Shown: positions 1-64,000 of the stretch, piece by piece
Position numbering within the stretch: position 1 is the stretch's first letter
Layout of the letters: each line of letters begins with the position of its first letter
Origin: an uncultured Chloroflexia bacterium
GTDB lineage: Bacteria; Chloroflexota; Limnocylindria; Limnocylindrales; CSP1-4
Direction: 5' to 3'
DNA: 64,000 nucleotides
Assembly: GCA_963716375.1 (NCBI GenBank)
Contig: OY970306.1
Span: forward strand, 1,378,676 to 1,442,675
The notes under the pieces: model-generated
What the model was told of the DNA's origin: nothing
Databases searched by the model: none
What the model saw: the letters and a program-made list of their open reading frames with translations, nothing else
Program-made: the position numbers and the translations under genes

Positions 1-1
1 G

Positions 2-289
2 ATTCTGCGAGGCGCGACGCCGCGGGCCGGCCGCCGGGCAACCGTGAAGCCCGGGCCGCGCTGGACGGAGCTGGCCGGGGAGGGGACCCTCGGCCTGACG
101 CCGGCCGAGGCCCGTGCCGCTGCCGCGCGGGCTCGGGCGGATCGAACGCGTCGGGCGGGCGCGACGCGTCGCGCGGACGCTCGCCGTGCGGCCGGCGCCG
201 ATTCCGCCACGGGCTCGGTCGCCGATTCGGTCACTAGCTCGGTCGCCGGTTCGGTCGCGATCGAGTCGTCACCGGGCGAATCCGGCTGA
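2..289 (+). CDS. 3' end of an unidentified ORF entering from the left window edge (partial)
   Basis: The frame is open from the window edge to TGA 287-289. That stop overlaps the next gene's ATG (TGATG), a coupling pattern used by real gene pairs elsewhere in the window. The translation is Ala/Arg/Ser-rich with no motif I recognise. Confidence 0.25.
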   Translation: MLRGATPRAGRRATVKPGPRWTELAGEGTLGLTPAEARAAAARARADRTRRAGATRRADARRAAGADSATGSVADSVTSSVAGSVAIESSPGESG

Positions 290-2427
290 TGTCGGTGCTC
301 CGCTTCTCCGACCTCGTCCGCGAGATCGGCAGCTTCGTCATCCTCGACCATCTCGCGGGCGCCATCGCGCTCGGCGATCGGGTCGGTCTCGTCGGCCCCA
401 ACGGCGAGGGCAAGACGACCCTGCTGCGGATCCTGGCCGGGTTCGACGAGCCCGACGAAGGCGAGGTCCAGCGGCGGCGCGGCCTGCGAATCGGGCTCCT
501 CTCCCAGGAGGCGCACCTGGACGCGGCGTTCATGGCGGCGCCCGACGTCCGTTCGGCGGTCCGCCACGGCGCCGCCGAGCTCGAGGTCATGGAGCACCAG
601 CTGGCCGAGCTCGAGGCCGCCCACCGCGTGACCGAGCCCGGCTATGCCGAACTCCAGCACCGGTTCGAGCTGCTGGGCGGGTACAGCCTGGACCAGCGGG
701 TCGACGAGGCGCTCTCGGGGCTCGGCTTCACGATGGAGGAACGGCAGCGGCCGCCGACCTCGCTCTCCGGGGGCGAGCAGACGCGCGCGGCGCTCGCCCG
801 ACTCGTCATCTCGGATCCCGATCTGCTGCTCCTCGACGAGCCGACGAACCACCTCGACATCGACGCCCTCGAATGGCTCGAGGAGCACCTCCGGCGACGG
901 TCGGGGTCGCTCGTGGTCGCCTCCCACGACCGGGCGTTCCTCGACGCCACCGTGACCCGGGTCTGGGAGCTGCGCGGCCGCCGCCTGACCACGTTCCGTG
1001 GCAACTACAGCGCCTATCACCGCCAGCGCGAGGAGCGGGACGAACGCGCGGCGAAGGACGCCGAGGGCCAGGCCGGCCAGATCGAGCGCGAGCGCGAGCT
1101 GATCCAGAACTACCGCAGCCATCGCAACTACCCGAAGATGCACGAGCACGAGGCGCGCCTGGAGCGGCTGCTCGCCGCGAAGGTCGAAGCGCCGAAGGGC
1201 CGTCGGAAGCTCGCGCTGCCGACCGAATCCCTGACCAGGTCCCTGCCCAGCCGGGCGGGCTCGGTGGTCGTCACCGTCGACGACCTCGTCGTCGGCTACC
1301 GCTCGCCGGCCGGGCCGAAGGCCATCGCCCGGGTGCCCTGGCTCGCGGCCCAGCGTGGCGAACGGATCGGCATCGTCGGTCCCAACGGCGCCGGCAAGAC
1401 GACGCTCCTGCGCACGATCGCGGGCGAGCTGTCGCCGATCGACGGCGGGCTGACGTTCGGTTCGGGGGTCCAGATCGGCTACCTCGCCCAGTTGCGCGAG
1501 GCGGCCATCCCGGGCACCACCGTCCTCGACGCCCTCCTCGGCGTGATGCCGGTCACACAGGGCGAAGCCCGCAGCTACCTCGCCCGCTTCCTGTTCCGCG
1601 GCGACGACGTGAACAAGGAGGTCCGGACACTGTCCGGCGGCGAGCGCTCGCGCCTGGAGCTGGCGCTGCTCGGGATCACGCCGGCGAACCTGCTGCTGCT
1701 TGACGAGCCGACGAACCACCTCGACATCCCGGCCCGCGAGGCGATCGAGACGTTCATCCGCGAGTCGCCGGCGACCGTGCTCGTCGTCAGCCACGATCGG
1801 CGATTGCTCGAGACGCTCTGCGATCGGCTGTGGGTCGTGGCCGGCGGGCTGGCCGTGCCGTTCGACGGCGGCTACCGTGCCTGGCGGGCGGCGATCGCGG
1901 AAGGCTGGACAACCGCGGCCGCGGCCGAAGTGGAGGCCCGTCGTCTGCATCGTCCGGGCGGCGCCGCCGTCGGGACCGGAACCGGCGCCGGAGCCAGGGC
2001 GGGGGTGGGGGCCGTCACGGCGCCCATTCCGACGCCGGTGGCGGTCGGAGCGGTCGCGGGCCGCTCGACCTCAGGGTCGAACGGTTCGGCCGGCTCGCGC
2101 GGGAGCGGGGGAACGGCAGGTTCGAGGGCGGGCTCGAACGGGTCCGAGTCGGTGGAGACCGCCGCGGTCGCTGCACGCGGGCGGTCGACGCCCGCTCGCG
2201 GGCCGAAGCTCTCGAAGGACGCCTACCGCAAACAGAAGGCCGCAGTCGAGGCCGACCTGACCCGCCTCGGACTCCGGAAGAACCACCTGGAGCTGGCGAT
2301 GGGCGACCCGGCCGTCCAGGCGAACTTCGTCGAGCTGCGGCGGATCACGAGCGAGCTGGCGGACGTGAACCAGGCCCTCGAGGCCGCCGAGACGGCCTGG
2401 CTGGACGTGGAGGAGCGGGCGCCGTGA
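289..2427 (+). CDS. ABC-F family ATPase (two tandem ABC ATPase domains, no TM domain; Uup/EttA-like) with a C-terminal coiled-coil tail
   Basis: 712-aa ORF with two Walker A motifs (GPNGEGKTT, GPNGAGKTT), two LSGGE signatures and two LLLLDEPTNHLD Walker B motifs. A Gly/Ser/Ala-rich linker (about nt 1930-2200) precedes a charged helical C-terminus. Confidence 0.9.
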   Translation: MSVLRFSDLVREIGSFVILDHLAGAIALGDRVGLVGPNGEGKTTLLRILAGFDEPDEGEVQRRRGLRIGLLSQEAHLDAAFMAAPDVRSAVRHGAAELEVMEHQLAELEAAHRVTEPGYAELQHRFELLGGYSLDQRVDEALSGLGFTMEERQRPPTSLSGGEQTRAALARLVISDPDLLLLDEPTNHLDIDALEWLEEHLRRRSGSLVVASHDRAFLDATVTRVWELRGRRLTTFRGNYSAYHRQREERDERAAKDAEGQAGQIERERELIQNYRSHRNYPKMHEHEARLERLLAAKVEAPKGRRKLALPTESLTRSLPSRAGSVVVTVDDLVVGYRSPAGPKAIARVPWLAAQRGERIGIVGPNGAGKTTLLRTIAGELSPIDGGLTFGSGVQIGYLAQLREAAIPGTTVLDALLGVMPVTQGEARSYLARFLFRGDDVNKEVRTLSGGERSRLELALLGITPANLLLLDEPTNHLDIPAREAIETFIRESPATVLVVSHDRRLLETLCDRLWVVAGGLAVPFDGGYRAWRAAIAEGWTTAAAAEVEARRLHRPGGAAVGTGTGAGARAGVGAVTAPIPTPVAVGAVAGRSTSGSNGSAGSRGSGGTAGSRAGSNGSESVETAAVAARGRSTPARGPKLSKDAYRKQKAAVEADLTRLGLRKNHLELAMGDPAVQANFVELRRITSELADVNQALEAAETAWLDVEERAP

Positions 2428-3086
2428 GTCCGGCGGGTCCGGCCGGCGATCCCGGCGTTCATGGTCACGCCCCGCTCCTGATCGGGCTCACCGGTCCGAT
2501 CGGCTGCGGCAAGTCGACCGTGGCCGGCTGGCTGGTCGAACGCGGCGCCATCGTCGTCGATGCGGACCGCCTGGCCCGCGCCGTCACCGAGCCCGGCTCC
2601 GCGGCGCTGGCCGAGATCGCCGCGCGGTTCGGCCCAGATATCCTGCGGCCGGATGGCACGCTCGATCGTGGGGCGCTCGGCCGCATCGTCTTCGCCGACC
2701 CGGGCGCCCTCGTGGCGCTCGAATCGATCGTCCATCCCGCCGTCCGGCCGCGAATCCTCGAAGCTCTCCGCAACGCGGCGGCCCAGCACTCGCCGGCCGT
2801 CGTCCTCGAGGCGATCAAGCTCGTCGAAGCGGGCTACCCGGCGCTCCTCGACGAGGTCTGGCTCGTCAGCTGCACCCCCGCCGAGCAGGAGCAGCGGCTC
2901 ATCGGTCGCGGCATGACGGTTTCGGATGCCCGCCAGCGGATGGCCGCTCAGGCGGGCATGGCGGAACGCGTGGTCGCTGCGGCGAGCCGTCTCATCGACA
3001 CGTCGGGGCCGGCCGAGGCCGCGCGCCGGCGAGTGCACGCTGCGCTGGCCGAGGCGCTCGCCGACCGCGCCGCGCGGCCGGGGTAA
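2424..3086 (+). CDS. coaE: dephospho-CoA kinase
   Basis: N-terminal P-loop IGLTGPIGCGKST and a length of ~220 aa. GTG 2424 overlaps the ABC-F stop (GTGA). The longer ORF-track version (1830..) overlaps ABC-F out of frame and is not credible. Confidence 0.85.
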   Translation: MSPAGPAGDPGVHGHAPLLIGLTGPIGCGKSTVAGWLVERGAIVVDADRLARAVTEPGSAALAEIAARFGPDILRPDGTLDRGALGRIVFADPGALVALESIVHPAVRPRILEALRNAAAQHSPAVVLEAIKLVEAGYPALLDEVWLVSCTPAEQEQRLIGRGMTVSDARQRMAAQAGMAERVVAAASRLIDTSGPAEAARRRVHAALAEALADRAARPG

Positions 3087-3159
3087 GCCGCGTCCGATAC
3101 CGGCCCAAGGAGCCGCTCCGGTCGAAGTGAACAGGCGTTCGGTTTCACGTCCTGCGTGG

Positions 3160-3165
3160 TAGACT
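3160..3165 (+). promoter_or_regulatory. -10 element TAGACT, 7 nt before the uvrB ATG (leaderless transcript predicted)
   Basis: tggTAGACTggcggcgATG. Confidence 0.5.
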
Positions 3166-3172
3166 GGCGGCG

Positions 3173-5612
3173 ATGCCCGATTTCAAGCTCGTCGCCGACT
3201 TTCGGCCGACCGGCGACCAGCCGGCTGCCATCGATCGCCTCGCGGACGGCCTGAAGAAGGGCCTCCGCCACCAGACGCTGCTGGGCGCGACGGGCACCGG
3301 CAAGACGTTCACGATCGCCAAGGTCATCGAGCAGCAGCAGCGGCCGACGCTCGTCCTGGCGCACAACAAGACCCTCGCCGCCCAGCTGTATTCGGAGTTC
3401 CGCGAGTTCTTCCCGGACAACGCGGTCGAGTACTTCGTCAGCTACTTCGACTACTACCAGCCCGAGGCGTACCTGCCTCGCAGCGACACCTACATCGAGA
3501 AGGACTCGAGCCGCAACGACGAGATCGACAAGCTCCGCCACGCGGCGACCCACGCGCTGTTCGAGCGGCGCGACGTGATCATCGTCGCCTCGGTCTCCTG
3601 CATCTACGGCCTCGGCGCCCCGGTGGACTACGGGGCCACCGTCCTGCGGCTGCGCACCGGCGGGCCACTACCGCCGCGATGCCGTCCTGCGGCACCTCGT
3701 GGATCTCCAGTACCAGCGCAACGACGCCCAGCTCAGCCGCGCCCGGTTCCGCGTCCGCGGCGACACGCTGGAGGTGCAGCCCGCCTCGGAGGATCGCGTC
3801 GTCCGCGTCGAGTTCTTCGGCGACGAGATCGAGCGGATCACGGAGATCGACCCGCTCACGGGCGAGCTGCTGGCCGAACGCAAGGACCTCAACGTCTACC
3901 CGGCGACCCACTTCGTGACGCCCAACGACAAGCTGAAGGAAGCCATCGTCGACATCGACCTCGAGATGGAGTCGCGCGTCGGCGAGCTGGAGGCCCAGGG
4001 CCGGGCCCTCGAGGCGGCCCGACTCCGCCAGCGGACGACCTTCGACCTCGAGATGATGCGCGAGCTCGGCTACTGCTCGGGCGTGGAGAACTATTCGCGC
4101 CACCTGTCCCGTCGCGAGGCGGGTTCACGGCCGTGGACGCTGCTCGACTACTTCCCGCCGGACTGGCTGCTGGTCGTCGACGAGAGCCACATGTCCATTC
4201 CGCAGGTCGTCGGGATGTACAAGAACGACCGGACCCGCAAGGAGATCCTGGTCGACTTCGGGTTCCGCCTGCCGTCGGCGCTGGACAACCGGCCGCTGAC
4301 GTTCGAGGAGTTCGAGGCGACGGTCCGCCAGGCGGTCTACATGAGCGCCACGCCGGGCCCGTACGAGCTGGAGCGCAGCGATCGGATCGTCGAGCAGCTG
4401 ATCCGGCCGACCGGGGTCATCGATCCGAAGATCGTCATCCGCCCGACCGACGGCCAGATCGACGACCTGATGGAGGAGATCCGGCTGCGCGTCGAACGCG
4501 GCGAGCGCGCCCTGGTCACCACCCTCACCAAGAAGATGGCGGAGGACCTCGCCGACTACCTCCACGAGCTCGGGATCAAGGTCCAGTACCTGCACTCCGA
4601 GGTCGACACGCTCGAGCGGGTCCAGATCCTGCGCGACCTGCGCCTCGGGGTCTACGACGTGCTGGTCGGGATCAACCTCCTGCGCGAGGGCATCGACCTG
4701 CCCGAGGTCACGCTGGTCGCGATCCTCGATGCCGACAAGGAAGGGTTCCTGCGCAGCAGCTGGTCGCTCATCCAGATGATCGGCCGGGCCGCCCGGAACA
4801 CGGAAGGCGCCGTCGTGATGTACGCGGACCACGTCACGGAGTCGATGCGGGCCGCGATCGACGAGACGGACCGGCGGCGCGCGGTGCAGGTCGCCTACAA
4901 CACGGCGCACGGGATCGAGCCGGCCACGATCATCAAGGAGATCCACGACATCAACGAGCGGCTGCGCTCGGTGGCCGAGGCGACGGACGTATACACGGCC
5001 AACGGCCCGGCCGGCCGGTTCGGGCCGCACGATCTCGGCGCCGCGGGCCGCGGCCAGGTCGAGCGGCTGGTGGCCCAGCTGGAGGCCGATATGAAGGGCG
5101 CGGCGCGACAGCTCGAATTCGAACGGGCCGCCGCGCTGCGCGACGAGATCCAGCAGATCCGCCTGCGGGTCCTGGAGGAGGACCAGTCGGCCATCGTGGC
5201 GCGAGCCGCCGAAGGCGCGGCCCGCTCGTCACGCGAGGCGGCCACGGTCGCCTCCGTTGCGCCTGGCAGCAAGGGTCGCACGCGCGCCGACGGCACCCGC
5301 CGGCGGCCCGGCGAGAAGGTCCCGGAGCCACCGGCCTACGAGGTCACGAGCGTGACGGTCCTGCCGGCCGAGGAAGAGCCGGCCCAGACGCTCGACGGCG
5401 TGCCGGAGGAAACGATCGACGACCCGGACCGCGAGCTGGCGGCGGTGCCGACGGTCTCGGACTGGCTGCCCGGGATCCGCGACGAGCACGAGGACGACGG
5501 CGGCTGGCAGGCGCGCTGGCTGGACCGGCCAACGTGGGACCGGACCGTGACGCCGAACGTGATCAAGCGAACGGGCACGCGCGCGCCGCGACCGGGGCGC
5601 CGCCGCCGCTGA
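3173..5612 (+). CDS. uvrB: excinuclease ABC subunit B, reading frame broken by a +1 indel near nt 3662-3666
   Basis: The first ~165 aa follow ATG 3173 (GATGTGKTF Walker [11 protein letters not shown]). The rest lies in the next frame (ORF 3699..5612: VVDESH box, helicase C motifs, UVR motif [13 protein letters not shown]). Frames join as ...LRLRTGG|[20 protein letters not shown] at GGCGGGCCAC. A ~130-aa extra C-terminal tail is present. Confidence 0.9.
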
Positions 5613-5747
5613 CGAGCGGCCGCGCTGGAGACCTCGGGCTGATGGCGTCGGGGACCTCCGCCTCAGACCTCGGTGGGCGAGTGGCTCCCGTTTGGTGAGG
5701 GCGCCTGCTCCAGAGCGACAACGCTGGAGGGACACGCAACAGAACAG

Positions 5748-5777
5748 TTGTTCGGATTGGGTGTGAACCGGTAGAAT
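5748..5777 (+). promoter_or_regulatory. uvrA promoter: -35 TTGTTC, 18-nt spacer, -10 TAGAAT, 6 nt before the GTG
   Basis: cagTTGTTCggattgggtgtgaaccggTAGAATaggttcGTG. Confidence 0.55.
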
Positions 5778-5783
5778 AGGTTC

Positions 5784-8855
<3,072 letters not shown>

Positions 8856-8869
8856 CGGGGTTGCGGCCG

Positions 8870-8875
8870 CTACCA
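8870..8875 (+). promoter_or_regulatory. -10 element TACCAT, 7 nt before ATG 8883
   Basis: cgcTACCATgggcttcATG. Confidence 0.4.
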
Positions 8876-8882
8876 TGGGCTC

Positions 8883-9347
8883 ATGCCTGACATCGAATTT
8901 GCGTTTCTCGCCGACGCCGCCGATGCCCGCCCCGGCCAGAAGTTCAGCATCCTCGGCGGCGGCATCGACCGGATCGGCGGCCCGACCTTCCCGCTCCAGC
9001 ACCCCCATCTCGCGCTCGTGATCGGCCTGTCGATGACGAGCGTCGAGCTGAACCGCGAGCACGAGGTGAAATTCCTGCTGCTCGATTCCGGGGGCCACGA
9101 GCTGACTTCGGGCACGGCCAACATCATGGCCCAGGGCGCGGCGGACGCCGCGGACAACGTCATCACGTTCGCCGTGGACCTCTGGAATCTCACGTTCACC
9201 CTGCCGGGCGACTACTCGTTCCGCCTCCTGATCGACGGTTCCGAGCGCAAGCGGCTGGGGCTCAACGTGTCGGTGCTCGGCGCGCCGACGGCCGCACCTC
9301 CGGTTGAGAACACGGACAAGCCCGGCGAGCGCCGCTACGACGCCTGA
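8883..9347 (+). CDS. hypothetical protein (154 aa), no recognised motif
   Basis: Clean ORF with non-biased composition, unlike the Arg-rich spurious frames. ATG lies 7 nt after a TACCAT -10-like hexamer. It sits between uvrA and the helicase. Confidence 0.6.
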   Translation: MPDIEFAFLADAADARPGQKFSILGGGIDRIGGPTFPLQHPHLALVIGLSMTSVELNREHEVKFLLLDSGGHELTSGTANIMAQGAADAADNVITFAVDLWNLTFTLPGDYSFRLLIDGSERKRLGLNVSVLGAPTAAPPVENTDKPGERRYDA

Positions 9348-9445
9348 CGCCGAGCGCGACACCTGACACAGCCCGTGCCTTCCCGCGGTCGTCTGACGCC
9401 GGGGTCGGATCGCTGGCCGGCTCCCGCGGGCCGCTGACTCCAGCC

Positions 9446-9790
9446 ATGAGCACGACCCCGCCTCCGCGTCAGGCCGGTCCGGCCCGCCACGAGATTCCGG
9501 CGATCGACGCGGCCGCGCTGGACGCCGCCCGTCACGCGGACCGCCTGCTCGCGGCCGCTCGCGAGCGAGGCCAGCAGCGCTGGGTCAACTTCCTCGCGCC
9601 GATCCCTGACGGGTTGCGTGACGGGCCACTCAAGGAGTTGCGCTCGACGGCGCTCAAGGCTCGGGCCGCCTACGGGCCGAAGGACTCGATCCGCGACGTC
9701 CTTCCCGACAACCTCACCGAGCCGTTCCGCGAGTCGATCGACCGGTTGCTGAAGGCGCTCGCGAGGCACGACGTGAACGCCCAGTCATGA
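9446..9790 (+). CDS. hypothetical protein (114 aa), helical/charged
   Basis: ORF with plausible composition. Its 3' end overlaps the convergent helicase gene by 6 nt. No motif recognised. Confidence 0.45.
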   Translation: MSTTPPPRQAGPARHEIPAIDAAALDAARHADRLLAAARERGQQRWVNFLAPIPDGLRDGPLKELRSTALKARAAYGPKDSIRDVLPDNLTEPFRESIDRLLKALARHDVNAQS

Positions 9791-11611
9791 CCCTGGCCGG
9801 ACAGTTGCCGGATGACCGGTCGTGGCGTCATCCCGACCTGAGTCGCCGCCTGGTCCGGCGCGCTGGGCTGCCCGTCCGGCGTGACCCGGGCGGCGGGGCA
9901 GGTTCAGCTCCTCGGCCGTGAATGCTTCGAGCAGGAACGGCGACGGTGCCGCGGGGTCGTAGATCAGCGTCAGCGACTGCCGGGCGCGCGTCCAGGCGAC
10001 ATAGGCGAGCCGCCGTTCCTCCTCCAGCGCGCGGGCCGGATCCGGCGCGTCGGCGAGGCTGCGGGCGCTCGGGAAGCGGCCGTCGTCGAGCCCGATGACC
10101 GCCACGTCGTCGAACTCGAGCCCCTTGGTCCCGTGGGCCGTCGCGAGGGTCAGCGGCGCATCGTCACGGCGCAGCTCCGCCAGTCGCGCTCGTCGCGCGC
10201 GGATGGCCGCCTCGAACGAGGCCAGGTCGCGGTAGGGGGCGGCCCAGCCGAGCATCGCCCGCACGAGCATCGTCCGGTCGGGCCGGCCGCCGTCATCGCC
10301 GCGCGGATCGGGCTCGCCGGCATGGGCGTGGCGCCTGCCGAGCATTGCCAGACGGATCAGCAGGGGAGCACCCGGGTCGGATCGTGCCGCGACCTCGGCA
10401 AGCAGCCCGTCCACAAGTGGATCCTCGATGAGCAGCGCAACTCCAGGCGCCCGAAACGGCAGCCCGAGTTCGAGCGCTTCGGCGAGGGGCGGCAGCAGCT
10501 CGCGATTCGTCCTCGCCAGGACGGCGCGGGTCGATCCGTGAGCCAGGGGCGCCCGCAGGAACCGGACCGTGGCGCCACCCTCGCTGCCTCCCGGTTCGGG
10601 CGCCAGGACGAGTCGGCCCGTGGCGCCCGCTCGAGGCCGGATCTCCTTGACGAAGCGCTCGGCATTGCCCTCGATCAGCCGGACGGCACGCACCACCACG
10701 GGCCGCGGGCAGCGGTAGTTCGTGACGAGGTCGATTCGCCGCAGCCCGGGCAGCGCGTCGGCCATCGACAGGACCCGGCGCACATCCGCCAGCCGCCAGC
10801 CGTAGATCGACTGGTCGTCGTCGCCGACGAGGAAGATCCGATTGGCAGGCGCAGCCAGGCGCAGCGCGAGCTGGAGCTGGCTGCGGTCGACGTCCTGGAC
10901 CTCGTCGACGAGCAGGTGCGCGCAGGTCCGTCGCCAGGCCGCGAGCACGGCGGCATCCTCGTCGAGCAACCGGAGGGCGTGCGCCACGAAGTCGTCGAAG
11001 TCGACCGCGCCGACGCGTCCCAGGTGTCGCTCATAGGCGACGAACGCCTCCACCAGCGGGTCCGGTCGCCGGCCATCACCCGCCGGGTCCGCGGCGAGGG
11101 CCGCGGCCGCCGACTCCAGCGACCAGGCCCGATCCAGCTTGAACCGCGAGATCGCGTCGTCGATGGCGCGCCGGCCGGCCGGTCCGGCCCTCGGGAAGAG
11201 CGCCCGCAGGACGTCGCCGCGGTCCACGAGCGGCTCCACCGGGCGCCCCGCCGACTGGAGCATCTCGCGACCAAGGGCGTGGAACGTTCGCACCCGAACG
11301 GCGCCTGGCTCGATGCCGAGTGGCTGGAGGGCGGTCGCCAGCCGGTCGCCGAGCTCGTCCGCCGCCCGCTTGTTGAACGTCACGGCGCAGATCCCGGCAG
11401 GGTCCACGCCGCCGGCGATCAACCAGGCGATCCGCGCGACCAGGGTGGTCGTCTTGCCCGAGCCCGCGGGCGCGACGCACAGCACGGGCCCGGGTGACGC
11501 GGTCGCTGCCGCCCGCTGATCCGGGGCCAGCCGCGCGAGCCGTTCCTCGACGGCCGGATGCAGCCCGGCCGGGTGCAGCGCGACGGAATGGACGGCAGCG
11601 GGATGCGACAC
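9785..11611 (-). CDS. UvrD/REP (PcrA-like) superfamily-1 DNA helicase, short form (608 aa)
   Basis: Walker A APAGSGKTTTL, motif Ia AVTFNKRAADEL, DExx box LLVDEVQD, FLVGDDDQSIYGWR, and C-terminal TAHGTKGLEFD and AYVAWTRAR motifs. Confidence 0.85.
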   Translation of the reverse strand: MSHPAAVHSVALHPAGLHPAVEERLARLAPDQRAAATASPGPVLCVAPAGSGKTTTLVARIAWLIAGGVDPAGICAVTFNKRAADELGDRLATALQPLGIEPGAVRVRTFHALGREMLQSAGRPVEPLVDRGDVLRALFPRAGPAGRRAIDDAISRFKLDRAWSLESAAAALAADPAGDGRRPDPLVEAFVAYERHLGRVGAVDFDDFVAHALRLLDEDAAVLAAWRRTCAHLLVDEVQDVDRSQLQLALRLAAPANRIFLVGDDDQSIYGWRLADVRRVLSMADALPGLRRIDLVTNYRCPRPVVVRAVRLIEGNAERFVKEIRPRAGATGRLVLAPEPGGSEGGATVRFLRAPLAHGSTRAVLARTNRELLPPLAEALELGLPFRAPGVALLIEDPLVDGLLAEVAARSDPGAPLLIRLAMLGRRHAHAGEPDPRGDDGGRPDRTMLVRAMLGWAAPYRDLASFEAAIRARRARLAELRRDDAPLTLATAHGTKGLEFDDVAVIGLDDGRFPSARSLADAPDPARALEEERRLAYVAWTRARQSLTLIYDPAAPSPFLLEAFTAEELNLPRRPGHAGRAAQRAGPGGDSGRDDATTGHPATVRPGS

Positions 11612-11634
11612 GTCGTCATGGTCGTCCCGACCCC

Positions 11635-11694
11635 TCGACCGCTGCTTGCGCCCGGGTCGACCGCCGCTTGCGACCCGACCACCCGGCGCTTGCG
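11635..11694. repeat. three direct repeats of a GCTTGCG-containing 16-mer at a 22-bp period in the helicase/uvrC divergent region
   Basis: TCGACCGCTGCTTGCG (11635-11650), TCGACCGCCGCTTGCG (11657-11672) and a degenerate third copy ending in GCGCTTGCG at 11694. Confidence 0.6.
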
Positions 11695-11778
11695 CCGACC
11701 TTCACGGCGCCTCTACGCAAACTTCATCCAAACGTATCGCCGCCCGGGCCGACCGCCGGCTCCACGCCTCGCCCCTCC

Positions 11779-11784
11779 TACAAT
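11779..11784 (+). promoter_or_regulatory. -10 element TACAAT, 6 nt before the uvrC GTG
   Basis: ctccTACAATtcacgtGTG. Confidence 0.5.
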
Positions 11785-11790
11785 TCACGT

Positions 11791-13641
11791 GTGACTCCCG
11801 CTCTCGAGACGACCCTCAAGAACCTGCCCGACCGGCCCGGCGTGTACCTCATGAAGGACAGTCGCGGCGTCGTCCTCTACGTCGGCAAGGCCCAGAGCCT
11901 GCGGAATCGGGTCCGCAGCTACTGGCAGAAGCAGAGCGGCCCATCGGAGGGCCATCGCATCCGGGCCGTCGTCGACCGGATCGCCGACGTCGAATACACC
12001 ATGACCGACTCGGTCTCCGAGGCCCTGCTCCTCGAGATCAACCTCATCAAGCGCTTCAAGCCGCGCTTCAACGTCCGCCTGAAGGACGACAAGAGCTACC
12101 CCTACATCAAGATCACACTCGCCGACGACTTCCCGCGAGTCGAGCGGACCCGCAAGCTCGTCAACGACGGCAGCCGCTACTTCGGGCCGTACGCGTCGGC
12201 AAGCTCGGTCGACGAATCGATGAACCTGATCCGGCGGCTCTTCCCGTTCCGGACCTGCACGATCGAGATCCGCGACGGCGAGCGCGCCCTCCAGCGGCCC
12301 TGCCTGCTCTACCACATCAAGCGCTGCCAGGGCCCGTGCATCCAGGCCATCACCGAGGCGGCCTATCGCGCGGACATCGTCCAGATCGAGGCATTCCTCG
12401 AAGGCCGCCAGGAGAGCGTCGTCCGGGCGCTCCAGGGCGAGATGCAGGCCGCCTCGGATGCCCTCGAGTTCGAGCGGGCCGCGGTCCTGCGCGACAAGGT
12501 CCGGGCCATCGAGCGGACGATGGAATCGCAGAAGATGGCGGCCTTCGCGCGGACGGAGCTCGACCTCGTCGGCCTGGCCCGGCGCGACAACCAGGCTGCC
12601 GTCCAGCTGTTCGCGGTCCGCAACGGCAAGCTGATCGGCCGCGACGTCTTCCTGCTCGACGCCGTCCGCGAGGCTCCCGACGAGGAGGTCCTGACGAGCT
12701 TCCTCGAGCTGTATTACGACCGGGCCACCTCGGTACCCACGGACGTGTACGTCCCGGCGGCCCTGTCCGAGGCCGGCGATCTCGAAACCTTCCTGGCGGC
12801 CCGCCGCGGTGGCCCCGTGCACGTCAAGGTGCCGCGTCGCGGCGAGAAGCGCGAGCTGATGGATCTCGCCCAGCGCAACGCGACCGAGACGCTGGCTCGC
12901 GAGCACGCCCGCTGGCTGGCGGACCAGGGCCGGACGCTCGAGGCGCTCGAGGAGCTGGCCGAGGCCCTCGGCCTGCCCGATGCTCCGACCCGGATCGAGT
13001 GCTACGACATCAGCAACTTCCAGGGCAGCGAATCGGTCGGCAGCATGGTCGTCTTCGAGGACGGCAAGCCGCGCAGCGGCGAGTACCGGCGCTTCCGGAT
13101 CCGAACCGTCCAGGGGCCCAACGATTTCGCGAGCCACCAGGAGGTTCTGCGCCGGCGGTTCCACCGCGCCCGGACGGGAGAGGAGGGGGTCGAGGAGGAG
13201 CTGCGCTGGCGGCTGCCCGACCTCGTCATCATCGACGGCGGCAAGGGCCAGGTGAGCGCCGCCAAGGAAGTCCTGGACGAGCTCGGCCTCCATGACCTGC
13301 CGCTGGCCGGCCTCGCCAAGGAGCGCGAGGAGCTGTTCCTGCCGGGACGGAGCGAGCCGATCCTCCTCCCGCCAACCTCACCGGCGCTCTACCTCGTCCA
13401 GCGCCTGCGCGACGAGGCCCACCGCTTTGCGATCACCTACCACCGCGACCTGCGGGCGAAGAAGTCCGTCACCTCGGCGTTCGACGACCTGCCCGGCGTC
13501 GGTCCGAAGCGGCGGCGCGCCCTGCTCCGGGTCTTCGGTTCCGTGAAGCGCGTCCGGGAGGCTCCGGTCGAGCAGATCGCGGCCGTGCCGGGGATCGGAC
13601 CCTCACTGGCGGCGCGAATCAAGACGGCTCTCAACGCCTGA
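11791..13641 (+). CDS. uvrC: excinuclease ABC subunit C
   Basis: GIY-YIG N-terminus (GVYLMKDSRGVVLYVGKAQSLRNRV), UVR motif (LEFERAAVLRDKV) and a C-terminal (HhH)2 (LPGVGPKRRRALL, VPGIGPSLA). GTG 11791 lies 6 nt after TACAAT. The ORF-track extension upstream is Arg/Pro junk. Confidence 0.9.
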   Translation: MTPALETTLKNLPDRPGVYLMKDSRGVVLYVGKAQSLRNRVRSYWQKQSGPSEGHRIRAVVDRIADVEYTMTDSVSEALLLEINLIKRFKPRFNVRLKDDKSYPYIKITLADDFPRVERTRKLVNDGSRYFGPYASASSVDESMNLIRRLFPFRTCTIEIRDGERALQRPCLLYHIKRCQGPCIQAITEAAYRADIVQIEAFLEGRQESVVRALQGEMQAASDALEFERAAVLRDKVRAIERTMESQKMAAFARTELDLVGLARRDNQAAVQLFAVRNGKLIGRDVFLLDAVREAPDEEVLTSFLELYYDRATSVPTDVYVPAALSEAGDLETFLAARRGGPVHVKVPRRGEKRELMDLAQRNATETLAREHARWLADQGRTLEALEELAEALGLPDAPTRIECYDISNFQGSESVGSMVVFEDGKPRSGEYRRFRIRTVQGPNDFASHQEVLRRRFHRARTGEEGVEEELRWRLPDLVIIDGGKGQVSAAKEVLDELGLHDLPLAGLAKEREELFLPGRSEPILLPPTSPALYLVQRLRDEAHRFAITYHRDLRAKKSVTSAFDDLPGVGPKRRRALLRVFGSVKRVREAPVEQIAAVPGIGPSLAARIKTALNA

Positions 13642-13671
13642 ACCGCGCGCCAACGCCATTGGCGCCAGTAC

Positions 13672-13680
13672 TGCTAACAT
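13672..13680 (+). promoter_or_regulatory. extended -10 TGCTAACAT upstream of secD
   Basis: TGnTAnnnT form, 11 nt before ATG 13692. Confidence 0.45.
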
Positions 13681-13691
13681 CCCACCTCGAT

Positions 13692-15110
13692 ATGCGACGA
13701 GCCACCCCCTACCTCATTGTCATCATCGGCATCCTCGCGCTGATCATCAACTTCTGGCCTGGCCTGAAGCTGCCTGCGATCGGCGATCCGAACAACGCCA
13801 GCCGCGTTGTGGAAACCAAGCTCGGGCTGGATCTGCAGGGCGGATTCCGGGTCGAGTACCAGGCGCTGCCACAGACCGTCTGCGACGCGCAGGGCCAGAA
13901 CTGCGTGACCAAGACCCCGACCGCGGGTGACCTGGCCACGATCCGCGACATCGTCGAACGCCGCGTCAATTCCACCGGCGTCTCCGAGCCGATCGTCCAG
14001 ACACAGGGCGATGACCGGATCATCGTGGAGCTGCCGGGCGTCAGCGACGCCGACTCCATTCGCAAGCTCGTCGGCCAGACCGGCCGCCTCGACTTCATCC
14101 CGCTGCCGGTTGCCGACTACGGCACCGCGACCAACCCGGGCCCCAAGCAGGCCGTCCAGGGCCAGCCGCTGCCGACGCCGGAGCCGCCGCTGTTCAGTGG
14201 CGACCAGATCGACAGCGCCACCGCCACGACCGACCAGGCCGGCGCCCGGGCCGTCGGCTTCACGCTCAAGAGCACGGGCGCGAAGCTCTTCTCGGACTAC
14301 ACCTCGGCCAACGTCGATCATTTCTTCGCGATCGTCCTCGACGGCACGGTCATCTCGGCGCCGCGGATCCAGAGCCCGATCACGGGCGGCCAGGGGATCA
14401 TCACCGGCGGCACCGGCGGGTTCACCGCCACGGAGATGAACAACCTCGTCACGGTCCTGCGCTACGGCTCGCTGCCGTTCCCGGTCCAGGAGATCAGCAA
14501 TCAGCAGGTCAGCGCGACGCTCGGGGCGCAGTTCCTGCACCAGAGCCTGCTCGCGGCCGGCATCGGGATCCTGCTGGTCTTCGTCTTCATGCTGATCTAC
14601 TACCGGCTGCCGGGTCTCGTCGCCAACGCGGCGCTGATCTACTACGCGCTGGTGGTCCTCGCGCTCTTCCGGTTCATCCCGGTCACGCTGACCCTGGCCG
14701 GCATCGCGGGCTTCGTGCTCTCGGTGGGCATGGCGGTCGACGCCAACATCCTGATCTTCGAGCGATCCAAGGAAGAACTGCGCCTTGGCAAGAGCCTGCC
14801 GGCGGCGATCGAAGCCGGGTTCGCCCGGGCCTGGAACTCGATCCTGGACTCGAACGTGTCGAGCCTGATCACGGCCGGCATCCTGTTCTGGTTCGGGTCA
14901 TCGACGATCAAGGGCTTTGCCCTGGTGCTGATCATCGGCGTCCTCGTCTCGATGTTCACCGCCATCACGGTCACCCGGACGGTCCTGCGATACGTCGTTC
15001 GCCAGGAGTGGGCACGCCAGGCGCGGTACTACGGGGTCACCGAGGAGGAGTTCCTCTCCCGGCCGGTCGGTCGAACGGCGGCGCGGGCTGAGGCGCGAAC
15101 TCGTGTTTGA
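13692..15110 (+). CDS. secD: protein translocase subunit SecD
   Basis: N-terminal TM, large periplasmic domain, then a C-terminal TM bundle with GMAVDANILIFERSKEE. Start set to ATG 13692 because the TGCTAACAT -10-like element (13672-13680) lies inside the TTG-13659 extension. Confidence 0.9.
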   Translation: MRRATPYLIVIIGILALIINFWPGLKLPAIGDPNNASRVVETKLGLDLQGGFRVEYQALPQTVCDAQGQNCVTKTPTAGDLATIRDIVERRVNSTGVSEPIVQTQGDDRIIVELPGVSDADSIRKLVGQTGRLDFIPLPVADYGTATNPGPKQAVQGQPLPTPEPPLFSGDQIDSATATTDQAGARAVGFTLKSTGAKLFSDYTSANVDHFFAIVLDGTVISAPRIQSPITGGQGIITGGTGGFTATEMNNLVTVLRYGSLPFPVQEISNQQVSATLGAQFLHQSLLAAGIGILLVFVFMLIYYRLPGLVANAALIYYALVVLALFRFIPVTLTLAGIAGFVLSVGMAVDANILIFERSKEELRLGKSLPAAIEAGFARAWNSILDSNVSSLITAGILFWFGSSTIKGFALVLIIGVLVSMFTAITVTRTVLRYVVRQEWARQARYYGVTEEEFLSRPVGRTAARAEARTRV

Positions 15111-16374
15111 CGTCATTGGCAAGCGCCGATGGTTCTTCCTCTTCTCGGCCATCATCACGATCCCAGGGCTGATCTTCATCATCCTGACTCCGTTGACGAA
15201 CGGGGCGGTGGGATTGAAGTTCTCGATCGATTACACCGGCGGTACTCGCTGGGTGATCAGCTTCGAGGATCCGAACGTCACGGCGGCCCAGGTCGACGCC
15301 GTCCTGGCCGCAAACGGCCAGCCCGACGCCGTCGTGGTCAAGAACAAGGACGGCTACTTCGACATCCGGATGAAGCCGATCGGCCTCGAATCGCCACCGC
15401 CGAGCCCGACTCCTCTGCCGACGATCGCTCCATCGGGTTCGCCCGGCGCATCCGGGGCCTCCGGGTCGCCGGCGGCGTCCGGAACGCCCGTTCCGTCGGG
15501 CTCGCCCGCTCCGTCCGGTAGTCCGGCCGCCTCCGGGGCTGCGACGGCGGCTCCGTCGGGCGCCGTCCTGATCTCCCCGAATCCATCGGTGCTCGCGTCG
15601 CTCGTGGCTTCGGCCTCGGCGCAGGCGTCAGCCAACGCCTCGGCCGGGATCACGCCGTCTCCGTCGCCCCAGCCGACCGTCGCGCCAGTCCCGAGCGGCC
15701 CGAACCTGCCGACCAGCGGCACGATGGGCGACCTCACGAAGGCGCTCGAGGCGGAGCTCGGTCCGATCGCGGACCAGGCCGTGCTGACGACCGTCGGCCC
15801 GATCGTCTCGGCCGACCTGATCGCGCAGGCCGTGACCCTGATCCTGGTCGGCTCGCTCGGGATCCTGCTCTGGATCACCTTCCGGTTCCGCGACTACAAG
15901 TTCGGCGGATCGGCGCTCGCGGCGCTCCTCCACGACGTCCTCGTCGTCATCGGCGCCTTCGCGATCCTCGGCACCCTGTTCGGCACGGAGATCGACGCGC
16001 TGTTCGTGACGGCGATGCTGACGATCATCGGCTTCAGCGTGCACGACACGATCGTCGTCTTCGACCGCGTCCGCGAGAACAAGGCCCGCCATGCCGGCGA
16101 GCCGTTTGCGGTGATCGTCAACCACTCGATCCTGCAGACCTTCGGCCGATCGATCAATACGAGCTTCACCGTGGTGCTCGTGCTGCTGACCCTGCTGCTC
16201 TTCGGCGGCTCGGCCACCCAGACGTTCATCCTGGCGCTGCTCATCGGCATCATCTCGGGGACGTACTCGTCGATCTTCAACGCCTCGCCGATCCTCGTGG
16301 TCTGGACGCAGTGGGAAGACCGGCGCCGGGCTCGCGCCCTGCCAACCCGTGCCACGAGGCGCGCGTCGAACTGA
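15103..16374 (+). CDS. secF: protein translocase subunit SecF with a ~110-aa Pro/Ser/Ala-rich periplasmic insert
   Basis: GTG 15103 overlaps the secD stop by 8 nt. The C-terminal TM bundle carries GFSVHDTIVVFDRVREN. The insert spans about nt 15382-15720. Confidence 0.9.
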   Translation: MFDVIGKRRWFFLFSAIITIPGLIFIILTPLTNGAVGLKFSIDYTGGTRWVISFEDPNVTAAQVDAVLAANGQPDAVVVKNKDGYFDIRMKPIGLESPPPSPTPLPTIAPSGSPGASGASGSPAASGTPVPSGSPAPSGSPAASGAATAAPSGAVLISPNPSVLASLVASASAQASANASAGITPSPSPQPTVAPVPSGPNLPTSGTMGDLTKALEAELGPIADQAVLTTVGPIVSADLIAQAVTLILVGSLGILLWITFRFRDYKFGGSALAALLHDVLVVIGAFAILGTLFGTEIDALFVTAMLTIIGFSVHDTIVVFDRVRENKARHAGEPFAVIVNHSILQTFGRSINTSFTVVLVLLTLLLFGGSATQTFILALLIGIISGTYSSIFNASPILVVWTQWEDRRRARALPTRATRRASN

Positions 16375-16486
16375 CCCGGGCCGTGTTGCGGCCTGCGATC
16401 CGCCGCCGGGGGGTGCGCCGGATCGAACCGAGCATGTTGCGGAGCAGTGCAGCCCCCGTGAAGTCCGATCTGTCATCCTGAAGCCG

Positions 16487-18313
16487 ATGGTCGAACCTCG
16501 TTTTCGCTGGCTGTTTCCGCCGGATGCCGAGATCGATCCATCCCTGCTGGCGGCCGGCCGGGCACTCGGCATGAGTGACCGCGTCCTCGGGCTCCTGCAG
16601 CGCCGCGGCGTGGACGAGGCGGAGCTCGCCACCTTCGGTGGTCCTGCCGCGGCCGGCCTGTGCGATCCGGCGTTGCTGCCGGATGCGGCCATCTTCCTCG
16701 ACCGCATCGCGCTGGCGCGGAGCCGGGGCGAACGCCTCATGGTCTTCGGCGACTTCGACGCGGACGGCCTCACCGGCCTGGCGATCCTGTGCCGGGTCTT
16801 CGGCCGCCTCGGCGTGGCGGTGCAGCCGTACGTTCCGAGCCGGCTGGACGAGGGCCACGGGCTGTCGATCGCGGCGCTGGACGCGGCGCTGGCCGGCGGC
16901 GTCACGCTGATCGTGACCGTGGATTGCGGCACGAGCAGCTTCGACGAGATCGCCGAGGCGGGCCGGCGCGGGATCGACGTCATCGTGACGGACCACCACC
17001 GCATTCCGCCGGAGCTGCCGCCGGCTTTGGCCGTGGTCAACCCGCAGCGGGCGGACAGCCGCTATCCCCATCGGCGCCTGGCAGGCAGTGGCGTGGCCTT
17101 CAAGCTCGGGCAGCTGCTGCTCGCCGATGAGCCGGGCGGACCGGAGGCGGCGCTGGACCTCGCCGACCTCGCCACGATCGGGACCGTCGCCGATGTGGCG
17201 CCGGTCCTCGGGGAGAATCGATCCATCGCGCGCCTCGGGCTGGAGCGCATCCGCCGCGGACCCCGACCGGGCCTCGCGGCCATGCTGCGGCGAGCGTCGA
17301 TCGATCCGGCCACGGCCGATCTCGAGACGGTCTCCTTCGCGATCGCGCCGCGGATCAACGCCGCGGGTCGGATGGGGGAGGCGCTCGACGCCGCCCGGCT
17401 GCTGCTCACGGACGATCCGGCCGAGGCCGACGAGCTGGCCGCGCGGCTCGACGAGGCGAACGTCGCCCGCCGGGCCCTGACGAAAGAGACGATCGGCGAT
17501 GCCGAGGCGGCCATCGACGCGGCCGCGGCCGCGGCGGAATTGGCCGAGGTCGAGGCGGGCCCGGCGATCCTCGTCCACGGCCCGTGGCCGGTGGGCATCG
17601 TCGGCCTCGTGGCGGGCCGACTGGCCGAGCGTCGCGGCCGGCCGGCGGTCGTCGGCGCCGATCTCGGTGACGTGATCCGCGCCTCGTGCCGGAGTGCCGG
17701 CGGCTTCGACCTGGGGGCGGCCCTGGAGCGGTGCGGCGACCTCTTCGTCCGCTACGGCGGCCACCAGGCCGCGGCCGGGTTCGAGATCGAGGTCGCGCGC
17801 TGGCCCGAGTTCGTGGAACGGTTCCAGGCACTTGCCGCGGCCGCGGTGCCGCCGGACGCCCAGCCGGAGCTCTCGCTGGACCTGGCCATGGCGGCTCTCG
17901 ATGTCGACTACCGGCTCCTCGGCGAGCTCGCGAACATGGAGCCGACGGGTCCCGGGAACCCGCAGCCGCTCGTCGCCGTCCTCGGCCTGACCGTGACGCG
18001 TGTCCGGCCCGCCACCGGTGGCCATACCCAGCTGACTCTGCGACGGAGGATCGATGTCCTCGACGCCATCGCGTTCGGCCGATCGGATCTCGCCGAGACC
18101 GTCCACGAGGGCGACCGCGTGGATGTCGTGGCGCGCGTGGTGAGCCGGCGCTTCGGCGGCTACGAGTCGATCCAGCTCGAGATCCGCGACGTCGCCACGT
18201 CGGGCCGCCACGCGGAGTCGCGGGCGATCCTCGGCGGACCCGCGCGAGGGGTCGACACGGCCGACGCGGCCGGCGCCGCCGCGGCCGCATCGCTCGCGGG
18301 TGTCATCCCGTGA
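16487..18313 (+). CDS. recJ: single-stranded-DNA-specific exonuclease RecJ
   Basis: DHH-family motifs FGDFDADGLTG, VTVDCGTS and VIVTDHH, plus DHHA1 GGHQAAAGF. ATG 16487 is the first plausible start. Confidence 0.9.
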   Translation: MVEPRFRWLFPPDAEIDPSLLAAGRALGMSDRVLGLLQRRGVDEAELATFGGPAAAGLCDPALLPDAAIFLDRIALARSRGERLMVFGDFDADGLTGLAILCRVFGRLGVAVQPYVPSRLDEGHGLSIAALDAALAGGVTLIVTVDCGTSSFDEIAEAGRRGIDVIVTDHHRIPPELPPALAVVNPQRADSRYPHRRLAGSGVAFKLGQLLLADEPGGPEAALDLADLATIGTVADVAPVLGENRSIARLGLERIRRGPRPGLAAMLRRASIDPATADLETVSFAIAPRINAAGRMGEALDAARLLLTDDPAEADELAARLDEANVARRALTKETIGDAEAAIDAAAAAAELAEVEAGPAILVHGPWPVGIVGLVAGRLAERRGRPAVVGADLGDVIRASCRSAGGFDLGAALERCGDLFVRYGGHQAAAGFEIEVARWPEFVERFQALAAAAVPPDAQPELSLDLAMAALDVDYRLLGELANMEPTGPGNPQPLVAVLGLTVTRVRPATGGHTQLTLRRRIDVLDAIAFGRSDLAETVHEGDRVDVVARVVSRRFGGYESIQLEIRDVATSGRHAESRAILGGPARGVDTADAAGAAAAASLAGVIP

Positions 18314-19635
18314 CCCGCCGCGTGAGTTCGGCCCGCCCGGCCCGCACCGCCGCAGGCGACGGGTCCAGCCTCCGACCGGCCGGGACGCTTGTCGCTCCGG
18401 CCATCTCGATCATCGGCCTGATCGTCATCGGCCTGTTCACGCTCGGCCTCTTCACCGGCCGCCTGCCGATCATCGGCAGCTCGGGCGGCGGAGGCGGAGG
18501 AGGCGGCGGCGGTGGGGGTGGCGGCGGCAACCAGGGCGGCAACCAGGGCGGGGACCCGAATCGAACGCCCACGCCATCCAACGTCGTCATCGTCGATCCG
18601 CGGACGGACGTGCCGGGCTCGATCCTCTACGCCAAGGACGGCAACCTGTGGCTCCAGAGCGGCACGACGGCCCGCCAGATCACCGACACCGGTCGGGATT
18701 CGATGCCGTCGTGGTCGGCAGACGGCAAATGGATCTACTTCATCGAGACCGTCCCCGGCGAGGGCCTCTTCCCGAACCAGGGGACGCCGCGCCACTACAC
18801 CTTGACCTATCCCGTGCTGACCCGGGTCCATCCGGATGGGACGAATCGCCAGGCGCTGACGGACGGCCTGTACAAGGCGGGTCCGCGCAACAGCTACCAG
18901 TGGTTCTACTGGCTGCGCCAGCCGGCGCTCTCGCCCGACGGCCATACGATCGCGCTGCTCTCGGATGGGCCGGACCCGACCCGCAGCGACGTGGTGCTGC
19001 AGTTCTACGACCTGCTCACCAAGAAGATGACGAAAGCGCTGGTCCCCGAAGAGCCACCGCTCGGCCACCAGGATGTCGCCTGGCGCCCGGACGGCAAGCA
19101 GCTGCTCTACGTCGCCAACGGTCGAGATGGCTCGCGGGGTGCGCCGTCCATCTGGACCTACGATCCGGCCACGAAGAAGGCCAAGGCCCTGACAGGCCCC
19201 GGCTACACGAACCCGTCGTTCTCGCCGGACGGCAAGTACATCGTGGCGACCAGGACGGGCACGTTCGGGACGGACGTGGTCATCCTCAACGCGAAGAACG
19301 GCGCCGAGCTCCTGCGGCTGACCACCGACGGCCAGTCGTGGGCCCCGACATGGTCGCCCAAGGGCGACTCCATCGCCTATCTCCACATCGAGTACCAGAT
19401 CGTCGACCTGCGGATGGTGCCGCTGACCGGCAAGGCCCCGAACTGGACGGCCGGCGACGTGCTCGACCTGACCCAGTACTCGGGCCTCGATGGATCGTCA
19501 CGGCCGGACTGGTTCATCCCGGCCGACCAGCTGCCGGCACCGACGCCCGCGCCGACCGACACGCCGGCAGCGAGCGGGGCCTCGGGCGCCGGGACGGGAG
19601 CCTCGGCCAAGCCGCGCGCGACGGCGTCGCCGTGA
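18310..19635 (+). CDS. membrane-anchored TolB-like beta-propeller (PD40/WD40-like repeats) protein with a poly-Gly linker
   Basis: GTG 18310 overlaps the recJ stop (GTGA). One TM helix (LVAPAISIIGLIVIGLFTLGLF) is followed by a 14-Gly run. Repeated PD40-like motifs follow: PSWSADGKWIYF, PALSPDGHTIAL, VAWRPDGKQLLY, PSFSPDGKYIVA, PTWSPKGDSIAY. Confidence 0.8.
   Translation: MTRRVSSARPARTAAGDGSSLRPAGTLVAPAISIIGLIVIGLFTLGLFTGRLPIIGSSGGGGGGGGGGGGGGGNQGGNQGGDPNRTPTPSNVVIVDPRTDVPGSILYAKDGNLWLQSGTTARQITDTGRDSMPSWSADGKWIYFIETVPGEGLFPNQGTPRHYTLTYPVLTRVHPDGTNRQALTDGLYKAGPRNSYQWFYWLRQPALSPDGHTIALLSDGPDPTRSDVVLQFYDLLTKKMTKALVPEEPPLGHQDVAWRPDGKQLLYVANGRDGSRGAPSIWTYDPATKKAKALTGPGYTNPSFSPDGKYIVATRTGTFGTDVVILNAKNGAELLRLTTDGQSWAPTWSPKGDSIAYLHIEYQIVDLRMVPLTGKAPNWTAGDVLDLTQYSGLDGSSRPDWFIPADQLPAPTPAPTDTPAASGASGAGTGASAKPRATASP
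18478..18545 (+). repeat. GGC/GGA/GGT codon run (14 Gly) plus a duplicated AACCAGGGCGGC within the TolB-like gene
   Basis: Translation reads SSGGGGGGGGGGGGGGNQGGNQGG. Confidence 0.8.
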
Positions 19636-20528
19636 CGGACGGCCATCTCGGCCGCCTCGCCGCCCGGTCCGCGGCCACGGGAACCGTCCTGTGCCTGGGA
19701 CTCGACCCGGATCCGGATGGGCTCCCGCCCGGCTTCACTCGGGATCTGCGCGGCGTCGAGGCCTTCGTGAAGCTCATCATCGAGACGGCCGGGCCCCACG
19801 TGGCGGCGGTGAAACCGAATCTCGCCTTCTACGAAGCGTTCGGCTCGGCAGGCCTGGCGGTCCTCGAACGGATCCGCGACAGCCTGCCGGCCGATCTGCC
19901 CGTGGTCATCGATGCCAAGCGCGGCGACATCGGCACAACCGCGGCGCGCCAGGCCGAGGCGATCGTCGGACGGCTGCGGGCCGACGCCGTGACGCTCAGC
20001 CCCTACCTCGGGATCGACGCGATCCGGCCGTTCCTCGAGCGTGGGGCGTTCTGCTACGTGCTCTGCCGGACCTCCAATGCCAGCGCGGCCCAGCTCCAGG
20101 GCCAGGTGATGGCCGCCGACCCGGGCACCGGTTGGCCGTCCGAGCCCGTCTACCTGCGGGTCGCGCGCGAGGCGACCACCTGGGCAGGCCCCGATCGCAT
20201 CGGCCTCGTCGTCGGGGCCACGGCGCCGGCCGAGCTCCGCGAGATCCGATCGGTGGTGTCAGAGACAGCCTTTCTCGTGCCGGGGATCGGCGCCCAGGGC
20301 GGCGACATCGATGCGGTGCTCGCCGCGGGGCCCGTGACGGCCGGGCCCGCCGCCGAGTGGCCCGGCCGGGGCCTGCTGGTGAACGTGGGCCGGGCGATCA
20401 CGGCTCCCGGGCCGGGTTCCCCGGACGCGTCGGCGGCCGGTGGCGGACCCGCTGATCCGGGGGACATTGGGGAGCAAATCCTTCACGCCACCCGCTTCTG
20501 GGCCGCCAGATTGCCTGTGCTATCGTAG
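19632..20528 (+). CDS. pyrF: orotidine 5'-phosphate decarboxylase (type 2)
   Basis: Motifs VKPNLAFYEAFG, VIDAKRGDIGTTA and LVPGIGAQGG. GTG 19632 overlaps the upstream stop (GTGA). Confidence 0.85.
   Translation: MTDGHLGRLAARSAATGTVLCLGLDPDPDGLPPGFTRDLRGVEAFVKLIIETAGPHVAAVKPNLAFYEAFGSAGLAVLERIRDSLPADLPVVIDAKRGDIGTTAARQAEAIVGRLRADAVTLSPYLGIDAIRPFLERGAFCYVLCRTSNASAAQLQGQVMAADPGTGWPSEPVYLRVAREATTWAGPDRIGLVVGATAPAELREIRSVVSETAFLVPGIGAQGGDIDAVLAAGPVTAGPAAEWPGRGLLVNVGRAITAPGPGSPDASAAGGGPADPGDIGEQILHATRFWAARLPVLS
20518..20526 (+). promoter_or_regulatory. extended -10 TGCTATCGT upstream of tatA
   Basis: It overlaps the pyrF stop. The tatA ATG is 73 nt downstream and has an RBS. Confidence 0.4.
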
Positions 20529-20598
20529 GCCCGGCGCGGGGGGATCTCGTGCACCGGACACCGCCGACGACCACCCCCCTGAGTCAGGAGCACTCGCG

Positions 20599-21048
20599 AT
20601 GCCAACACCTGGACCACTCGAGCTGGTCATCATCCTGGTGATCGCTCTGATCATTCTCGGCCCCGGCAAGCTGCCGGACGTGGGGGCCTCGCTCGGCAAG
20701 AGCATCCGCGAATTCCGGAAGGCCTCGTCCGATATCCAGGACTCCGTGACGGTCAGCGTGGACACGTCGCCACTGCCGGCCCAGCCGGCCGCCGCAGCGC
20801 CGGTCGCCGCCGCACCGGTGGCCGCAGCTCCCGTCGCCGTTGCCCCCGTCATGGCGGCCGCGCCCGTGATGGAAGCAGCTCCCGCCCCGGTGGCCCCGGT
20901 CGTGGCGGCCGCGCCCGTGATGGAAGCAGCTCCGGCCCCCGTCGTGGCGACCGTGCCCGTGGCAGACGCCGCACCCGCGCCCGTGATGGAAGCTGCTCCG
21001 GCCGTACCCGCTGCCCCGGCCGAGCCCCCGGTCGAAGCGCACCAGTAG
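20599..21048 (+). CDS. tatA: twin-arginine translocase subunit TatA/E with an Ala/Pro/Val-rich repetitive tail
   Basis: MPTPGPLELVIILVIALIILGPGKLPDVGASLGKSIREFRKA gives the TM helix plus amphipathic helix. AGGAG RBS at 20586-20590, 8 nt before the ATG. Confidence 0.9.
   Translation: MPTPGPLELVIILVIALIILGPGKLPDVGASLGKSIREFRKASSDIQDSVTVSVDTSPLPAQPAAAAPVAAAPVAAAPVAVAPVMAAAPVMEAAPAPVAPVVAAAPVMEAAPAPVVATVPVADAAPAPVMEAAPAVPAAPAEPPVEAHQ
20848..20995 (+). repeat. 51-bp (17-codon) tandem repeat in the tatA tail, two good copies plus a partial third
   Basis: GTC(A/G)TGGCGGCCGCGCCCGTGATGGAAGCAGCTCC occurs at 20848 and 20899, and CCCGTGATGGAAGCTGCTCC recurs at ~20980. Confidence 0.75.
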
Positions 21049-21069
21049 CCTTCGCCCGCCGAATCGATC

Positions 21070-21870
21070 ATGGCCGACGCCGATGCGCTGGAGGCCGGCC
21101 TTCCTGGCCTCGTCCCCGTAGCGCCTGAACCACCGAGCGCGCCGCCCGCGCCGTCTCCGGCCGCCCCCAAGGACGAGCACGTCATGACGCTCGTCGACCA
21201 CCTCTCGGAGCTGCGCCGACGGATCTTCATCTGCGTCGGCGCCGTGCTCATCGGGACGGTCATCGGGTTCTACTTCTCGGCGGACCTGATCCACATCGTC
21301 AAGGGGCCTCTCGGGCCCGGCAAGGTCCTCAATTTCCTGAGCCCCGGCGAGGGCTTCTTCATCACCGTGAAGATGGCCTTCGTGGTCGGCCTCGTGCTGG
21401 CCATGCCGGTGCTGCTCTATGAGCTGTGGCAGTTCATCTCGCCCGGCCTGACGCGCGAGGAGCGCCGGATGGCGCGGCCGTGGGTCCCGGTGGCGCTCGT
21501 CTTCTTCCTGATCGGCGTGACGGTGGCATGGGTCATCCTGCCGTTCGCGGTGTCGTTCCTGCTCGGGTTCCAGACGGAGGACCTGACCTACCTCCCGACG
21601 GCGGATGCCTACTTCGGCTTCGTCGCGACCCTCTTCCTGGCGTTCGGGCTGACGATGGAGTTCCCGATCGTGCTGGTGCTGCTCTCCAAGGTCGGGATCA
21701 TCACCTCGCAGCGACTGCGGTCGTCGCGACGGATCGTGATCCTCGGCATCGCGATCTTCGCGGCCGTCGTCACCCCGGGCGGCGACCTCGTGAGCCCGAC
21801 CGTGCTCGGCGTCGTCATGTACATCCTCTACGAGGTCTCGATCGTCCTCGTCAAGGCCGGCGGGCACTGA
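21070..21870 (+). CDS. tatC: twin-arginine translocase subunit TatC
   Basis: TatC N-terminal motif LVDHLSELRRRI and multiple TM segments. An alternative start at ATG 21184 (MTLVDHLSEL) is possible. Confidence 0.85.
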   Translation: MADADALEAGLPGLVPVAPEPPSAPPAPSPAAPKDEHVMTLVDHLSELRRRIFICVGAVLIGTVIGFYFSADLIHIVKGPLGPGKVLNFLSPGEGFFITVKMAFVVGLVLAMPVLLYELWQFISPGLTREERRMARPWVPVALVFFLIGVTVAWVILPFAVSFLLGFQTEDLTYLPTADAYFGFVATLFLAFGLTMEFPIVLVLLSKVGIITSQRLRSSRRIVILGIAIFAAVVTPGGDLVSPTVLGVVMYILYEVSIVLVKAGGH

Positions 21871-21934
21871 CCGACCCGAACCGCGCGAGCGTGCGCCCGG
21901 AGGCCGGGCCACCGGCGCGCCCCCTGGGCGGGCG

Positions 21935-21940
21935 TAGACT
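21935..21940 (+). promoter_or_regulatory. -10 element TAGACT, 6 nt before the rapZ ATG
   Basis: gcgTAGACTaggtccATG. Confidence 0.5.
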
Positions 21941-21946
21941 AGGTCC

Positions 21947-22891
21947 ATGACCAACGCGCCCCAGACCGAGGCGCCGGCCGGCGGGGCGGACCCCGCTGAC
22001 CAGGCCGGCCTCGATTCAGGCACGGCCGAGCAGCACGTCGTGATCCTCAGCGGGCTGTCGGGCGCGGGCAAGACTGCCGCGACAAAGCTCTTCGAGGATC
22101 TCGGCTACACCTGCGTCGACAACCTCCCGGGCGAGATGCTGCCGGAGTTCGCGGCCCTCGTCTCGAGCGATCCGCAGCGCTTCGCCAAGGTCGCAGTCGT
22201 GCTGGACGTGCGGGCCGGCGATGCCGAGGTCGCGCTCGCGGCCATGCGCGGCGCTCTCGAGGGGCGTGGAATCCGGCCCCAGATCTTCTTCCTCGAAGCC
22301 CGCGACGAAGTCCTGATCCGGCGCTTTTCCGAGACGCGACACCGTCACCCTCTCGACGACCAAAGGGGAATCGCGACATCGATCACGGAGGAACGCCGTC
22401 GCCTCGAATCGGTCCGCAACCAGGCCGATGTCGTCCTCGATACGTCGGACCTTTCGCTCCGCGAGCTGCGCGAGCGGATCTTCACGAACCTCAGCGCGCA
22501 ACCGGAGCCAGATCGACTGGCCATCCAGCTGATCAGCTTCGGCTTCAAGTTCGGCGTGCCGCTCGAATCCGACCTCGTCTTCGACGTCCGCTTCATGCAG
22601 AACCCCTACTACATCCCGGAGCTCCGCCAGCACTCCGGGCGGACGGACGCGGTCCGCGAGTTCGTGCTGGCCCAGCCGCCGGCGCGGCAGTTCCTCGGTT
22701 TCGTCGAGCAGTTCCTCGAATTCGCCGTGCCGGCATACGTGGCGGAGGGCAAGACCCGCCTGACGATCGCCATCGGCTGCACCGGCGGCTACCACCGCTC
22801 CATCGTGATTGCCGAGGAGCTCGCGACGTGGCTCCGCAGCCAGGCCTTCGGGCCGGTCGCCGTGTTCCATCGGGAGCTGGACCGGGCGTGA
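21947..22891 (+). CDS. rapZ: RNase adapter / nucleotide-binding protein RapZ (YvcJ family)
   Basis: P-loop GLSGAGKT and C-terminal IGCTGGYHRSIV. ATG lies 6 nt after TAGACT. It is the first gene of the conserved rapZ-yvcK-whiA trio. Confidence 0.9.
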   Translation: MTNAPQTEAPAGGADPADQAGLDSGTAEQHVVILSGLSGAGKTAATKLFEDLGYTCVDNLPGEMLPEFAALVSSDPQRFAKVAVVLDVRAGDAEVALAAMRGALEGRGIRPQIFFLEARDEVLIRRFSETRHRHPLDDQRGIATSITEERRRLESVRNQADVVLDTSDLSLRELRERIFTNLSAQPEPDRLAIQLISFGFKFGVPLESDLVFDVRFMQNPYYIPELRQHSGRTDAVREFVLAQPPARQFLGFVEQFLEFAVPAYVAEGKTRLTIAIGCTGGYHRSIVIAEELATWLRSQAFGPVAVFHRELDRA

Positions 22892-24204
22892 ACCTGCGGC
22901 GCTGGCTGACCCCCGGGATCGGCATCAAACGCTGGATCGTCGTCGTCTTCGTCGGTCTCCTGGCACTCGCCGTGGCTGGCGCCGTCCAGTTGCGGCAGCT
23001 CTATCGCGACGGCGAACCCGATGCGCCGCTCGGCAGCGCGCTGTATGTCGCCACGCTCCAGTTCCTGCCGAGCGAGCCGCGGGCGATCCTTCTCGCGACG
23101 GCCGGCATCAGCATCTTCCTGTTCGGCTCGTATCGGCTCGTCCGAGCGCTCATGGCGCCGTTCCGCACCGGGGACGAGGACCAGCCGCTGGTCGAGGTGA
23201 TCTACCAGAAGCGATTCCTGGCCCGCGGTCCGAAGATCGTGGCCATCGGCGGCGGCACGGGCCTCTCGACACTGCTGCGCGGACTCAAGGAATCGACGAG
23301 CAACCTCACCGCCATCGTCACGGTCGCCGACGACGGTGGCTCGTCGGGCGTCCTCCGCGAAGAGCTCGGAATCCCGGCCGTCGGCGACATCCGCAATTGC
23401 ATCGTGGCGCTGGCCGACGCGGAACCCCTGATGGGCCGGCTGCTCCAGTACCGGTTCCCGGGCGATCCCTCGGCCAGCCTCGGCGGCCACGCCGTCGGCA
23501 ATCTCCTGATCGCCGCGATGACTGCGGTCGAAGGCGGGGATTTCGAGGAAGGGGTCCGCCAGGTGAGCCGGGTGCTTGCCGTCCGCGGCCAGGTCCTGCC
23601 GGTGTCGCCGACGCCGCTGACCCTCCACGCGAGGCGGCGGGACGGCACGCAGGTCGACGGCCAGTCGCTGATCGGGGCGACGACCGACATCGAACGGGTC
23701 TGGCTGACGCCGGACGATGTCCGTGCCTCCGAGGACGCGATCCATGCCATCGCCGAGGCGGACCTCATCGTCCTCGGCCCGGGCAGCCTCTACACGAGCA
23801 TCCTGCCGAGCCTCCTGCTGCCGGAGATCCAGGCCGCCCTGGCCGAGTCGTCCGCGTTGCGCGTCTTCGTCTGCAACGTCGCGACCCAGCGCGGGGAGAC
23901 CGCCGGGTACGACCTGGCCGATCACCTCGAGGCGATCGTCAGCCACACCTCGCCCGGGCTCATCGACGTCGTGCTCGCGAACAACGAGTTTCGGGCGCGG
24001 GTACCCGAGGGCTGGGCCGCCGAGTCCGTCCGGCTGCGCTGGCCGCCCGCAATGGTGCCCGTGCCACGCCTCGTCCTCGACGATGTCGTCGATCCGGAGA
24101 ATGCCCATCACCACGATCCGGCCAGGCTCGCCGCGGCGATCCTGCGGCTGGCGGAAGCCGAGGGCGGCCTGCGCCGCCACGCGACGGTCGCGCGGACGGC
24201 CTGA
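22888..24204 (+). CDS. YvcK/CofD-like (gluconeogenesis factor family) protein with an N-terminal membrane segment
   Basis: Motifs IVAIGGGTGLSTLLRGLK and VADDGGSSG. GTG 22888 overlaps the rapZ stop (GTGA). N-terminus reads NLRRWLTPGIGIKRW. Confidence 0.85.
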   Translation: MNLRRWLTPGIGIKRWIVVVFVGLLALAVAGAVQLRQLYRDGEPDAPLGSALYVATLQFLPSEPRAILLATAGISIFLFGSYRLVRALMAPFRTGDEDQPLVEVIYQKRFLARGPKIVAIGGGTGLSTLLRGLKESTSNLTAIVTVADDGGSSGVLREELGIPAVGDIRNCIVALADAEPLMGRLLQYRFPGDPSASLGGHAVGNLLIAAMTAVEGGDFEEGVRQVSRVLAVRGQVLPVSPTPLTLHARRRDGTQVDGQSLIGATTDIERVWLTPDDVRASEDAIHAIAEADLIVLGPGSLYTSILPSLLLPEIQAALAESSALRVFVCNVATQRGETAGYDLADHLEAIVSHTSPGLIDVVLANNEFRARVPEGWAAESVRLRWPPAMVPVPRLVLDDVVDPENAHHHDPARLAAAILRLAEAEGGLRRHATVARTA

Positions 24205-24208
24205 GTCG

Positions 24209-25063
24209 ATGGTTCGCCAGGCGGTGGGGCCGGCGACCGATCGGCCGAGTCACCAGCGGCGCTCCGATCGCGACCTCGTGGCGGCGCTCCGGAGCGAGCT
24301 GGCCGCCATCGATCCCGCCCGGCGCTGCGATCGCGACGCCGAAGCGGCCGGCCTGGGGCCCGGCGTCCAGCGGCAGTCGGGCCTCGCCCGGTTGTCCATC
24401 CGTCTCGGCCGCTCGCGCGCGCCACAGCCGTTCGACTGGTCGGTCGCGGCCGACCATTGCCGGTTCGCCTACCTGCGCGGCCTCTTCCTCGCCGCCGGCT
24501 CGCTGAGCCTCGCGGGATCGCGGACCCACCTCGAGTTCGTCGTCGACGCCGACCAGGCGCCGGTCCTGGTCGCGTGGCTCGCCGACGTGGAGCTGCCGGC
24601 GTCGTGGCGCCTCCGCCGCGGCCGCGGGGTCGTGACGTGGAAGAGCAGCGAGATCGTCGTCACGTTCCTGCGGCGGATCGGCGCCGGGGCGAGCCTGCTC
24701 GAGCTCGAGGCGCGCCAGGTGAGCCGCTCGATGCGCGGCGACCTCAATCGCGTCATCAACGCCGAATCGGCCAACCTGCAGCGCGCGGTCGCGGCGGCGT
24801 GGCGGCAGCTCAGCGCCATCGACCAGCTGGAGGCGGAAGGCCGGCTCGCCCACCAACCGGACGTCGTCCGGGTCGTGGCCGCAGCTCGCCGCGAGACGCC
24901 CGAATCGACGACCACCGAGCTCGCCGAGCGGCTCGAGCTCAACCGGTCCGCCGTCCAGCGGGCGCTCCAGCGGCTCGAACGGATCGCGCTCTACCCCGCC
25001 GACGACGAGCGTCCACGCCGCCGAACCCGCCGGCCGGAGGCCTCGACCGCGGGTCTGTCATGA
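24209..25063 (+). CDS. whiA: DNA-binding protein WhiA
   Basis: Positioned after rapZ-yvcK. LAGLIDADG-like core (FAYLRGLFLAAGSL) and a C-terminal HTH (TTELAERLELNRSAVQRALQRLE). Confidence 0.8.
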   Translation: MVRQAVGPATDRPSHQRRSDRDLVAALRSELAAIDPARRCDRDAEAAGLGPGVQRQSGLARLSIRLGRSRAPQPFDWSVAADHCRFAYLRGLFLAAGSLSLAGSRTHLEFVVDADQAPVLVAWLADVELPASWRLRRGRGVVTWKSSEIVVTFLRRIGAGASLLELEARQVSRSMRGDLNRVINAESANLQRAVAAAWRQLSAIDQLEAEGRLAHQPDVVRVVAAARRETPESTTTELAERLELNRSAVQRALQRLERIALYPADDERPRRRTRRPEASTAGLS

Positions 25064-25070
25064 TTCCCGG

Positions 25071-25865
25071 ATGCGCCCGATCATCATCGCCGCCAACTGG
25101 AAGATGCATACGACACCGGCAGACGCCGGCGCGCTCGCGGCGCTGATCGCGGCGCGGACTGACGATCCGGATGTCGTCCGCGTCATCTGCCCGCCCTTCG
25201 TCAGCCTGGCCGCCGTTCGCGATGCCGTGGCCGGTCGGTCGGTCGAGGTCGGTGTCGGCGCCCAGAACGTCCACCACGAGCCGGCCGGCGCCTACACCGG
25301 CGAGGTGGCTGCCTCGATGCTGGTCGGGCTGGCGACGTGGGTCATCGTCGGCCACTCGGAACGGCGGCGCGAGTTCGGCGAGACGGATGAACTGATCGGC
25401 GCGAAGCTCCATCGCGCGACCGAATCCGGTCTCCGGCCGATCCTTTGCGTCGGTGAGCAGCTCAGCGATCGAGAGGCCGGGCGGGCGACCGAGGTCGTCC
25501 GGGCGCAGCTTCGGGGCGCTCTGGCCGGCCACGATCCGGCGGGGCCGCTGGCCGATCGGCTGGTCGTGGCCTACGAGCCGGTCTGGGCGATCGGCACGGG
25601 TCGAACCGCCCGGGGCGCCGACGCCTCGGCGATGGCCGACGCGGTCCGGGCAACGCTCGTCGAACTCGGCTGGGGCGCCGCGGCGGCGAGCTGCCCGGTG
25701 CTCTACGGCGGCAGCGTCACCAGCGCGTCCATCGGCGAATTCCTCGCGGAGCCGGCCATCGATGGGGCGCTCGTCGGCGGCGCGTCGCTCAAGCCCGACG
25801 AGATGGCTGCGATCGTCGCCCGCGCCGGAGTGACCGCCCGCGCGCGGCGGGACGCCGGGGAGTGA
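25071..25865 (+). CDS. tpiA: triose-phosphate isomerase
   Basis: Motifs AANWKMH, VIVGHSERR, AYEPVWAIGTG and YGGSV. Confidence 0.95.
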   Translation: MRPIIIAANWKMHTTPADAGALAALIAARTDDPDVVRVICPPFVSLAAVRDAVAGRSVEVGVGAQNVHHEPAGAYTGEVAASMLVGLATWVIVGHSERRREFGETDELIGAKLHRATESGLRPILCVGEQLSDREAGRATEVVRAQLRGALAGHDPAGPLADRLVVAYEPVWAIGTGRTARGADASAMADAVRATLVELGWGAAAASCPVLYGGSVTSASIGEFLAEPAIDGALVGGASLKPDEMAAIVARAGVTARARRDAGE

Positions 25866-27457
25866 GCCGGCCACGCCCGATCGTGCTCGTGATCCTCGAC
25901 GGCTTCGGCCTCGGCCGTGACCCGGCCAATGACGCGATTGCCGCCGCCGAGATGCCGAACTGGCGGGCCCTGTTGGCGCGCTGGCCGCACGCGATCCTCG
26001 AAGCGTCCGAGGGAGCCGTCGGGTTGCCGCCCGGCCAGATGGGCAACTCCGAGGTCGGCCACCTCAATCTCGGGGCCGGCCGGCCGGTGCTGCCGGACCT
26101 CCAGCGGATCGACACCTCGCTCCACGACGGCAGCTTCGGGACGCAGCCAGCCCTTCTCGAGGCGATGGAGCGGGCAGCGCCCGCGGGCCGCCGCCTCCAC
26201 CTGATCAGCCTGATCGGCCCGGGCGGGGTGCACGCCAACGACCGTCACCTCGTGGCCCTGGCCGCCGTGGCTGCCCGCCATGGCGTGGCCGGCATCCGGG
26301 TCCATGCGCTGCTCGACGGCCGCGATACGCCGCCCCGCTCCGCCGTTGCGTTCATTCCGGACCTGGAGTCCCGCCTGCGGGAGGCGCACCCGGACGCCCG
26401 GATCGCGACGGTCGGCGGCCGCTACTACGGCATGGACCGCGACAAGCGCTGGGAGCGGACGGCCCTCGGGTACGACGCGATCGTGCATGGCGTGGGGGAG
26501 CACGCGCCGTCGGCCGCGGCGGCCGTGGCACTGGCCTACGCCCGGGGCGAGAACGACGAGTTCGTCCGGCCGACCGTGGTCGATGGGGTCGACGGCCGGA
26601 TTCGCGATGGCGACACCGTCCTGGTCTGCAACTTCCGTGCCGACCGGGCCCGTCAGCTCACGCATGCGCTGGCCGACCCCGTCTTTGACGGCTTCGATCG
26701 TGCCGCGGCCGGTCCCCAGCCGCGCGACCTCCTGGTCGTGACGCTGACGCAGTACGAATCCGGCCTGCCCGTGCGCGTCGCGTTTCCCCCGGAAGAGGCG
26801 CATTCCCTGGCCGAGGCGCTGAGCGGCGCCGGCTGGCGGCAGCTGCATGTGGCCGAGACCGAGAAGTACGCGCACGTGACGTACTTCTTCAATGGCGGCC
26901 GGGAGGCGGCCTGGCCGGGCGAGGAGCGGGCGCTCGTGCCGAGTCAGAAGGTCGCCACCTACGACCTGGCGCCCGAGATGAGCGCCACCGGCGTCACCGA
27001 CCGGCTCGTCGAGGCGATCGATTCGGACGCCTACGACTTCATCGTCGCGAACTATGCCAATGCCGACATGGTCGGCCACACCGGCGTCTGGGAGGCCACG
27101 ATCCGCGGCCTGGTCGCGCTCGATGCGTGCCTCGGCCGGGTGGCCGCGAGCGTGGCGGCCGTGGCCGGGCGCCATCCGTCCGAGGGCGGTGGCCTGCTGA
27201 TCGTCACTGCCGACCACGGCAATGCCGACGAGATGCGCAACGTCACCGGTGCGCCCGTGACGGCTCACTCGCTGAACCCGGTTCCGATCGTCCTCGCTGG
27301 CCGGGCCGTGGCGGGTCGAACGCTCCACGACGGCGTCCTGGCGGACGTCGCGCCGACGATCCTGGAGCTCGCCGGGCTGCCGGCCTGGCCCGACGTGACC
27401 GGCGCCAGCCTGCTCGACCGGCCTGGGGACGACCGGGCCGCCGACGGCCCGCGCTAG
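25862..27457 (+). CDS. gpmI: 2,3-bisphosphoglycerate-independent phosphoglycerate mutase
   Basis: Motifs ILDGFG, GNSEVGHLNLGAG and TADHGNAD. GTG 25862 overlaps the tpiA stop (GTGA). Confidence 0.9.
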   Translation: MSRPRPIVLVILDGFGLGRDPANDAIAAAEMPNWRALLARWPHAILEASEGAVGLPPGQMGNSEVGHLNLGAGRPVLPDLQRIDTSLHDGSFGTQPALLEAMERAAPAGRRLHLISLIGPGGVHANDRHLVALAAVAARHGVAGIRVHALLDGRDTPPRSAVAFIPDLESRLREAHPDARIATVGGRYYGMDRDKRWERTALGYDAIVHGVGEHAPSAAAAVALAYARGENDEFVRPTVVDGVDGRIRDGDTVLVCNFRADRARQLTHALADPVFDGFDRAAAGPQPRDLLVVTLTQYESGLPVRVAFPPEEAHSLAEALSGAGWRQLHVAETEKYAHVTYFFNGGREAAWPGEERALVPSQKVATYDLAPEMSATGVTDRLVEAIDSDAYDFIVANYANADMVGHTGVWEATIRGLVALDACLGRVAASVAAVAGRHPSEGGGLLIVTADHGNADEMRNVTGAPVTAHSLNPVPIVLAGRAVAGRTLHDGVLADVAPTILELAGLPAWPDVTGASLLDRPGDDRAADGPR

Positions 27458-27504
27458 GCTTCGCCGCCCGGATCGCTCCGGCGGGCGGCGAGTTCTGCGG
27501 CCTG

Positions 27505-27513
27505 TGCTACCAT
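27505..27513 (+). promoter_or_regulatory. extended -10 TGCTACCAT upstream of secG
   Basis: A GGAGG RBS and GTG 27545 follow. Confidence 0.45.
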
Positions 27514-27544
27514 GCCGCCGCTTGCATACCGGAGGCCCGCACCT

Positions 27545-27778
27545 GTGAATCCGTACCTGGCAGTCGGCCAGATTCTCGTGAGCATCGCGCTGATGATCTC
27601 GATCCTGCTCCAGAACCGGGGGACCGGCCTGTCGAGCACGTTCGGTGGAGACTCGGCCGTCTACCGCAGCCGCCGCGGCATCGAGCGCCGCCTCTGGCAG
27701 TTCACGATCGTGCTGCTCGTGCTCTTCATCCTCTTCTGCACGGCGGCCTTCGTCTTCGCGCCGACGACGACGGCCTGA
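27545..27778 (+). CDS. secG: preprotein translocase subunit SecG
   Basis: Two TM helices with LLQNRGTGLSSTFGG between them. Start set to GTG 27545 (GGAGG RBS at 27531-27535) because ATG 27512 lies inside the TGCTACCAT -10-like element. Confidence 0.8.
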   Translation: MNPYLAVGQILVSIALMISILLQNRGTGLSSTFGGDSAVYRSRRGIERRLWQFTIVLLVLFILFCTAAFVFAPTTTA

Positions 27779-27860
27779 GCGGGAATCCGCCGGTCCCGGA
27801 TCGGACCGGCCACCGGAAGCCGGTCGTGACCAGCCACTCCTCCCGCCGGACTCCCAGCCA

Positions 27861-29735
27861 ATGAAGCAGCGCGACGTCGGAGTGCTCGGCGGCCTGCTCG
27901 CGGTGCTCGGCGTCCTCGCGATCCTCATCACGGCCCAGCCTCCGCCATTCGCAGGCGGGAGCAACGGCGGCGGCAATGGCAGCGGCACGCCCCCACCCGG
28001 CGGCTCCTTCAACGTCCCTGCCGGCGGGTCGCCGCAACCATCCGGCGCGGTCTCCACGGCCGGGGGCCCGCCGTCGGGCGGACCGACCGGTTCGAGCGGC
28101 CAGCCCGCCACTGGGCCGACCCTGCACGAAGGGGTGCTCGGCCGCCCGAGCTCGATCAATCCGGTCACCGCGCGCACCCAGGCCGATCGGGATCTCGTGG
28201 CGCTCGTGTTCAGCGGCCTTGCCAAGCTCGGCCCGGCGGGCAGGGTCGTGCCGGATCTGGCCGCGAGCTGGACGGTCCAGAAGAACGGCGGCCGCTACAC
28301 CGTGAAGATCCGGCCCGACGCGCGCTGGCAGGACGGCGTGCCGGTCACCTCGGCCGACGTCGTCTTCACGATCAAGGTCCTCCAGGATCCGGATTACTCG
28401 GGGCCCCAGGCGGCGTCGTGGAACGAGATCACCGTCAAGGCCGTGAACGCCCGCACCGTCACGTTCGACCTGGCGACGCCGCTCGGCGGCTTCCCGAACG
28501 CACTGCGCCAGCCGCTGCTCCCCGAGCACCTGCTGAAGGACGTCGCCGTCTCCGACCTGGCCGACTCCGCGTTCAGCAGCGCGCCCGTCGGATCCGGCCC
28601 GTACCGGCTGATCCGTTGGGACGTGCTCGGGGCGACCCTGGAGCCGGTCGTGACGGGCCGGGCGGCCCAACCGTCCGCGTCGGCATCGGCCAGTGCTTCG
28701 GCTTCGCCCTCCGCGGCCGCCCCGGCGGCTGCCGCTTCAAGTGCCAGCCCGGCGGCCGGCTCGAGCGCCGCCGCAAGCGGGCCCCTGCGGATCGAGTTCT
28801 CGTTCTTCGTGACGGCCGACGAGCTGATCGCCGCCTACAGGAGCGGTGCCGTGGACGAAGCATCGGGTCTCTCGGCCGCGCAGGCTCGCGACCTCGCGAT
28901 GACCCCCGAAACGCGACTTCTTCGCTACCCGCTGACGACCCTGACGACGGTGCTGCTCAACCTGCGGCCGGGCCATCCGGCGTTCCGCGACCAGCGGACG
29001 CGACGAGCGCTCCTCGAGGCAATCGACCGGCCGAAGCTGATGGACGCGGTGATCAGCGGGCTCGGCATGCGGGCCGACTCGATGATCTCGCCGCGCTCGT
29101 GGGCGTTTTCGTCCGCCGCCAGCAAGCCTGTCGCGTTCAGCCTGAAGCTCGCCACCCGCGATCTCAAGGCAGCCGGCTGGCGCCAGGTCTCGGGCAAGTG
29201 GCACTACGGCACCTCGAAGACCGTCTACGAGGTCGAGCTCATCGTCCCGGACCGGACCTCGAATCCGGCCGCCTACGCGGCGGCCCGGTTCGTCGCGACA
29301 TCGTGGCGGACGCTCGGCTTCAAGGTCAGGCTCGTGCCGTTGACGCCGGCGACATTCGTGGATGACCGGCTGGCGGAGGCGAACTTCGCCGCGGCCCTGC
29401 TCGACGTGAACATCGGGCTCGACCCCGACCTCTTCCCGCTTCTGGCCTCGCGCCAGGCGGGCTCGGGCGGCTCGAACTACTCCGGCGTCCAGAGCCTCGT
29501 TCTCGATTCACGCCTGAGTTCGGCGCGCAAGCCGGCTTCGCTGACTGCCCGAAAGACCGCCTACGCGGAGCTCCAGAAGTTCCTCTCGCTGACGCAGGTC
29601 ATGCTGCCGCTCTACTTCCGCGACGATCCTGTCGTCGTCTCGAACCGCATCAACGGCGGCAAGGTCCAGCTCCTGGGCGACGCCAGTGACCGATTCTGGG
29701 ACGTGCTAACATGGCGACTCGCCGCGGGCGGTTGA
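27861..29735 (+). CDS. ABC transporter substrate-binding protein, family 5 (peptide/nickel type), membrane-anchored; no adjacent permease or ATPase genes
   Basis: N-terminal TM/signal anchor followed by SBP_bac_5-like sequence (NPVTARTQADRDLVALVFSGL, RPDARWQDGVPVTSADVVFT). Ser/Ala-rich insert (SASASASASASPSAAAPAAAASS). Confidence 0.8.
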   Translation: MKQRDVGVLGGLLAVLGVLAILITAQPPPFAGGSNGGGNGSGTPPPGGSFNVPAGGSPQPSGAVSTAGGPPSGGPTGSSGQPATGPTLHEGVLGRPSSINPVTARTQADRDLVALVFSGLAKLGPAGRVVPDLAASWTVQKNGGRYTVKIRPDARWQDGVPVTSADVVFTIKVLQDPDYSGPQAASWNEITVKAVNARTVTFDLATPLGGFPNALRQPLLPEHLLKDVAVSDLADSAFSSAPVGSGPYRLIRWDVLGATLEPVVTGRAAQPSASASASASASPSAAAPAAAASSASPAAGSSAAASGPLRIEFSFFVTADELIAAYRSGAVDEASGLSAAQARDLAMTPETRLLRYPLTTLTTVLLNLRPGHPAFRDQRTRRALLEAIDRPKLMDAVISGLGMRADSMISPRSWAFSSAASKPVAFSLKLATRDLKAAGWRQVSGKWHYGTSKTVYEVELIVPDRTSNPAAYAAARFVATSWRTLGFKVRLVPLTPATFVDDRLAEANFAAALLDVNIGLDPDLFPLLASRQAGSGGSNYSGVQSLVLDSRLSSARKPASLTARKTAYAELQKFLSLTQVMLPLYFRDDPVVVSNRINGGKVQLLGDASDRFWDVLTWRLAAGG

Positions 29736-29761
29736 CGCCCATCGGCTCCGATCGGGTCCTT

Positions 29762-29848
29762 GCCGAGGTGGCGGAATCGGTAGACGCGCTAGCTTCAGGA
29801 GCTAGTGTCCGCAAGGGCGTATGGGTTCAAATCCCTTCCTCGGTACCA
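29762..29848 (+). tRNA. tRNA-Leu (anticodon CAG), CCA encoded
   Basis: Manual cloverleaf: acceptor GCCGAGG/CCTCGGT, anticodon stem CTAGC/GCTAG with loop TTCAGGA, long variable arm, T-loop GGTTCAAATCC. Confidence 0.9.
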
Positions 29849-29885
29849 CCTTCCCTCGACCAGCGGACCCGGCGCCTTGTCTCCT

Positions 29886-29970
29886 GCCCAGGTGGCGGAA
29901 TTGGTATACGCGTACGTTTGAGGGGCGTATGACGCAAGTCATCCGGGTTCAAGTCCCGGCCTGGGCACCA
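29886..29970 (+). tRNA. tRNA-Leu (anticodon GAG), CCA encoded
   Basis: Acceptor GCCCAGG/CCTGGGC, anticodon loop TTGAGGG, long variable arm, T-loop GGTTCAAGTCC. Confidence 0.85.
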
Positions 29971-29989
29971 CTCTCCCTCGATTGATCGA

Positions 29990-30023
29990 CGACCCGCTGG
30001 CACTCACCGCCGGCGGGTCGTTT
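29990..30023 (+). terminator. rho-independent terminator candidate after the tRNA-Leu pair
   Basis: 12-bp stem CGACCCGCTGGC / GCCGGCGGGTCG with loop ACTCACC, followed by TTTCGATTC. Confidence 0.6.
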
Positions 30024-30108
30024 CGATTCGGGCGCCGGCGAAGTGGCCGAGTCTTCCGCCGCGAGGATCCGACGAGGCCGGCGGTCTCGTCGTTGCGTCG
30101 CGGTCGGG

Positions 30109-30114
30109 TAGCAT
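30109..30114 (+). promoter_or_regulatory. -10 element TAGCAT, 10 nt before tRNA-Val
   Basis: gggTAGCATcgcgcggtacGGGCGG. Confidence 0.4.
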
Positions 30115-30124
30115 CGCGCGGTAC

Positions 30125-30201
<77 letters not shown>

Positions 30202-30287
30202 GCGACCCGGGCCGCGAATTCGCGGCACGGGCCCGCGGCGTTCGCCCGGCACGGCCCAAACCAGCCCTGCCATCTCGACAATCCCCC

Positions 30288-30296
30288 TGCTAGACT
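30288..30296 (+). promoter_or_regulatory. extended -10 TGCTAGACT upstream of lemA-htpX
   Basis: The same 9-mer occurs upstream of rpsF. Confidence 0.45.
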
Positions 30297-30344
30297 CATC
30301 GGAACGGCCGCCATGCTGCCGTCCATCAAGGGGAGGGGGCCTTC

Positions 30345-30908
30345 GTGTCTCCGGTCGTCATCATCGTCATCGTGGCCGTAGTCGTGATCCTGATCGTCGG
30401 GGTCCTGATCTACAACGGCCTCGTCCAGCGCCGGCTGCGCATCGACGAAGCCTTTGCCCAGATCGACGTTCAGTTGAAGCGCCGCCACGATCTGATTCCG
30501 AATCTCGTGAACGCGGTCAAGGACTACATGGGATTCGAGCAGGAGGTCCTGACGCAGGTCACGCAGGCGCGCGCCAACGCGATCGCCGCGGGAGCCCAGG
30601 GACCGGCGGCCCAGGCCACCGCGGAGAACGCCCTGACCGGAGCCTTGCGCTCCGTCTTCGCCGTCGTCGAGAACTATCCCGATCTCAAGGCCAGCACCAA
30701 CGTCCTGGCGCTCCAGGAGCAGCTGACCACGACGGAAAACCAGATCAGCTTCGCGCGGCAGCACTACAACGCCACCGTGCTCGATTACAACCAGTCGATC
30801 CAGACGTTCCCGAGCGTCCTGATCGCCGGCCCGCTCGGATTCACGCGTCGCGAGTTCTTCGCCGCCGAGCCTGAAGCCAGCCAGGTGCCGGTCGTCTCAC
30901 TCCGCTAG
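30345..30908 (+). CDS. lemA: LemA family membrane protein
   Basis: One N-terminal TM (VVIIVIVAVVVILIVGVLIY) followed by LemA-type sequence (NGLVQRRLRIDEAFAQIDVQLKRRHDLIPNLV, ENYPDLKA). GGAGGG RBS before GTG 30345. Confidence 0.85.
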   Translation: MSPVVIIVIVAVVVILIVGVLIYNGLVQRRLRIDEAFAQIDVQLKRRHDLIPNLVNAVKDYMGFEQEVLTQVTQARANAIAAGAQGPAAQATAENALTGALRSVFAVVENYPDLKASTNVLALQEQLTTTENQISFARQHYNATVLDYNQSIQTFPSVLIAGPLGFTRREFFAAEPEASQVPVVSLR

Positions 30909-30962
30909 TCGAGGCGGCAGGCCAGGCTTCACGGCAGCGCCGGCCACCGCCCGAGGATCTCC

Positions 30963-31943
30963 GTGGCGAGTACCTTCTACAGCCAGATCGCGGCGAACCG
31001 CCGCAACTCCTTTCTGCTCGCGCTGTCCGTCGTGGGCCTGCTGGCCGCACTCGGCCTGACGATCGGATACGGCCTGACGGGCACGACTGCGGGCGGCCTC
31101 ATCGCGCTGGCAGCGGCGACCACGCTGGGCGTGCTCCTGTCGCTCGGCTCGTACTTCGGCGGCGACAAGCTCGTCCTGACCGTGTCCGATGCGAAGGAGA
31201 TCACGCAGGAACAGGCGCCCCAGCTGTTCAACGTCGTCCAGGAGCTGACGATCGCCGCGGGCATCCCGATGCCCAAGGTCTACATCATCGACGACACGGC
31301 GCCCAACGCCTTCGCCACGGGCCGCGACCCCGACCACGCATCGATCGCGATCACGTCCGGCCTGCTCCAGAAGCTCAACCGCGAGGAGCTGCAGGGCGTC
31401 ATCGGCCATGAGCTGTCCCATGTCCGCAACTACGACATCCGCTTCTCGCTGATCGTGGGCGTGCTGGTCGGCAGCATCGCCCTGCTCGCCGACTTCTTCC
31501 TGCGATTCACGTTCTGGGGCAGCGTCGGGGGCCGTCGATCGAACAACGATCGCGAGGGTGGGGGAGGCCTCCAGGCCGTCGTCATGGTCATCGCACTCGT
31601 GCTGGCGGTGATCGCCCCGATCATCGCCCGGTTCGTCCAGCTTGCCGTCAGCCGCCAGCGCGAATACCTCGCCGACGCGTCCTCGGTCGAACTGACGCGC
31701 AACCCCCACGGCATCGAAAGCGCGCTGGCCAAGATCTCGGAGGACAAGGAGGTCCTCGAGGTCGCCAACCGCGCGACCCAGCACCTGTACTTCACGAACC
31801 CGATCAAGAAGTTCGAGGCGCGCTCGAGCAACCTGATGTCGACGCACCCGCCGATCCTCGACCGGATCAACCGGCTGCGGCAGCTGACCGGCGAGCAGCC
31901 GCTGACACCGGCCGATGCGGCGCCCCTGACCGGTCTCGACTGA
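30963..31943 (+). CDS. htpX: M48-family zinc metalloprotease HtpX
   Basis: HELSHVRNYD (HExxH), TM segments flanking the catalytic domain, C-terminal STHPPILDRI. Paired with lemA, a common arrangement. Confidence 0.9.
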   Translation: MASTFYSQIAANRRNSFLLALSVVGLLAALGLTIGYGLTGTTAGGLIALAAATTLGVLLSLGSYFGGDKLVLTVSDAKEITQEQAPQLFNVVQELTIAAGIPMPKVYIIDDTAPNAFATGRDPDHASIAITSGLLQKLNREELQGVIGHELSHVRNYDIRFSLIVGVLVGSIALLADFFLRFTFWGSVGGRRSNNDREGGGGLQAVVMVIALVLAVIAPIIARFVQLAVSRQREYLADASSVELTRNPHGIESALAKISEDKEVLEVANRATQHLYFTNPIKKFEARSSNLMSTHPPILDRINRLRQLTGEQPLTPADAAPLTGLD

Positions 31944-32031
31944 GCCGGGCGGTCGCGCTCTGGCCGGGTGACGACCGGCCGGCGAGCCGCCGGCGACGAT
32001 CGACGACGAAGCGTCCTCGGGCCGTCATTCC

Positions 32032-32061
32032 TTGCTGGCCCGGAAGGGCCCGTGGTATCCT
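32032..32061 (+). promoter_or_regulatory. promoter of the five-tRNA cluster: -35 TTGCTG, 18-nt spacer, -10 TATCCT
   Basis: ccTTGCTGgcccggaagggcccgtggTATCCT, 42 nt before tRNA-Phe. Confidence 0.5.
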
Positions 32062-32103
32062 GCGGACCGCCGACGGGCAACCAAAGCCTGGTTTGGCCAT
32101 CGG

Positions 32104-32179
32104 GCCGAGATAGCTCAGTTGGTAGAGCACGCGACTGAAAATCGCGGTGTCGCCAGTTCGATTCTGGCTCTCGGCACCA
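32104..32179 (+). tRNA. tRNA-Phe (anticodon GAA), CCA encoded
   Basis: Acceptor GCCGAGA/TCTCGGC, anticodon stem CGCGA/TCGCG with loop CTGAAAA. Confidence 0.9.
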
Positions 32180-32198
32180 CCATACTGGTGGTCTTCGA

Positions 32199-32274
32199 GC
32201 GGAAGTGGCTCAGTTGGTAGAGCATCACCTTGCCAAGGTGAGGGTCGCGGGTTCGAGTCCCGTCTTCCGCTCCA
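32199..32274 (+). tRNA. tRNA-Gly (anticodon GCC), CCA encoded
   Basis: Acceptor GCGGAAG/CTTCCGC, anticodon stem TCACC/GGTGA with loop TTGCCAA. Confidence 0.9.
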
Positions 32275-32347
32275 ATTCCTTTCCTGATCTGCGGCTGACT
32301 AGACTGGTCGGGTCGGGCCGCCGCCGTCTGTGATGACTGCGGGCCGG

Positions 32348-32421
32348 TGCCCCTTCGTCCAGTGGTAGGACAGCGGACTTTGGATCCGTTAACCGAGGTT
32401 CGAATCCTCGAGGGGCAGCCA
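32348..32421 (+). tRNA. tRNA-Gln (anticodon TTG), CCA encoded
   Basis: Acceptor TGCCCCT/AGGGGCA (U1-A72), anticodon loop CTTTGGA, T-arm CGAGGTTCGAATCCTCG. Confidence 0.85.
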
Positions 32422-32456
32422 ACTCGCGCGGGAGAGCACCAGCTCGGACATCTCAG

Positions 32457-32532
32457 GGCGACGTACCCAAGTGGTTAAGGGGGAGGTCTGCAAAACCTCT
32501 ATGCATGGGTTCGAATCCCATCGTCGCCTCCA
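32457..32532 (+). tRNA. tRNA-Cys (anticodon GCA), CCA encoded
   Basis: Acceptor GGCGACG/CGTCGCC, anticodon stem GAGGT/ACCTC with loop CTGCAAA. Confidence 0.9.
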
Positions 32533-32613
32533 CTCCTTGAGCTGAGGCCCACGCGATGGCAGCTGGCAAACCGCGTGTCCACGCGGCGTTGACCGCGCTA
32601 GGCTGATGGCCGG

Positions 32614-32700
32614 GCCGGAGTGGCGGAACAGGCATACGCGGCGGACTTAAACTCCGCTGCCCGCAAGGGCATCAGGGTTCGAACCCCTGCTCCGGCACCA
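32614..32700 (+). tRNA. tRNA-Leu (anticodon TAA), CCA encoded
   Basis: Acceptor GCCGGAG/CTCCGGC, anticodon stem GCGGA/TCCGC with loop CTTAAAC, long variable arm. Confidence 0.9.
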
Positions 32701-32712
32701 GGTTCGTGGCGT

Positions 32713-32740
32713 AAGATGGGCTCGCGTGCGAGCCCATCTT
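32713..32740 (+). terminator. hairpin directly after the five-tRNA cluster (terminator candidate)
   Basis: Perfect 12-bp stem AAGATGGGCTCG / CGAGCCCATCTT with loop CGTG. No U-tract follows. Confidence 0.4.
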
Positions 32741-32902
32741 CCATGACTTCGTTGATCCCGTTCAACGTGGCCCAATCGCCGGCGATCCCCCGATGCGCGG
32801 AGTTGAGATGCGATTGAACTGTTGGTGCGCGAATAGCGTTGCCGCGATCGTCGGACTGGTACCAATGCCGCCCCTGACAGGACATATCGGCACAAGACCA
32901 CA

Positions 32903-32933
32903 GTTGACTGGATGGTCCGTCAACCGTTACGGT
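32903..32933 (+). promoter_or_regulatory. candidate promoter of the giant gene (-35 TTGACT, 18-nt spacer, -10 TACGGT) overlapped by the inverted repeat GTTGAC-N10-GTCAAC
   Basis: caGTTGACtggatggtccGTCAACcgtTACGGT. It would give a ~265-nt 5' UTR. Confidence 0.35.
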
Positions 32934-33202
32934 GGAGCGGCCATCGATTGTCTGGTGGCGGTCGCTTGCTGAGTTGCACCATATTGGAATTGGTCCACGG
33001 CTCGGTCACCGGATCGGAGCCTGGGCGGCAATCAGTAGTAGACGCCATCTCCTGGAGCCCTGTGGCTCCAGTTCGCCGAACGATCCCAACGTTCGGCCCG
33101 CCCTCGCCCATGGGTCAAGGGGCATCCCGCACCCAACCTCTCAGAACCGGTCGTTTCTGGTCAGTCGTCGTCCCGGCACCGCGTACATAGGGGGTCGTCA
33201 TC

Positions 33203-34945
33203 GTGATCGTGCACAGTCGTCGCAAACTCCTGATCCTGGTCGCCACCGTGGCGATGCTCGCATCGGCGTTCACCTTCCCGGTCGCCGTCAGCGCGGCTGG
33301 GATCTCGGCGATCAACTATGCCCTTGACGGGCAGAAGGCCGGGCAGACGATTACCGGTCCGAGCACCATCACGACGTTCGCGCCGGCCAACGTCTTCACC
33401 ACCGCCGACACGATCACGTTGACGTTCCCCGCCGGAACGACCTTTGCCAGCGGTCTGACCGAGAGTTCTTTCTCCTGTCAGCAGGGAGCCGGCGCCCAAA
33501 ACTCGTTCCTGGCCGCCTCGCTCAGCGTTTCCGGTTCCGGGGGCGCGACCCCGAAGATCGCGTTCAGGTGTCAGGCCGCATCCATCGGGGCCGCAACAAC
33601 GACTGTCACGATCGCCACGAGCGTCTCGGGCGCGGGCGCGATCACGAATCCGACGACGGCAGGCAACGCATACACATTCGGCGTTTCGATCACGAACGGT
33701 AACAACGAGGTCAAGGCCGGAATCGTCGTCACCCCCGCGGCGATCAGCCCCACCGCCTCGACCTTCACGGCTTCACCCGTGGTCCTCGCGGCCAATGGCG
33801 TAGCGGTCAGCACGCTCACGGCGACGCTGAAGGACCAGTACGGCAACATCATCACCGGCAAGAACGTCGGGATCGTCCAGTCCGGCGGGACCGTGTCCAG
33901 CGTCCCAGCCTCGTCGGGCGGACCGGTCAACGGCAGCGGCGTCTTCCAGACGACGAACACCGCGTCCGGCGTGACCGGGACGGCGACCTACACGGCCACA
34001 GACACGACGGACGCCGTGCAGCTCAGCGCGACGCCTACCGTGACGTTCCAGGCCAGTCCATCGACGGTTGCCTGCGGACCTGCGGGCGGCAGCACCGCTG
34101 GAACGGCCCTCTCCATCGCGGCCGGCTCGCTCGTGAACTGCCAGTTGTCGACGGGCACGCAGTACGTCGCCGCGTCACTGGTCTGGACCGCCACGGGCTT
34201 CAGCCCCTCGGGCTCCGCGAACCTGAACCAGACATTCACTGCCGGTAACACGGCCGGGACGTACTCCATCGCCGCGACGTGGACGGACGATGGCGTCGCC
34301 ACCAGCGCGACCTTCTACTACACGATCACCAACACGGCTTCGACCGTGACCTGCAGCCTGCCCGATGGCTCGACCATCGCGGCTGGCTCGACGGTGAGCT
34401 GCACATTTACACCTGGTGGCGGCTACACGGCCGGAACCCTCAGTTGGACCGCGGGCAGCTTCACGCCCACCAACGTTGCGCCCACCAACGTCAACCCGAC
34501 GTTCACGGCCGGCAGCACGGCCGGTGCCGCCAACATCACGGCAAACTGGCAGGACAACGGCACGCCGATGTCCACAGACGTTCAACTACACGATCAGCAC
34601 GAACGCCGCGTCGATCTCGTGCAACCCGCCGAGCGGCAGCACGATTGCCGCGGGCAGCGCGGTGAACTGCGTGTTCACACAGGGTTCGGGCGGCTCGAGC
34701 GGCTTCGCCTGGTCGGGCAGCAACTTCACTCCGGCCAGCGCCGACGCCTTCACCCAGACGTTTACCGCCGCCAACGTCAGCGCGGCAGGCAGCATCGGCG
34801 CCAGCTGGAGCGACAGCTCCGGCAACCACACGGCGAACTTCAGCTACACGATCACGAACACGGGCTCGACCGTGACCTGCAGCCCACCCACGGGCTCGAC
34901 GATCGCGTCCGGCTCTCCGGTGAACTGCACGTTCACGACCGGTAG
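33203..34945 (+). CDS. giant repeat protein, ORF-track fragment 1 (signal peptide to repeat 2; meaningful to ~34573 only)
   Basis: The in-frame sequence ends at ...NITANWQDNGTPMS. The remaining translation is Arg/His/Gln-rich out-of-frame text. Confidence 0.6.
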   Translation: MIVHSRRKLLILVATVAMLASAFTFPVAVSAAGISAINYALDGQKAGQTITGPSTITTFAPANVFTTADTITLTFPAGTTFASGLTESSFSCQQGAGAQNSFLAASLSVSGSGGATPKIAFRCQAASIGAATTTVTIATSVSGAGAITNPTTAGNAYTFGVSITNGNNEVKAGIVVTPAAISPTASTFTASPVVLAANGVAVSTLTATLKDQYGNIITGKNVGIVQSGGTVSSVPASSGGPVNGSGVFQTTNTASGVTGTATYTATDTTDAVQLSATPTVTFQASPSTVACGPAGGSTAGTALSIAAGSLVNCQLSTGTQYVAASLVWTATGFSPSGSANLNQTFTAGNTAGTYSIAATWTDDGVATSATFYYTITNTASTVTCSLPDGSTIAAGSTVSCTFTPGGGYTAGTLSWTAGSFTPTNVAPTNVNPTFTAGSTAGAANITANWQDNGTPMSTDVQLHDQHERRVDLVQPAERQHDCRGQRGELRVHTGFGRLERLRLVGQQLHSGQRRRLHPDVYRRQRQRGRQHRRQLERQLRQPHGELQLHDHEHGLDRDLQPTHGLDDRVRLSGELHVHDR

Positions 34946-37900
34946 CGCCTACACGGGCGGCAGCCTCGGCTGGACCGCGAGCGGCCTCACGCCGACCGTC
35001 GTCGGCGTCAACGCCAACCCGACCTTCACGGCGGGCAGCACCGCCGGCGCGGCCAATGTCACGGCGAACTGGCAGGACAACGGCGTTCCGAAGTCCCAGA
35101 CGTTCAACTACACGATCACGACCAACGCGTCGAGCGTCACGTGCAGCCCGCCTGGCGGCACGATCGGTCCGGCCACGCCCGTGAACTGCACATTCACGAT
35201 CGGCAGCGCCTACAACGCCGGTACGCTGAGCTGGATCGGCCGGGAGCTTCACCCCGACATCGGTCGGCCCGGTCGTCGCCCCGACCTTCACGGCGGGCAG
35301 CACCGCCGGCGCCGCCAACATCACGGCCAATTGGCAGGATGGCGGCGTCGCCAAGTCCCAGACGTTCAACTACACGATCAATACCAACGCCTCGACCGTG
35401 ACCTGCAGCCCGTCGAGCGGCAATCTTTCGCCGGCCGCGGTCGTGACCTGCACGTTCACGATCGGCAGCGCCTACAACGGCGGTTCACTCAGCTGGAACA
35501 CGAGCGGCTTCACCGCGAACTCGGCCGGTGCCGTTGCTGTCGACGACGTGGACCGCGGGTTCGACGGCCGGTCCGGCCAACGTGACCGTCAACTGGCAGG
35601 ACAACGGCGTCGCGAAGACGCAGACGTTCAACTACACGATCAGCACCACCGCCTCGGGCGTGACCTGCAGTCCGGCGAGCGGGACGATTTCGTCCGGCTC
35701 GCTCGTGAACTGCCACTTCACGACCGGTAGCGCTTACACCGGTGGTTCGCTCAACTGGACCGCCGGTGGGCTGACCCCGGCTTCGGTGCCGGGCAACAGC
35801 AATCCGGTCTTCACGGCCGGCAGCACGGCCGGTCCCGGCAACATCACCGCCAACTGGCAGGACAACGGCGTCGCGCAGTCGCAGACGTTCAACTACACGA
35901 TCAGCACCACGGCCTCGTCCGTGACCTGCAGCCCGCCGACGGGCTCGACGATCGCGGCCGGCGCCCAGGTGAACTGCACGTTCACGCTCGGCACGGCCTA
36001 TAACGGCAGCTCCCTCAGCTGGACCGCCAGCGGCCTCGCTCCCGCGACCGTCGGCGTGAATACCAACCCGACCTTTACCGCCGGCAACACGGCCGGCCCC
36101 GGCAACGTCACAGCCAATTGGCAGGATGGCGGGGTCGCGAAGTCGCAGACGTTCAACTACACGATCAGCACCACGGCCTCGAGCGTGAACTGCAACCCGG
36201 GCGGCGGCACCGTTGCCGACGGCCAGGTTGTCAACTGCTCGTTCGCCCCGGCACGGGGTATGTCGGCGTCGCTGGCCTGGACCTCGAGCCAGTTCAGCCC
36301 GGCCACCAGCGCCGCGGCCTTCCCGGCCTTCACGGCCGGCAATACGTCGGGTCCGGCGAGCATCACCGCCACGTGGACTGACGGCACCGGCAACCACTCC
36401 CAGACCTTCAGCTACACGATCAGCACGACCGCGTCGACGATCGTCTGCAATCCGCCGAACGGCGCCTCCCTGACGGCCGGCGACCAGGTCAACTGCACGT
36501 TCATCGCCGGCGCCGGATATGGCGCGAACCTGGCCTGGACGGCCACGAACTTCACGCCGACCAGCAGCGGCAGCGGGACCCCGGTCTTCACGGCCGGCAA
36601 CGTCAACGCGACCGGCACGATCGGCGCCACCTGGACCGACGGCGCCGGATCCCACTCCGCGCTGTTCAGCTACACCATCACGAAGCTTTCCTCTGCGGTC
36701 ACCTGCAACCCGCCCAACGGCACGATCGCCGTCGGCTCGGTCGTGAACTGCTCGTTCACCCCGGGCACGGGCTACGGCGGCAACATCAGCTGGACCTCGA
36801 CGGGCTTCAGCCCCTCGGGTCCCGTGACGACCGTCTCCGCGCCGTTCACGGCCGGTGGCACGGCCGGGGCGGCCCAGATCAACGCGACCTGGAGCGACAG
36901 CGCCGGGAACCACTCGGTCAGCTTCAACTACACGATCAGCGCCAGCCTCTCCTCGGTCACCTGCAGTCCGCCCTCGGGCACGATCGCAGCCGGCCAGGTG
37001 GTGCCCTGCGCCTTCACCGCCGGTGATTCCGCGGCCGGCCTTGCCTGGTCCGTGCCGGGCTTCGTCGCCGGGCCGAGCGGTTTCAACCCGTCCTTCACGG
37101 CCGGCAGCACGGCCGGTCCGGCCAGCATCACCGCCTCCTGGACCGACGGTGGCACGAACCACTCCCAGACCTTCAGCTACACGATCAGCACGACCGCCTC
37201 GGTCGTGAACTGCAACCCGGCCAACGGCACGATCGCCGTCAGCTCGGTCGTCAACTGCTCGTTCGTCCCCGGCACGGGCTACTCCGTCCCGGTCGCCTGG
37301 AGCTCGGTTGACTTCAACCCGGCGAGCTCGGTCTTCCAGAACCCGTCCTTCACCGCCCAGGGCACGGCCGGCGCGGCGAGCATCACCGCCACCTGGGCCG
37401 ACGCCTCCGGCGCTCACTCGGTGACCTTCGGCTACACCGTCAGCGCCAGCCTCTCCTCGGTCACCTGCAGTCCGCCCTCGGGCACGATCGCGGCGGGCCA
37501 GGTGGTCCCCTGCGCCTTCACCGCCGGCGATGCCTCGTCCGGCCCGACCTGGGCCGTGGCCGGCTTCCCGGCAGGACCGAGCGGCAACAACCCGTCCTTC
37601 ACGGCCGGCAACACCGCTGGCCCCGCGAGCATCACCGCCTCCTGGACCGACGGTGGCACGAACCACTCCCAGACCTTCAGCTACACGATCAGCACGACGG
37701 CCTCGCTGGCCAACTGCGTGCCGCCCAGTGGCAATGTCGCGACCGGCGCGGTCGTGAACTGCACGTTCACCCCGGGTACCGGCTACGGCGGCAACATCCC
37801 GTGGAGCCAGACGGGCTTCACCGGTCCAGCCACGACCGGGACCAATTCCCCGTCATTCACCGCTGGTTCGGTGGCCGGCCCGGCCGTGCTCACCGCCACC

Positions 37901-40900
37901 TGGAGTGACGCCGCCGGCGCGCATTCGCAGAGCTTCAACTACGTGATCAACACCTCGTCCTCTGCGGTCACCTGCAACCCGCCCAACGGCACGATCGCCG
38001 TCGGCTCGGTCGTGAACTGCTCGTTCACCCCGGGCACGGGCTACGGCGGCAACATCAGCTGGACCTCGACGGGCTTCAGCCCCTCGGGTCCCGTGACGAC
38101 CGTCTCCGCGCCGTTCACGGCCGGTGGCACGGCCGGGGCGGCCCAGATCAACGCGACCTGGAGCGACAGCGCCGGGAACCACTCGGTCAGCTTCAACTAC
38201 ACGATCAGCGCCAGCCTCTCCTCGGTCACCTGCAGTCCGCCCTCGGGCACGATCGCAGCCGGCCAGGTGGTGCCCTGCGCCTTCACCGCCGGTGATTCCG
38301 CGGCCGGCCTTGCCTGGTCCGTGCCGGGCTTCGTCGCCGGGCCGAGCGGTTTCAACCCGTCCTTCACGGCCGGCAGCACGGCCGGTCCGGCCAGCATCAC
38401 CGCCTCCTGGACCGACGGTGGCACGAACCACTCCCAGACCTTCAGCTACACGATCAGCACGACCGCCTCGGTCGTGAACTGCAACCCGGCCAACGGCACG
38501 ATCGCCGTCAGCTCGGTCGTCAACTGCTCGTTCGTCCCCGGCACGGGCTACTCCGTCCCGGTCGCCTGGAGCTCGGTTGACTTCAACCCGGCGAGCTCGG
38601 TCTTCCAGAACCCGTCCTTCACCGCCCAGGGCACGGCCGGCGCGGCGAGCATCACCGCCACCTGGGCCGACGCCTCCGGCGCTCACTCGGTGACCTTCGG
38701 CTACACCGTCAGCGCCAGCCTCTCCTCGGTCACCTGCAGTCCGCCCTCGGGCACGATCGCGGCGGGCCAGGTGGTCCCCTGCGCCTTCACCGCCGGCGAT
38801 GCCTCGTCCGGCCCGACCTGGGCCGTGGCCGGCTTCCCGGCAGGACCGAGCGGCAACAACCCGTCCTTCACGGCCGGCAACACCGCTGGCCCCGCGAGCA
38901 TCACGGCCTCCTGGACCGACGGTGGCACGAACCACTCCCAGACCTTCAGCTACACGATCAGCACGACGGCCTCGCTGGCCAACTGCGTGCCGCCCAGTGG
39001 CAACGTCGCGACCGGCGCGGTCGTGAACTGCACGTTCACCCCGGGTACCGGCTACGGCGGCAACATCCTGTGGAGCCAGACGGGCTTCACCGGGCCGGCC
39101 ACGACCACGACCAATTCCCCGTCATTCACCGCTGGTTCGGTGGCCGGCCCGGCCGTGCTCACCGCCACCTGGAGTGACGCCGCCGGCGCGCATTCGCAGA
39201 GCTTCAACTACGTGATCGTCGTGATCGGCTCCTCGGCGGACTGCAACCCGCCCAGCGGCACGATCGCGTCGAGCTCCGTCGTGAACTGCTCGTTCAGCCT
39301 CGGGCACCGACCTCACGGCCGGCCCGGCTGGACGGCAACCGGCTTCAGCTCACTCGGTGGCGGCAACTCGCCGAGCTTCCAGGCGGGCACCGCGGCCGGC
39401 CCGGCCACCATCTCGGTCACCTGGACCGACTCGACGGGCAGCCATTCCAAGGGCTTCAACTACGTGATCAGCATCACGGACTCCAGCGTCGCCTGCAGCC
39501 CGCCGTCGGGCAGCACGATCGGCGCCGGGACCACCGTCAACTGCACGTTCGCCCCCGGCACCGGGCTCAGCTCGGGCCCGACCTGGACCGCCAGCGGCTT
39601 CGCGGCCAATGGCGGCGGCAACAACCCGAGCTTCCTCGCCGGCAGCACGGCCGGTCCGGCCACGATCACCGCGTCGTGGAGTGACAGCAACGGCTCGCAC
39701 TCGCAGGGCTTCAACTACACGATCAGCACGACCGGCCTCGTCGGTCAGCTGCAACCCGTCCGGCGGCGTCGTCGTCGACGGCCAGGTCGTCAACTGCTCC
39801 TTCAGCGCCGGCCAGGGCTTCGTGACCCTGGCGTGGACCACGAGCCACTTCACCGGCCCGGGCGCGGCTTCGCGCCGGCGTTCAGCGCCAACACCGTCGC
39901 CGGTCCGGCCAGCATCACTGCCACCTGGACCGACGGCCAGGGCAACCACAGCCAGAGCTTCAACTACACGATCAGCACGACGGCCTCCACGGTCGTCTGC
40001 AACCCGGCCAGCTTCTCGACGATTGCTGCCAGCTCGACCGTCCAGTGCCAGTTCAACGCTGGCGCCGGATACAGTGGTGGCAGCCTGGCCTGGACCGCCA
40101 GCAACTTCACGCCGGTCAACAGCCCGATCAGCCCGGTGACCTTCACGGCCTCGGCCAGCGGGGGCACCGGCACCATCCAGGCCACCTGGACCGATGGCTC
40201 GGGCTTCCACAGCCAGACCTTCACCTACACGATCAGCACCACGGCCTCACTGGCGAGTTGCAACCCGGCCGGCGGCCCCGTCGCGACGAACCAGGTCGTC
40301 AACTGCTCCTTCAACGCGGGCTCGGGGTATGTCGCCCTCAGCCTGAACTGGTCCACCGCCGGGTTCGCGCCCGGTAGCAGCGCCAGCGTCGTGCCGTCCT
40401 TCACGGCCGGCACGATCGGCGGGCCGGCCAGCATCACGGCCACGTGGAATGACGGCTCCGGCGTCCATAGCCAGAGCTTCAACTACACGATCAGCACGAC
40501 GGTCTCGGCCGCAACCTGCAACCCGGGCAGCGGCACCATCCCGGCCAGTAGCGTCATCAACTGCTCGTTCACCGCATCGGTTGGCTACACCCCAGGCTCG
40601 CTCGTCTGGACGCTGTCGTCGGGCCTCAGCTTCGATCCGAACAGCACCTCCACGAGCATCGCTCCGGTGGTCCTCGCCGGCACGACGCTCGGTCCCGTCC
40701 ACATCACGGCCAACTGGTCCGACTCTTCGGGCAACCGCAGCCAGGGCTTCAACTACACGATCGGGACGACCCCGTCGCTCGTGAACTGCAGCCCGGCCAA
40801 TGGCAACATCGCCCCGGCGTCAATCGTGAACTGCCTGTTCACCCCGGGGTCCGGCTATGCCGGGAACCTCGGCTGGACCAGCAGCAACTTCACGCCGGCC

Positions 40901-41972
40901 ACGATCAACGCTCTTGAGTCCGGCGTTCACCGCCGGCACAACCGGAGGGGCGGCCACGATCACCGCATCGTGGAGTGACAGCAGTGGCCCGCACACCCAG
41001 GCGTTCAGCTACAACGTCTCGAGTTCATCGTCGAGCGTGTCCTGCACGCCGGTGAGCGGTACCTCGTTCGCACCTGGGTCGGTCGTCAACTGCCTCTTCA
41101 CAGCGGGTCCGGCGTTCGTCCTGGGGTCGCTCGTTTGGACGGCAAGCAACTTCACTCCGGCGAGCAGCACCGCCAACCCGGGCCAGGCCTTCACGGCCGG
41201 CGCGACCGGGGGAGCGGCGTCCATCACGGCCACCTGGAACGACGGGGCACCCCGGACCCAGACCTTCGTCTATACCATCACCTCCTCGGCGACGCTGGTC
41301 TGCAACCCCGTCGGCGGGGCGCTGAATGCCGGCCAGGCGGTCATCTGCGGCTTCACCGGAACCGCGGGCTCCACCTTCACCGGCTGGGCATCCACGGGCT
41401 TCACGCCGAATCTCAGCGCCGCGACCACCCAGGTCTTCGTCGCTGGGGCGCCGAGTCTGACGGCATCGATCACCGGCACCTGGACCGACAGCTCGGGCGG
41501 ACACTCCGCGGTCTTCCTGTACTCGATCGTCGGGGCGCCCGTTCCGCCAATCCCGCCGATCGGTGTCAAGACCTCGATCACGGCAAGCTCGGCCCTGGGC
41601 AAGACCAAGGACCCGACCAGGTTCACGGTCGGCACCAAGGTGGCGTCCATCGTTCCCGGCACCAACAATGTCGTGACAATTCGCTTCAAGATGTCGCCCT
41701 CGACAGCGGGCAAGATCATCCAGATCTACAAGGCCAGCCGGGCCTGCGTCTCGGGGACGCCTCCCGGCCAGGTCGTCTGCACCCCTGGCCATCACTACAA
41801 CGGCTGGTCGGGCTTCACGCTCTTCACGGCCCGTGCGGTCGATGCCGATGGGTTCGCCTACATGTACGTCTCGACCAAGACCGCCCAGTGGCTGTCGTTC
41901 TACGGGTCATTCCCGGGCGACACCGTCCAGGGTCCTGGCCGATCGCAGACCCAGCAGGTTCGCTGGAAGTAA
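33203..41972 (+). CDS. giant secreted tandem-repeat protein (~2,900 aa): signal peptide, N-terminal domain, Big_1-like Ig domain, 29 copies of an ~85-95-aa two-Cys repeat, and a distinct C-terminal domain. The frame is interrupted by at least 6 indels.
   Basis: GTG 33203 follows an AGGGGG RBS. The signal peptide is MIVHSRRKLLILVATVAMLASAFTFPVAVSA|AG. Repeat consensus: TFNYTISTTASSVTCSPPSGTIAAGQVVNCTFTPGTGYGGNLSWTASGFTPA..NPSFTAGSTAGPASITASWTDGGTNHSQ. Coding sense is followed across frames at ~34574, ~35235, ~35540, 39734/~39866 and ~40915, plus a possible pair at ~39299/~39329. A hairpin terminator follows the stop at 41970-41972. Confidence 0.85.
34416..35585 (+). CDS. giant repeat protein, ORF-track fragment 2 (repeats 3-5; meaningful ~34575-35234)
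   Basis: Repeat sequence QTFNYTISTNAASISCNPPSG ... AYNAGTLSW is in this frame. The flanks are out of frame. Confidence 0.6.
   Translation: MAATRPEPSVGPRAASRPPTLRPPTSTRRSRPAARPVPPTSRQTGRTTARRCPQTFNYTISTNAASISCNPPSGSTIAAGSAVNCVFTQGSGGSSGFAWSGSNFTPASADAFTQTFTAANVSAAGSIGASWSDSSGNHTANFSYTITNTGSTVTCSPPTGSTIASGSPVNCTFTTGSAYTGGSLGWTASGLTPTVVGVNANPTFTAGSTAGAANVTANWQDNGVPKSQTFNYTITTNASSVTCSPPGGTIGPATPVNCTFTIGSAYNAGTLSWIGRELHPDIGRPGRRPDLHGGQHRRRRQHHGQLAGWRRRQVPDVQLHDQYQRLDRDLQPVERQSFAGRGRDLHVHDRQRLQRRFTQLEHERLHRELGRCRCCRRRGPRVRRPVRPT
35398..35730 (+). CDS. giant repeat protein, ORF-track fragment 3 (repeat 6; meaningful ~35236-35540)
   Basis: TCSPSSGNLSPAAVVTCTFTIGSAYNGGSLSWNTSGFTANSAG is in this frame. 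Confidence 0.55.
   Translation: MTCSPSSGNLSPAAVVTCTFTIGSAYNGGSLSWNTSGFTANSAGAVAVDDVDRGFDGRSGQRDRQLAGQRRREDADVQLHDQHHRLGRDLQSGERDDFVRLARELPLHDR
35528..40978 (+). CDS. giant repeat protein, ORF-track fragment 4 (repeats 7-27, 1816 aa; contains one or two internally compensated frameshift pairs)
   Basis: This is the longest open stretch. The repeat consensus is readable throughout except 39734-39866, where the sense sequence ASSVSCNPSGGVVVDGQVVNCSFSAGQGFVTLAWTTSHFTGPG lies in another frame, and possibly 39299-39329. Confidence 0.75.
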   Translation: MPLLSTTWTAGSTAGPANVTVNWQDNGVAKTQTFNYTISTTASGVTCSPASGTISSGSLVNCHFTTGSAYTGGSLNWTAGGLTPASVPGNSNPVFTAGSTAGPGNITANWQDNGVAQSQTFNYTISTTASSVTCSPPTGSTIAAGAQVNCTFTLGTAYNGSSLSWTASGLAPATVGVNTNPTFTAGNTAGPGNVTANWQDGGVAKSQTFNYTISTTASSVNCNPGGGTVADGQVVNCSFAPARGMSASLAWTSSQFSPATSAAAFPAFTAGNTSGPASITATWTDGTGNHSQTFSYTISTTASTIVCNPPNGASLTAGDQVNCTFIAGAGYGANLAWTATNFTPTSSGSGTPVFTAGNVNATGTIGATWTDGAGSHSALFSYTITKLSSAVTCNPPNGTIAVGSVVNCSFTPGTGYGGNISWTSTGFSPSGPVTTVSAPFTAGGTAGAAQINATWSDSAGNHSVSFNYTISASLSSVTCSPPSGTIAAGQVVPCAFTAGDSAAGLAWSVPGFVAGPSGFNPSFTAGSTAGPASITASWTDGGTNHSQTFSYTISTTASVVNCNPANGTIAVSSVVNCSFVPGTGYSVPVAWSSVDFNPASSVFQNPSFTAQGTAGAASITATWADASGAHSVTFGYTVSASLSSVTCSPPSGTIAAGQVVPCAFTAGDASSGPTWAVAGFPAGPSGNNPSFTAGNTAGPASITASWTDGGTNHSQTFSYTISTTASLANCVPPSGNVATGAVVNCTFTPGTGYGGNIPWSQTGFTGPATTGTNSPSFTAGSVAGPAVLTATWSDAAGAHSQSFNYVINTSSSAVTCNPPNGTIAVGSVVNCSFTPGTGYGGNISWTSTGFSPSGPVTTVSAPFTAGGTAGAAQINATWSDSAGNHSVSFNYTISASLSSVTCSPPSGTIAAGQVVPCAFTAGDSAAGLAWSVPGFVAGPSGFNPSFTAGSTAGPASITASWTDGGTNHSQTFSYTISTTASVVNCNPANGTIAVSSVVNCSFVPGTGYSVPVAWSSVDFNPASSVFQNPSFTAQGTAGAASITATWADASGAHSVTFGYTVSASLSSVTCSPPSGTIAAGQVVPCAFTAGDASSGPTWAVAGFPAGPSGNNPSFTAGNTAGPASITASWTDGGTNHSQTFSYTISTTASLANCVPPSGNVATGAVVNCTFTPGTGYGGNILWSQTGFTGPATTTTNSPSFTAGSVAGPAVLTATWSDAAGAHSQSFNYVIVVIGSSADCNPPSGTIASSSVVNCSFSLGHRPHGRPGWTATGFSSLGGGNSPSFQAGTAAGPATISVTWTDSTGSHSKGFNYVISITDSSVACSPPSGSTIGAGTTVNCTFAPGTGLSSGPTWTASGFAANGGGNNPSFLAGSTAGPATITASWSDSNGSHSQGFNYTISTTGLVGQLQPVRRRRRRRPGRQLLLQRRPGLRDPGVDHEPLHRPGRGFAPAFSANTVAGPASITATWTDGQGNHSQSFNYTISTTASTVVCNPASFSTIAASSTVQCQFNAGAGYSGGSLAWTASNFTPVNSPISPVTFTASASGGTGTIQATWTDGSGFHSQTFTYTISTTASLASCNPAGGPVATNQVVNCSFNAGSGYVALSLNWSTAGFAPGSSASVVPSFTAGTIGGPASITATWNDGSGVHSQSFNYTISTTVSAATCNPGSGTIPASSVINCSFTASVGYTPGSLVWTLSSGLSFDPNSTSTSIAPVVLAGTTLGPVHITANWSDSSGNRSQGFNYTIGTTPSLVNCSPANGNIAPASIVNCLFTPGSGYAGNLGWTSSNFTPATINALESGVHRRHNRRGGHDHRIVE
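36689..39217 (+). repeat. near-perfect 1,269-bp tandem segmental duplication (five repeat units per copy) inside the array
   Basis: 36689-37948 aligns with 37958-39217 at a constant offset of 1,269. The first ~947 bp look identical by eye. I found 7 substitutions in the last ~310 bp, the first at 37636/38905. ORF-track pairs 36855/38124, 36928/38197 and 37432/38701 give identical peptides. Confidence 0.9.
40857..41972 (+). CDS. giant repeat protein, ORF-track fragment 5 (repeats 28-29 and a ~150-aa C-terminal domain; meaningful from ~40915)
   Basis: SPAFTAGTTGGAATITASWSDSSGPHTQAFSYNVS... continues to a non-repeat C-terminus (...CVSGTPPGQVVCTPGHHYNGWSGFTLF...QQVRWK). Confidence 0.7.
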   Translation: MPGTSAGPAATSRRPRSTLLSPAFTAGTTGGAATITASWSDSSGPHTQAFSYNVSSSSSSVSCTPVSGTSFAPGSVVNCLFTAGPAFVLGSLVWTASNFTPASSTANPGQAFTAGATGGAASITATWNDGAPRTQTFVYTITSSATLVCNPVGGALNAGQAVICGFTGTAGSTFTGWASTGFTPNLSAATTQVFVAGAPSLTASITGTWTDSSGGHSAVFLYSIVGAPVPPIPPIGVKTSITASSALGKTKDPTRFTVGTKVASIVPGTNNVVTIRFKMSPSTAGKIIQIYKASRACVSGTPPGQVVCTPGHHYNGWSGFTLFTARAVDADGFAYMYVSTKTAQWLSFYGSFPGDTVQGPGRSQTQQVRWK

Positions 41973-42010
41973 CGCCAGCCGGCCGCGGGCCGGACCACAG
42001 CGCTCGAACG

Positions 42011-42037
42011 AAACGGGAGGCCACCGGCCTCCCGTTT
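42011..42037. terminator. bidirectional hairpin terminator between the convergent giant gene and the TadZ-like gene
   Basis: 12-bp perfect stem AAACGGGAGGCC / GGCCTCCCGTTT with a 3-nt loop. It has A/T runs on both flanks of the stem and lies 39 nt after the giant-gene stop. Confidence 0.65.
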
Positions 42038-42176
42038 CTTCATGTGCGAGGGATCGGCGGGAGGAGTTCGCCCGGCCTCGGGATGCCCAGGATCGTCCTC
42101 GCCCGACCTGCCGGGGCTCGGGCCTCCTCCGGACCATCCAGGGTGAAGGCGAGCGGGGTGTGGCGCCGACCCGGGT

Positions 42177-43409
42177 TCAGCGGTGGAGCAGACTGCCGAT
42201 GCCGCGTCGCCGCTCGCCGGCGGCCGCCTCGGCCGATCCGCCGAGGGCCATCGTGGCGAGAGTCGTCAAGCGATCCGCCGCATTCGACTTCGGTGCGCTC
42301 GTAACGACCGGGACGCCCTCGTTGATCGCCTTGACGTAGAGGAGGGGGTCGTAGACGAGCTCGAGCGACATCTTCGTGCCGACGGCGTTCTCGATGTCCG
42401 CGGTCTTCAGCAGCTCTCGGGAGAACAAGTTGTTCAGGATGAAGATCGTCTTGCTCACTGCCGACGTCGTCTCGTTCATGAAGTCGAGCAGCGTCGAGAT
42501 CGCCCTGAGGCAACCGAGTTCGGCGATGAGCGGCATGATCACGCAATCGGCCTGCTCGAACGCCATGAGGGTCCGCTCGTCGAGGTTCGAGCCCGCGTCG
42601 ATCACGATCACGTCGAAGGCCCCGCCTGCGGTCGCCAGCAGCCGATCGATGTGCCGCGCCGTGACGAGCTGGGCGAGCTCCGGCGAGCCTGGCGCCGTCA
42701 GCACCTCGAGGCCGCTGTCGTGGCTCGTGATGTACGTCCGCATCAGGTCGATGTCCCGGAGCGCCTCTTCGTCGCGGGTGAGGTCGGCCAGCGAGTGATG
42801 GATCGGGAGGTTGAGGTGTGTCGCGACCTGGCCAAACTGGAGGTCGAGGTCGACGAGCAAGGTCCTGGCCGGGTGCAGCTGCGTGGCGACTGCGGCGATG
42901 TTGACGGCGATCAGCGTGGTCCCCACGCCGCCTTTGGGACTGAAGCAGACGATGACCCGCTGGCCCCGGCTCTCAGCACCGTTCATGCCGGGGAGTGGCG
43001 TCAGGTCGAGGGATCGCTGGAAGCGCAGCAAGAGGGACTCTACGCGGGCCTCGAGCTCGCGGGCATCGAATGGCCGCGCCATCACGTCGTCGGCGCCCGC
43101 CTCGAGGAACCTGATCCGGTCCTCGACGTCGTCGGTCTGGCTGATGCAGAGGATCGGGACCGAGGCGAGGTTCGGCTGCGCCCGGAGCTCGCGGCAGATA
43201 TCCTGCGCCGACCGCCCGCCCGTGCTCACGTCGAGGATCACCAGGTGCTGCGCGGCGGCGCGGCTCGCCAGGGTCTCGGGATTCTGGATGGCGATGACCT
43301 TGTACCCGGCCTCGTTCAGGGTCGTCCGGACGATCTCGCCCGATGAAGGGTCCGTTTCGAGAAGAAGGATGCTGCCGCTCGGCACAGTCGCTCCGCTCAG
43401 GGCCGGCAT
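42177..43409 (-). CDS. response-regulator receiver domain fused to a ParA/MinD-type ATPase with a deviant Walker A (TadZ/CpaE-like)
   Basis: The receiver region is SILLLETD...HLVILDV...PILCISQ...ARPF. The ATPase region is VIVCFSPKGGVGTTLIAVNIA, DVIVIDAG. Start set to ATG 43409 (MPALSG...), because the 70 codons upstream in the ORF track are Arg/Pro-rich. Confidence 0.8.
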   Translation of the reverse strand: MPALSGATVPSGSILLLETDPSSGEIVRTTLNEAGYKVIAIQNPETLASRAAAQHLVILDVSTGGRSAQDICRELRAQPNLASVPILCISQTDDVEDRIRFLEAGADDVMARPFDARELEARVESLLLRFQRSLDLTPLPGMNGAESRGQRVIVCFSPKGGVGTTLIAVNIAAVATQLHPARTLLVDLDLQFGQVATHLNLPIHHSLADLTRDEEALRDIDLMRTYITSHDSGLEVLTAPGSPELAQLVTARHIDRLLATAGGAFDVIVIDAGSNLDERTLMAFEQADCVIMPLIAELGCLRAISTLLDFMNETTSAVSKTIFILNNLFSRELLKTADIENAVGTKMSLELVYDPLLYVKAINEGVPVVTSAPKSNAADRLTTLATMALGGSAEAAAGERRRGIGSLLHR

Positions 43410-43534
43410 TGCCGGGACATTCGGGGTCGCTTGAAGTTGAGGATACAACGCGCCGACGGCCCGGGGCCGCTGAACCGGGCATTCGACGGAATTTCGCGGC
43501 CGCCGGGCGTCCGACCGGCCTGGCCGACCGACCG

Positions 43535-43543
43535 TGCTAGACT
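43535..43543 (+). promoter_or_regulatory. extended -10 TGCTAGACT upstream of rpsF-ssb-rpsR
   Basis: ~95-nt leader before ATG 43640. Confidence 0.5.
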
Positions 43544-43639
43544 CTCGAGTCTGTCCTTTCGGCTCCGCGCGCGTCGTCGGTCTCCGCCAGAACCGGCCGC
43601 CAAGCGGGGCGATCCCCACAGGAAGGAGTACATAGGCGG

Positions 43640-44074
43640 ATGCGCCGCTATGAACTGATGCTGGTCCTGCGCCCGGATCTCCCGGACGACAAGACCCAGG
43701 CGGTCGTCGACCGCATCACCCGCTCGATCGTCGCGTCGGACGGTCAGATCGTCAAGGTCGCCCCCTGGGGCCGCCGCCGACTGGCCTATCCCATCGACCG
43801 CCATCGCGAGGGCTCGTACCACATCATCCTCTTCGAAGCGCCGGCCGAGGCCATTGCCGAGCTCGAGCGCAGCCTGCTGATCACCGAAGAGGTCCTCCGT
43901 CATCTCGTCACGCGCGTCGAGCGGCCGATCAAGGCCGGCCGCCGCGATGGCGGGCTGGACGACGGCCTCGAGCTGACGGCACCGCCGCCCGTCGACGACG
44001 AGGACGACGACGACGATCACGAGATGATGATCGACGAGTCCGAGACCGAAGCGGCGCCAGCCGCCATCGACTGA
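43640..44074 (+). CDS. rpsF: 30S ribosomal protein S6 with an acidic C-terminal tail
   Basis: MRRYELMLVLRPDL... and WGRRRLAYPI. GGAAGGAG RBS. The tail reads DDEDDDDDHEMMIDESE. Confidence 0.95.
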   Translation: MRRYELMLVLRPDLPDDKTQAVVDRITRSIVASDGQIVKVAPWGRRRLAYPIDRHREGSYHIILFEAPAEAIAELERSLLITEEVLRHLVTRVERPIKAGRRDGGLDDGLELTAPPPVDDEDDDDDHEMMIDESETEAAPAAID

Positions 44075-44090
44075 CGAGGGGGACCCGGGC

Positions 44091-44555
44091 ATGTCGCTGA
44101 ACAAGGCGATGATCATCGGCAACCTCGGCCGCGATCCGGAGATGCGGTACACCCCGAGCGGCCAGGCCGTGACGCAGTTCACGGTCGCCGTCAACCGCAA
44201 CTACAAGGATCACGACGGGGCCTGGCAGGAAGAAACCGAGTGGTTCCGCGTCGTCGCCTGGGGCCCGCTCGCGGAGCGGACGGCCGAGTACCTCCGCAAG
44301 GGCCGTAAGGTCTTCGTCGAGGGACGCCTCCAGACCCGCCAGTGGGAGGGCCAGGACGGCCAGAAGCGCTACACGACGGAGCTCGTGGCCAACACGGTGA
44401 CCCCCCTCGACCCGCGCCCGCGGGACGAAGGCGGCGAGCCGAGTGGCGCTCCCGGCGGCCCGCCTCGCCAGAGCGCGCCACGGTCATCCGGTGGCCCGTC
44501 CGACGGCCCGGCCGATCGGCTCGACGAGCCCGAACTCGACGACCTTCCCTTCTGA
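44091..44555 (+). CDS. ssb: single-stranded DNA-binding protein
   Basis: OB-fold N-terminus (NKAMIIGNLGRDPEMRYTPSG), Gly/Pro-rich linker and an acidic tip DDLPF. Confidence 0.95.
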   Translation: MSLNKAMIIGNLGRDPEMRYTPSGQAVTQFTVAVNRNYKDHDGAWQEETEWFRVVAWGPLAERTAEYLRKGRKVFVEGRLQTRQWEGQDGQKRYTTELVANTVTPLDPRPRDEGGEPSGAPGGPPRQSAPRSSGGPSDGPADRLDEPELDDLPF

Positions 44556-44616
44556 TCCTGATTCGATGAATCCGCGGGCGTCCGCCGCCCGCCAGCACCA
44601 GGAGACCTGACCGCCA

Positions 44617-44886
44617 ATGCCGCCCGCCGCACGAGCCAAGAAGCGAGACGACTACTACCGCGACCGCCGCCGTCGCAAGGTCTGCGCGTTCTGCGCGGAC
44701 AAGACCGTCCAGATCGACTACAAGGAAGTCAACCGGCTGCGCCGCTACCTCTCGGAGCGCGCCAAGATCGAGCCACGTCGCAAGACCGGCACCTGCGCCG
44801 GCCACCAGCGCGAGCTCGCCGTGGCGCTCAAGCGCGCCCGCCACGTGGCCCTGCTGCCGTACGCACCCCAGCATCTCCGTCCCTGA
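44617..44886 (+). CDS. rpsR: 30S ribosomal protein S18
   Basis: [45 protein letters not shown]. Confidence 0.95.
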
Positions 44887-44931
44887 CCGGACGTCTCCCA
44901 TGATGGACCGCGCCACGACGGCTGCCTGAAG

Positions 44932-45954
44932 GTGGTCGTCGGGCTCGTCATGATCGTCGCCGGTGCCGGCGCCGGGGTCTTCGGCTCCCTGCTCGGTCTG
45001 GGCGGCGGCATCCTCATCGTGCCGCTCCTGACGCTCGGCTTCGGGCTGCCCCTGCGCGAGGCGGTGGCCGTGAGCCTCGTCTCGGTGATCGTGACGAGCA
45101 GCGCCTCGGCCGGCGTCTATCTCCAGCGCCACGTCGCCAACCTGCGCCTCGGCATGACGCTCGAGATGTTCACGGCATTTGGGGCGCTCGTCGGCGGCCT
45201 GCTGGCGTTCAGCATCTCGGACCGGGCGCTTGCGGCACTGTTCGCGATCCTGCTCATCTACGTCGCCATCACGATGCTCCGGCGGAAAGACGCGCCCAAG
45301 GTCGTGAATCCGCCGACGGCCGACCTCGTTCCAACGGCAGCATCGTCCGAGGCGGTCGCCTTCATGCCGGCGATGACCGACGACGGGCTCGATCCCGGCG
45401 AGGCCGGCGGGCCGGCAGATTCGGGCGGGGCGGCGGTGGTCCTCGCGGCACCGGCAGCGACGCCGGCCGAAGCGGCGACGCAGGCGTCGACCAGGCCAGC
45501 TGTACCCGCCGCGCCGGCCACCGCGACGAAACGCCGGTCCTGGGTCTCCGAGGCCGAGGTCGAGCGCCTGTCTGGTCCGGGCTACCGCGTCCACGGATTT
45601 CGGATCGGCGTCGTCGGGGCCCTGTTCGCGGGTGTCGTCTCGGCGCTGCTGGGCGTGGGTGGCGGCATCGTCAAGGTCCCCGTCATGAACCTCGCAATGG
45701 GCGTCCCGCTGCGGATCGCGACCGCGACGAGCAACCTGATGATCGGCGTGACCGCCTCGGCCAGCGCGATCGTCTACCTGCTGCGCGGTGGCATCGACCC
45801 GTACGTCGCCGGTCCGACGGCGGTCGGCGTCTTCATCGGCGCCTCGATCGGGTCTCGCGTGGCCCACCGCGTGGATCTGCGGATCCTGCGCTGGCTCTTC
45901 ATCATCGTCGTGTTCTACAACGCGATCCAGATGGCGTTGAAGGCGCTGGGCTGA
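44932..45954 (+). CDS. TauE/SafE (TSUP, DUF81) family anion exporter with a ~100-aa Ala/Pro-rich central loop
   Basis: Two half-domains with LLGLGGGILIVPLL and LLGVGGGIVKVPVM. GTG 44932 start. Confidence 0.8.
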   Translation: MVVGLVMIVAGAGAGVFGSLLGLGGGILIVPLLTLGFGLPLREAVAVSLVSVIVTSSASAGVYLQRHVANLRLGMTLEMFTAFGALVGGLLAFSISDRALAALFAILLIYVAITMLRRKDAPKVVNPPTADLVPTAASSEAVAFMPAMTDDGLDPGEAGGPADSGGAAVVLAAPAATPAEAATQASTRPAVPAAPATATKRRSWVSEAEVERLSGPGYRVHGFRIGVVGALFAGVVSALLGVGGGIVKVPVMNLAMGVPLRIATATSNLMIGVTASASAIVYLLRGGIDPYVAGPTAVGVFIGASIGSRVAHRVDLRILRWLFIIVVFYNAIQMALKALG

Positions 45955-46343
45955 TGACGACGGCCCCGATTCCGACCAGGGACTCCGGCGAGCCGAGCCC
46001 GGATCTCGACCTCTCGATCGCAAGGCTGCTGACGGCCGGCACGCTGATCAGCATCGGCCTGATGGCGATCGGCGTCGTGCTCATGGCCCTCAACGGGATC
46101 GATCCGCTGACGGCCACCTACCCGGCGTTCAACCTCGCGACAATCGTGCCGGATCTCCTGGCCCTGAAGCCGGTCGGCTTCCTGGAGCTCGGCCTGATCG
46201 TGGTCATCGCCATGCCACCGAGCCGGGTGCTCGCCTCGCTGATCGGCTACCAGCGCCGCGGCGAGCGAACGATGGTCCTCGTCTCCGTCGTGATTCTCAT
46301 CGTGATCTCGCTGAGCGTGGTCCTCGGCGCGAAGGGCGCCTGA
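45954..46343 (+). CDS. small membrane protein, DUF1634-like partner of the TSUP exporter
   Basis: 129 aa with ~3-4 TM segments. Its ATG overlaps the TSUP stop (TGATG). The family assignment comes from recalled gene-pair context and is not searched. Confidence 0.6.
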   Translation: MTTAPIPTRDSGEPSPDLDLSIARLLTAGTLISIGLMAIGVVLMALNGIDPLTATYPAFNLATIVPDLLALKPVGFLELGLIVVIAMPPSRVLASLIGYQRRGERTMVLVSVVILIVISLSVVLGAKGA

Positions 46344-46346
46344 GCG

Positions 46347-47399
46347 ATGGACCTGCTGTTGCTCGTCGTCGCGTTCGGGATCATCCTGGCCGGCGCCGAG
46401 CTGTTCACGAACGGCATCGAATGGTTCGGCCACAAGCTCAACCTCGCCGAAGGCGCGGTCGGGTCCGTGCTGGCGGCCGTTGGAACGGCGCTCCCCGAAA
46501 CGATGATTCCGCTGATCGCCATCCTGTTCACGGGTGGCGCGGCCGCGAGCGAAGTCGGGGTGGGGGCGATCCTCGGCGCGCCGTTCATGCTCTCGACGCT
46601 GGCGATGTTCGTGACCGGCGTGGCCGTCCTCTACGCGGCCCGGCATCGCTCGACCGGCGACCTGATGCTGGTGCGACCGACGGTCCTGGCCCACGACATG
46701 TCCTTCTTCGCCGTCTGCTATGCGCTGGCCGTCGGCGTGGCCTTCGTGCCGAGCGACCTGCTCTGGCCCCGCTGGCTCGTCGCGATCGCGCTGCTGATCC
46801 TGTACGGCTTCTATGTCCGTGAGCATTTCTCGGGCGAGGCCGCTGAAGGCGGCGCGGACCTCGCGGCGCTCCGGTTGCACCGCCTGGATCGCTGGGCGCC
46901 GGCCGGGATGACGGCCCCGCGTCTGCGGATCGTCTCGCTCCAGGTCGTGCTCGCCCTCGCGCTCATCGTCCTCGGGGCGTTCGTCTTCGTGCAGTCCGTC
47001 GAGCACCTCGCCTCCATGGCCGGCATCGACCCCACGCTGCTGGCCCTGATCGTCGCGCCCATCGCGACCGAACTGCCGGAGAAGTTCAACAGCGTCATCT
47101 GGGTCCGTCAGGACAAGGACACGCTGGCGATGGGCAACATCACCGGGGCGATGGTGTTCCAGAGCACGATCCCGACCGTGATTGCCCTCGTGTTCGCCTC
47201 GTCGCACTGGGCCATCGGGCCCGGCTCGACGATCGCCTTCGCCTCGGCCGGCATTGCCTTCATCTCGTCGGCCGTGATCTTCATCCCAATGGCGCGCTCG
47301 GGCCGGCTGACCGGCCGCCGCCTCCTGTCGGGTGGCGTCTTCTATCTCGTCTACCTCGTGATCGTCGGACTGGCCGTCTCGGGCGAGATCCCGGCCTGA
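46347..47399 (+). CDS. Ca2+/cation antiporter (CaCA, Na+/Ca2+ exchanger family)
   Basis: Two alpha-repeat motifs, GSVLAAVGTALPE and GNITGAMVFQSTIP, in a ~10-TM protein. Confidence 0.8.
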   Translation: MDLLLLVVAFGIILAGAELFTNGIEWFGHKLNLAEGAVGSVLAAVGTALPETMIPLIAILFTGGAAASEVGVGAILGAPFMLSTLAMFVTGVAVLYAARHRSTGDLMLVRPTVLAHDMSFFAVCYALAVGVAFVPSDLLWPRWLVAIALLILYGFYVREHFSGEAAEGGADLAALRLHRLDRWAPAGMTAPRLRIVSLQVVLALALIVLGAFVFVQSVEHLASMAGIDPTLLALIVAPIATELPEKFNSVIWVRQDKDTLAMGNITGAMVFQSTIPTVIALVFASSHWAIGPGSTIAFASAGIAFISSAVIFIPMARSGRLTGRRLLSGGVFYLVYLVIVGLAVSGEIPA

Positions 47400-47458
47400 A
47401 GCCGCGGCCGGTCGCGGGCGGCGGTTGATTCGGCCGGCGCTGGACGCCGCTGGAGCGC

Positions 47459-47467
47459 TGATATACT
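47459..47467 (+). promoter_or_regulatory. extended -10 TGATATACT upstream of ilvE
   Basis: gcTGaTATACTcgg. Confidence 0.45.
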
Positions 47468-47533
47468 CGGCCCCGTCCCAGTCGCCGGATGAAGCGCAGC
47501 CACGGCGCGGGCCTGATCTGTGGAGCCACGACC

Positions 47534-48517
47534 ATGCTGACCGAGAAGTCCGCGCCACCCGCCCCGGCCGCCCGAGCCGCCGGCGCAGCCCCCGATCCGG
47601 CAACGACGATCTGCTACTTCGAAGGCCAGTTCGTCCCGCTCGGTGAGGCCAAGGTCAGCATCATGACCCACGCCTTCATGTACGGGACTGCTGTCTTCGA
47701 GGGCATCCGCGGCTACTGGAACGAGGAGCAGGGCCAGCTCTACGCCCTGAAGGTCCGCGAGCATGTCGAGCGGATCCGCAACTCCTGCAAGATCATGCTG
47801 ATGGAGCCCGTGCCGTCGGTCGACGAGTTGAGTGCGCTCATCGTCGAAACCGCCCGCCGCAATGGCTTCCGCGAGGACATCTACATCCGGCCCTCCTTCT
47901 ACAAGAGCACCCAGGCCATCGGCGTCAAGCTCCACGGCCTCCAGCACCAGCTGTACATCCTGTCCCTGCCGTTCGGCGATTACGTCGACACGACCGTCGG
48001 CATCAAGGTCGGCACCGTCTCCTGGCGGCGGACGTCCGACACGTCGATCCCGTCGCGCGCCAAGATCGTCGGCTCCTACGTCAACCCGGCGTTCTCCAAG
48101 ACGGAGGCGATGCTCAACGGCTTCGATGAGGCGCTCGTGCTGACCGAGAGCGGCCACGCCTCGGAGGGTTCGGCCGAGAATCTCTTCATGGTCCGCGACG
48201 GCGTCCTGATCACGCCGCCGGTGGTGGACGACATCCTCGAGGGCATCACGCGAGCCGGGCTGATCGAGGTCGCGGGCGACATGGGCCTGACCGTCCTGGA
48301 GCGCTCGATCGACCGCTCGGAGCTGTACATCGCCGACGAAGTCTTCATGTGCGGGACCGGCGCCCAGCTGTCGCCCGTCATCGAGGTGGACCGCCGGATC
48401 GTCGGCGGCGGCAAGGTCGGCCCGATCACGGCCCGGCTGAAGGACCGCTACTTCGACATCGTCCGCGGCCGCGTGCCGGAATACCGCCACTGGGTCACGC
48501 CGATCTACGACAAGTAG
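47534..48517 (+). CDS. ilvE: branched-chain amino acid aminotransferase (class IV fold)
   Basis: FMYGTAVFEGIRGY, SRAKIVGSYVNP and ENLFMVRDGVLITPP..ILEGITR. ATG 47534 has a GGAG RBS 8 nt upstream. ATG 47489 is an alternative start. Confidence 0.85.
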   Translation: MLTEKSAPPAPAARAAGAAPDPATTICYFEGQFVPLGEAKVSIMTHAFMYGTAVFEGIRGYWNEEQGQLYALKVREHVERIRNSCKIMLMEPVPSVDELSALIVETARRNGFREDIYIRPSFYKSTQAIGVKLHGLQHQLYILSLPFGDYVDTTVGIKVGTVSWRRTSDTSIPSRAKIVGSYVNPAFSKTEAMLNGFDEALVLTESGHASEGSAENLFMVRDGVLITPPVVDDILEGITRAGLIEVAGDMGLTVLERSIDRSELYIADEVFMCGTGAQLSPVIEVDRRIVGGGKVGPITARLKDRYFDIVRGRVPEYRHWVTPIYDK

Positions 48518-48859
48518 GGCGCGCGGGGCTCACGGGGCCCGCGGCGCTCGTGGGCTCGCGCTCGGGTCGGTGACGGTGGAATTCGCTGGATCCGCACCCG
48601 GTGCGTGGTAGGCACGCGGTTGGCAACTGGCCGGCCGGTCCGCCCCGCACGGGACTCTGCCGGTCTCGGCGAGTTCCTGCCAGATCCAGTCCGGCGCACG
48701 TGGTGAGTCCGTCGATGACGCACCGATGCGCAGGCGGTGGAACCGGCGGGTCGACCAGCCGCGTCGACCACGCCGCTGAACGCCGTTACGGCCGCCCTGG
48801 CCGCCCGCCCAAGGCTCTGGCTGCGGCCCGCCCGCCCCGGGCTCCAGCCGCGGCCCGGG

Positions 48860-50689
48860 CTATGGACCAGGCGGCGGCGTCAGTCTCGGGGTCGCGCCGG
48901 CGGTCGTCACGATGATGTCGACCTTGACCTTCGGGTCGGTCACCAGCACGGGTTTCACGCCGAGCAACTGCGTCAGGCGCTGGATCGTGGTCGGCAGGCG
49001 ATCCTCGGCCCCGTTGTAGACCTGGATCCTCGTCCCGGTCAGGCCCGTCAGGTCCGCCTTCTGGTTCGGCGCGCTGGCCGTCATGCCCTGGTATTCGAGG
49101 AAGGCCGCCAGGTCGCTCGCCTGGCCCTGGACGCCGCTCCCGTTGAGAACCCAGACCGTGCCGTTCTCGGCGCCGATCTTCTCGCGCAGCGCCTCCGTCT
49201 TGGGATCGGTGTTGAAGGCATTCGCGACGGCGTTGCGGATCTTGGCGACGTTCGGAACGATGATGTAGCCGCGGCCCTTGCCGGTCGGGTCGTTGTTGTA
49301 CTGCGTCTGGTAGATCGGCGGCGCGAACACGAACGAGCGCAGGTTGGTCGTGTCGATGCTGCCGGCGAGGCCCATCAGCTTGGGCAGCTGATTGATCGGA
49401 ATGTCCGTGTGGACCGCCGCGCGGAGCGCCTGCACGAGGTCCGGCAGCTTGCCGATCAGGGAGCCGATGTCCGACTGCTGCTTGAGTGACAGCAGGACGC
49501 GCTGCTGGCGCTGGGCCCGATCGAAGTCCGTGGAGGCGTGGCGGGCCCGGGCGTAGACCAGCGCCTGCGCGCCGGTCATGTGCTGGATGCCGGCCGGGAT
49601 GTAGATCCGGTGGAGCCGGCCGTCGTCGCCCGGGTAGTAGTCGTCCATGACCGGCACCTGGACGTCGATCGTCACGCCGCCGAGCGCGTCGATGACCTTG
49701 CGGAAGCCGTCGAAATTGACCTCGACGTAGTACTTGATGTCGATGCCGTAGAGGTTGCCGAGCACGGTCTTGAGGGCGCCGAAGCCGCGCTGGGCCTGGT
49801 TGCCGGGGAACAGGTCGGGCCGGGCCGTGGCCGCCGTCCAGAGGCTGTTGATCTTGCCGTCATAGGACGTCCCGAAGACCGACTGCCAGGGCCCGGGCGG
49901 CAGCGGCACGTCGACCGTGTCGCGCGGAATGCTGAACATCGCGACCTGGCCGCTGTCCGGGTCGATGCTGGCCACGATCAGCGTGTCCGTGTTGAACGTG
50001 CTCTCCTTGGGCCGCTGGTCCGCGCCGATCAGGAGGATGTTCAGGCGGCCGCCGGTCCAGGGCGGGATCGAGGCGGCCGGGGCGGCCGTGACGCTCGGGT
50101 TCGGGGTCCCGACGTTGAGCGTCGGGGCGAGGCTCGGCGAATCGGTCGGGCCGAGGTCCGAGCTGCTGGGCGCCGGCGAATCGGTGGCGTCGGGCCCGCA
50201 GGTGTTCGTCGAGGCGTCGAAGATGCAGTCGATCTGCTGGGCCTGGAGGTCGTAGTAGGCGACGGCGACGTGGGCGCCGCTCAGGACCAGCAGCACGGCC
50301 AGCAGGCCGGCCAGCGACGCCGGGCCGAGCGGCCCGCGCGAGGCCATGCCGCCGCGCGGATCGATCCCGGCATCCACCGCGTTCAGGTAGCGGGCGACGC
50401 GCCAGGCGTCCACCGCGGCCACGATGCGGTAGAGCAGGACCACGATGTTGACGATCAGGATGCCGGTCAGGACGTCAGGCTGGATCAGGAATCCCAGCAG
50501 CTCGAGGTGATTGGTCCGGAGGGCAATGCCGCCCGCCAGCGCGACGAGCAGGAGGGGCGCCGCGGCGAACGCGAGCGCGCGCGACCAGGCGCCACAGTAG
50601 GCATGACCGAGACCTGGGAAGAGCAGCGACAGGAACGCGGCCGCAAACGACGAGCGAACCCGTGGCCGCCCCTCCTGCGACGTTGGCAT
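48860..50689 (-). CDS. LytR-CpsA-Psr (LCP) family cell-wall glycopolymer ligase with an N-terminal TM region and a LytR_C-like C-terminus
   Basis: LNILLIGADQRP, DTLIVASIDP and SIPRDT. ATG 50689 is preferred over the TTG 50716 used in the ORF track. Confidence 0.85.
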   Translation of the reverse strand: MPTSQEGRPRVRSSFAAAFLSLLFPGLGHAYCGAWSRALAFAAAPLLLVALAGGIALRTNHLELLGFLIQPDVLTGILIVNIVVLLYRIVAAVDAWRVARYLNAVDAGIDPRGGMASRGPLGPASLAGLLAVLLVLSGAHVAVAYYDLQAQQIDCIFDASTNTCGPDATDSPAPSSSDLGPTDSPSLAPTLNVGTPNPSVTAAPAASIPPWTGGRLNILLIGADQRPKESTFNTDTLIVASIDPDSGQVAMFSIPRDTVDVPLPPGPWQSVFGTSYDGKINSLWTAATARPDLFPGNQAQRGFGALKTVLGNLYGIDIKYYVEVNFDGFRKVIDALGGVTIDVQVPVMDDYYPGDDGRLHRIYIPAGIQHMTGAQALVYARARHASTDFDRAQRQQRVLLSLKQQSDIGSLIGKLPDLVQALRAAVHTDIPINQLPKLMGLAGSIDTTNLRSFVFAPPIYQTQYNNDPTGKGRGYIIVPNVAKIRNAVANAFNTDPKTEALREKIGAENGTVWVLNGSGVQGQASDLAAFLEYQGMTASAPNQKADLTGLTGTRIQVYNGAEDRLPTTIQRLTQLLGVKPVLVTDPKVKVDIIVTTAGATPRLTPPPGP

Positions 50690-50695
50690 CGCGGG

Positions 50696-50701
50696 TAGGA
50701 T
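50696..50701 (+). promoter_or_regulatory. -10 element TAGGAT upstream of ileS
   Basis: gggTAGGATactcgg, ~65 nt before ATG 50767, in the divergent region shared with the LCP gene. Confidence 0.4.
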
Positions 50702-50766
50702 ACTCGGACGGTCCAACGCCCGCCAGCGAGACCGCCCAACCCCAATTCGTGCGCAGCCGAGGTCCG

Positions 50767-53700
50767 ATGTTCCGTTCCGTCAGTTCCAGGCCCGACCTGA
50801 TCAGCCAGGAGCGCGAGATGCTCGAGCTCTGGCGGGAGCGGCGGACATTTGCCCGCCTGCGCGCCCAGAACGAGGCCGGTCCGCACTGGAGCTTCCTCGA
50901 CGGGCCGATCACGGCCAACAACCCGATGGGCGTCCATCACGCCTGGGGCCGTGCCTACAAGGACCTCTTCCAGCGCTTCCACGCGATGCAGGGTCACAGC
51001 CAGCGCTGGCAGAACGGCTTCGACTGCCAGGGCCTCTGGGTCGAGGTGAACGTCGAGCGGGAGCTCGGGTTCACGAACAAGCGCGACATCGAGGCGTTCG
51101 GAATCGCCGAGTTCGTCAGCCTCTGCAAGCAGCGCGTCCTGACGTTTGCGGCTCGCCAGACCGAGCAGAGCATCCGCCTCGGGATGTGGATGGACTGGAA
51201 CGACGCCGACGAGCTGCGCCGGCTGCGCGACCTGCTGGCCGCCGATCCGGCGCAGGTGGCCACGACGCCCGGCACGGCCGGGCCGGTCACCGATACGGTC
51301 GAGATGCTCGTCGGGCGGCTCGGGATGCCCGAGATCGGCGGCAGCTACTTCACGTTCTCCAACGAGAACAACGACCTGATCTGGGGATTCCTCGCCGAGT
51401 GCCACCGGCGCGGCTGGATCTACAAGGGCCACGACACGATGCCCTGGTGCGCCCGCTGCGGCACCGGCCTCTCGCAGATGGAGATGAACGAGGGCTACCA
51501 GGATCGCGACGACCCGGGCCTGACGGTGCGGTTCCCGCTCGTCGACCGGCCCGGCGAGAGCCTCCTCGTCTGGACGACGACCCCCTGGACGCTGACCTCG
51601 AACGTGGCCGCGGCCGTCGGCGAGGATCTCACCTACGTCCAGGTCCGCCAGGGCGACGAACGGCTGTGGGTCGGCAAGGGGACGCTCAGGCACGCCGTGG
51701 AGGGGCCGTTCACGGTCGTCGAGGAGCGCCCCGGTCGCGACCTCGTCGGCTGGCGGTACGCCGGACCGTTCGACCACCTGCCGGCCGTCCAGGACGCCTT
51801 CGCGACCGGCTCGAACCTGCACGCACCGGGCGCCGCCGGCACTGGCCGTGCCCTATGAGCACCGGGTCGTGGCCTGGGACCTCGTCGGGGAGGAGGAGGG
51901 GACCGGCATCGTCCACATCGCCCCGGGTTGCGGGGCCGAGGACTTCCAGCTCGGGAAGGCGCTGGGCTTGCCCGTCATTGCGCCACTCGACGAATCCGGC
52001 CGCTACCTGAAGGGCTTCGACTGGCTGACCGGGCGGGCCGCGGCCGAGGTCGCCGACGAGATCGTGGACCGGCTCCAGGTCAGCGGGCGGTTCTACCGTC
52101 TCGAGACGATCAACCACCGCTACCCGCATTGCTGGCGGTGCGGGACGGCGCTCCTCTTCCGCCTCGTCGACGAGTGGTACATCAGCATGGGCCCGGTCTA
52201 CGACCAGCCTCGCGACACGCTCACCAGCGAGCAGGTCGACGGCAGCCTCCGCTACCAGATCATGGAGATCGTGGATCAGATCCGCTGGCTGCCGGGCTTC
52301 GGCTATGAACGGGAGCTGGACTGGCTCCTGAACATGCACGACTGGATGATCAGCAAGAAGCGCTACTACGGCCTCGCGCTGCCGATCTACGACTGCCAGG
52401 CGTGCGGCACGTTCAGCGTCGTCGGCGGCCGCGAGGAGCTGCACCAGCGCGCGGTGGCGGGCTGGGCCGAGTTCGAGGGCCACACCCCGCACCGGCCCTA
52501 TGTCGACGCCGTGAAGATCGCCTGCTCGGGCTGCGGTGCGCCGGTCGAGCGCATCCAGGACGTCGGCAACCCCTGGCTCGACGCCGGGATCGTGCCGTTC
52601 TCGACGCTCCACCAGCGCGAGGATCCGGACTACTGGGCGCAGTGGTTCCCGGCCGACTTCATCACGGAGAGCTTCCCGGGCCAGTTCCGCAACTGGTTCT
52701 ATTCGCTGCTGGCGATGTCCACCGTGCTGCGCCGCGAGCCGCCGTTTCGGACGATCTTCGGCTACGCCCTCGTCTTCGGCGAGGACGGCCGGCCGATGCA
52801 CAAGAGCTGGGGCAACGCGATCGACTTCGACGAGGCCGCCGAGCGGATGGGCGTGGACGTCATGCGCTGGACCTTCGCCAACGCCCGGCCCGACGACAAC
52901 ATCCTGTTCGGCTGGCACGCCGCCGACGAGTCGCGGCGCGAACTGCTCGTCCTGTGGAACGTCTACGCGTTCTTCGTGACGTACGCCCGGATCAAAGGGT
53001 GGACCCCGGCCGTGGAGCTGCTGGCCCGATCCGAGGTTCGCCCGGCGATGGACCGCTGGATCCTGTCGCGAACGGCCCGCCTGGCGGCCGAGGTCGAGCG
53101 ATCCCTGGCCGACTACGACGCGCTGGCGGCCAGCCGGGCGATCTCGGATCACATCGATGACCTGTCGACCTGGTACCTGCGGCGAACGCGCACGCGGATC
53201 TCGCGGCGGGACGCTTTTGATCACGCCGCCGCCCTCGTCACGCTGCGCGAGGCTCTGGTCGCCCTGGCCACCATCATGGCCCCGATCACGCCGTTCCTGG
53301 CCGATTCGATGTACCAGAACCTCGTCGTCGCGGTCGATCCCGAGGCGCCCGATAGCGTCCATCTGACGCAGTTGGCCGACCGCGGCCCTGGCCGCCCACC
53401 GGGACGAGCCGCTCGAGGCGGCGATGGCGACGACCCGGCGCGCCGTCGAGCTCACCCGGACCCTGCGCTCGCAGGCCGGCCTGCGCGTCCGCCAGCCGCT
53501 GGCGCGACTCTGGCTGGCGCTGCCCGGCGGCGATCTCGTCGACCGCGACGAGCTGCTGGAGCTGCTGGCGGAAGAGGTCAACGTCAAGGCCGTCGAGCTG
53601 ATCGGCGACGAGTCGAGCCTCGTGGACCGCCGGGTCAAGCCGCTGCTGCCGAAGATCGGCAAGCGCCTGGCCGGGGCGATCCCGGCCGTCATGGCCGCGG

Positions 53701-54137
53701 CCCGCGCGGGTGAGGTCGAGTACCTGCCCGACGGTGGCGTCCGCCTGGCCGGCGTCACGCTCGCCCCGGACGAGGTCGAGATCCTGGCCACACCGCGGCC
53801 GGGGACGGCGGTCGCCCACGATGAGGGCCTGGTCGTCGTCGTCGACACGGAGCTGACGCCCGAGCTGCGGGCGGAAGGGGATGCCCGTGAGCTCCAGCGG
53901 GCGATCCAGGACCTGCGCCGCGAAGCCGAGCTGAACCTGGACGACCGGGTCACGGTCTGGGTCGAGCCGCTGCCCGCGGCACTCCGGCCCTACCTCGACG
54001 CCGTCCGCAGCGAGACGCTCGCCGACGAGATCCTCGATGGGGCCATTCCGGCCGACGTCCAGCGCTCGATCGTCGAGCTCGACAGCGGTTCGGTCGCGTT
54101 CGGCCTCCGGGCCCGCGTCCCGGCGGCGCGCGCGTGA
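50767..54137 (+). CDS. ileS: isoleucyl-tRNA synthetase, frame broken by two +1 indels (~51843 and ~53372)
   Basis: Three ORF-track pieces read through colinearly: PITANNPMGVHHAWGR (HIGH-type), CARCGT/CWRCGT zinc knuckles, MHKSWGN (KMSKS-type), and a C-terminal anticodon-binding region. The second junction reads SVHLTQ|WPTAALAAHRDEPLEAAM at CAGTTGGCC. Confidence 0.9.
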
Positions 54138-54790
54138 CCGGGGACGTCCCGGCCGTGGGCGATTCGCCGGTGATCGCCGAGATTCCGGCCGCGGGGGCGC
54201 CGGCGGCGACCGGCAGTTCGCCGGCCGTGTCCGGGACTCCTGGGGTGACGGCACCGGCCGCCGCGAGCGGCTCGCCGGTCGTGGCCGCCCAAGCGGCCGT
54301 CTCGGCCAGTCCGACCCGCACCCATTGGGCGATCTTCGTCGGCCTCGCCGCCGGCGTCGCGATCCTCGATCAGATCGTCAAAGCGTGGATCGTCGGCAAC
54401 TTCGAGGTCGACGTGCCGGTCAACGTCATCGGCGACTGGGCGCGGATCGTGCTGACCCACAACAACGGGGCGCTCTTTGGGATGTTCAAGGACCAGGCGA
54501 TCGTCTTCGCGGCCTTCTCGCTGCTCGTGATCGGCCTGATCGTCGCCTTCGAGGCGAGGGCCGGTTCGTCGCTCCTGATCACGATCGCCCTCGGTCTCCT
54601 GCTGGGCGGCGCGATCGGCAACCTGACCGACCGCGTGCGCCTCGGCTACGTCGTCGACTTCGTGGATCTCGGCATCGGCTCCTGGCGCTTCTACGCCTTC
54701 AACCTCGCGGATTCGGCGATCAGCCTGTCGATCCTGCTGCTGCTCGTCCTCGCCATCCGGCCGCCGCGCCAGGTCCGATCGCGTGACTGA
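54134..54790 (+). CDS. lspA: lipoprotein signal peptidase II with an Ala/Pro/Ser-rich N-terminal extension
   Basis: NNGALFGM, GNLTDR, VVDF and FNLADS. GTG 54134 overlaps the ileS stop (GTGA). An in-frame alternative start at GTG 54281 would remove the extension. Confidence 0.85.
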   Translation: MTGDVPAVGDSPVIAEIPAAGAPAATGSSPAVSGTPGVTAPAAASGSPVVAAQAAVSASPTRTHWAIFVGLAAGVAILDQIVKAWIVGNFEVDVPVNVIGDWARIVLTHNNGALFGMFKDQAIVFAAFSLLVIGLIVAFEARAGSSLLITIALGLLLGGAIGNLTDRVRLGYVVDFVDLGIGSWRFYAFNLADSAISLSILLLLVLAIRPPRQVRSRD

Positions 54791-55775
54791 CCCGGTCGGC
54801 GCCACGACGCAGATCCTGCGCGTCCCGGACGGCGGCGGCCGTCATCGCGCGGATCGCCTCGTCGCCGATCTCACGGGCCTGTCCCGGACCTACGTCCAGA
54901 AGCTGATCTCGAACGGGCACCTCGTCGCCGACGGCCAGCCGATCCGGGCGAACACGATGCTCGAACCGGGCACCGAACTGACCCTCACCGTCCCGGCCGT
55001 CGAGGCGCTCGACCTCGTCGCCGAGGCGATCCCGCTGCACGTCGTCTACGAGGACGCCGACGTCCTGATCATCGACAAGCCGGCCGGACTCGTGGTCCAC
55101 CCGTCGCCCGGGCACGCCAGCGGCACGATCGTGAATGCGCTGCTGGCCCGCGACACGGAGTACGGCGGCATCGCCGGAGTGGCCCGGCCGGGGATCGTCC
55201 ATCGCCTCGACCGGGACACGAGCGGCCTGCTGATGGTCGCCAAGAACGATGTCGCGCAGGCGAGCCTCATGGCCCAGCTGAAGGGCCGTCGCGTCAAGAA
55301 GACCTACCAGGCGCTCGTCCAGGGCGCCGTGGCGGCCGCCGTCGGGCGGATCGAGGCGCCACTCGGTCGCGATCCGAAGAACCGGATGCGGATCGCGGTC
55401 GTGCCGGGCGGCCGGCCGGCCGTCACCGGCTATCGCGTCCGCGAGCGGTTCGCGGGCTGGACACTGCTCGAGCTCGATCTCATCACGGGCCGGACGCACC
55501 AGATCCGGGTCCACCTCGAGGCGATCGGCCATCCCGTCGCCGGCGACCCGGTCTACGGCACGGGATCGTCGCGGCGCGGGCCCGATCGGCTGTCGAGGCT
55601 GTTCCTGCACGCCTGGCGGCTCGAGCTGTCCTCGCCCTCGGATGGCCACCTGATCCGCGTGGAGGCGCCGCTGCCGCCGGAGCTCGAGACGGTCCTCGAG
55701 GGCCTCCGACTCGGGGAGCGCGGCGTGGGCCGGCCATCCGATCCGTCGACGGTCCCCGCGGTCAGCGCCTCGTGA
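54783..55775 (+). CDS. rluD: 23S rRNA pseudouridine synthase, RluA/RluD family
   Basis: S4-like N-terminus and a catalytic HRLDRDTSGLLMVAKN, plus TGRTHQIRVH. Confidence 0.9.
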   Translation: MTDPVGATTQILRVPDGGGRHRADRLVADLTGLSRTYVQKLISNGHLVADGQPIRANTMLEPGTELTLTVPAVEALDLVAEAIPLHVVYEDADVLIIDKPAGLVVHPSPGHASGTIVNALLARDTEYGGIAGVARPGIVHRLDRDTSGLLMVAKNDVAQASLMAQLKGRRVKKTYQALVQGAVAAAVGRIEAPLGRDPKNRMRIAVVPGGRPAVTGYRVRERFAGWTLLELDLITGRTHQIRVHLEAIGHPVAGDPVYGTGSSRRGPDRLSRLFLHAWRLELSSPSDGHLIRVEAPLPPELETVLEGLRLGERGVGRPSDPSTVPAVSAS

Positions 55776-56458
55776 ACGATCGCGGGGGGTCGCCCGAGAC
55801 GAGCGTCCAGGCCGCGCCGGGCGGGCCGTCGGCCGATCTCGCGACCGAGGTGGAAAGCGCCCCCGGCGCCCTGCTGGTCATCATCTCGGGCCCGTCCGGC
55901 GTGGGCAAGGACACGATCATCAGCGCGCTGCAGAGCCGGCCGCGAACGCCCGATTACCACTTCGTCGTGACCTGCACGACGCGACCGCGGCGCCCCGGCG
56001 AGGTGGATGGCCTGAGCTACCACTTCCTGACGCGTGACCAGTTCCTCGACCTGCGCGACCGCGGCCAGCTCCTCGAGGCGAACGAGGTCCACGGCAACTG
56101 GTACGGGACGCCGCGCGAGGAGGTTCGGCGCTCGCTGGCGAAGGGCTCGGACGTCGTCCTGAAGATCGACGTCCAGGGAGCGCAGGCCGTCAAGGAGCGC
56201 GTGCCCGACGCGCTGCTGATCTTCGTCGTGCCGCCGTCGCTCGAAGAACTCTTCCAGCGGCTTCGCTCCCGCGCCACGGAGACCGCCGACGAGCTCGAGC
56301 TGCGCCAGCGCAACGCGGCGATCGAGCTCGCCCGCCAGCAGGATTACGACCACGTCGTCGTCAACGAGACCGGCCAGGTCGACCGGACGGCCGAGCTGAT
56401 CGACCTGATCATCGCCGCGGAGCGGACCAAGCGGGTGAACCGCCGCGTCCGCGTCTGA
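55772..56458 (+). CDS. gmk: guanylate kinase
   Basis: ISGPSGVGKDT P-loop and TTRPRRPGEVDGLSYHF. GTG 55772 overlaps the rluD stop (GTGA). Confidence 0.9.
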   Translation: MNDRGGSPETSVQAAPGGPSADLATEVESAPGALLVIISGPSGVGKDTIISALQSRPRTPDYHFVVTCTTRPRRPGEVDGLSYHFLTRDQFLDLRDRGQLLEANEVHGNWYGTPREEVRRSLAKGSDVVLKIDVQGAQAVKERVPDALLIFVVPPSLEELFQRLRSRATETADELELRQRNAAIELARQQDYDHVVVNETGQVDRTAELIDLIIAAERTKRVNRRVRV

Positions 56459-56462
56459 CCTG

Positions 56463-58968
56463 ATGGGCCGGCACGAACCGGAGTCGCCGACACCAGCCCT
56501 CGGCGATGACGCGCCGACGCTCGGGCTGGTCGAACCGGTCGCGGCGGGCGGGCGCCTCGTCGAAGTGGCGGTCGACGCGGCCGGTGGCGGCGGCAACCGG
56601 ACCTACACCTACCATCTCCCGGATCGGCTGGCCGACGTGGTCCCGGGCGAGGCGGTCCTCGTGGAGTACGGCCGCCGGCAGGCCCTGGCCGTGATCCTCG
56701 CCGAGGCGGCCATCGTGCCGGGCCTGGCCACGAAACCCGTCCTCGACCGGATCCGGGCGGATGGGCCGCTGCTGCCGCCGCTGGCGCTGGCCCTCGCCCG
56801 CTGGATCGCGACGACCTATCTCGCCCCGCCCGCGGTCGTCCTGCGGGCGATGCTGCCGCCCGGGGTCCTCGAACGGCTCGAGCTCGTCGCCGAGCTGGCC
56901 CCGGGCGCCGAAGAACCGGGCGAGCCGCAGGAACGTGACGTGATCGACCAGCTGCGCGGCGGCCCGAAGGCCGTGCGCGACCTCGTCGCGGCCGACGGGC
57001 GGCCGGCCCTCGTCCGGCGGCTTCGCGGACTCGCGGCACGCGGCATCATCAGCCTCGACTGGACGCTGCTCGCCGCAACGGCCGGGCCTCGCTTCGAACG
57101 CTGGGTCACGATCTCCGCAGCCGGTCGCGACCGGTTGGCCGGCCTCGGCGGGCCGGATCAGCGCCGGCTCGGGCCGAGGCAGCTGGCCCTCCTCGCCGAG
57201 CTGGCCGAGGCCGGGCCGACCGGCCTGGCCGCCGCGGGTTTGAACGAGCGGCACGGTTCTTCGGCGCTGGCGGGGCTGGTTCGGCGCGGCCTCGTCGACC
57301 AGGAGGTCCGGGAGCGCCAGCGGCGACCCCTGGCGAAGCGAGCTCCGGGCCTGCGAGGAGCCCGGCCGGCTGGCAGCGAACTCACGCCCGAGCAGGCGGA
57401 CGCCGTCGCGCTGATCGGCCGATCCATCGCCGAAGGAGACTCGACGCCGCGTGCTCCTGGACGGGGTGACCGGGGCGGGCAAGACTGCGGTCTACGTCGA
57501 GGCGATCGCGGCGAGCCTCGATGCCGGCCGCCCAGTCCTCGTCCTCGTCCCGGAGATCGCCCTGGCTCTGCCGCTCGTCGATCGGCTGCGAGCCGACCTG
57601 GCGGCCCGGGTCGCACTCGTCCATTCGGGCCTGGGGGCCGGCGAACGCGCCGACGAGTGGCGGCGGATCCGGAGTGGCGACATCGACATCGTGGTCGGCA
57701 CGCGGCTGGCCGCCCTGGCGCCGCTCGCCGACGTCGGGCTGATCGTCGTCGACGAGGAACACGAGGCGGCGTACAAGAGCGATCGCACGCCGCGGCTCCA
57801 GGCCCGCGACGCCGTGATCGAGCTCGGGCGGCTGGCCGGCGCCGCGGTCGTGCTGGGCAGTGCCACCCCGTCGGTCGAAAGCTTCGGCCGAGCGCTCGCC
57901 GGCGAGTATCGCCGGATCGAGCTGCCCAACCGGACCTCGGGCCGCGCACCCTCGATCGAGCTCGTCGATCTGCGCGCCGAGCTCGCCGCCGGCAACCGGG
58001 GGTTGTTCTCGTCGGCACTGGCCGCGGCGCTGGCGGGACTGGACACGGCTGCCGGCGAGCGCGCCATCCTCGTGATCAATCGTCGCGGGGCGGCGTCGGT
58101 CGTCCTCTGCCGGGATTGCGGCTACGTCCAGGTCTGCCCGGAATGCGGCCTGCCGCTCGTCTTCCACCAGGCCGGCGGGACGTTGCGCTGCCATCACTGC
58201 GGAACGGCGGCCCCCGCCGCCACCCGCTGCCCGAACTGCCGCTCGTCGCGGATCCGCTACCTCGGCGGCGGCACGGAGCGGGTCGAGCGCGAAGTCCACG
58301 ATCGGTTCCCGGGGCTGCGTGTCGGCCGGCTGGATCGCGACGTCGTGGAGCAGCGCGGCGCCGCTGAACGCGTGATCGACGCGTTCTCCGAGGGGCGGCT
58401 GGACGTCCTCGTCGGGACCAGCCTCGTCGCCAAGGGCCTCGACATCCCGCAGGTCACGCTCGTCGGGATCGTCTCGGCCGATATCGCGCTGAACCTGCCC
58501 GACGAACGAGCCGCGGAGCGGACGTTCCAGCTGCTCGTGCAGGCCGTCGGCCGCGCCGGCCGGGGCGATCGGCCGGGCCGGGCGATCATCCAGAGCTACC
58601 AGCCCGAGCACCCGGCGATCCAGGCCGTCGTGAGCGGCGATCTGCGCGCCTTCTACGACACCGAGCTCGCGGCGCGCCGCCGGTTCGGCTCGCCTCCGTT
58701 CGGGCGCCTCGTCAAGCTCACGGTGGGCCTGCCGGACGCCGCTGCCGCCCAGGCCGAGGCGGGCCGCATGGCCGAGATGCTGCGCGCGAGGACCGCGGAT
58801 CGACGCAGCGATGTCACGGTCGTCGGCCCCGCCCCGGCCTACGTCGCGCGGCGGGCCGGGCGCTGGCGCTGGAACCTGCTGCTCCGCGGCGCCCGCCCGG
58901 CCGAGCTGCTGGACGGTGGCCTCGACGCACCATGGTCCGTGGACGTGGACCCGGAATCGACCCTCTGA
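56463..58968 (+). CDS. priA: primosomal replication-restart helicase PriA, frame broken by a +1 indel near 57447-57450
   Basis: The N-terminal DNA-binding part is in the ATG 56463 frame. The helicase core is in the next frame (LLDGVTGAGKT, VVDEEH, Cys cluster CRDCGYVQVCPECG...CHHCG...CPNC). The junction reads ...AEGDSTP|VLLDGVTG at CCGCGTGCTC. Confidence 0.9.
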
Positions 58969-59077
58969 ATCCTCGATCCTCGGGCCCATGGCGTCGCGGA
59001 GCTCCGCCTGGACATCGGAGGGCGGGTGGCGGCAGATCGACGAGGGTGCCGGTTGCGACCGGCGCGGAAGCCGCCCG

Positions 59078-59083
59078 TATAAT
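59078..59083 (+). promoter_or_regulatory. consensus -10 TATAAT, 7 nt before the def ATG (leaderless predicted)
   Basis: ccgTATAATcggcgccATG. Confidence 0.55.
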
Positions 59084-59090
59084 CGGCGCC

Positions 59091-59615
59091 ATGAGCATTC
59101 GACCCATCGTCCTGCTCGGCGACCCGCGGCTTCGGCTGAAGGGACTGCCGGTGGACAGCTTCGGCAAGTACCTCCACGAACTCCTCGACGACCTGACGGC
59201 GACGATGCGCGACGCGCCCGGCGTCGGCCTCGCGGCGCCCCAGCTCGGCGAGCCCGTCCAGGCCTGCGTCATCGAGGTCGCCGACCAGCTGCACGAGCTG
59301 GTCAACCCGATGATCGTGCGGGGCGACGGCGACGACCGCGACCTCGAGGGCTGTCTCTCGATCCCGGGCTACGTGGCCTACGTGACCCGCCGCGAGCGGG
59401 TCTGGGTCGTCGCCCAGAACCGGTTCGGCAGGAAGATCAAGGTCGCCGGCAGCGGTCTCCTCGGGCGCGCGCTCCAGCACGAGCTCGACCACCTCGATGG
59501 CAAGCTGTACATCGACTACCTCGACTCCATGGACGAGCTCATCCCGGTCGGTGGCCGCGACGGCGACGAGGCCGAATCCGACGAGATGCGCGAGGCGACC
59601 AGCGCGCTCGCCTGA
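59091..59615 (+). CDS. def: peptide deformylase
   Basis: GVGLAAPQ, EGCLS and QHELDH motifs. ATG lies 7 nt after a consensus TATAAT. Confidence 0.95.
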   Translation: MSIRPIVLLGDPRLRLKGLPVDSFGKYLHELLDDLTATMRDAPGVGLAAPQLGEPVQACVIEVADQLHELVNPMIVRGDGDDRDLEGCLSIPGYVAYVTRRERVWVVAQNRFGRKIKVAGSGLLGRALQHELDHLDGKLYIDYLDSMDELIPVGGRDGDEAESDEMREATSALA

Positions 59616-59625
59616 GCGCCGGGCC

Positions 59626-60678
59626 GTGAGCGCCGGCGCCGGCAGCGAGGGCCATCGTGACGTCGATCGCGCCGAGCCGGCCTCGGCGCCGCAACCGGCG
59701 CTTTCGAACGCCGCTGGCGGGAGCGCCGCCGGCCGGACCCCCACCGTCTTCATTGGCAGTGGCGCGTTTGCCGTGCCCGCCCTGCGCCGGCTCGCCGCCC
59801 ACCCTGACGTCGCGCTCGTCGGCGTCGTCACGGCGCCGCCGCGTCCGGCCGGCCGCCACCTCCGGCTGGTGCCGTCCGCCGTGGCGGCCGCCGCGACGGA
59901 ATTGGGCATCGGGCCGATCCTGACGCCCGGGCGCCTGCGCGCGCAGGACGCGGTCGCCGCCGTCCTGGACCTCGGACCGGAGCTCATCGTGCTCGCCGAT
60001 TACGGCCAGATCGTGCCGCCGGCACTGCTCGAGCTGCGTCACGGGGCGCTGAACCTGCATCCGTCGCTGCTGCCCCGCCATCGCGGCGCGAGCCCGATCC
60101 CGGCGACGATCCTGGCGGGTGACGAACGTACCGGCGTCAGCCTGATGCGGATGGATGCGGGCCTCGACACGGGGCCCCTGGTGGCCGTCGAACGCATCGA
60201 CCTGGCGGGCGATGAGACCACCCCTGGCCTGGAGGTCCATCTCGCCGCGATCGCGGCCGATCTGCTGGAACGCTCACTCGGCGCCTGGTTGCGCGGCGAT
60301 CTGCCGGCGCGACCGCAACCCTCTGAAGGCGCCACCTTGACGCGGCCCCTCCGCCGGTCGGACGGACGACTGGACCCCGATCGATCGATCGTCGAGTTGG
60401 AGCGGCAGGTGCGGGCCTACCAGCCCTGGCCAGGGAGCTGGTTCGAGGCGGCCGGATTGCGCGTCCTCGTCCACTCGGCCGAGATCGTGCCCGGGCCGTT
60501 GCGCGATGTTCCCGGTCGGCTGACCGCCAGTGATGGCCTTGCGCTCGTTGCCGCCGACGGAATCCTGGCGCTCGGCGAGGTGCAACTGGCCGGCGGGCGT
60601 CGAATGCCGGCGGCGGACCTCCGGCGCGGTCACCCGGAACTCATCGGGGCGCGGATCGACCCGGCGGAGCCTGCCTGA
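59626..60678 (+). CDS. fmt: methionyl-tRNA formyltransferase
   Basis: GALNLHPSLLPRHRGASPI (formyltransferase core) and a C-terminal beta-barrel domain. GTG 59626 is the first in-frame start after def. Confidence 0.85.
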   Translation: MSAGAGSEGHRDVDRAEPASAPQPALSNAAGGSAAGRTPTVFIGSGAFAVPALRRLAAHPDVALVGVVTAPPRPAGRHLRLVPSAVAAAATELGIGPILTPGRLRAQDAVAAVLDLGPELIVLADYGQIVPPALLELRHGALNLHPSLLPRHRGASPIPATILAGDERTGVSLMRMDAGLDTGPLVAVERIDLAGDETTPGLEVHLAAIAADLLERSLGAWLRGDLPARPQPSEGATLTRPLRRSDGRLDPDRSIVELERQVRAYQPWPGSWFEAAGLRVLVHSAEIVPGPLRDVPGRLTASDGLALVAADGILALGEVQLAGGRRMPAADLRRGHPELIGARIDPAEPA

Positions 60679-60742
60679 GGCCTGGCCGCGCGAAGCACAG
60701 GCGGCTGCCGCGGGTGACGCCTTCGGAATGGCCCGATCCGGG

Positions 60743-60751
60743 TGCGATAAT
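60743..60751 (+). promoter_or_regulatory. extended -10 TGCGATAAT upstream of rlmN
   Basis: 34 nt before ATG 60786. Confidence 0.45.
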
Positions 60752-60785
60752 CGACCCTGCTCCCCGCCACACCAAGCCGAGACCG

Positions 60786-62121
60786 ATGCCCATCTCCTCC
60801 GGCGGCCCAGCCGCCCCCGAGCGCCCCTCGCTGGCCGTCCTGCCGCTCGCGGCCGTCCGCGATCCGCGGCCGGGGCTGTCCGGCGTCGAATCCGGTCGCG
60901 CTGGAGGCCTGGGTCGCGGCTGCCGGTGAGCCCGGCTACCGGGTCCGCCAGATCGAGGACGGCGTATGGCGGCTGAACGCGTCGGTCGCGGACGAGTTCC
61001 GGACACTGCCGGCCGTGCTGCGCGAACGTCTCGGCGAGTCCTTCCGGGTCGACACGCTGGCCGACACGGAGCTGACCGTGAGCGATGGCGGACTGACCGA
61101 GAAGGGCCTCCATCGACTGTCGGACGGGGCACTGATCGAGTCCGTCCTGATGCACTACCCCGCGCGGACCGGCCAGCGCGAACGCAACACGCTCTGCATC
61201 TCGAGCCAGGCCGGCTGCGCCGTCGGCTGCCCGTTCTGCGCCACGGGCGAGCTCGGGTTCGGGCGGGACCTCGAGACGGCCGAGATCGTCGACCAGGTCC
61301 GGGCCGCCGCGCGCCGCCTGGCCGAACGGGGCCGGCGGCTGACCAACGTCGTCTTCATGGGCATGGGCGAGCCGCTGCTCAATCTCGATCGCGTCCTGGA
61401 GGCCGTCACGGCCCTCTCGGATCCGCGGCGATTCGGCCTCGGAGCCCGGCACATCACCGTTTCGACCTCGGGCGTCGTGCCGGGCATCCGCCGGCTGACG
61501 GCGCTCGGGCCCCAGTTCACCCTGGCCGTCTCGCTCCACGCGGCGCGCGATCCGCTGCGCGACGTGCTGGTGCCGCTGAACCGCCGCTGGCCCGTCGCGG
61601 AGGTCGTGGCCGCGGCCCGCGATCACGCCCGGACCACGGGCCGCCGCATCTCGTACGAGGTCACGCTCATCGGCGGCATCAACGACACGCCGGCGGACGC
61701 CGATGCCCTGGCCGACCTCCTCCACGACGACCACGTCCACGTCAACCTGATCCCGATGAATCCCGTGGCCCACACGCCGTGGCAGGCCAGCCCGATGCCC
61801 GTCATCGAGGCGTTCGCGGCCACGTTGCGGGCCGCCGGCATCGCGACCACGGTCCGTCGCAACCGCGGCCAGGAGATCGGCGCGGCCTGCGGTCAGCTGG
61901 CCGCGGAGCGGGCAGGGGAGCCGCCCGCGCCGACCGTGGCGCGACGGCGGGAACGAATCGTGGCCGAGAGCGCCGCGGCCCTGCGGGGCGAGCGAAGCGT
62001 CGTGCCACTGGCGGCCGAGGCCGCTCGGGAAGCGGACGCGGTCGGTTCGGTCGGCTGCGGTCGCCGACACCGGGCGCGGAAGCAAGGGCCGCCGGCCGAT
62101 CGCCCCCGGCGTTCGCGCCTG
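60786..62121 (+). CDS. rlmN: 23S rRNA/tRNA m2A methyltransferase RlmN (radical SAM). It has a +1 indel near 60885-60895 and no in-frame stop before rpe.
   Basis: Conserved N-terminus ...LEAWVAAAGEPGYRVRQI lies upstream of any start codon in its frame and is reached only from ATG 60786 in the previous frame. Motifs: SSQAGCAVGCPFCATG (CxxxCxxC), GMGEPLLN and AACGQL. Confidence 0.8.
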
Positions 62122-63114
62122 ATGGGCACGGGCCGCGCTCGCGTCGCCGCGAGCATCCTCGACGCCGACTTCTCGAATCTCGGCTACGCCGTCCGGCGGG
62201 CGGCCGCCAACGGCGCGGACCGGATCCACCTCGATGTCATGGACGGCCATTTCGTGCCCAACCTGACCTTCGGGCCGAAGATGATCAAGGCCTTGCGGCG
62301 GATCACCCGCCTGCCGCTCGACGCGCACCTGATGATCTCCGAGCCGGGGCGCTACATCGGGGAATACCTCGATGCCGGGTGCGACTCGGTGACGTTCCAC
62401 GTCGAGATCGACGAGCCGATCGAGCCGACGCTGCGGGCGATCCGGGCGGCGGGCCGGGCGGCGGGCCTCGCCATCCGGCCGGCTACGCCGCTGACGGCCC
62501 TCGAGCCGTATCGCGAGCTCCTCGACATCATCCTCGTCATGACGGTCGAGCCGGGCTTCGGCGGCCAGTCGTTCATGCGCGACGCCGCGCGCAAGATCCT
62601 GCCGGCGCGGGACTACCTCTCGCACAAGGCCTTCGGGGGCGAGGTCCACGTCGACGGCGGAATCAGCCGCGAGACGGCCGAATTCGTCGGCGGGCTCGGC
62701 GTGGACATCCTGGTCGTCGGCTCGGCGCTCTGGATCAAGGGCCACAACATGGGCCGCGAGATCCGGCTCATCCGGGCGCTGGCCGACGAGGGCTACCAGT
62801 ACGGGCTCAACGACGGCAGGCCGCCGATCCCGCGCGACAACTGGGTCACGTTCGTGAGCCTGCCCAAGACGATCGGTTCCCGCCTCATGCGGACGATCGA
62901 AGCCGGCGGGGTCCCGGTGATCATGTTGCGCGGCGACGGCCAGATCAATCCGGACGGCGTACGCGACTACGAACTGCTCGTGCCGGCGAGCGTGGAGGCA
63001 CTGACCGTCGAGCGCCATGCCGCCGAACGAGCGGCGGCACTCCGGGAGGCCGACGCGTGGCGCGACGAGGTTCGGGCGACCCAGCCCGGCGATTCCTCGG
63101 CGCCGAGGGCCTGA
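62122..63114 (+). CDS. rpe: ribulose-phosphate 3-epimerase with a ~108-aa C-terminal extension
   Basis: [24 protein letters not shown] and [15 protein letters not shown] 62122 sits in a TGATG context. The extension spans 62791-63114. Confidence 0.85.
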
Positions 63115-63121
63115 GGCCCGG

Positions 63122-63574
63122 ATGCGAGCGCTCCTGCAGCGGGTCAGCCGGGCCGAGGTCCGGGTCGAGGGGGAGGCCGTCGGCTCGATCGGGACGGGCC
63201 TGCTGATCCTCCTGGGCGTCGGACCCGACGACACGGGCGCGATCGCGGATTCGCTGGCCCGCCGGATCGCCGAGCTGCGCATCTTCCGGGACGAGGCGGG
63301 CCGGACGAATCGGTCGCTCGAGGATATCGACGGCGCGGCGCTGGTGGTCAGCCAGTTCACGCTCTTCGCGGACACGCGGCGGGGCCGACGGCCGGGATTC
63401 ACGGGGGCGGCCCCAGCGGAGCTCGCCGAACGGCTCTACGAGCGGTTCTGCGGGGCCCTCGAGGCGCTCGGACGGCCCGTCGGACGTGGGCGGTTCGGCG
63501 CCGAGATGGCCGTCGAACTCATCAACGACGGCCCGTTCACGATCTGGCTCGATAGCGAGGCCGGAGCGCCCTAG
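63122..63574 (+). CDS. dtd: D-aminoacyl-tRNA deacylase
   Basis: MRALLQRV..., SQFTLFADT and [10 protein letters not shown]. Confidence 0.9.
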
Positions 63575-63768
63575 CTGGCCGTCCTCGACAGGGTCCGGCG
63601 GCAGCGGGTGCAGACCATGGCCTTCTTCGTCGCGCCGTCCTTGGTGATGACGAGCTGCTGAAGGTTGGGCTGGTAGCGGCGGTGCGCGCGGACGCGGTTC
63701 ATCCCGGACGACTGTGGGTTGAACCCGCCCATCGAGACTTTGCCGCAGATCGCGCAGGCACGAGCCAT
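63571..63768 (-). CDS. rpmB: 50S ribosomal protein L28
   Basis: [17 protein letters not shown]...SHSGMN-like core and RYQPNLQ. AGGGGA RBS. Confidence 0.9.
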
Positions 63769-63828
63769 GAAAGATCCCCTGAACTGGTCGGTCGGAAGCG
63801 TGGGCCCGAGGGGGCCGCAGCGGGGCGG

Positions 63829-63838
63829 TATGATAGCA
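63829..63838. promoter_or_regulatory. overlapping divergent -10 elements: TATGAT (+ strand, Asp23-like gene) and TGCTATCAT (- strand, rpmB)
   Basis: + strand reads cggTATGATagca. The reverse complement reads TGCTATCATaccg. Confidence 0.45.
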
Positions 63839-63886
63839 CACGGTCTGCGGCCGCCGACCGCAAACGGCAGTCGCCCGCGGCGCCCG

Positions 63887-64000
63887 ATGGCTGCGCCCCG
63901 TCGAACGCGCGTGGAGGACGGCGCCGTGCCCAGCAGTGTCCCCGGTCGAAGCTACGTCACACGCCGTGCCATCGTCGAGATCGTCCGCGCGGCGGCCCTC
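63887..64000 (+). CDS. 5' end of an Asp23/Gls24-like protein (partial, runs off window)
   Basis: ...VPGRSYVTRRAIVEIVRAAAL resembles Asp23-family N-termini, and the position next to rpmB is typical. The start could be ATG 63887 or GTG 63926 (GGAGGA RBS at 63913-63918). Confidence 0.45.
   Translation, partial: MAAPRRTRVEDGAVPSSVPGRSYVTRRAIVEIVRAAAL

Follow-up and report, generated by a model that had tools for sequence, protein, structure and literature searches.

A giant gene of an uncultured soil Chloroflexota bacterium predicted to encode a secreted protein with 29 tandem Ig-like units

The window, i.e., the whole stretch of 64,000 nucleotides analyzed here, carries on its forward strand a gene of ~8.8 kb that, according to the list of open reading frames (ORFs), starts with GTG at 33203 and stops at 41972. 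A GGGGG sequence lies 8 nt upstream of the start codon. The encoded protein opens with a signal peptide and an orphan domain of 150 aa; an invasin-type Ig domain, the array of 29 Ig-like units, and a C-terminal β-sandwich follow in this order (Table 1). A preliminary description of this DNA had presented the gene as one reading. As written, however, it is spread over four ORFs (33203–34945, 34416–35585, 35528–40978, and 40857–41972), and eight single-base corrections—six bases to remove and two to add, as judged by three-frame translations and the DNA context—are required. The conceptual repair proposed in that description was carried out with these corrections and yields 2,921 aa free of in-frame stops. 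A GC3 frame plot assigns the gene to the minus strand, a mis-assignment because of its Thr/Ser/Ala/Gly codon bias, and long antisense ORFs, e.g., 35510–37666, were rejected as shadows. Promoter and terminator consensus scans of both gene ends, which are uninformative for a Chloroflexota genome, found none.

Table 1. Features of the giant gene and inferred single-base indels (positions in the window)
Feature	Position	Strand	Evidence
Shine–Dalgarno-like GGGGG and GTG start codon	33190–33205 (GGGGG 33190–33194)	+	Direct sequence reading
Signal peptide, aa 1–31, predicted cleavage VSA/AG	33203–33295	+	RRK n-region, hydrophobic core, AVSA c-region
N-terminal orphan domain, aa 32–181, one Cys pair	33296–33745	+	No match in Pfam, NCBIfam, or PDB sequences
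Invasin_D3/Big_1 Ig-like domain, aa 182–283 (match to aa 284)	33746–34051	+	Pfam
Array of 29 tandem Ig-like units, 83–93 aa each, across three frames	34052–41528	+	Unit profile, TRF, AF2
Inferred extra A, +1 shift in unit 2	34574	+	Three-frame translations, DNA context; profile match split 34576/34599
Inferred extra T, +1 shift in unit 5	35236	+	Three-frame translations, DNA context, profile
Inferred extra base, +1 shift in unit 6	35540–35555 (~35549, position uncertain)	+	Translations, DNA context
Five-unit block twice in tandem (units 11–15 = 16–20), 1,269 bp	36665–39202	+	98.6% identical
Inferred compensated pair in unit 21: extra C at 39305, base missing after 39328	39305–39328	+	Translations, DNA context
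Inferred compensated pair in unit 23: extra G at 39734, base missing after 39868	39734–39868	+	Translations, DNA context
Inferred extra base (T of TT), +1 shift in unit 27	40915	+	Translations, DNA context; profile match split 40909/40881
C-terminal β-sandwich domain of 146 aa with its Cys pair and the end ...SQTQQVRWK; stop codon	41532–41972	+	Orthologues, AF2

The N terminus, MIVHSRRKLLILVATVAMLASAFTFPVAVSA/AG, has by eye the tripartite build of a Sec signal peptide (n-, h-, and c-regions), in line with the classical signal peptide cleaved after VSA that had been described before. It forms the only Kyte–Doolittle peak above 1.6 in the whole protein besides a marginal one inside a unit; SRRKLL in this region could alternatively pass for a weak twin-arginine motif. 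The subsequent N-terminal domain, anticipated at ~150 aa, could be mapped to aa 32–181, and a homologue search with it gave matches to the Big_1 region only. For aa 182–284, previously likened to Big_1, Invasin_D3 (PF09134; E = 7.1e-10) reaches its gathering score with 39.7 bits against a cut-off of 33, whereas Big_1 itself (PF02369; E = 2.9e-6) stays with 27.7 bits under its cut-off of 34.9. The Pfam scan of aa 1–378 found nothing but these two families. The giant protein, with this domain ahead of its array, resembles inverse autotransporters of the invasin/intimin type, with which it shares a long Ig-like rod and a compact C-terminal domain. Unlike them, it carries neither an IAT_beta barrel nor LysM, begins with the 150-aa orphan domain, and builds its rod from another domain. 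The lack of a barrel domain in the Pfam scan of aa 1–378 led us to reject the protein as an inverse autotransporter; Chloroflexota are generally regarded as lacking an outer membrane.

Matches of the unit profile to the six-frame translation run from 34055 to 41528 with ~100 bits each, split at the inferred indels, and TRF finds periods of 249–262 bp. The 29 head-to-tail units counted earlier are recovered in full. The residues C8, C24, W39, W72, D74, F83, and Y85 are invariant in 20 distinct aligned units; the two Trp ascribed to each unit hold, and so does the spacing of 14–15 residues between its two Cys, except in unit 1, where it is 21. The protein contains 62 Cys, 58 of them in the units and two each in the N-terminal and C-terminal domains. 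The unit consensus includes W-[TS]-x-x-G-F-x-P, and its final strand reads H-S-Q-x-F-x-Y-T-I. Because units 16–20 repeat units 11–15 as a tandem duplication—the two copies differ by 18 mismatches without any indel and share a run of perfect identity from 36689 to 37635—only 24 units are distinct. The near identity of the two blocks, with ~950 bp lacking any mismatch, together with the demonstrable errors of this assembly in uvrB, ileS, and priA, could suggest that the array is partly an artefact, with a true copy number other than 29 and a duplication that is either spurious or collapsed from more copies. We regard this as very unlikely: the other 24 units share only 35–76% pairwise identity, which makes their mis-assembly from one another impossible; in independent metagenome assemblies, these diverged units recur as long arrays with unchanged order; and long reads easily span a repeat of 1.3 kb.

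The inferred indels leave distinct traces in the profile matches. In unit 6, the match resumes at 35540 in the next frame. The compensated pair of unit 21 garbles eight codons (HRPHGRPG instead of TDLTAGPA), and this unit scores 80 bits compared with ~100 for its neighbours. The pair in unit 23 puts 43 codons out of frame, so that both Cys are lost as written; profile positions 3–48 were recovered in the neighbouring frame at 39735–39869. Both pairs fall inside the long ORF 35528–40978. Frameshifts also affect uvrB, ileS (twice), and priA in the same window, and all four of these go in the +1 direction, like the four net shifts of the giant gene; single-base gains account for 10 of the 12 inferred indels (six of eight in the giant gene and four of four in the housekeeping genes). 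Most of the eight indels are therefore probably errors of long-read assembly and not gene decay, as judged by the sequence pattern. The density of indels is ~5x that of the housekeeping genes (eight in 8.8 kb versus four in the ~21 kb checked), so some of those in the giant gene could be real. None lies inside the near-identical 2.5-kb duplicated block, although polishing should be hardest there.

Collinear orthologues are present on three metagenome contigs. Among the orthologues with uninterrupted ORFs, P0005 comprises 1,227 aa and combines 13 units with the C-terminal domain of the giant protein; two more are encoded by L002 and L003, metagenome contigs related to the window. The units of the orthologues are collinear one-to-one with units 16–29 of the window, and unit content varies between them. 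The window gene has a dN/dS of 0.31 against L002 and 0.57 against L003; its orthologue group is small, restricted to the lineage, and under purifying selection. These data bear on a reading in which the frameshifts are real and the gene is the decaying remnant of a once-functional giant surface protein, with a product of at most a 580-aa N-terminal fragment. Four uncompensated shifts, the first of which ends the product at 34945, the raised indel density, and the frequent inactivation of large surface-protein genes speak for such decay, yet it appears quite improbable. The same type of +1 shift occurs in the essential genes ileS, uvrB, and priA, where it cannot be real decay; apart from the indels, the units keep all invariant residues, and repair uncovers no stops; the indels are mostly single-base gains, whereas pseudogene decay in bacteria is deletion-biased; and the orthologues are intact and under purifying selection.

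The gene end adjoins a REC-ParA gene in the window, L002, and L003, and in L003 this gene is followed by rpsF, as in the window. Because of this shared position, the earlier statement that the giant gene is the only clearly accessory gene was too strong. A tRNA cluster upstream of the gene and a GC dip to 0.64 suggest a genomic island, but relatives keep the gene end in the same place, which weakens this reading, and none of the flanking ORFs checked was identified as an integrase. The nearest relatives of gpmI are from Chloroflexota metagenome-assembled genomes with 70–76% identity.

The AF2 model of the unit has a pLDDT of 96 and features an Ig-like sandwich. Foldseek finds as best matches PKD domains (E ~1e-3; TM 0.63–0.65; 15–24% identity), headed by a PKD domain of an archaeal S-layer protein, with fn3-like, ICAM, and other Ig-like modules close behind; SbsB is also in the list. 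The predicted fold and these neighbours support the earlier suggestion of Ig-like/β-sandwich modules. Cys8 and Cys24 are located on strands 5–9 and 21–27, which pair in register in the model, and both are conserved in 103 domains outside the window. A cross-strand disulfide Cys8–Cys24 is probably present in each unit, as judged solely by the location of these invariant residues on strands A and B, which pair with each other.

At the level of sequence, the unit had been said to fit no named family, and neither Pfam (2025 release), NCBIfam (2026 release), nor PDB sequences hold a match to it at E < 1e-5. The best Pfam match of single units and of a four-unit block is aBig_2 with E = 0.075 and 13.3 bits compared with a cut-off of 27; Big_2 itself is absent from the Pfam matches of the unit, He_PIG, HYR, and HYR_4C have no Pfam match to it, and PKD (PF00801) and PKD_4 (PF18911) match neither the units nor the four-unit block at E ≤ 1. 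At E ≤ 1, NCBIfam matched none of four queries, namely the N-terminal region, a block of 14 units (1,192 aa), a single unit, and the C-terminal domain. Among PDB sequences, the best match of the unit is a Big_2-like segment of 7quz (E = 0.14). In hhalign, whose sensitivity is limited here by comparison alignments built from single proteins, the unit reaches 46% probability against PKD_4 over 42 in-register columns, 9% against He_PIG, and 2% against HYR_4C; the 72% against HYR is out of register (query 3–33 on template 41–72), and the values for He_PIG and HYR are no better than these families reach against each other.

It is against these comparisons that a unit belonging to a named Ig-like family (PKD, Big_2, He_PIG, or HYR) as a divergent member, and hence to no new one, has to be weighed. 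The structural matches to PKD domains, the faint sequence echoes of aBig_2, 7quz, and PKD_4, and the HYR, He_PIG, and PKD proteins among the lowest-ranking matches of the unit-profile search agree with such a membership. We hold it to be quite unlikely since all Pfam models stay far from their gathering scores, the alignments to He_PIG and HYR are poor or out of register, and the unit profile scores 8–20 bits per domain on HYR, He_PIG, and PKD proteins compared with 36–118 bits on true members. In proteins holding both, moreover, Pfam calls the PKD or TIG domain and leaves the adjacent unit uncalled. PKD domains (1l0q of an archaeal S-layer; 2y72 of ColG) are, like the model of the unit, Ig-like β-sandwiches of ~85 aa, and they frequently stand in tandem in extracellular proteins. 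However, the hallmark of the PKD family is a loop motif of the WDFGDG type, in place of which the unit has its W-[TS]-x-x-G-F-x-P, next to a C-x14–15-C, two Trp, and the final-strand motif of its own. With Big_2/aBig_2, the unit shares by eye the motif order V-x-P...G...V...W...G-x-A-x-I-T-A...D-G, but it scores far under the gathering threshold; to our knowledge, Big_2 has no conserved Cys pair.

An HMMER scan of 1.84 billion protein representatives, proposed beforehand to map the range of the repeat, found 103 full-length domains in 74 proteins outside the window, all of them unnamed or labelled hypothetical. Membership required a single domain of at least 35 bits covering at least 66 of the 85 positions of the unit profile and, in addition, the pattern C...C, W, G-F-x-P, F-T-A, I-T-A-x-W-x-D, and H-S-x-x-F-x-Y-T-I. 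A word-indexed homologue search with the unit profile had returned one 145-aa soil-metagenome fragment only and, as judged by the exhaustive scan, understated the family. The family is rare but not unique, and the notion that it is private to the giant gene is contradicted. Its partners in other proteins are Kelch, RCC1, PD40, M23, C39-like, Calx-beta, PKD, and TIG domains, and one unit-bearing protein ends in an archaeal-type C-terminal tail. Outside the Chloroflexota lineage of the window, there are one or two units per protein, accessory to enzymes and propellers.

The C-terminal domain, announced as a non-repetitive domain of ~150 aa with its own Cys pair, comprises 146 aa and two Cys. It is 61–67% identical in the orthologues P0005 and P0006 and also forms the C terminus of two other proteins, P0141 and P0142; ~7 sequences are known. 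The AF2 model (pLDDT 70.6) is all-β, and Foldseek found nothing specific (TM ≤ 0.42). No match to this domain was found in Pfam, NCBIfam, or PDB sequences, and a scan of genome contigs with it gave no relative; in the suggested profile search of both terminal domains, Pfam names neither and finds only Invasin_D3/Big_1 beside the N-terminal one. A CAP/SCP-like domain at the N terminus of P0141 is not confirmed by Pfam at E ≤ 1e-5. Scans of the whole protein for an LPXTG-like motif (LP.[TSA][GAN]) and for a C-terminal hydrophobic segment found neither, as stated beforehand for LPXTG and a transmembrane anchor; no SLH, transmembrane segment, or Pfam domain beyond Invasin_D3/Big_1 was detected in the terminal regions. 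By analogy, a small C-terminal β-sandwich common to proteins with unrelated upstream parts is reminiscent of T9SS CTD and SLH modules, although the domain has no sequence or specific fold match to either. Its presence at the end of other proteins would make the C-terminal domain, of the two termini, the more plausible module for wall binding or sorting.

Taken together, the protein is best read as a long surface fibril of a type already known, whose Ig-like stalk domain is uncatalogued. That the locus is one gene for a Sec-exported extracellular fibre of ~2,900 residues in a soil Chloroflexota bacterium, with indels that are mostly assembly errors, we consider moderately likely. The protein combines a signal-peptide-like N terminus with an even number of conserved Cys and has distinct domains at both termini, neither of which matches a known adhesive family. 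Each unit would be stapled by its A–B disulfide, and at ~4 nm per Ig-like domain, the stalk would extend to ~120 nm and hold one terminal domain away from the cell, in the manner of fibrillar adhesins or surface fibrils. The 29 units with linkers of 3–5 residues would form the rod of tandem domains by which fibrillar-adhesin stalks are defined. Fibrillar adhesin-like proteins, e.g., SasG, Cna, and intimin, were surveyed by Monzon and Bateman in 2021 (PMC8286594), and a large share of the predicted members—"nearly half" according to the discussion—has no known anchor. The giant protein resembles them in its single chain, its rod of tandem Ig-like domains, its distinct terminal domains, and the absence of a known anchor. 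It differs by a stalk domain outside the Pfam families used for recognition, by having no known adhesive domain, and by its host, as Chloroflexota is a phylum unmentioned in that survey (PMC8286594).

The near-identical five-unit duplication may serve as a substrate for recombination-driven length change. In periscope proteins (PMC9704523), the length of a surface protein varies through near-identical DNA repeats; comparable here are the tandem duplication within the stalk and the differing unit content of the orthologues. In contrast to periscope proteins, most units are old, diverged, and conserved one-to-one between orthologues.

The array could also be building material and not an adhesin stalk, in which case the product would be a structural component of the envelope such as an S-layer, sheath, or matrix fibre. 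This fits the lack of a recognisable adhesive domain in Pfam, NCBIfam, and PDB sequences, the extreme composition (T+S+A+G = 55%; charged residues ~3%), and the archaeal S-layer protein and SbsB among the Foldseek matches; many members of Chloroflexota form filaments, and sheaths occur in some. It is nonetheless unlikely, given that SLH and other S-layer anchoring domains are absent, that 29 beads in a single monomer are an architecture of the fibril type, and that the unit occurs elsewhere in one or two copies beside enzymes and propellers.

Giant tandem-Ig surface proteins are common, and the kind as such is not new. The stalk domain, head, and tail of this one are recognised by neither Pfam 2025, NCBIfam 2026, nor PDB sequences, and its host belongs to an uncultured soil lineage of Chloroflexota with an essentially unstudied cell surface. 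The giant gene and several essential genes are split in the public record because of probable +1 indel errors, and pseudogene calls in this assembly are not to be trusted. With the unit family defined, annotation pipelines could label the 74 unnamed or hypothetical proteins, and finders of fibrillar adhesins would gain another stalk domain. The portable C-terminal domain is a candidate for a new anchoring mechanism. The broader proposal—a new disulfide-stapled Ig-like family employed in extracellular proteins by environmental Chloroflexota, by some archaea, and by further uncultured lineages, together with a new cell-surface attachment or sorting module in the conserved C-terminal β-sandwich that ends in SQTQQVRW[KR], for bacteria of this lineage that lack sortase-type signals—is tentative and rather doubtful; if true, it would provide a first handle on how these soil Chloroflexota display giant proteins.

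The giant gene does carry the repeats of the repeat-protein gene given in the preliminary description, with the same repeat present in the translations of all four of its ORFs. It is not intact as written: instead of a single open reading frame, it features four overlapping ORFs across three frames and eight single-base indels, placed from three-frame junction translations and DNA context. Two compensated indel pairs, both within the 1,816-aa ORF, scramble 8 codons in unit 21 and 43 codons in unit 23. Upon correction of the indels, the gene encodes 2,921 aa without an internal stop. Independently, a profile built from clean units yields unit matches of ~100 bits apiece in the six-frame translation, which switch frame at most inferred indel sites; no further unit copy occurs in the window outside the giant gene. 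The two largest ORF fragments are separate protein records of one 3,678,338-bp contig.

Frame splits also occur in uvrB, ileS, and priA, and all four of these housekeeping shifts, like all four net shifts of the giant gene, are in the +1 direction. Since a broken ileS is incompatible with the life of the cell, the assembly contains a systematic insertion-type error, and assembly error is the simplest account of the giant-gene indels, too. The eight indels in 8.8 kb represent ~5 times the density in the ~21 kb of housekeeping genes checked, so a minority of them may be real mutations. Pseudogene calls from this assembly record are unreliable. In addition, the whiA and secF ORFs match their NCBIfam profiles over the C-terminal two-thirds alone, which may reflect more frameshifts or mis-set starts.

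Positions of the giant gene, its indels, and other features of the window
Feature	Position	Strand	Remark
uvrB	3173-5698		split at ~3661-3702
secF ORF	15103-16374		covers 92-279 of 279
whiA ORF	23717-25063		covers 118-303 of 304
gpmI	25862-27457
tRNA cluster 1	29762-30201		Leu-CAG, Leu-GAG, Val-TAC
LemA-family gene, then htpX	30345-31943		htpX: zinc metalloprotease
tRNA cluster 2	32104-32700		Phe, Gly, Gln, Cys, Leu-TAA
Perfect hairpin	~32714-32740		AGATGGGCTCGC...GCGAGCCCATCT
Giant gene	33203-41972	+
ORF 1	33203-34945	+
ORF 2	34416-35585	+
ORF 3	35528-40978	+	1,816 aa
ORF 4	40857-41972	+
Surplus bases, giant gene	34574, 35236, ~35549, 39305, 39734, 40915	+
Lost bases, giant gene	after 39328, after 39868	+
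Five-unit duplication	36665-39202		units 11-15 and 16-20
REC-ParA gene	42177-43619	-
ssb	44091-44555
ileS	50452-54137		splits at ~51850 and within 53424-53713
priA	56463-58968		split at ~57440

The gene starts with GTG, with GGGGG 8 nt 5' of it. Residues 1-31, the sole clearly hydrophobic segment, resemble a Sec signal peptide (RRK, hydrophobic core, AVSA/AG), in agreement with the cleavage after VSA proposed earlier. For residues 32-181, neither Pfam, NCBIfam, and PDB sequences nor the homologue search gives a match. The segment previously described as Big_1-type (residues 182-284) scores over the Pfam cut-off for Invasin_D3 and slightly under it for Big_1. The array that follows consists of 29 head-to-tail units of 83-93 aa, the number counted before, and the last 146 aa form a distinct domain with its own Cys pair. 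All 62 Cys of the protein are assignable to pairs, and the reported lack of an LPXTG-like motif holds for the giant protein. Its composition is almost uncharged (T+S+A+G 55%, Glu 0.1%, Lys+Arg 1.1%, Asp 1.9%), and because of this skew, GC3-based frame plots pick the wrong strand. Among the 20 distinct units aligned, C8, C24, W39, W72, D74, F83, and Y85 are invariant. Unit-to-unit identity is mostly 35-76%; the exception is units 11-15 versus 16-20, a 1,269-bp tandem duplication that is 98.6% identical (18 mismatches, no indels) and contains a 950-bp run of perfect identity.

The AlphaFold2 model of the unit, with the other units as alignment input, is an all-β sandwich with a mean pLDDT of 96, as expected from the Ig-like module suggested in the preliminary description. 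In the model, strand 5-9 holds Cys8 and strand 21-27 holds Cys24; as these strands pair in register, a cross-strand Cys8-Cys24 disulfide is plausible. Foldseek against the PDB gives nothing below E = 1e-3; the top matches are the PKD domains 1l0q and 2y72 (TM 0.63-0.65, 15-24% identity), with fn3-like, ICAM, and other Ig-like modules next in rank. The assertion that the unit belongs to no named family survives testing: nothing is significant in Pfam (aBig_2 E = 0.075, CFAP65 Ig fragments E = 0.004, far under the cut-offs), NCBIfam gives no match at E <= 1—the 14-unit block included—and the best PDB sequence has E = 0.14. Profile–profile comparison with clean alignments yields probabilities of 72% for HYR (out of register), 46% for PKD_4 (42 columns), 9% for He_PIG, and 2% for HYR_4C. 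Since the four families score at least as well against one another, the unit is an Ig-like module nearest in shape to PKD and a sequence family of its own.

A word-indexed search with the unit finds one fragment only; an exhaustive scan with HMMER, covering 1.84 billion representatives, returns 131 proteins at E <= 1e-3, which separate into two classes upon re-scoring per domain. In true members, a single full-length domain scores 36-118 bits (103 domains in 74 proteins outside the window). Repetitive HYR, He_PIG, and PKD proteins are rejected, as their single domains score only 8-20 bits and the proteins pass solely through the sum of many weak matches. True members combine one or two copies of the unit with other extracellular modules: propellers (Kelch, RCC1, PD40, or SBBP), peptidases (M23, C39-like), and Calx-beta, PKD, TIG, or VWA domains. 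Pfam calls these partners and not the unit, and the members looked up are all unnamed or hypothetical, one being from a Dehalococcoidia MAG. Long arrays occur only in the orthologue group of the window. P0009, a low-GC, archaeal-looking protein of 727 aa on a 209-kb Logan contig, carries one PKD domain and four unit copies; by eye, its C-terminal PEF...hydrophobic...basic tail resembles an archaeosortase signal. This suggests that the family spans the divide between bacteria and archaea.

The orthologue P0005 comes from a 4.4-kb metagenome contig, on which its 1,227-aa ORF is uninterrupted. Its units are collinear with window units 16-29, so the array is old and conserved unit by unit. The same C-terminal domain, 61-67% identical between orthologues, ends P0005, P0006 (the protein encoded on metagenome contig L003), and the product of metagenome contig L002. 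P0140-P0142, three proteins differing upstream, also end in it. It is predicted as a nine-strand β-sandwich (pLDDT 70.6) and has no specific match by fold or sequence; being portable and strictly C-terminal, it is a candidate attachment or sorting module. The dN/dS of the giant gene is 0.31 versus L002 and 0.57 versus L003.

In the window, the end of the giant gene is directly followed by the REC-ParA gene—which joins a response-regulator receiver to a ParA/MinD-type ATPase (AAA_31) in a CpaE-like architecture—and ssb. The order is giant-gene end, MFS-like gene, REC-ParA-like gene (3806-5035, -, opposite strand), and rpsF in L003, and giant-gene end, nitroreductase-like gene, and the same REC-ParA gene (3054-3590, -) in L002. 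The REC-ParA gene is thus kept beside the giant gene's end in all three, and because of this conserved neighbourhood, the giant gene is a stable resident of the lineage, even though tRNA cluster 2 lies ~500 bp away on its 5' side and GC dips there. A perfect hairpin is located 3' of the last tRNA of this cluster, and a LemA-family gene and htpX separate the two tRNA clusters. Judged by gpmI, the window belongs to Chloroflexota: this gene shares 70-76% identity with MAGs that carry the label 'uncultured Chloroflexia' or 'Anaerolineaceae', against ~50% with everything else. Its five closest relatives among 185,579 species genomes, a set without the window's own genome, are Chloroflexota MAGs (76, 74, 71, 70, and 65% identity); three belong to the 'MFD' bins and sit on large contigs.

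The giant protein is most likely a fibrillar surface protein as defined in PMC8286594. It is predicted to be extracellular and has a long stalk and distinct termini, but no known anchor and no known adhesive domain. The same data would also fit a component of an envelope or sheath, which is less likely. As a fibrillar surface protein, it is of a kind already known, built from uncatalogued blocks. Within its stalk, the five-unit duplication is a ready recombination substrate for expansion or contraction.

Follow-up and report, generated by a model that had tools for sequence, protein, structure and literature searches.

A probable recent five-unit tandem duplication in a giant secreted-protein gene of an uncultured Chloroflexota bacterium

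A giant gene with a long array of Ig-like units

The window analysed here is a 64,000-nucleotide stretch from the genome of a free-living, Limnocylindria-like relative within the Chloroflexota, an uncultured freshwater or soil lineage. The host assembly is a single 3.68-Mb contig with a reported completeness of 88.6%, and every one of its nearest named relatives is a metagenome-assembled genome. The window holds a giant gene that the assembly shows as four ORFs (33203-34945, 34416-35585, 35528-40978 and 40857-41972) and that is read here as one conceptual coding sequence (Table 1). Behind a signal-peptide-like leader, the protein carries an N-terminal Ig-like domain that scored 39.2 bits against Pfam PF09134 at aa 182-284, above the gathering cut-off of 33; PF02369 reached 27.8 bits on the same domain, below its gathering cut-off of 34.9. 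The repeat array follows, and the C-terminal ~150 aa after it matched no Pfam family. No anchor motif was recognised in the giant protein. Judging from its sequence, the encoded protein is probably secreted, with a putative location at the cell surface.

Table 1. Coordinates of the giant gene, its repeat array and the duplicated block, counted from the first base of the window.
Feature	Position	Strand	Basis
Giant gene, ~8.8 kb, ~2,920 codons as conceptual reading	33203..41972	+	ORFs sharing the repeat in successive frames
Signal-peptide-like leader VIVHSRRKLLILVATVAMLASAFTFPVAVSAAG, N-terminal	33203..33295	+	Reading of the translation
Big_1 / Invasin_D3 Ig-like domain, aa 182-284	33746..34054	+	Pfam
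29-unit array, ~85 aa each (249-273 bp), two cysteines per unit, Ig-like fold	34040..41513	+	
Frame break 1, extra A (TCC-A-CAG) relative to unit 4	34567..34575	+	
Frame break 2, extra T (TGGA-T-CGG) relative to unit 4	35233..35238	+	
Frame break 3 (+1)	35515..35530	+	
Copy 1, units 11-15 minus the first 24 bp of the unit 11 linker	36689..37948	+	
504-bp-offset similarity, unit 12 versus unit 14, mosaic (copy 2 equivalent 38109-38569)	36840..37300	+	
Zone with all 7 inter-copy differences (partner 38905-39108)	37636..37839	+	
9-bp (3-codon) spacer AACACCTCG between the copies, linker FNYVI-NTS-SSAVTC	37949..37957	+	Three-way alignment
Copy 2, units 16-20	37958..39217	+	
Unit 21 start, ~85% identical to the starts of units 11/16	39242..39297	+	Three-way alignment
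Frame breaks 4 and 5, compensating pair in unit 23	39728..39860	+	
Frame break 6 (+1) in unit 27	40900..40912	+	
C-terminal non-repeat domain, ~150 aa	41514..41972	+	

Adjacent units share 60-80% identity at the DNA level and 41-72% (mean 53%) at the protein level. The family has a signature of two conserved cysteines together with W, W-x-D and F-x-Y-x-I motifs, and the residues C5, P7, C20, W34, A54, W67, D69, F78 and Y80 are invariant in 20 aligned units. An AF2 model of unit 11 (pLDDT 93.9, pTM 0.83) has seven strands, and its best folds in a Foldseek search against the PDB were PKD, FN3 and Ig domains at TM 0.57-0.64, the value of 0.64 belonging to the PKD domains 1b4r and 1l0q; nothing in that search was found at E <= 1e-3. 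On this model, the unit is predicted to be a seven-strand Ig-like beta-sandwich, with a likeness to known domains at the level of the fold only. When 20 single units were compared with Pfam models, none reached the cut-off: the best result was Flg_new_2 at E = 0.0063 in 2 of the 20 units, Big_9 stood at E = 0.54, and DUF4333 gathered 28.7 bits when summed across a 1,324-aa piece, in which no single stretch passed. The family is rare, with 125 matches at E <= 1e-3 among 1.84 billion representative proteins, and a tblastn search of the 3.68-Mb genome with one unit gave matches confined to the giant gene. The gene draws attention to a rare family of Ig-like domains for which Pfam has no model.

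The only long ortholog was P0002, which is collinear with units 21-29. The C-terminal ~150 aa of the giant protein share 62% identity with the P0002 C-terminus and were also found in P0003, whose contig measures just 2 kb. In a search of 5.8 billion proteins, the duplicated region described below matched nothing beyond the gene itself and P0002 (53% identity), and one 423-aa block of it gave only P0003 (47%) and the window's own ORFs. No conspecific was found among genome contigs searched with the N-terminal 446 aa or among metagenome contigs searched with a degenerate unit-13 pattern. A repeat profile run against 60 relatives, several of them assembled in 1-10 contigs, found the repeat family to be absent, suggesting that the gene is accessory and fast-evolving.

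The reading frame of the gene is interrupted. A hidden Markov model of GC3 placed frame switches at 34575, 35235, 35523, 39733, 39854 and 40907. That makes six breaks within 8.8 kb, a density five to six times the assembly background (Poisson P ~0.001). That background, obtained by comparing conserved coding sequence with two same-genus genomes, was 14 frame changes per 111 kb aligned, or ~0.1 per kb. The typical errors of this assembly are single-base insertions, and ileS is split in three. We infer that assembly insertion errors account for most of the six frame breaks. Coding sequence in this single-contig assembly contains ~0.1 single-base insertion per kb, and its annotation, that of the giant gene included, needs frame-aware handling. 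Elsewhere in the window, whiA/tpiA at 25009 is an ordinary gene boundary.

The excess of breaks, together with the absence of the gene from all 60 relatives, would also fit a decaying pseudogene, in which case the duplication would reflect neutral slippage in dead sequence and not a change in a working, length-variable surface protein. We consider this highly improbable. The invariant Cys, Trp, Asp, Phe and Tyr residues are kept in all units, even across the frame breaks, GC3 periodicity is intact throughout, and there are no in-frame stops except through shifts. Moreover, the differences between the duplicated copies are mostly synonymous, the essential gene ileS has the same kind of break, and the corresponding units of P0002 and P0003 have an uninterrupted frame.

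A probable 1,269-bp duplication within the array

Two five-unit segments of the array align at a fixed offset of 1,269 bp (423 codons), as the initial annotation had claimed; over 1,260 positions we counted 7 mismatches and 0 indels, and its numbering of the segments as units 11-15 and 16-20 was reproduced, with 29 units in all. The exact match between the copies begins at 36689 and ends at 37948, and the near-identity is sharp-edged, falling to the unit background of ~60-70% within 10 bp of both borders. Units 11-15 are 96-100% identical to units 16-20, but the matching units lie five apart. Tandem Repeats Finder, run with a longest period of 500, reported only the ~258-bp period. The offset is a multiple of both 3 and the unit register, and the junction forms an inter-domain linker of normal length.

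The sequence across the junction of copy 1 and copy 2 is GTGATCAACACCTCGTCCTCT. A three-way alignment showed that the 9-bp spacer differs from the equivalent 9 bp on either flank, and the junction 21-mer is unique in the genome with up to 3 mismatches allowed. Since the junction is unique, reads from a single-copy locus could not have yielded it. The exact junction 28-mer was not found in metagenome contigs.

Taken as it stands, the feature is likely to be a real and very recent in-frame tandem duplication of five units in a giant secreted-protein gene, with a putative copy number of two as read from the assembly. One alternative is an artefact of assembling noisy long reads, where the locus truly has one copy (a false expansion) or three or more (a collapse). 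Repeats are prone to errors of consensus and copy number, and this assembly is imperfect, with ileS in three frames, ~0.1 break per kb, six breaks in the giant gene itself and a completeness of 88.6% for a single contig. Several observations nevertheless make an artefact quite unlikely, though more than two copies may have been collapsed here. First, the unique 9-bp junction means that at least one real E-to-A junction was present in the reads. Second, 7 substitutions with no indels are the opposite of the error type of this assembly. Third, a single 3.68-Mb contig points to long reads, which would normally span 2.5 kb. Lastly, the duplication sits mid-contig, away from the contig ends. Against the reading of a real duplication, the six frame breaks in 8.8 kb mean either that the repeats have degraded the consensus, with less trust due to the fine detail of the locus, or that the gene is decaying.

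The differences between the copies are unevenly placed. Copy 1 and copy 2 differ at 37636 (C/G), 37735 (T/C), 37800 (C/T), 37825 (T/G), 37828 (A/G), 37838 (G/A) and 37839 (G/C); the examples singled out in the initial annotation, among them 37636 C versus G, were recovered exactly, and so was the stretch of ~947 identical bp at the start of the copies. Among the 6 codon changes, 4 are synonymous third-position changes, one exchanges Pro for Leu, and one is a double change of GGG to ACG (Gly/Thr); three codons end in A or T in copy 1 and in G or C in copy 2. These differences look like mutation under purifying selection, unlike the errors of the assembly. Divergence is 0 across 947 bp and then 2.2% across 313 bp. 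Under a uniform spread, the confinement of all 7 differences to the last 313 bp has P = 5.8e-5, or P ~4e-3 when the four differences packed into 15 bp are counted as one event. With 0 differences in 947 bp followed by 7 in 313 bp, a recombination or conversion boundary is required, and plain post-duplication divergence does not suffice; the suggestion of a conversion-tract type of boundary, made originally from the sharp switch in divergence, is thereby supported. For the cluster at 37825-37839, no donor of either variant was found genome-wide at <=5 mismatches, which leaves micro-conversion from another unit at that site unsupported.

A different reading of the same pattern accepts the duplication as real and takes the 7 differences as co-occurring strain variants or consensus errors, with no conversion boundary. 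If the assembly is a metagenome-assembled consensus, strain variants could have been placed in one copy, and all of the nearest named relatives are genomes of this type; four of the seven differences within 15 bp would be compatible with one local event or a mis-polish, and neither variant has a donor in the genome. However, synonymous third-position changes dominate, unlike random consensus errors, and the errors of this assembly are insertions. We judge this reading very unlikely and retain the duplication with a boundary inside it.

Older repeat layers and a possible route of expansion

The recent duplication is nested among older ones. Units 12 and 14 share 88% DNA identity, compared with 60-73% for their neighbours, in agreement with the earlier observation that this pair, at a period of 504 bp, is far closer than adjacent units. 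Their similarity is mosaic and includes two exact runs, 71 bp at 37124-37194 and 52 bp at 36936-36987, which are far longer than expected from a uniform spread of mismatches (P = 5e-5 by shuffling). The A-B dimer substructure proposed in the initial annotation stood insofar as the unit tree contains two sub-families; it is not a uniformly young 504-bp repeat, as the A-type units 11, 13 and 15 share 70-73% DNA and 56-63% protein identity. By our unit boundaries the block divides into 258 + 504 + 507 bp, not 261 + 504 + 504 bp. Beyond the block, units 2 and 4-8 are mutually 69-80% identical over an inter-unit background of 60-70%, and units 9 and 23 are sisters. Inside this one bacterial gene, duplications of at least four different ages can be made out.

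In the unit tree, units 12, 17, 14 and 19 form a group sister to q2, a unit of P0002 (support 97/90), and units 11/16 and 13/18 form one clade with the P0002 unit q1 (support 96/87). Comparing array length with relatives, as had been proposed, revealed a difference: P0002 has ~3 units (one like unit 11, one like unit 12 and one further) where the window has ten. The smaller number in P0002, together with units 12 and 14 being in-paralogs, indicates that the expansion is lineage-specific.

These layers suggest a route by which the array could have grown. Units 2 and 4-8 would have expanded as a group, and a dimer of units 11-12 would have given rise to units 13-14, after which conversion would have acted in patches on units 12 and 14. 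Later, by the same process, misaligned sister chromosomes may have exchanged unequally between paralogous unit starts, adding five in-register domains; the start of unit 21, which still resembles that of unit 11, is a candidate homology patch for such an exchange. A second recombination event could have shaped the copies afterwards in one of two ways: either the copies had reached ~2% divergence and gene conversion then made their first 947 bp identical again, or one copy received a diverged tract over its last 313 bp. A single clean crossover was rejected as a complete account, the 9-bp junction patch being unlike both flanks. The original reading of the locus as a signature of recent unequal recombination or conversion holds for the recent nested duplication and its boundary, and the mechanism would be the one outlined here. 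The varying protein length that it also expected within the population is conjectural.

Concerted evolution of tandem arrays runs, in the classical model, by unequal crossing-over and gene conversion. The locus resembles this model in its nested layers of different ages, its mosaic unit identity and its sharp switch from 0% to 2.2% divergence. Apart from the 9-bp junction patch matching neither flank, which the simplest form of exchange would not leave, we see no difference in kind. The gene offers a clean case of concerted evolution within a single bacterial gene, in which the youngest layer shows a recombination boundary. Block duplication is an ordinary route of growth and length change for surface-protein genes, and the duplication itself opens no new question.

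Comparison with known repeat surface proteins

Periscope Proteins are variable-length bacterial surface proteins, such as SasG/Aap, Rib, Sgo_0707, Esp and CdrA; in the published survey most families had Ig-like E-set folds, and their arrays were typically >90% identical (PMC8201768). The giant protein resembles them in being secreted and in having a long tandem array of small beta-sandwich domains, and its high-identity DNA stretch is of the kind that can be a substrate for domain-changing intragenic recombination (PMC8201768). It differs in that near-identity is limited to one two-copy, five-unit block, adjacent units sharing only 41-72% protein identity, in its lack of a recognised anchor motif, and in its source, a free-living Chloroflexota relative and not a host-associated pathogen. 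Periscope Proteins have a wall or membrane anchor and a distal functional domain; the giant protein shows a signal-peptide-like N-terminus, an N-terminal Big_1/Invasin_D3 domain and a conserved C-terminal 150 aa that match no family. In addition, the repeat number of Periscope Proteins varies between strains, whereas the comparison here, ~3 units in P0002 versus 10, is between species only.

It is doubtful that the five-unit block serves as a working cassette for length variation in a Periscope-like stalk protein of this free-living, Limnocylindria-like Chloroflexota bacterium. If it did, the stalk would lengthen or shorten by whole blocks of five different domains, identical domains would never adjoin, and the array would embody a different solution to the misfolding problem that identical neighbours pose; the building material of the stalk would be a family of two-cysteine Ig-like domains lacking a Pfam model. 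The locus is worth checking for strain-level length variation in long-read metagenomes.

A likeness also extends to the PKD/Big/FN3-type domains of surface and S-layer proteins (1b4r, 1l0q, 4jgu and 3pdg), with which the units share a predicted seven-strand sandwich at TM 0.54-0.64. Unlike these domains, the units have no significant Pfam match and bear their own two-cysteine signature. A true Big_1/Invasin_D3 domain stands ahead of the array.

Anatomy and age of the duplication

The duplication lies in a single gene built of 29 tandem Ig-like units of ~85 aa, here numbered u1 to u29. Fixed-offset comparison of copy 1 (units 11-15) with copy 2 (units 16-20), each 1,260 bp long and 1,269 bp apart, revealed seven mismatches (copy 1 positions 37636, 37735, 37800, 37825, 37828, 37838 and 37839) and no indels, reproducing to the base the near-identical five-repeat duplication described in the initial annotation. 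The match between copies starts exactly at 36689 and ends at 37948, and beyond both borders the identity at this offset drops at once to the 60-70% seen between any two units. Counterpart units are 96-100% identical in DNA, and the duplication, which is mid-contig, preserves both the reading frame and the unit register exactly. Tandem Repeats Finder, restricted to periods ≤500, detected only the ~258-bp unit.

Features of the repeat gene and its surroundings
Feature	Position	Strand	Remark
tRNA gene cluster	29762-32700		eight genes: Leu-cag, Leu-gag, Val-tac, then Phe, Gly, Gln, Cys, Leu-taa
Giant gene	33203-41972	+	single gene containing the duplication
Signal-peptide-like leader	N-terminal start of giant-gene translation	+	read from the translation
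Big_1/Invasin_D3 domain	after leader	+	PF09134, 39.2 bits against a cut-off of 33
Tandem units (29)	34040-41513	+	249-273 bp each
Units 2 and 4-8	34313-36151		older sub-array, signature NWQDNG; contains three of the six frame breaks
Linker before copy 1	36680-36688		T-K-L, ACGAAGCTT; AT-rich for the genome, unlike all other unit linkers
Copy 1	36689-37948		units 11-15
Junction	37949-37957		AACACCTCG
Copy 2	37958-39217		units 16-20
Linker after copy 2	39203-39232		FNYVI-VVI-GSSADC, against the usual STTAS type
C-terminal domain	end of giant gene	+	~150 aa
ileS	50662-54137		three ORFs

The differences are unevenly distributed: divergence is 0 in the first 947 bp and 2.2% in the last 313 bp (seven differences), matching the identical and diverged stretches of ~947 and ~310 bp estimated earlier. 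Such clustering has P = 5.8e-5 under uniform placement, or ~4e-3 when the cluster of four within 15 bp is taken as one event. Uniform divergence after one event is therefore excluded, in agreement with the conversion-type boundary previously proposed inside the duplication. The start of unit 21 shares ~85% identity over ~55 bp with the starts of units 11 and 16, and this patch could plausibly have been the site of unequal exchange between misaligned sister chromosomes. Either gene conversion, with the left end of homology as its limit, would have made the first three quarters of an older, ~2% diverged duplication homogeneous again, or a very young duplication would later have acquired a diverged 3'-terminal tract. 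We consider the full explanation, including this second recombination event, likely.

Reality of the duplication and frame breaks in the assembly

The source assembly consists of one contig, in which single-base insertions occur at a background level. The three ileS ORFs cover consecutive stretches of the ileS model TIGR00392 (positions 3 to ~290 and 310-803, then its C-terminal part), pointing to single-base indel errors in the assembly. In conserved coding sequence, alignment of ORFs from two same-genus genomes to the source genome gave 14 frame changes in 111 kb (~0.1 per kb). Extrapolated, this rate amounts to a few hundred broken genes genome-wide, and frame errors probably explain the reported completeness of 88.6% for a single-contig genome.

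Over its 8.8 kb the giant gene itself carries six frame breaks, a frequency five to six times that of the background (expectation 1.1, Poisson P ~ 0.001), with none of them inside the duplicated 2.5 kb; those that could be pinpointed are extra single bases outside homopolymers. The invariant residues are kept in every unit when read through them, codon periodicity is unbroken along the whole gene, two metagenome orthologs (P0002 and P0003) are open over the equivalent units, and ileS carries a like defect. These observations suggest errors aggravated by the repeats during polishing rather than decay of the gene.

In contrast to these insertion-type errors, the copies differ by substitutions only. 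Of six codons affected, four encode the same amino acid in both copies, and three A/T-ending codons of copy 1 stand opposite G/C-ending codons of copy 2, a pattern that resembles mutation subject to purifying selection and favours a real duplication. The junction argues in the same direction: its 9 bp are unlike the 9 bp before copy 1 or after copy 2, and the junction 21-mer has no second occurrence in the genome, even with three mismatches allowed, so that a one-copy locus offers no template for it. The mid-contig, in-frame and in-register position likewise favours a real event. From this indirect, sequence-based argument, we regard a real duplication with at least two copies as highly probable.

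The 9 bp that follow copy 2 (GTCGTGATC) directly repeat the bases before them, visible in the linker DNA as CGTGATCGT/CGTGATCGG, and the equivalent linker of P0002 is nearer to the junction than to the present unit 20-to-21 linker, suggesting that this flank may be the derived state.

Nested repeat layers and lineage specificity

Against a background identity of 60-70%, a 29 x 29 DNA identity matrix of the units revealed older layers: a block made up of units 2 and 4-8 (69-80%), the trio of units 9, 23 and 25 (74-78%), and the pair of units 12 and 14 (88%), bearing out the claim that the last two are closer to each other than to their neighbours. The 504-bp-offset similarity extends from ~36840 to 37300 as a mosaic, with uninterrupted matches of 71 and 52 bp amid sequence of ~80% identity (P = 5e-5 by mismatch shuffling), which fits patchy gene conversion. 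In a maximum-likelihood unit tree, u12/u17/u14/u19 form one clade (support 100/97), while u11/u16, u13/u18 and u15/u20 group in a second. The "A-B dimer" of the initial annotation thus stands as two sub-families, with the qualification that A-type units (11, 13 and 15) are just 70-73% identical in DNA and 56-63% in protein. Overall, the observation was confirmed and its earlier reading was largely sound.

Both orthologs come from JGI metagenomes, have an open frame and have the C-terminal domain in common with the giant gene; P0002 (1,227 aa) is truncated at its N terminus, and P0003 (616 aa) is encoded on a 2-kb contig. The P0002 units are collinear with units 21-29. Upstream of this stretch, the ten units of the window face one like unit 11, one like unit 12 and one other in P0002. 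In the unit tree, P0002 unit q2 is the outgroup to the u12/u14 clade (support 97/90) and q1 groups with u11 and u13 (96/87). This map and these placements assign the origin, or the homogenisation, of both the 504-bp and the 1,269-bp duplication to the lineage of the window.

A rare Ig-like domain

Nine residues are invariant in an alignment of 20 intact units (C5, P7, C20, W34, A54, W67, D69, F78, Y80), from which AlphaFold2 confidently predicted a seven-strand beta sandwich (pLDDT 93.9). The model has fold-level likeness only to PKD, FN3 and Ig domains (TM 0.54-0.64); a fold search with it returned no matches at E ≤ 1e-3, and single units matched no Pfam model. Among 1.84 billion representative proteins, the unit profile had only 125 matches at E ≤ 1e-3, some of them lone domains at the C terminus of Kelch or beta-propeller proteins; in the set P0008-P0012, P0029 and P0041 the domain occurs either in this way or as two copies in small secreted proteins of ~200 aa. 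Within the 3.68-Mb genome the domain is confined to the giant gene. This two-cysteine Ig-like domain is a rare family without a Pfam model.

The closest described class, similar in principle, is that of Periscope Proteins, surface proteins in which recombination of highly identical tandem domains alters stalk length (PMC8201768). The giant gene differs in that its adjacent units are only 41-72% identical in protein and it has just one near-identical two-copy block. We class the block as an ordinary case of recent duplication within a gene, accompanied by concerted evolution, in a giant repeat protein of this rare domain.

Judged by TpiA (66% identity), the closest named relatives are Candidatus Limnocylindrales MAGs (Chloroflexota). 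The repeat profile had no matches in 60 relatives (2 same-genus, 34 same-family and 24 same-order genomes), several of them assembled in 1-10 contigs, where fragmentation would not lose the gene. Given this absence, it looks like an accessory gene adjoining a tRNA cluster. The eight tRNA genes lie directly upstream, with ~500 bp of non-coding DNA before the giant-gene start.
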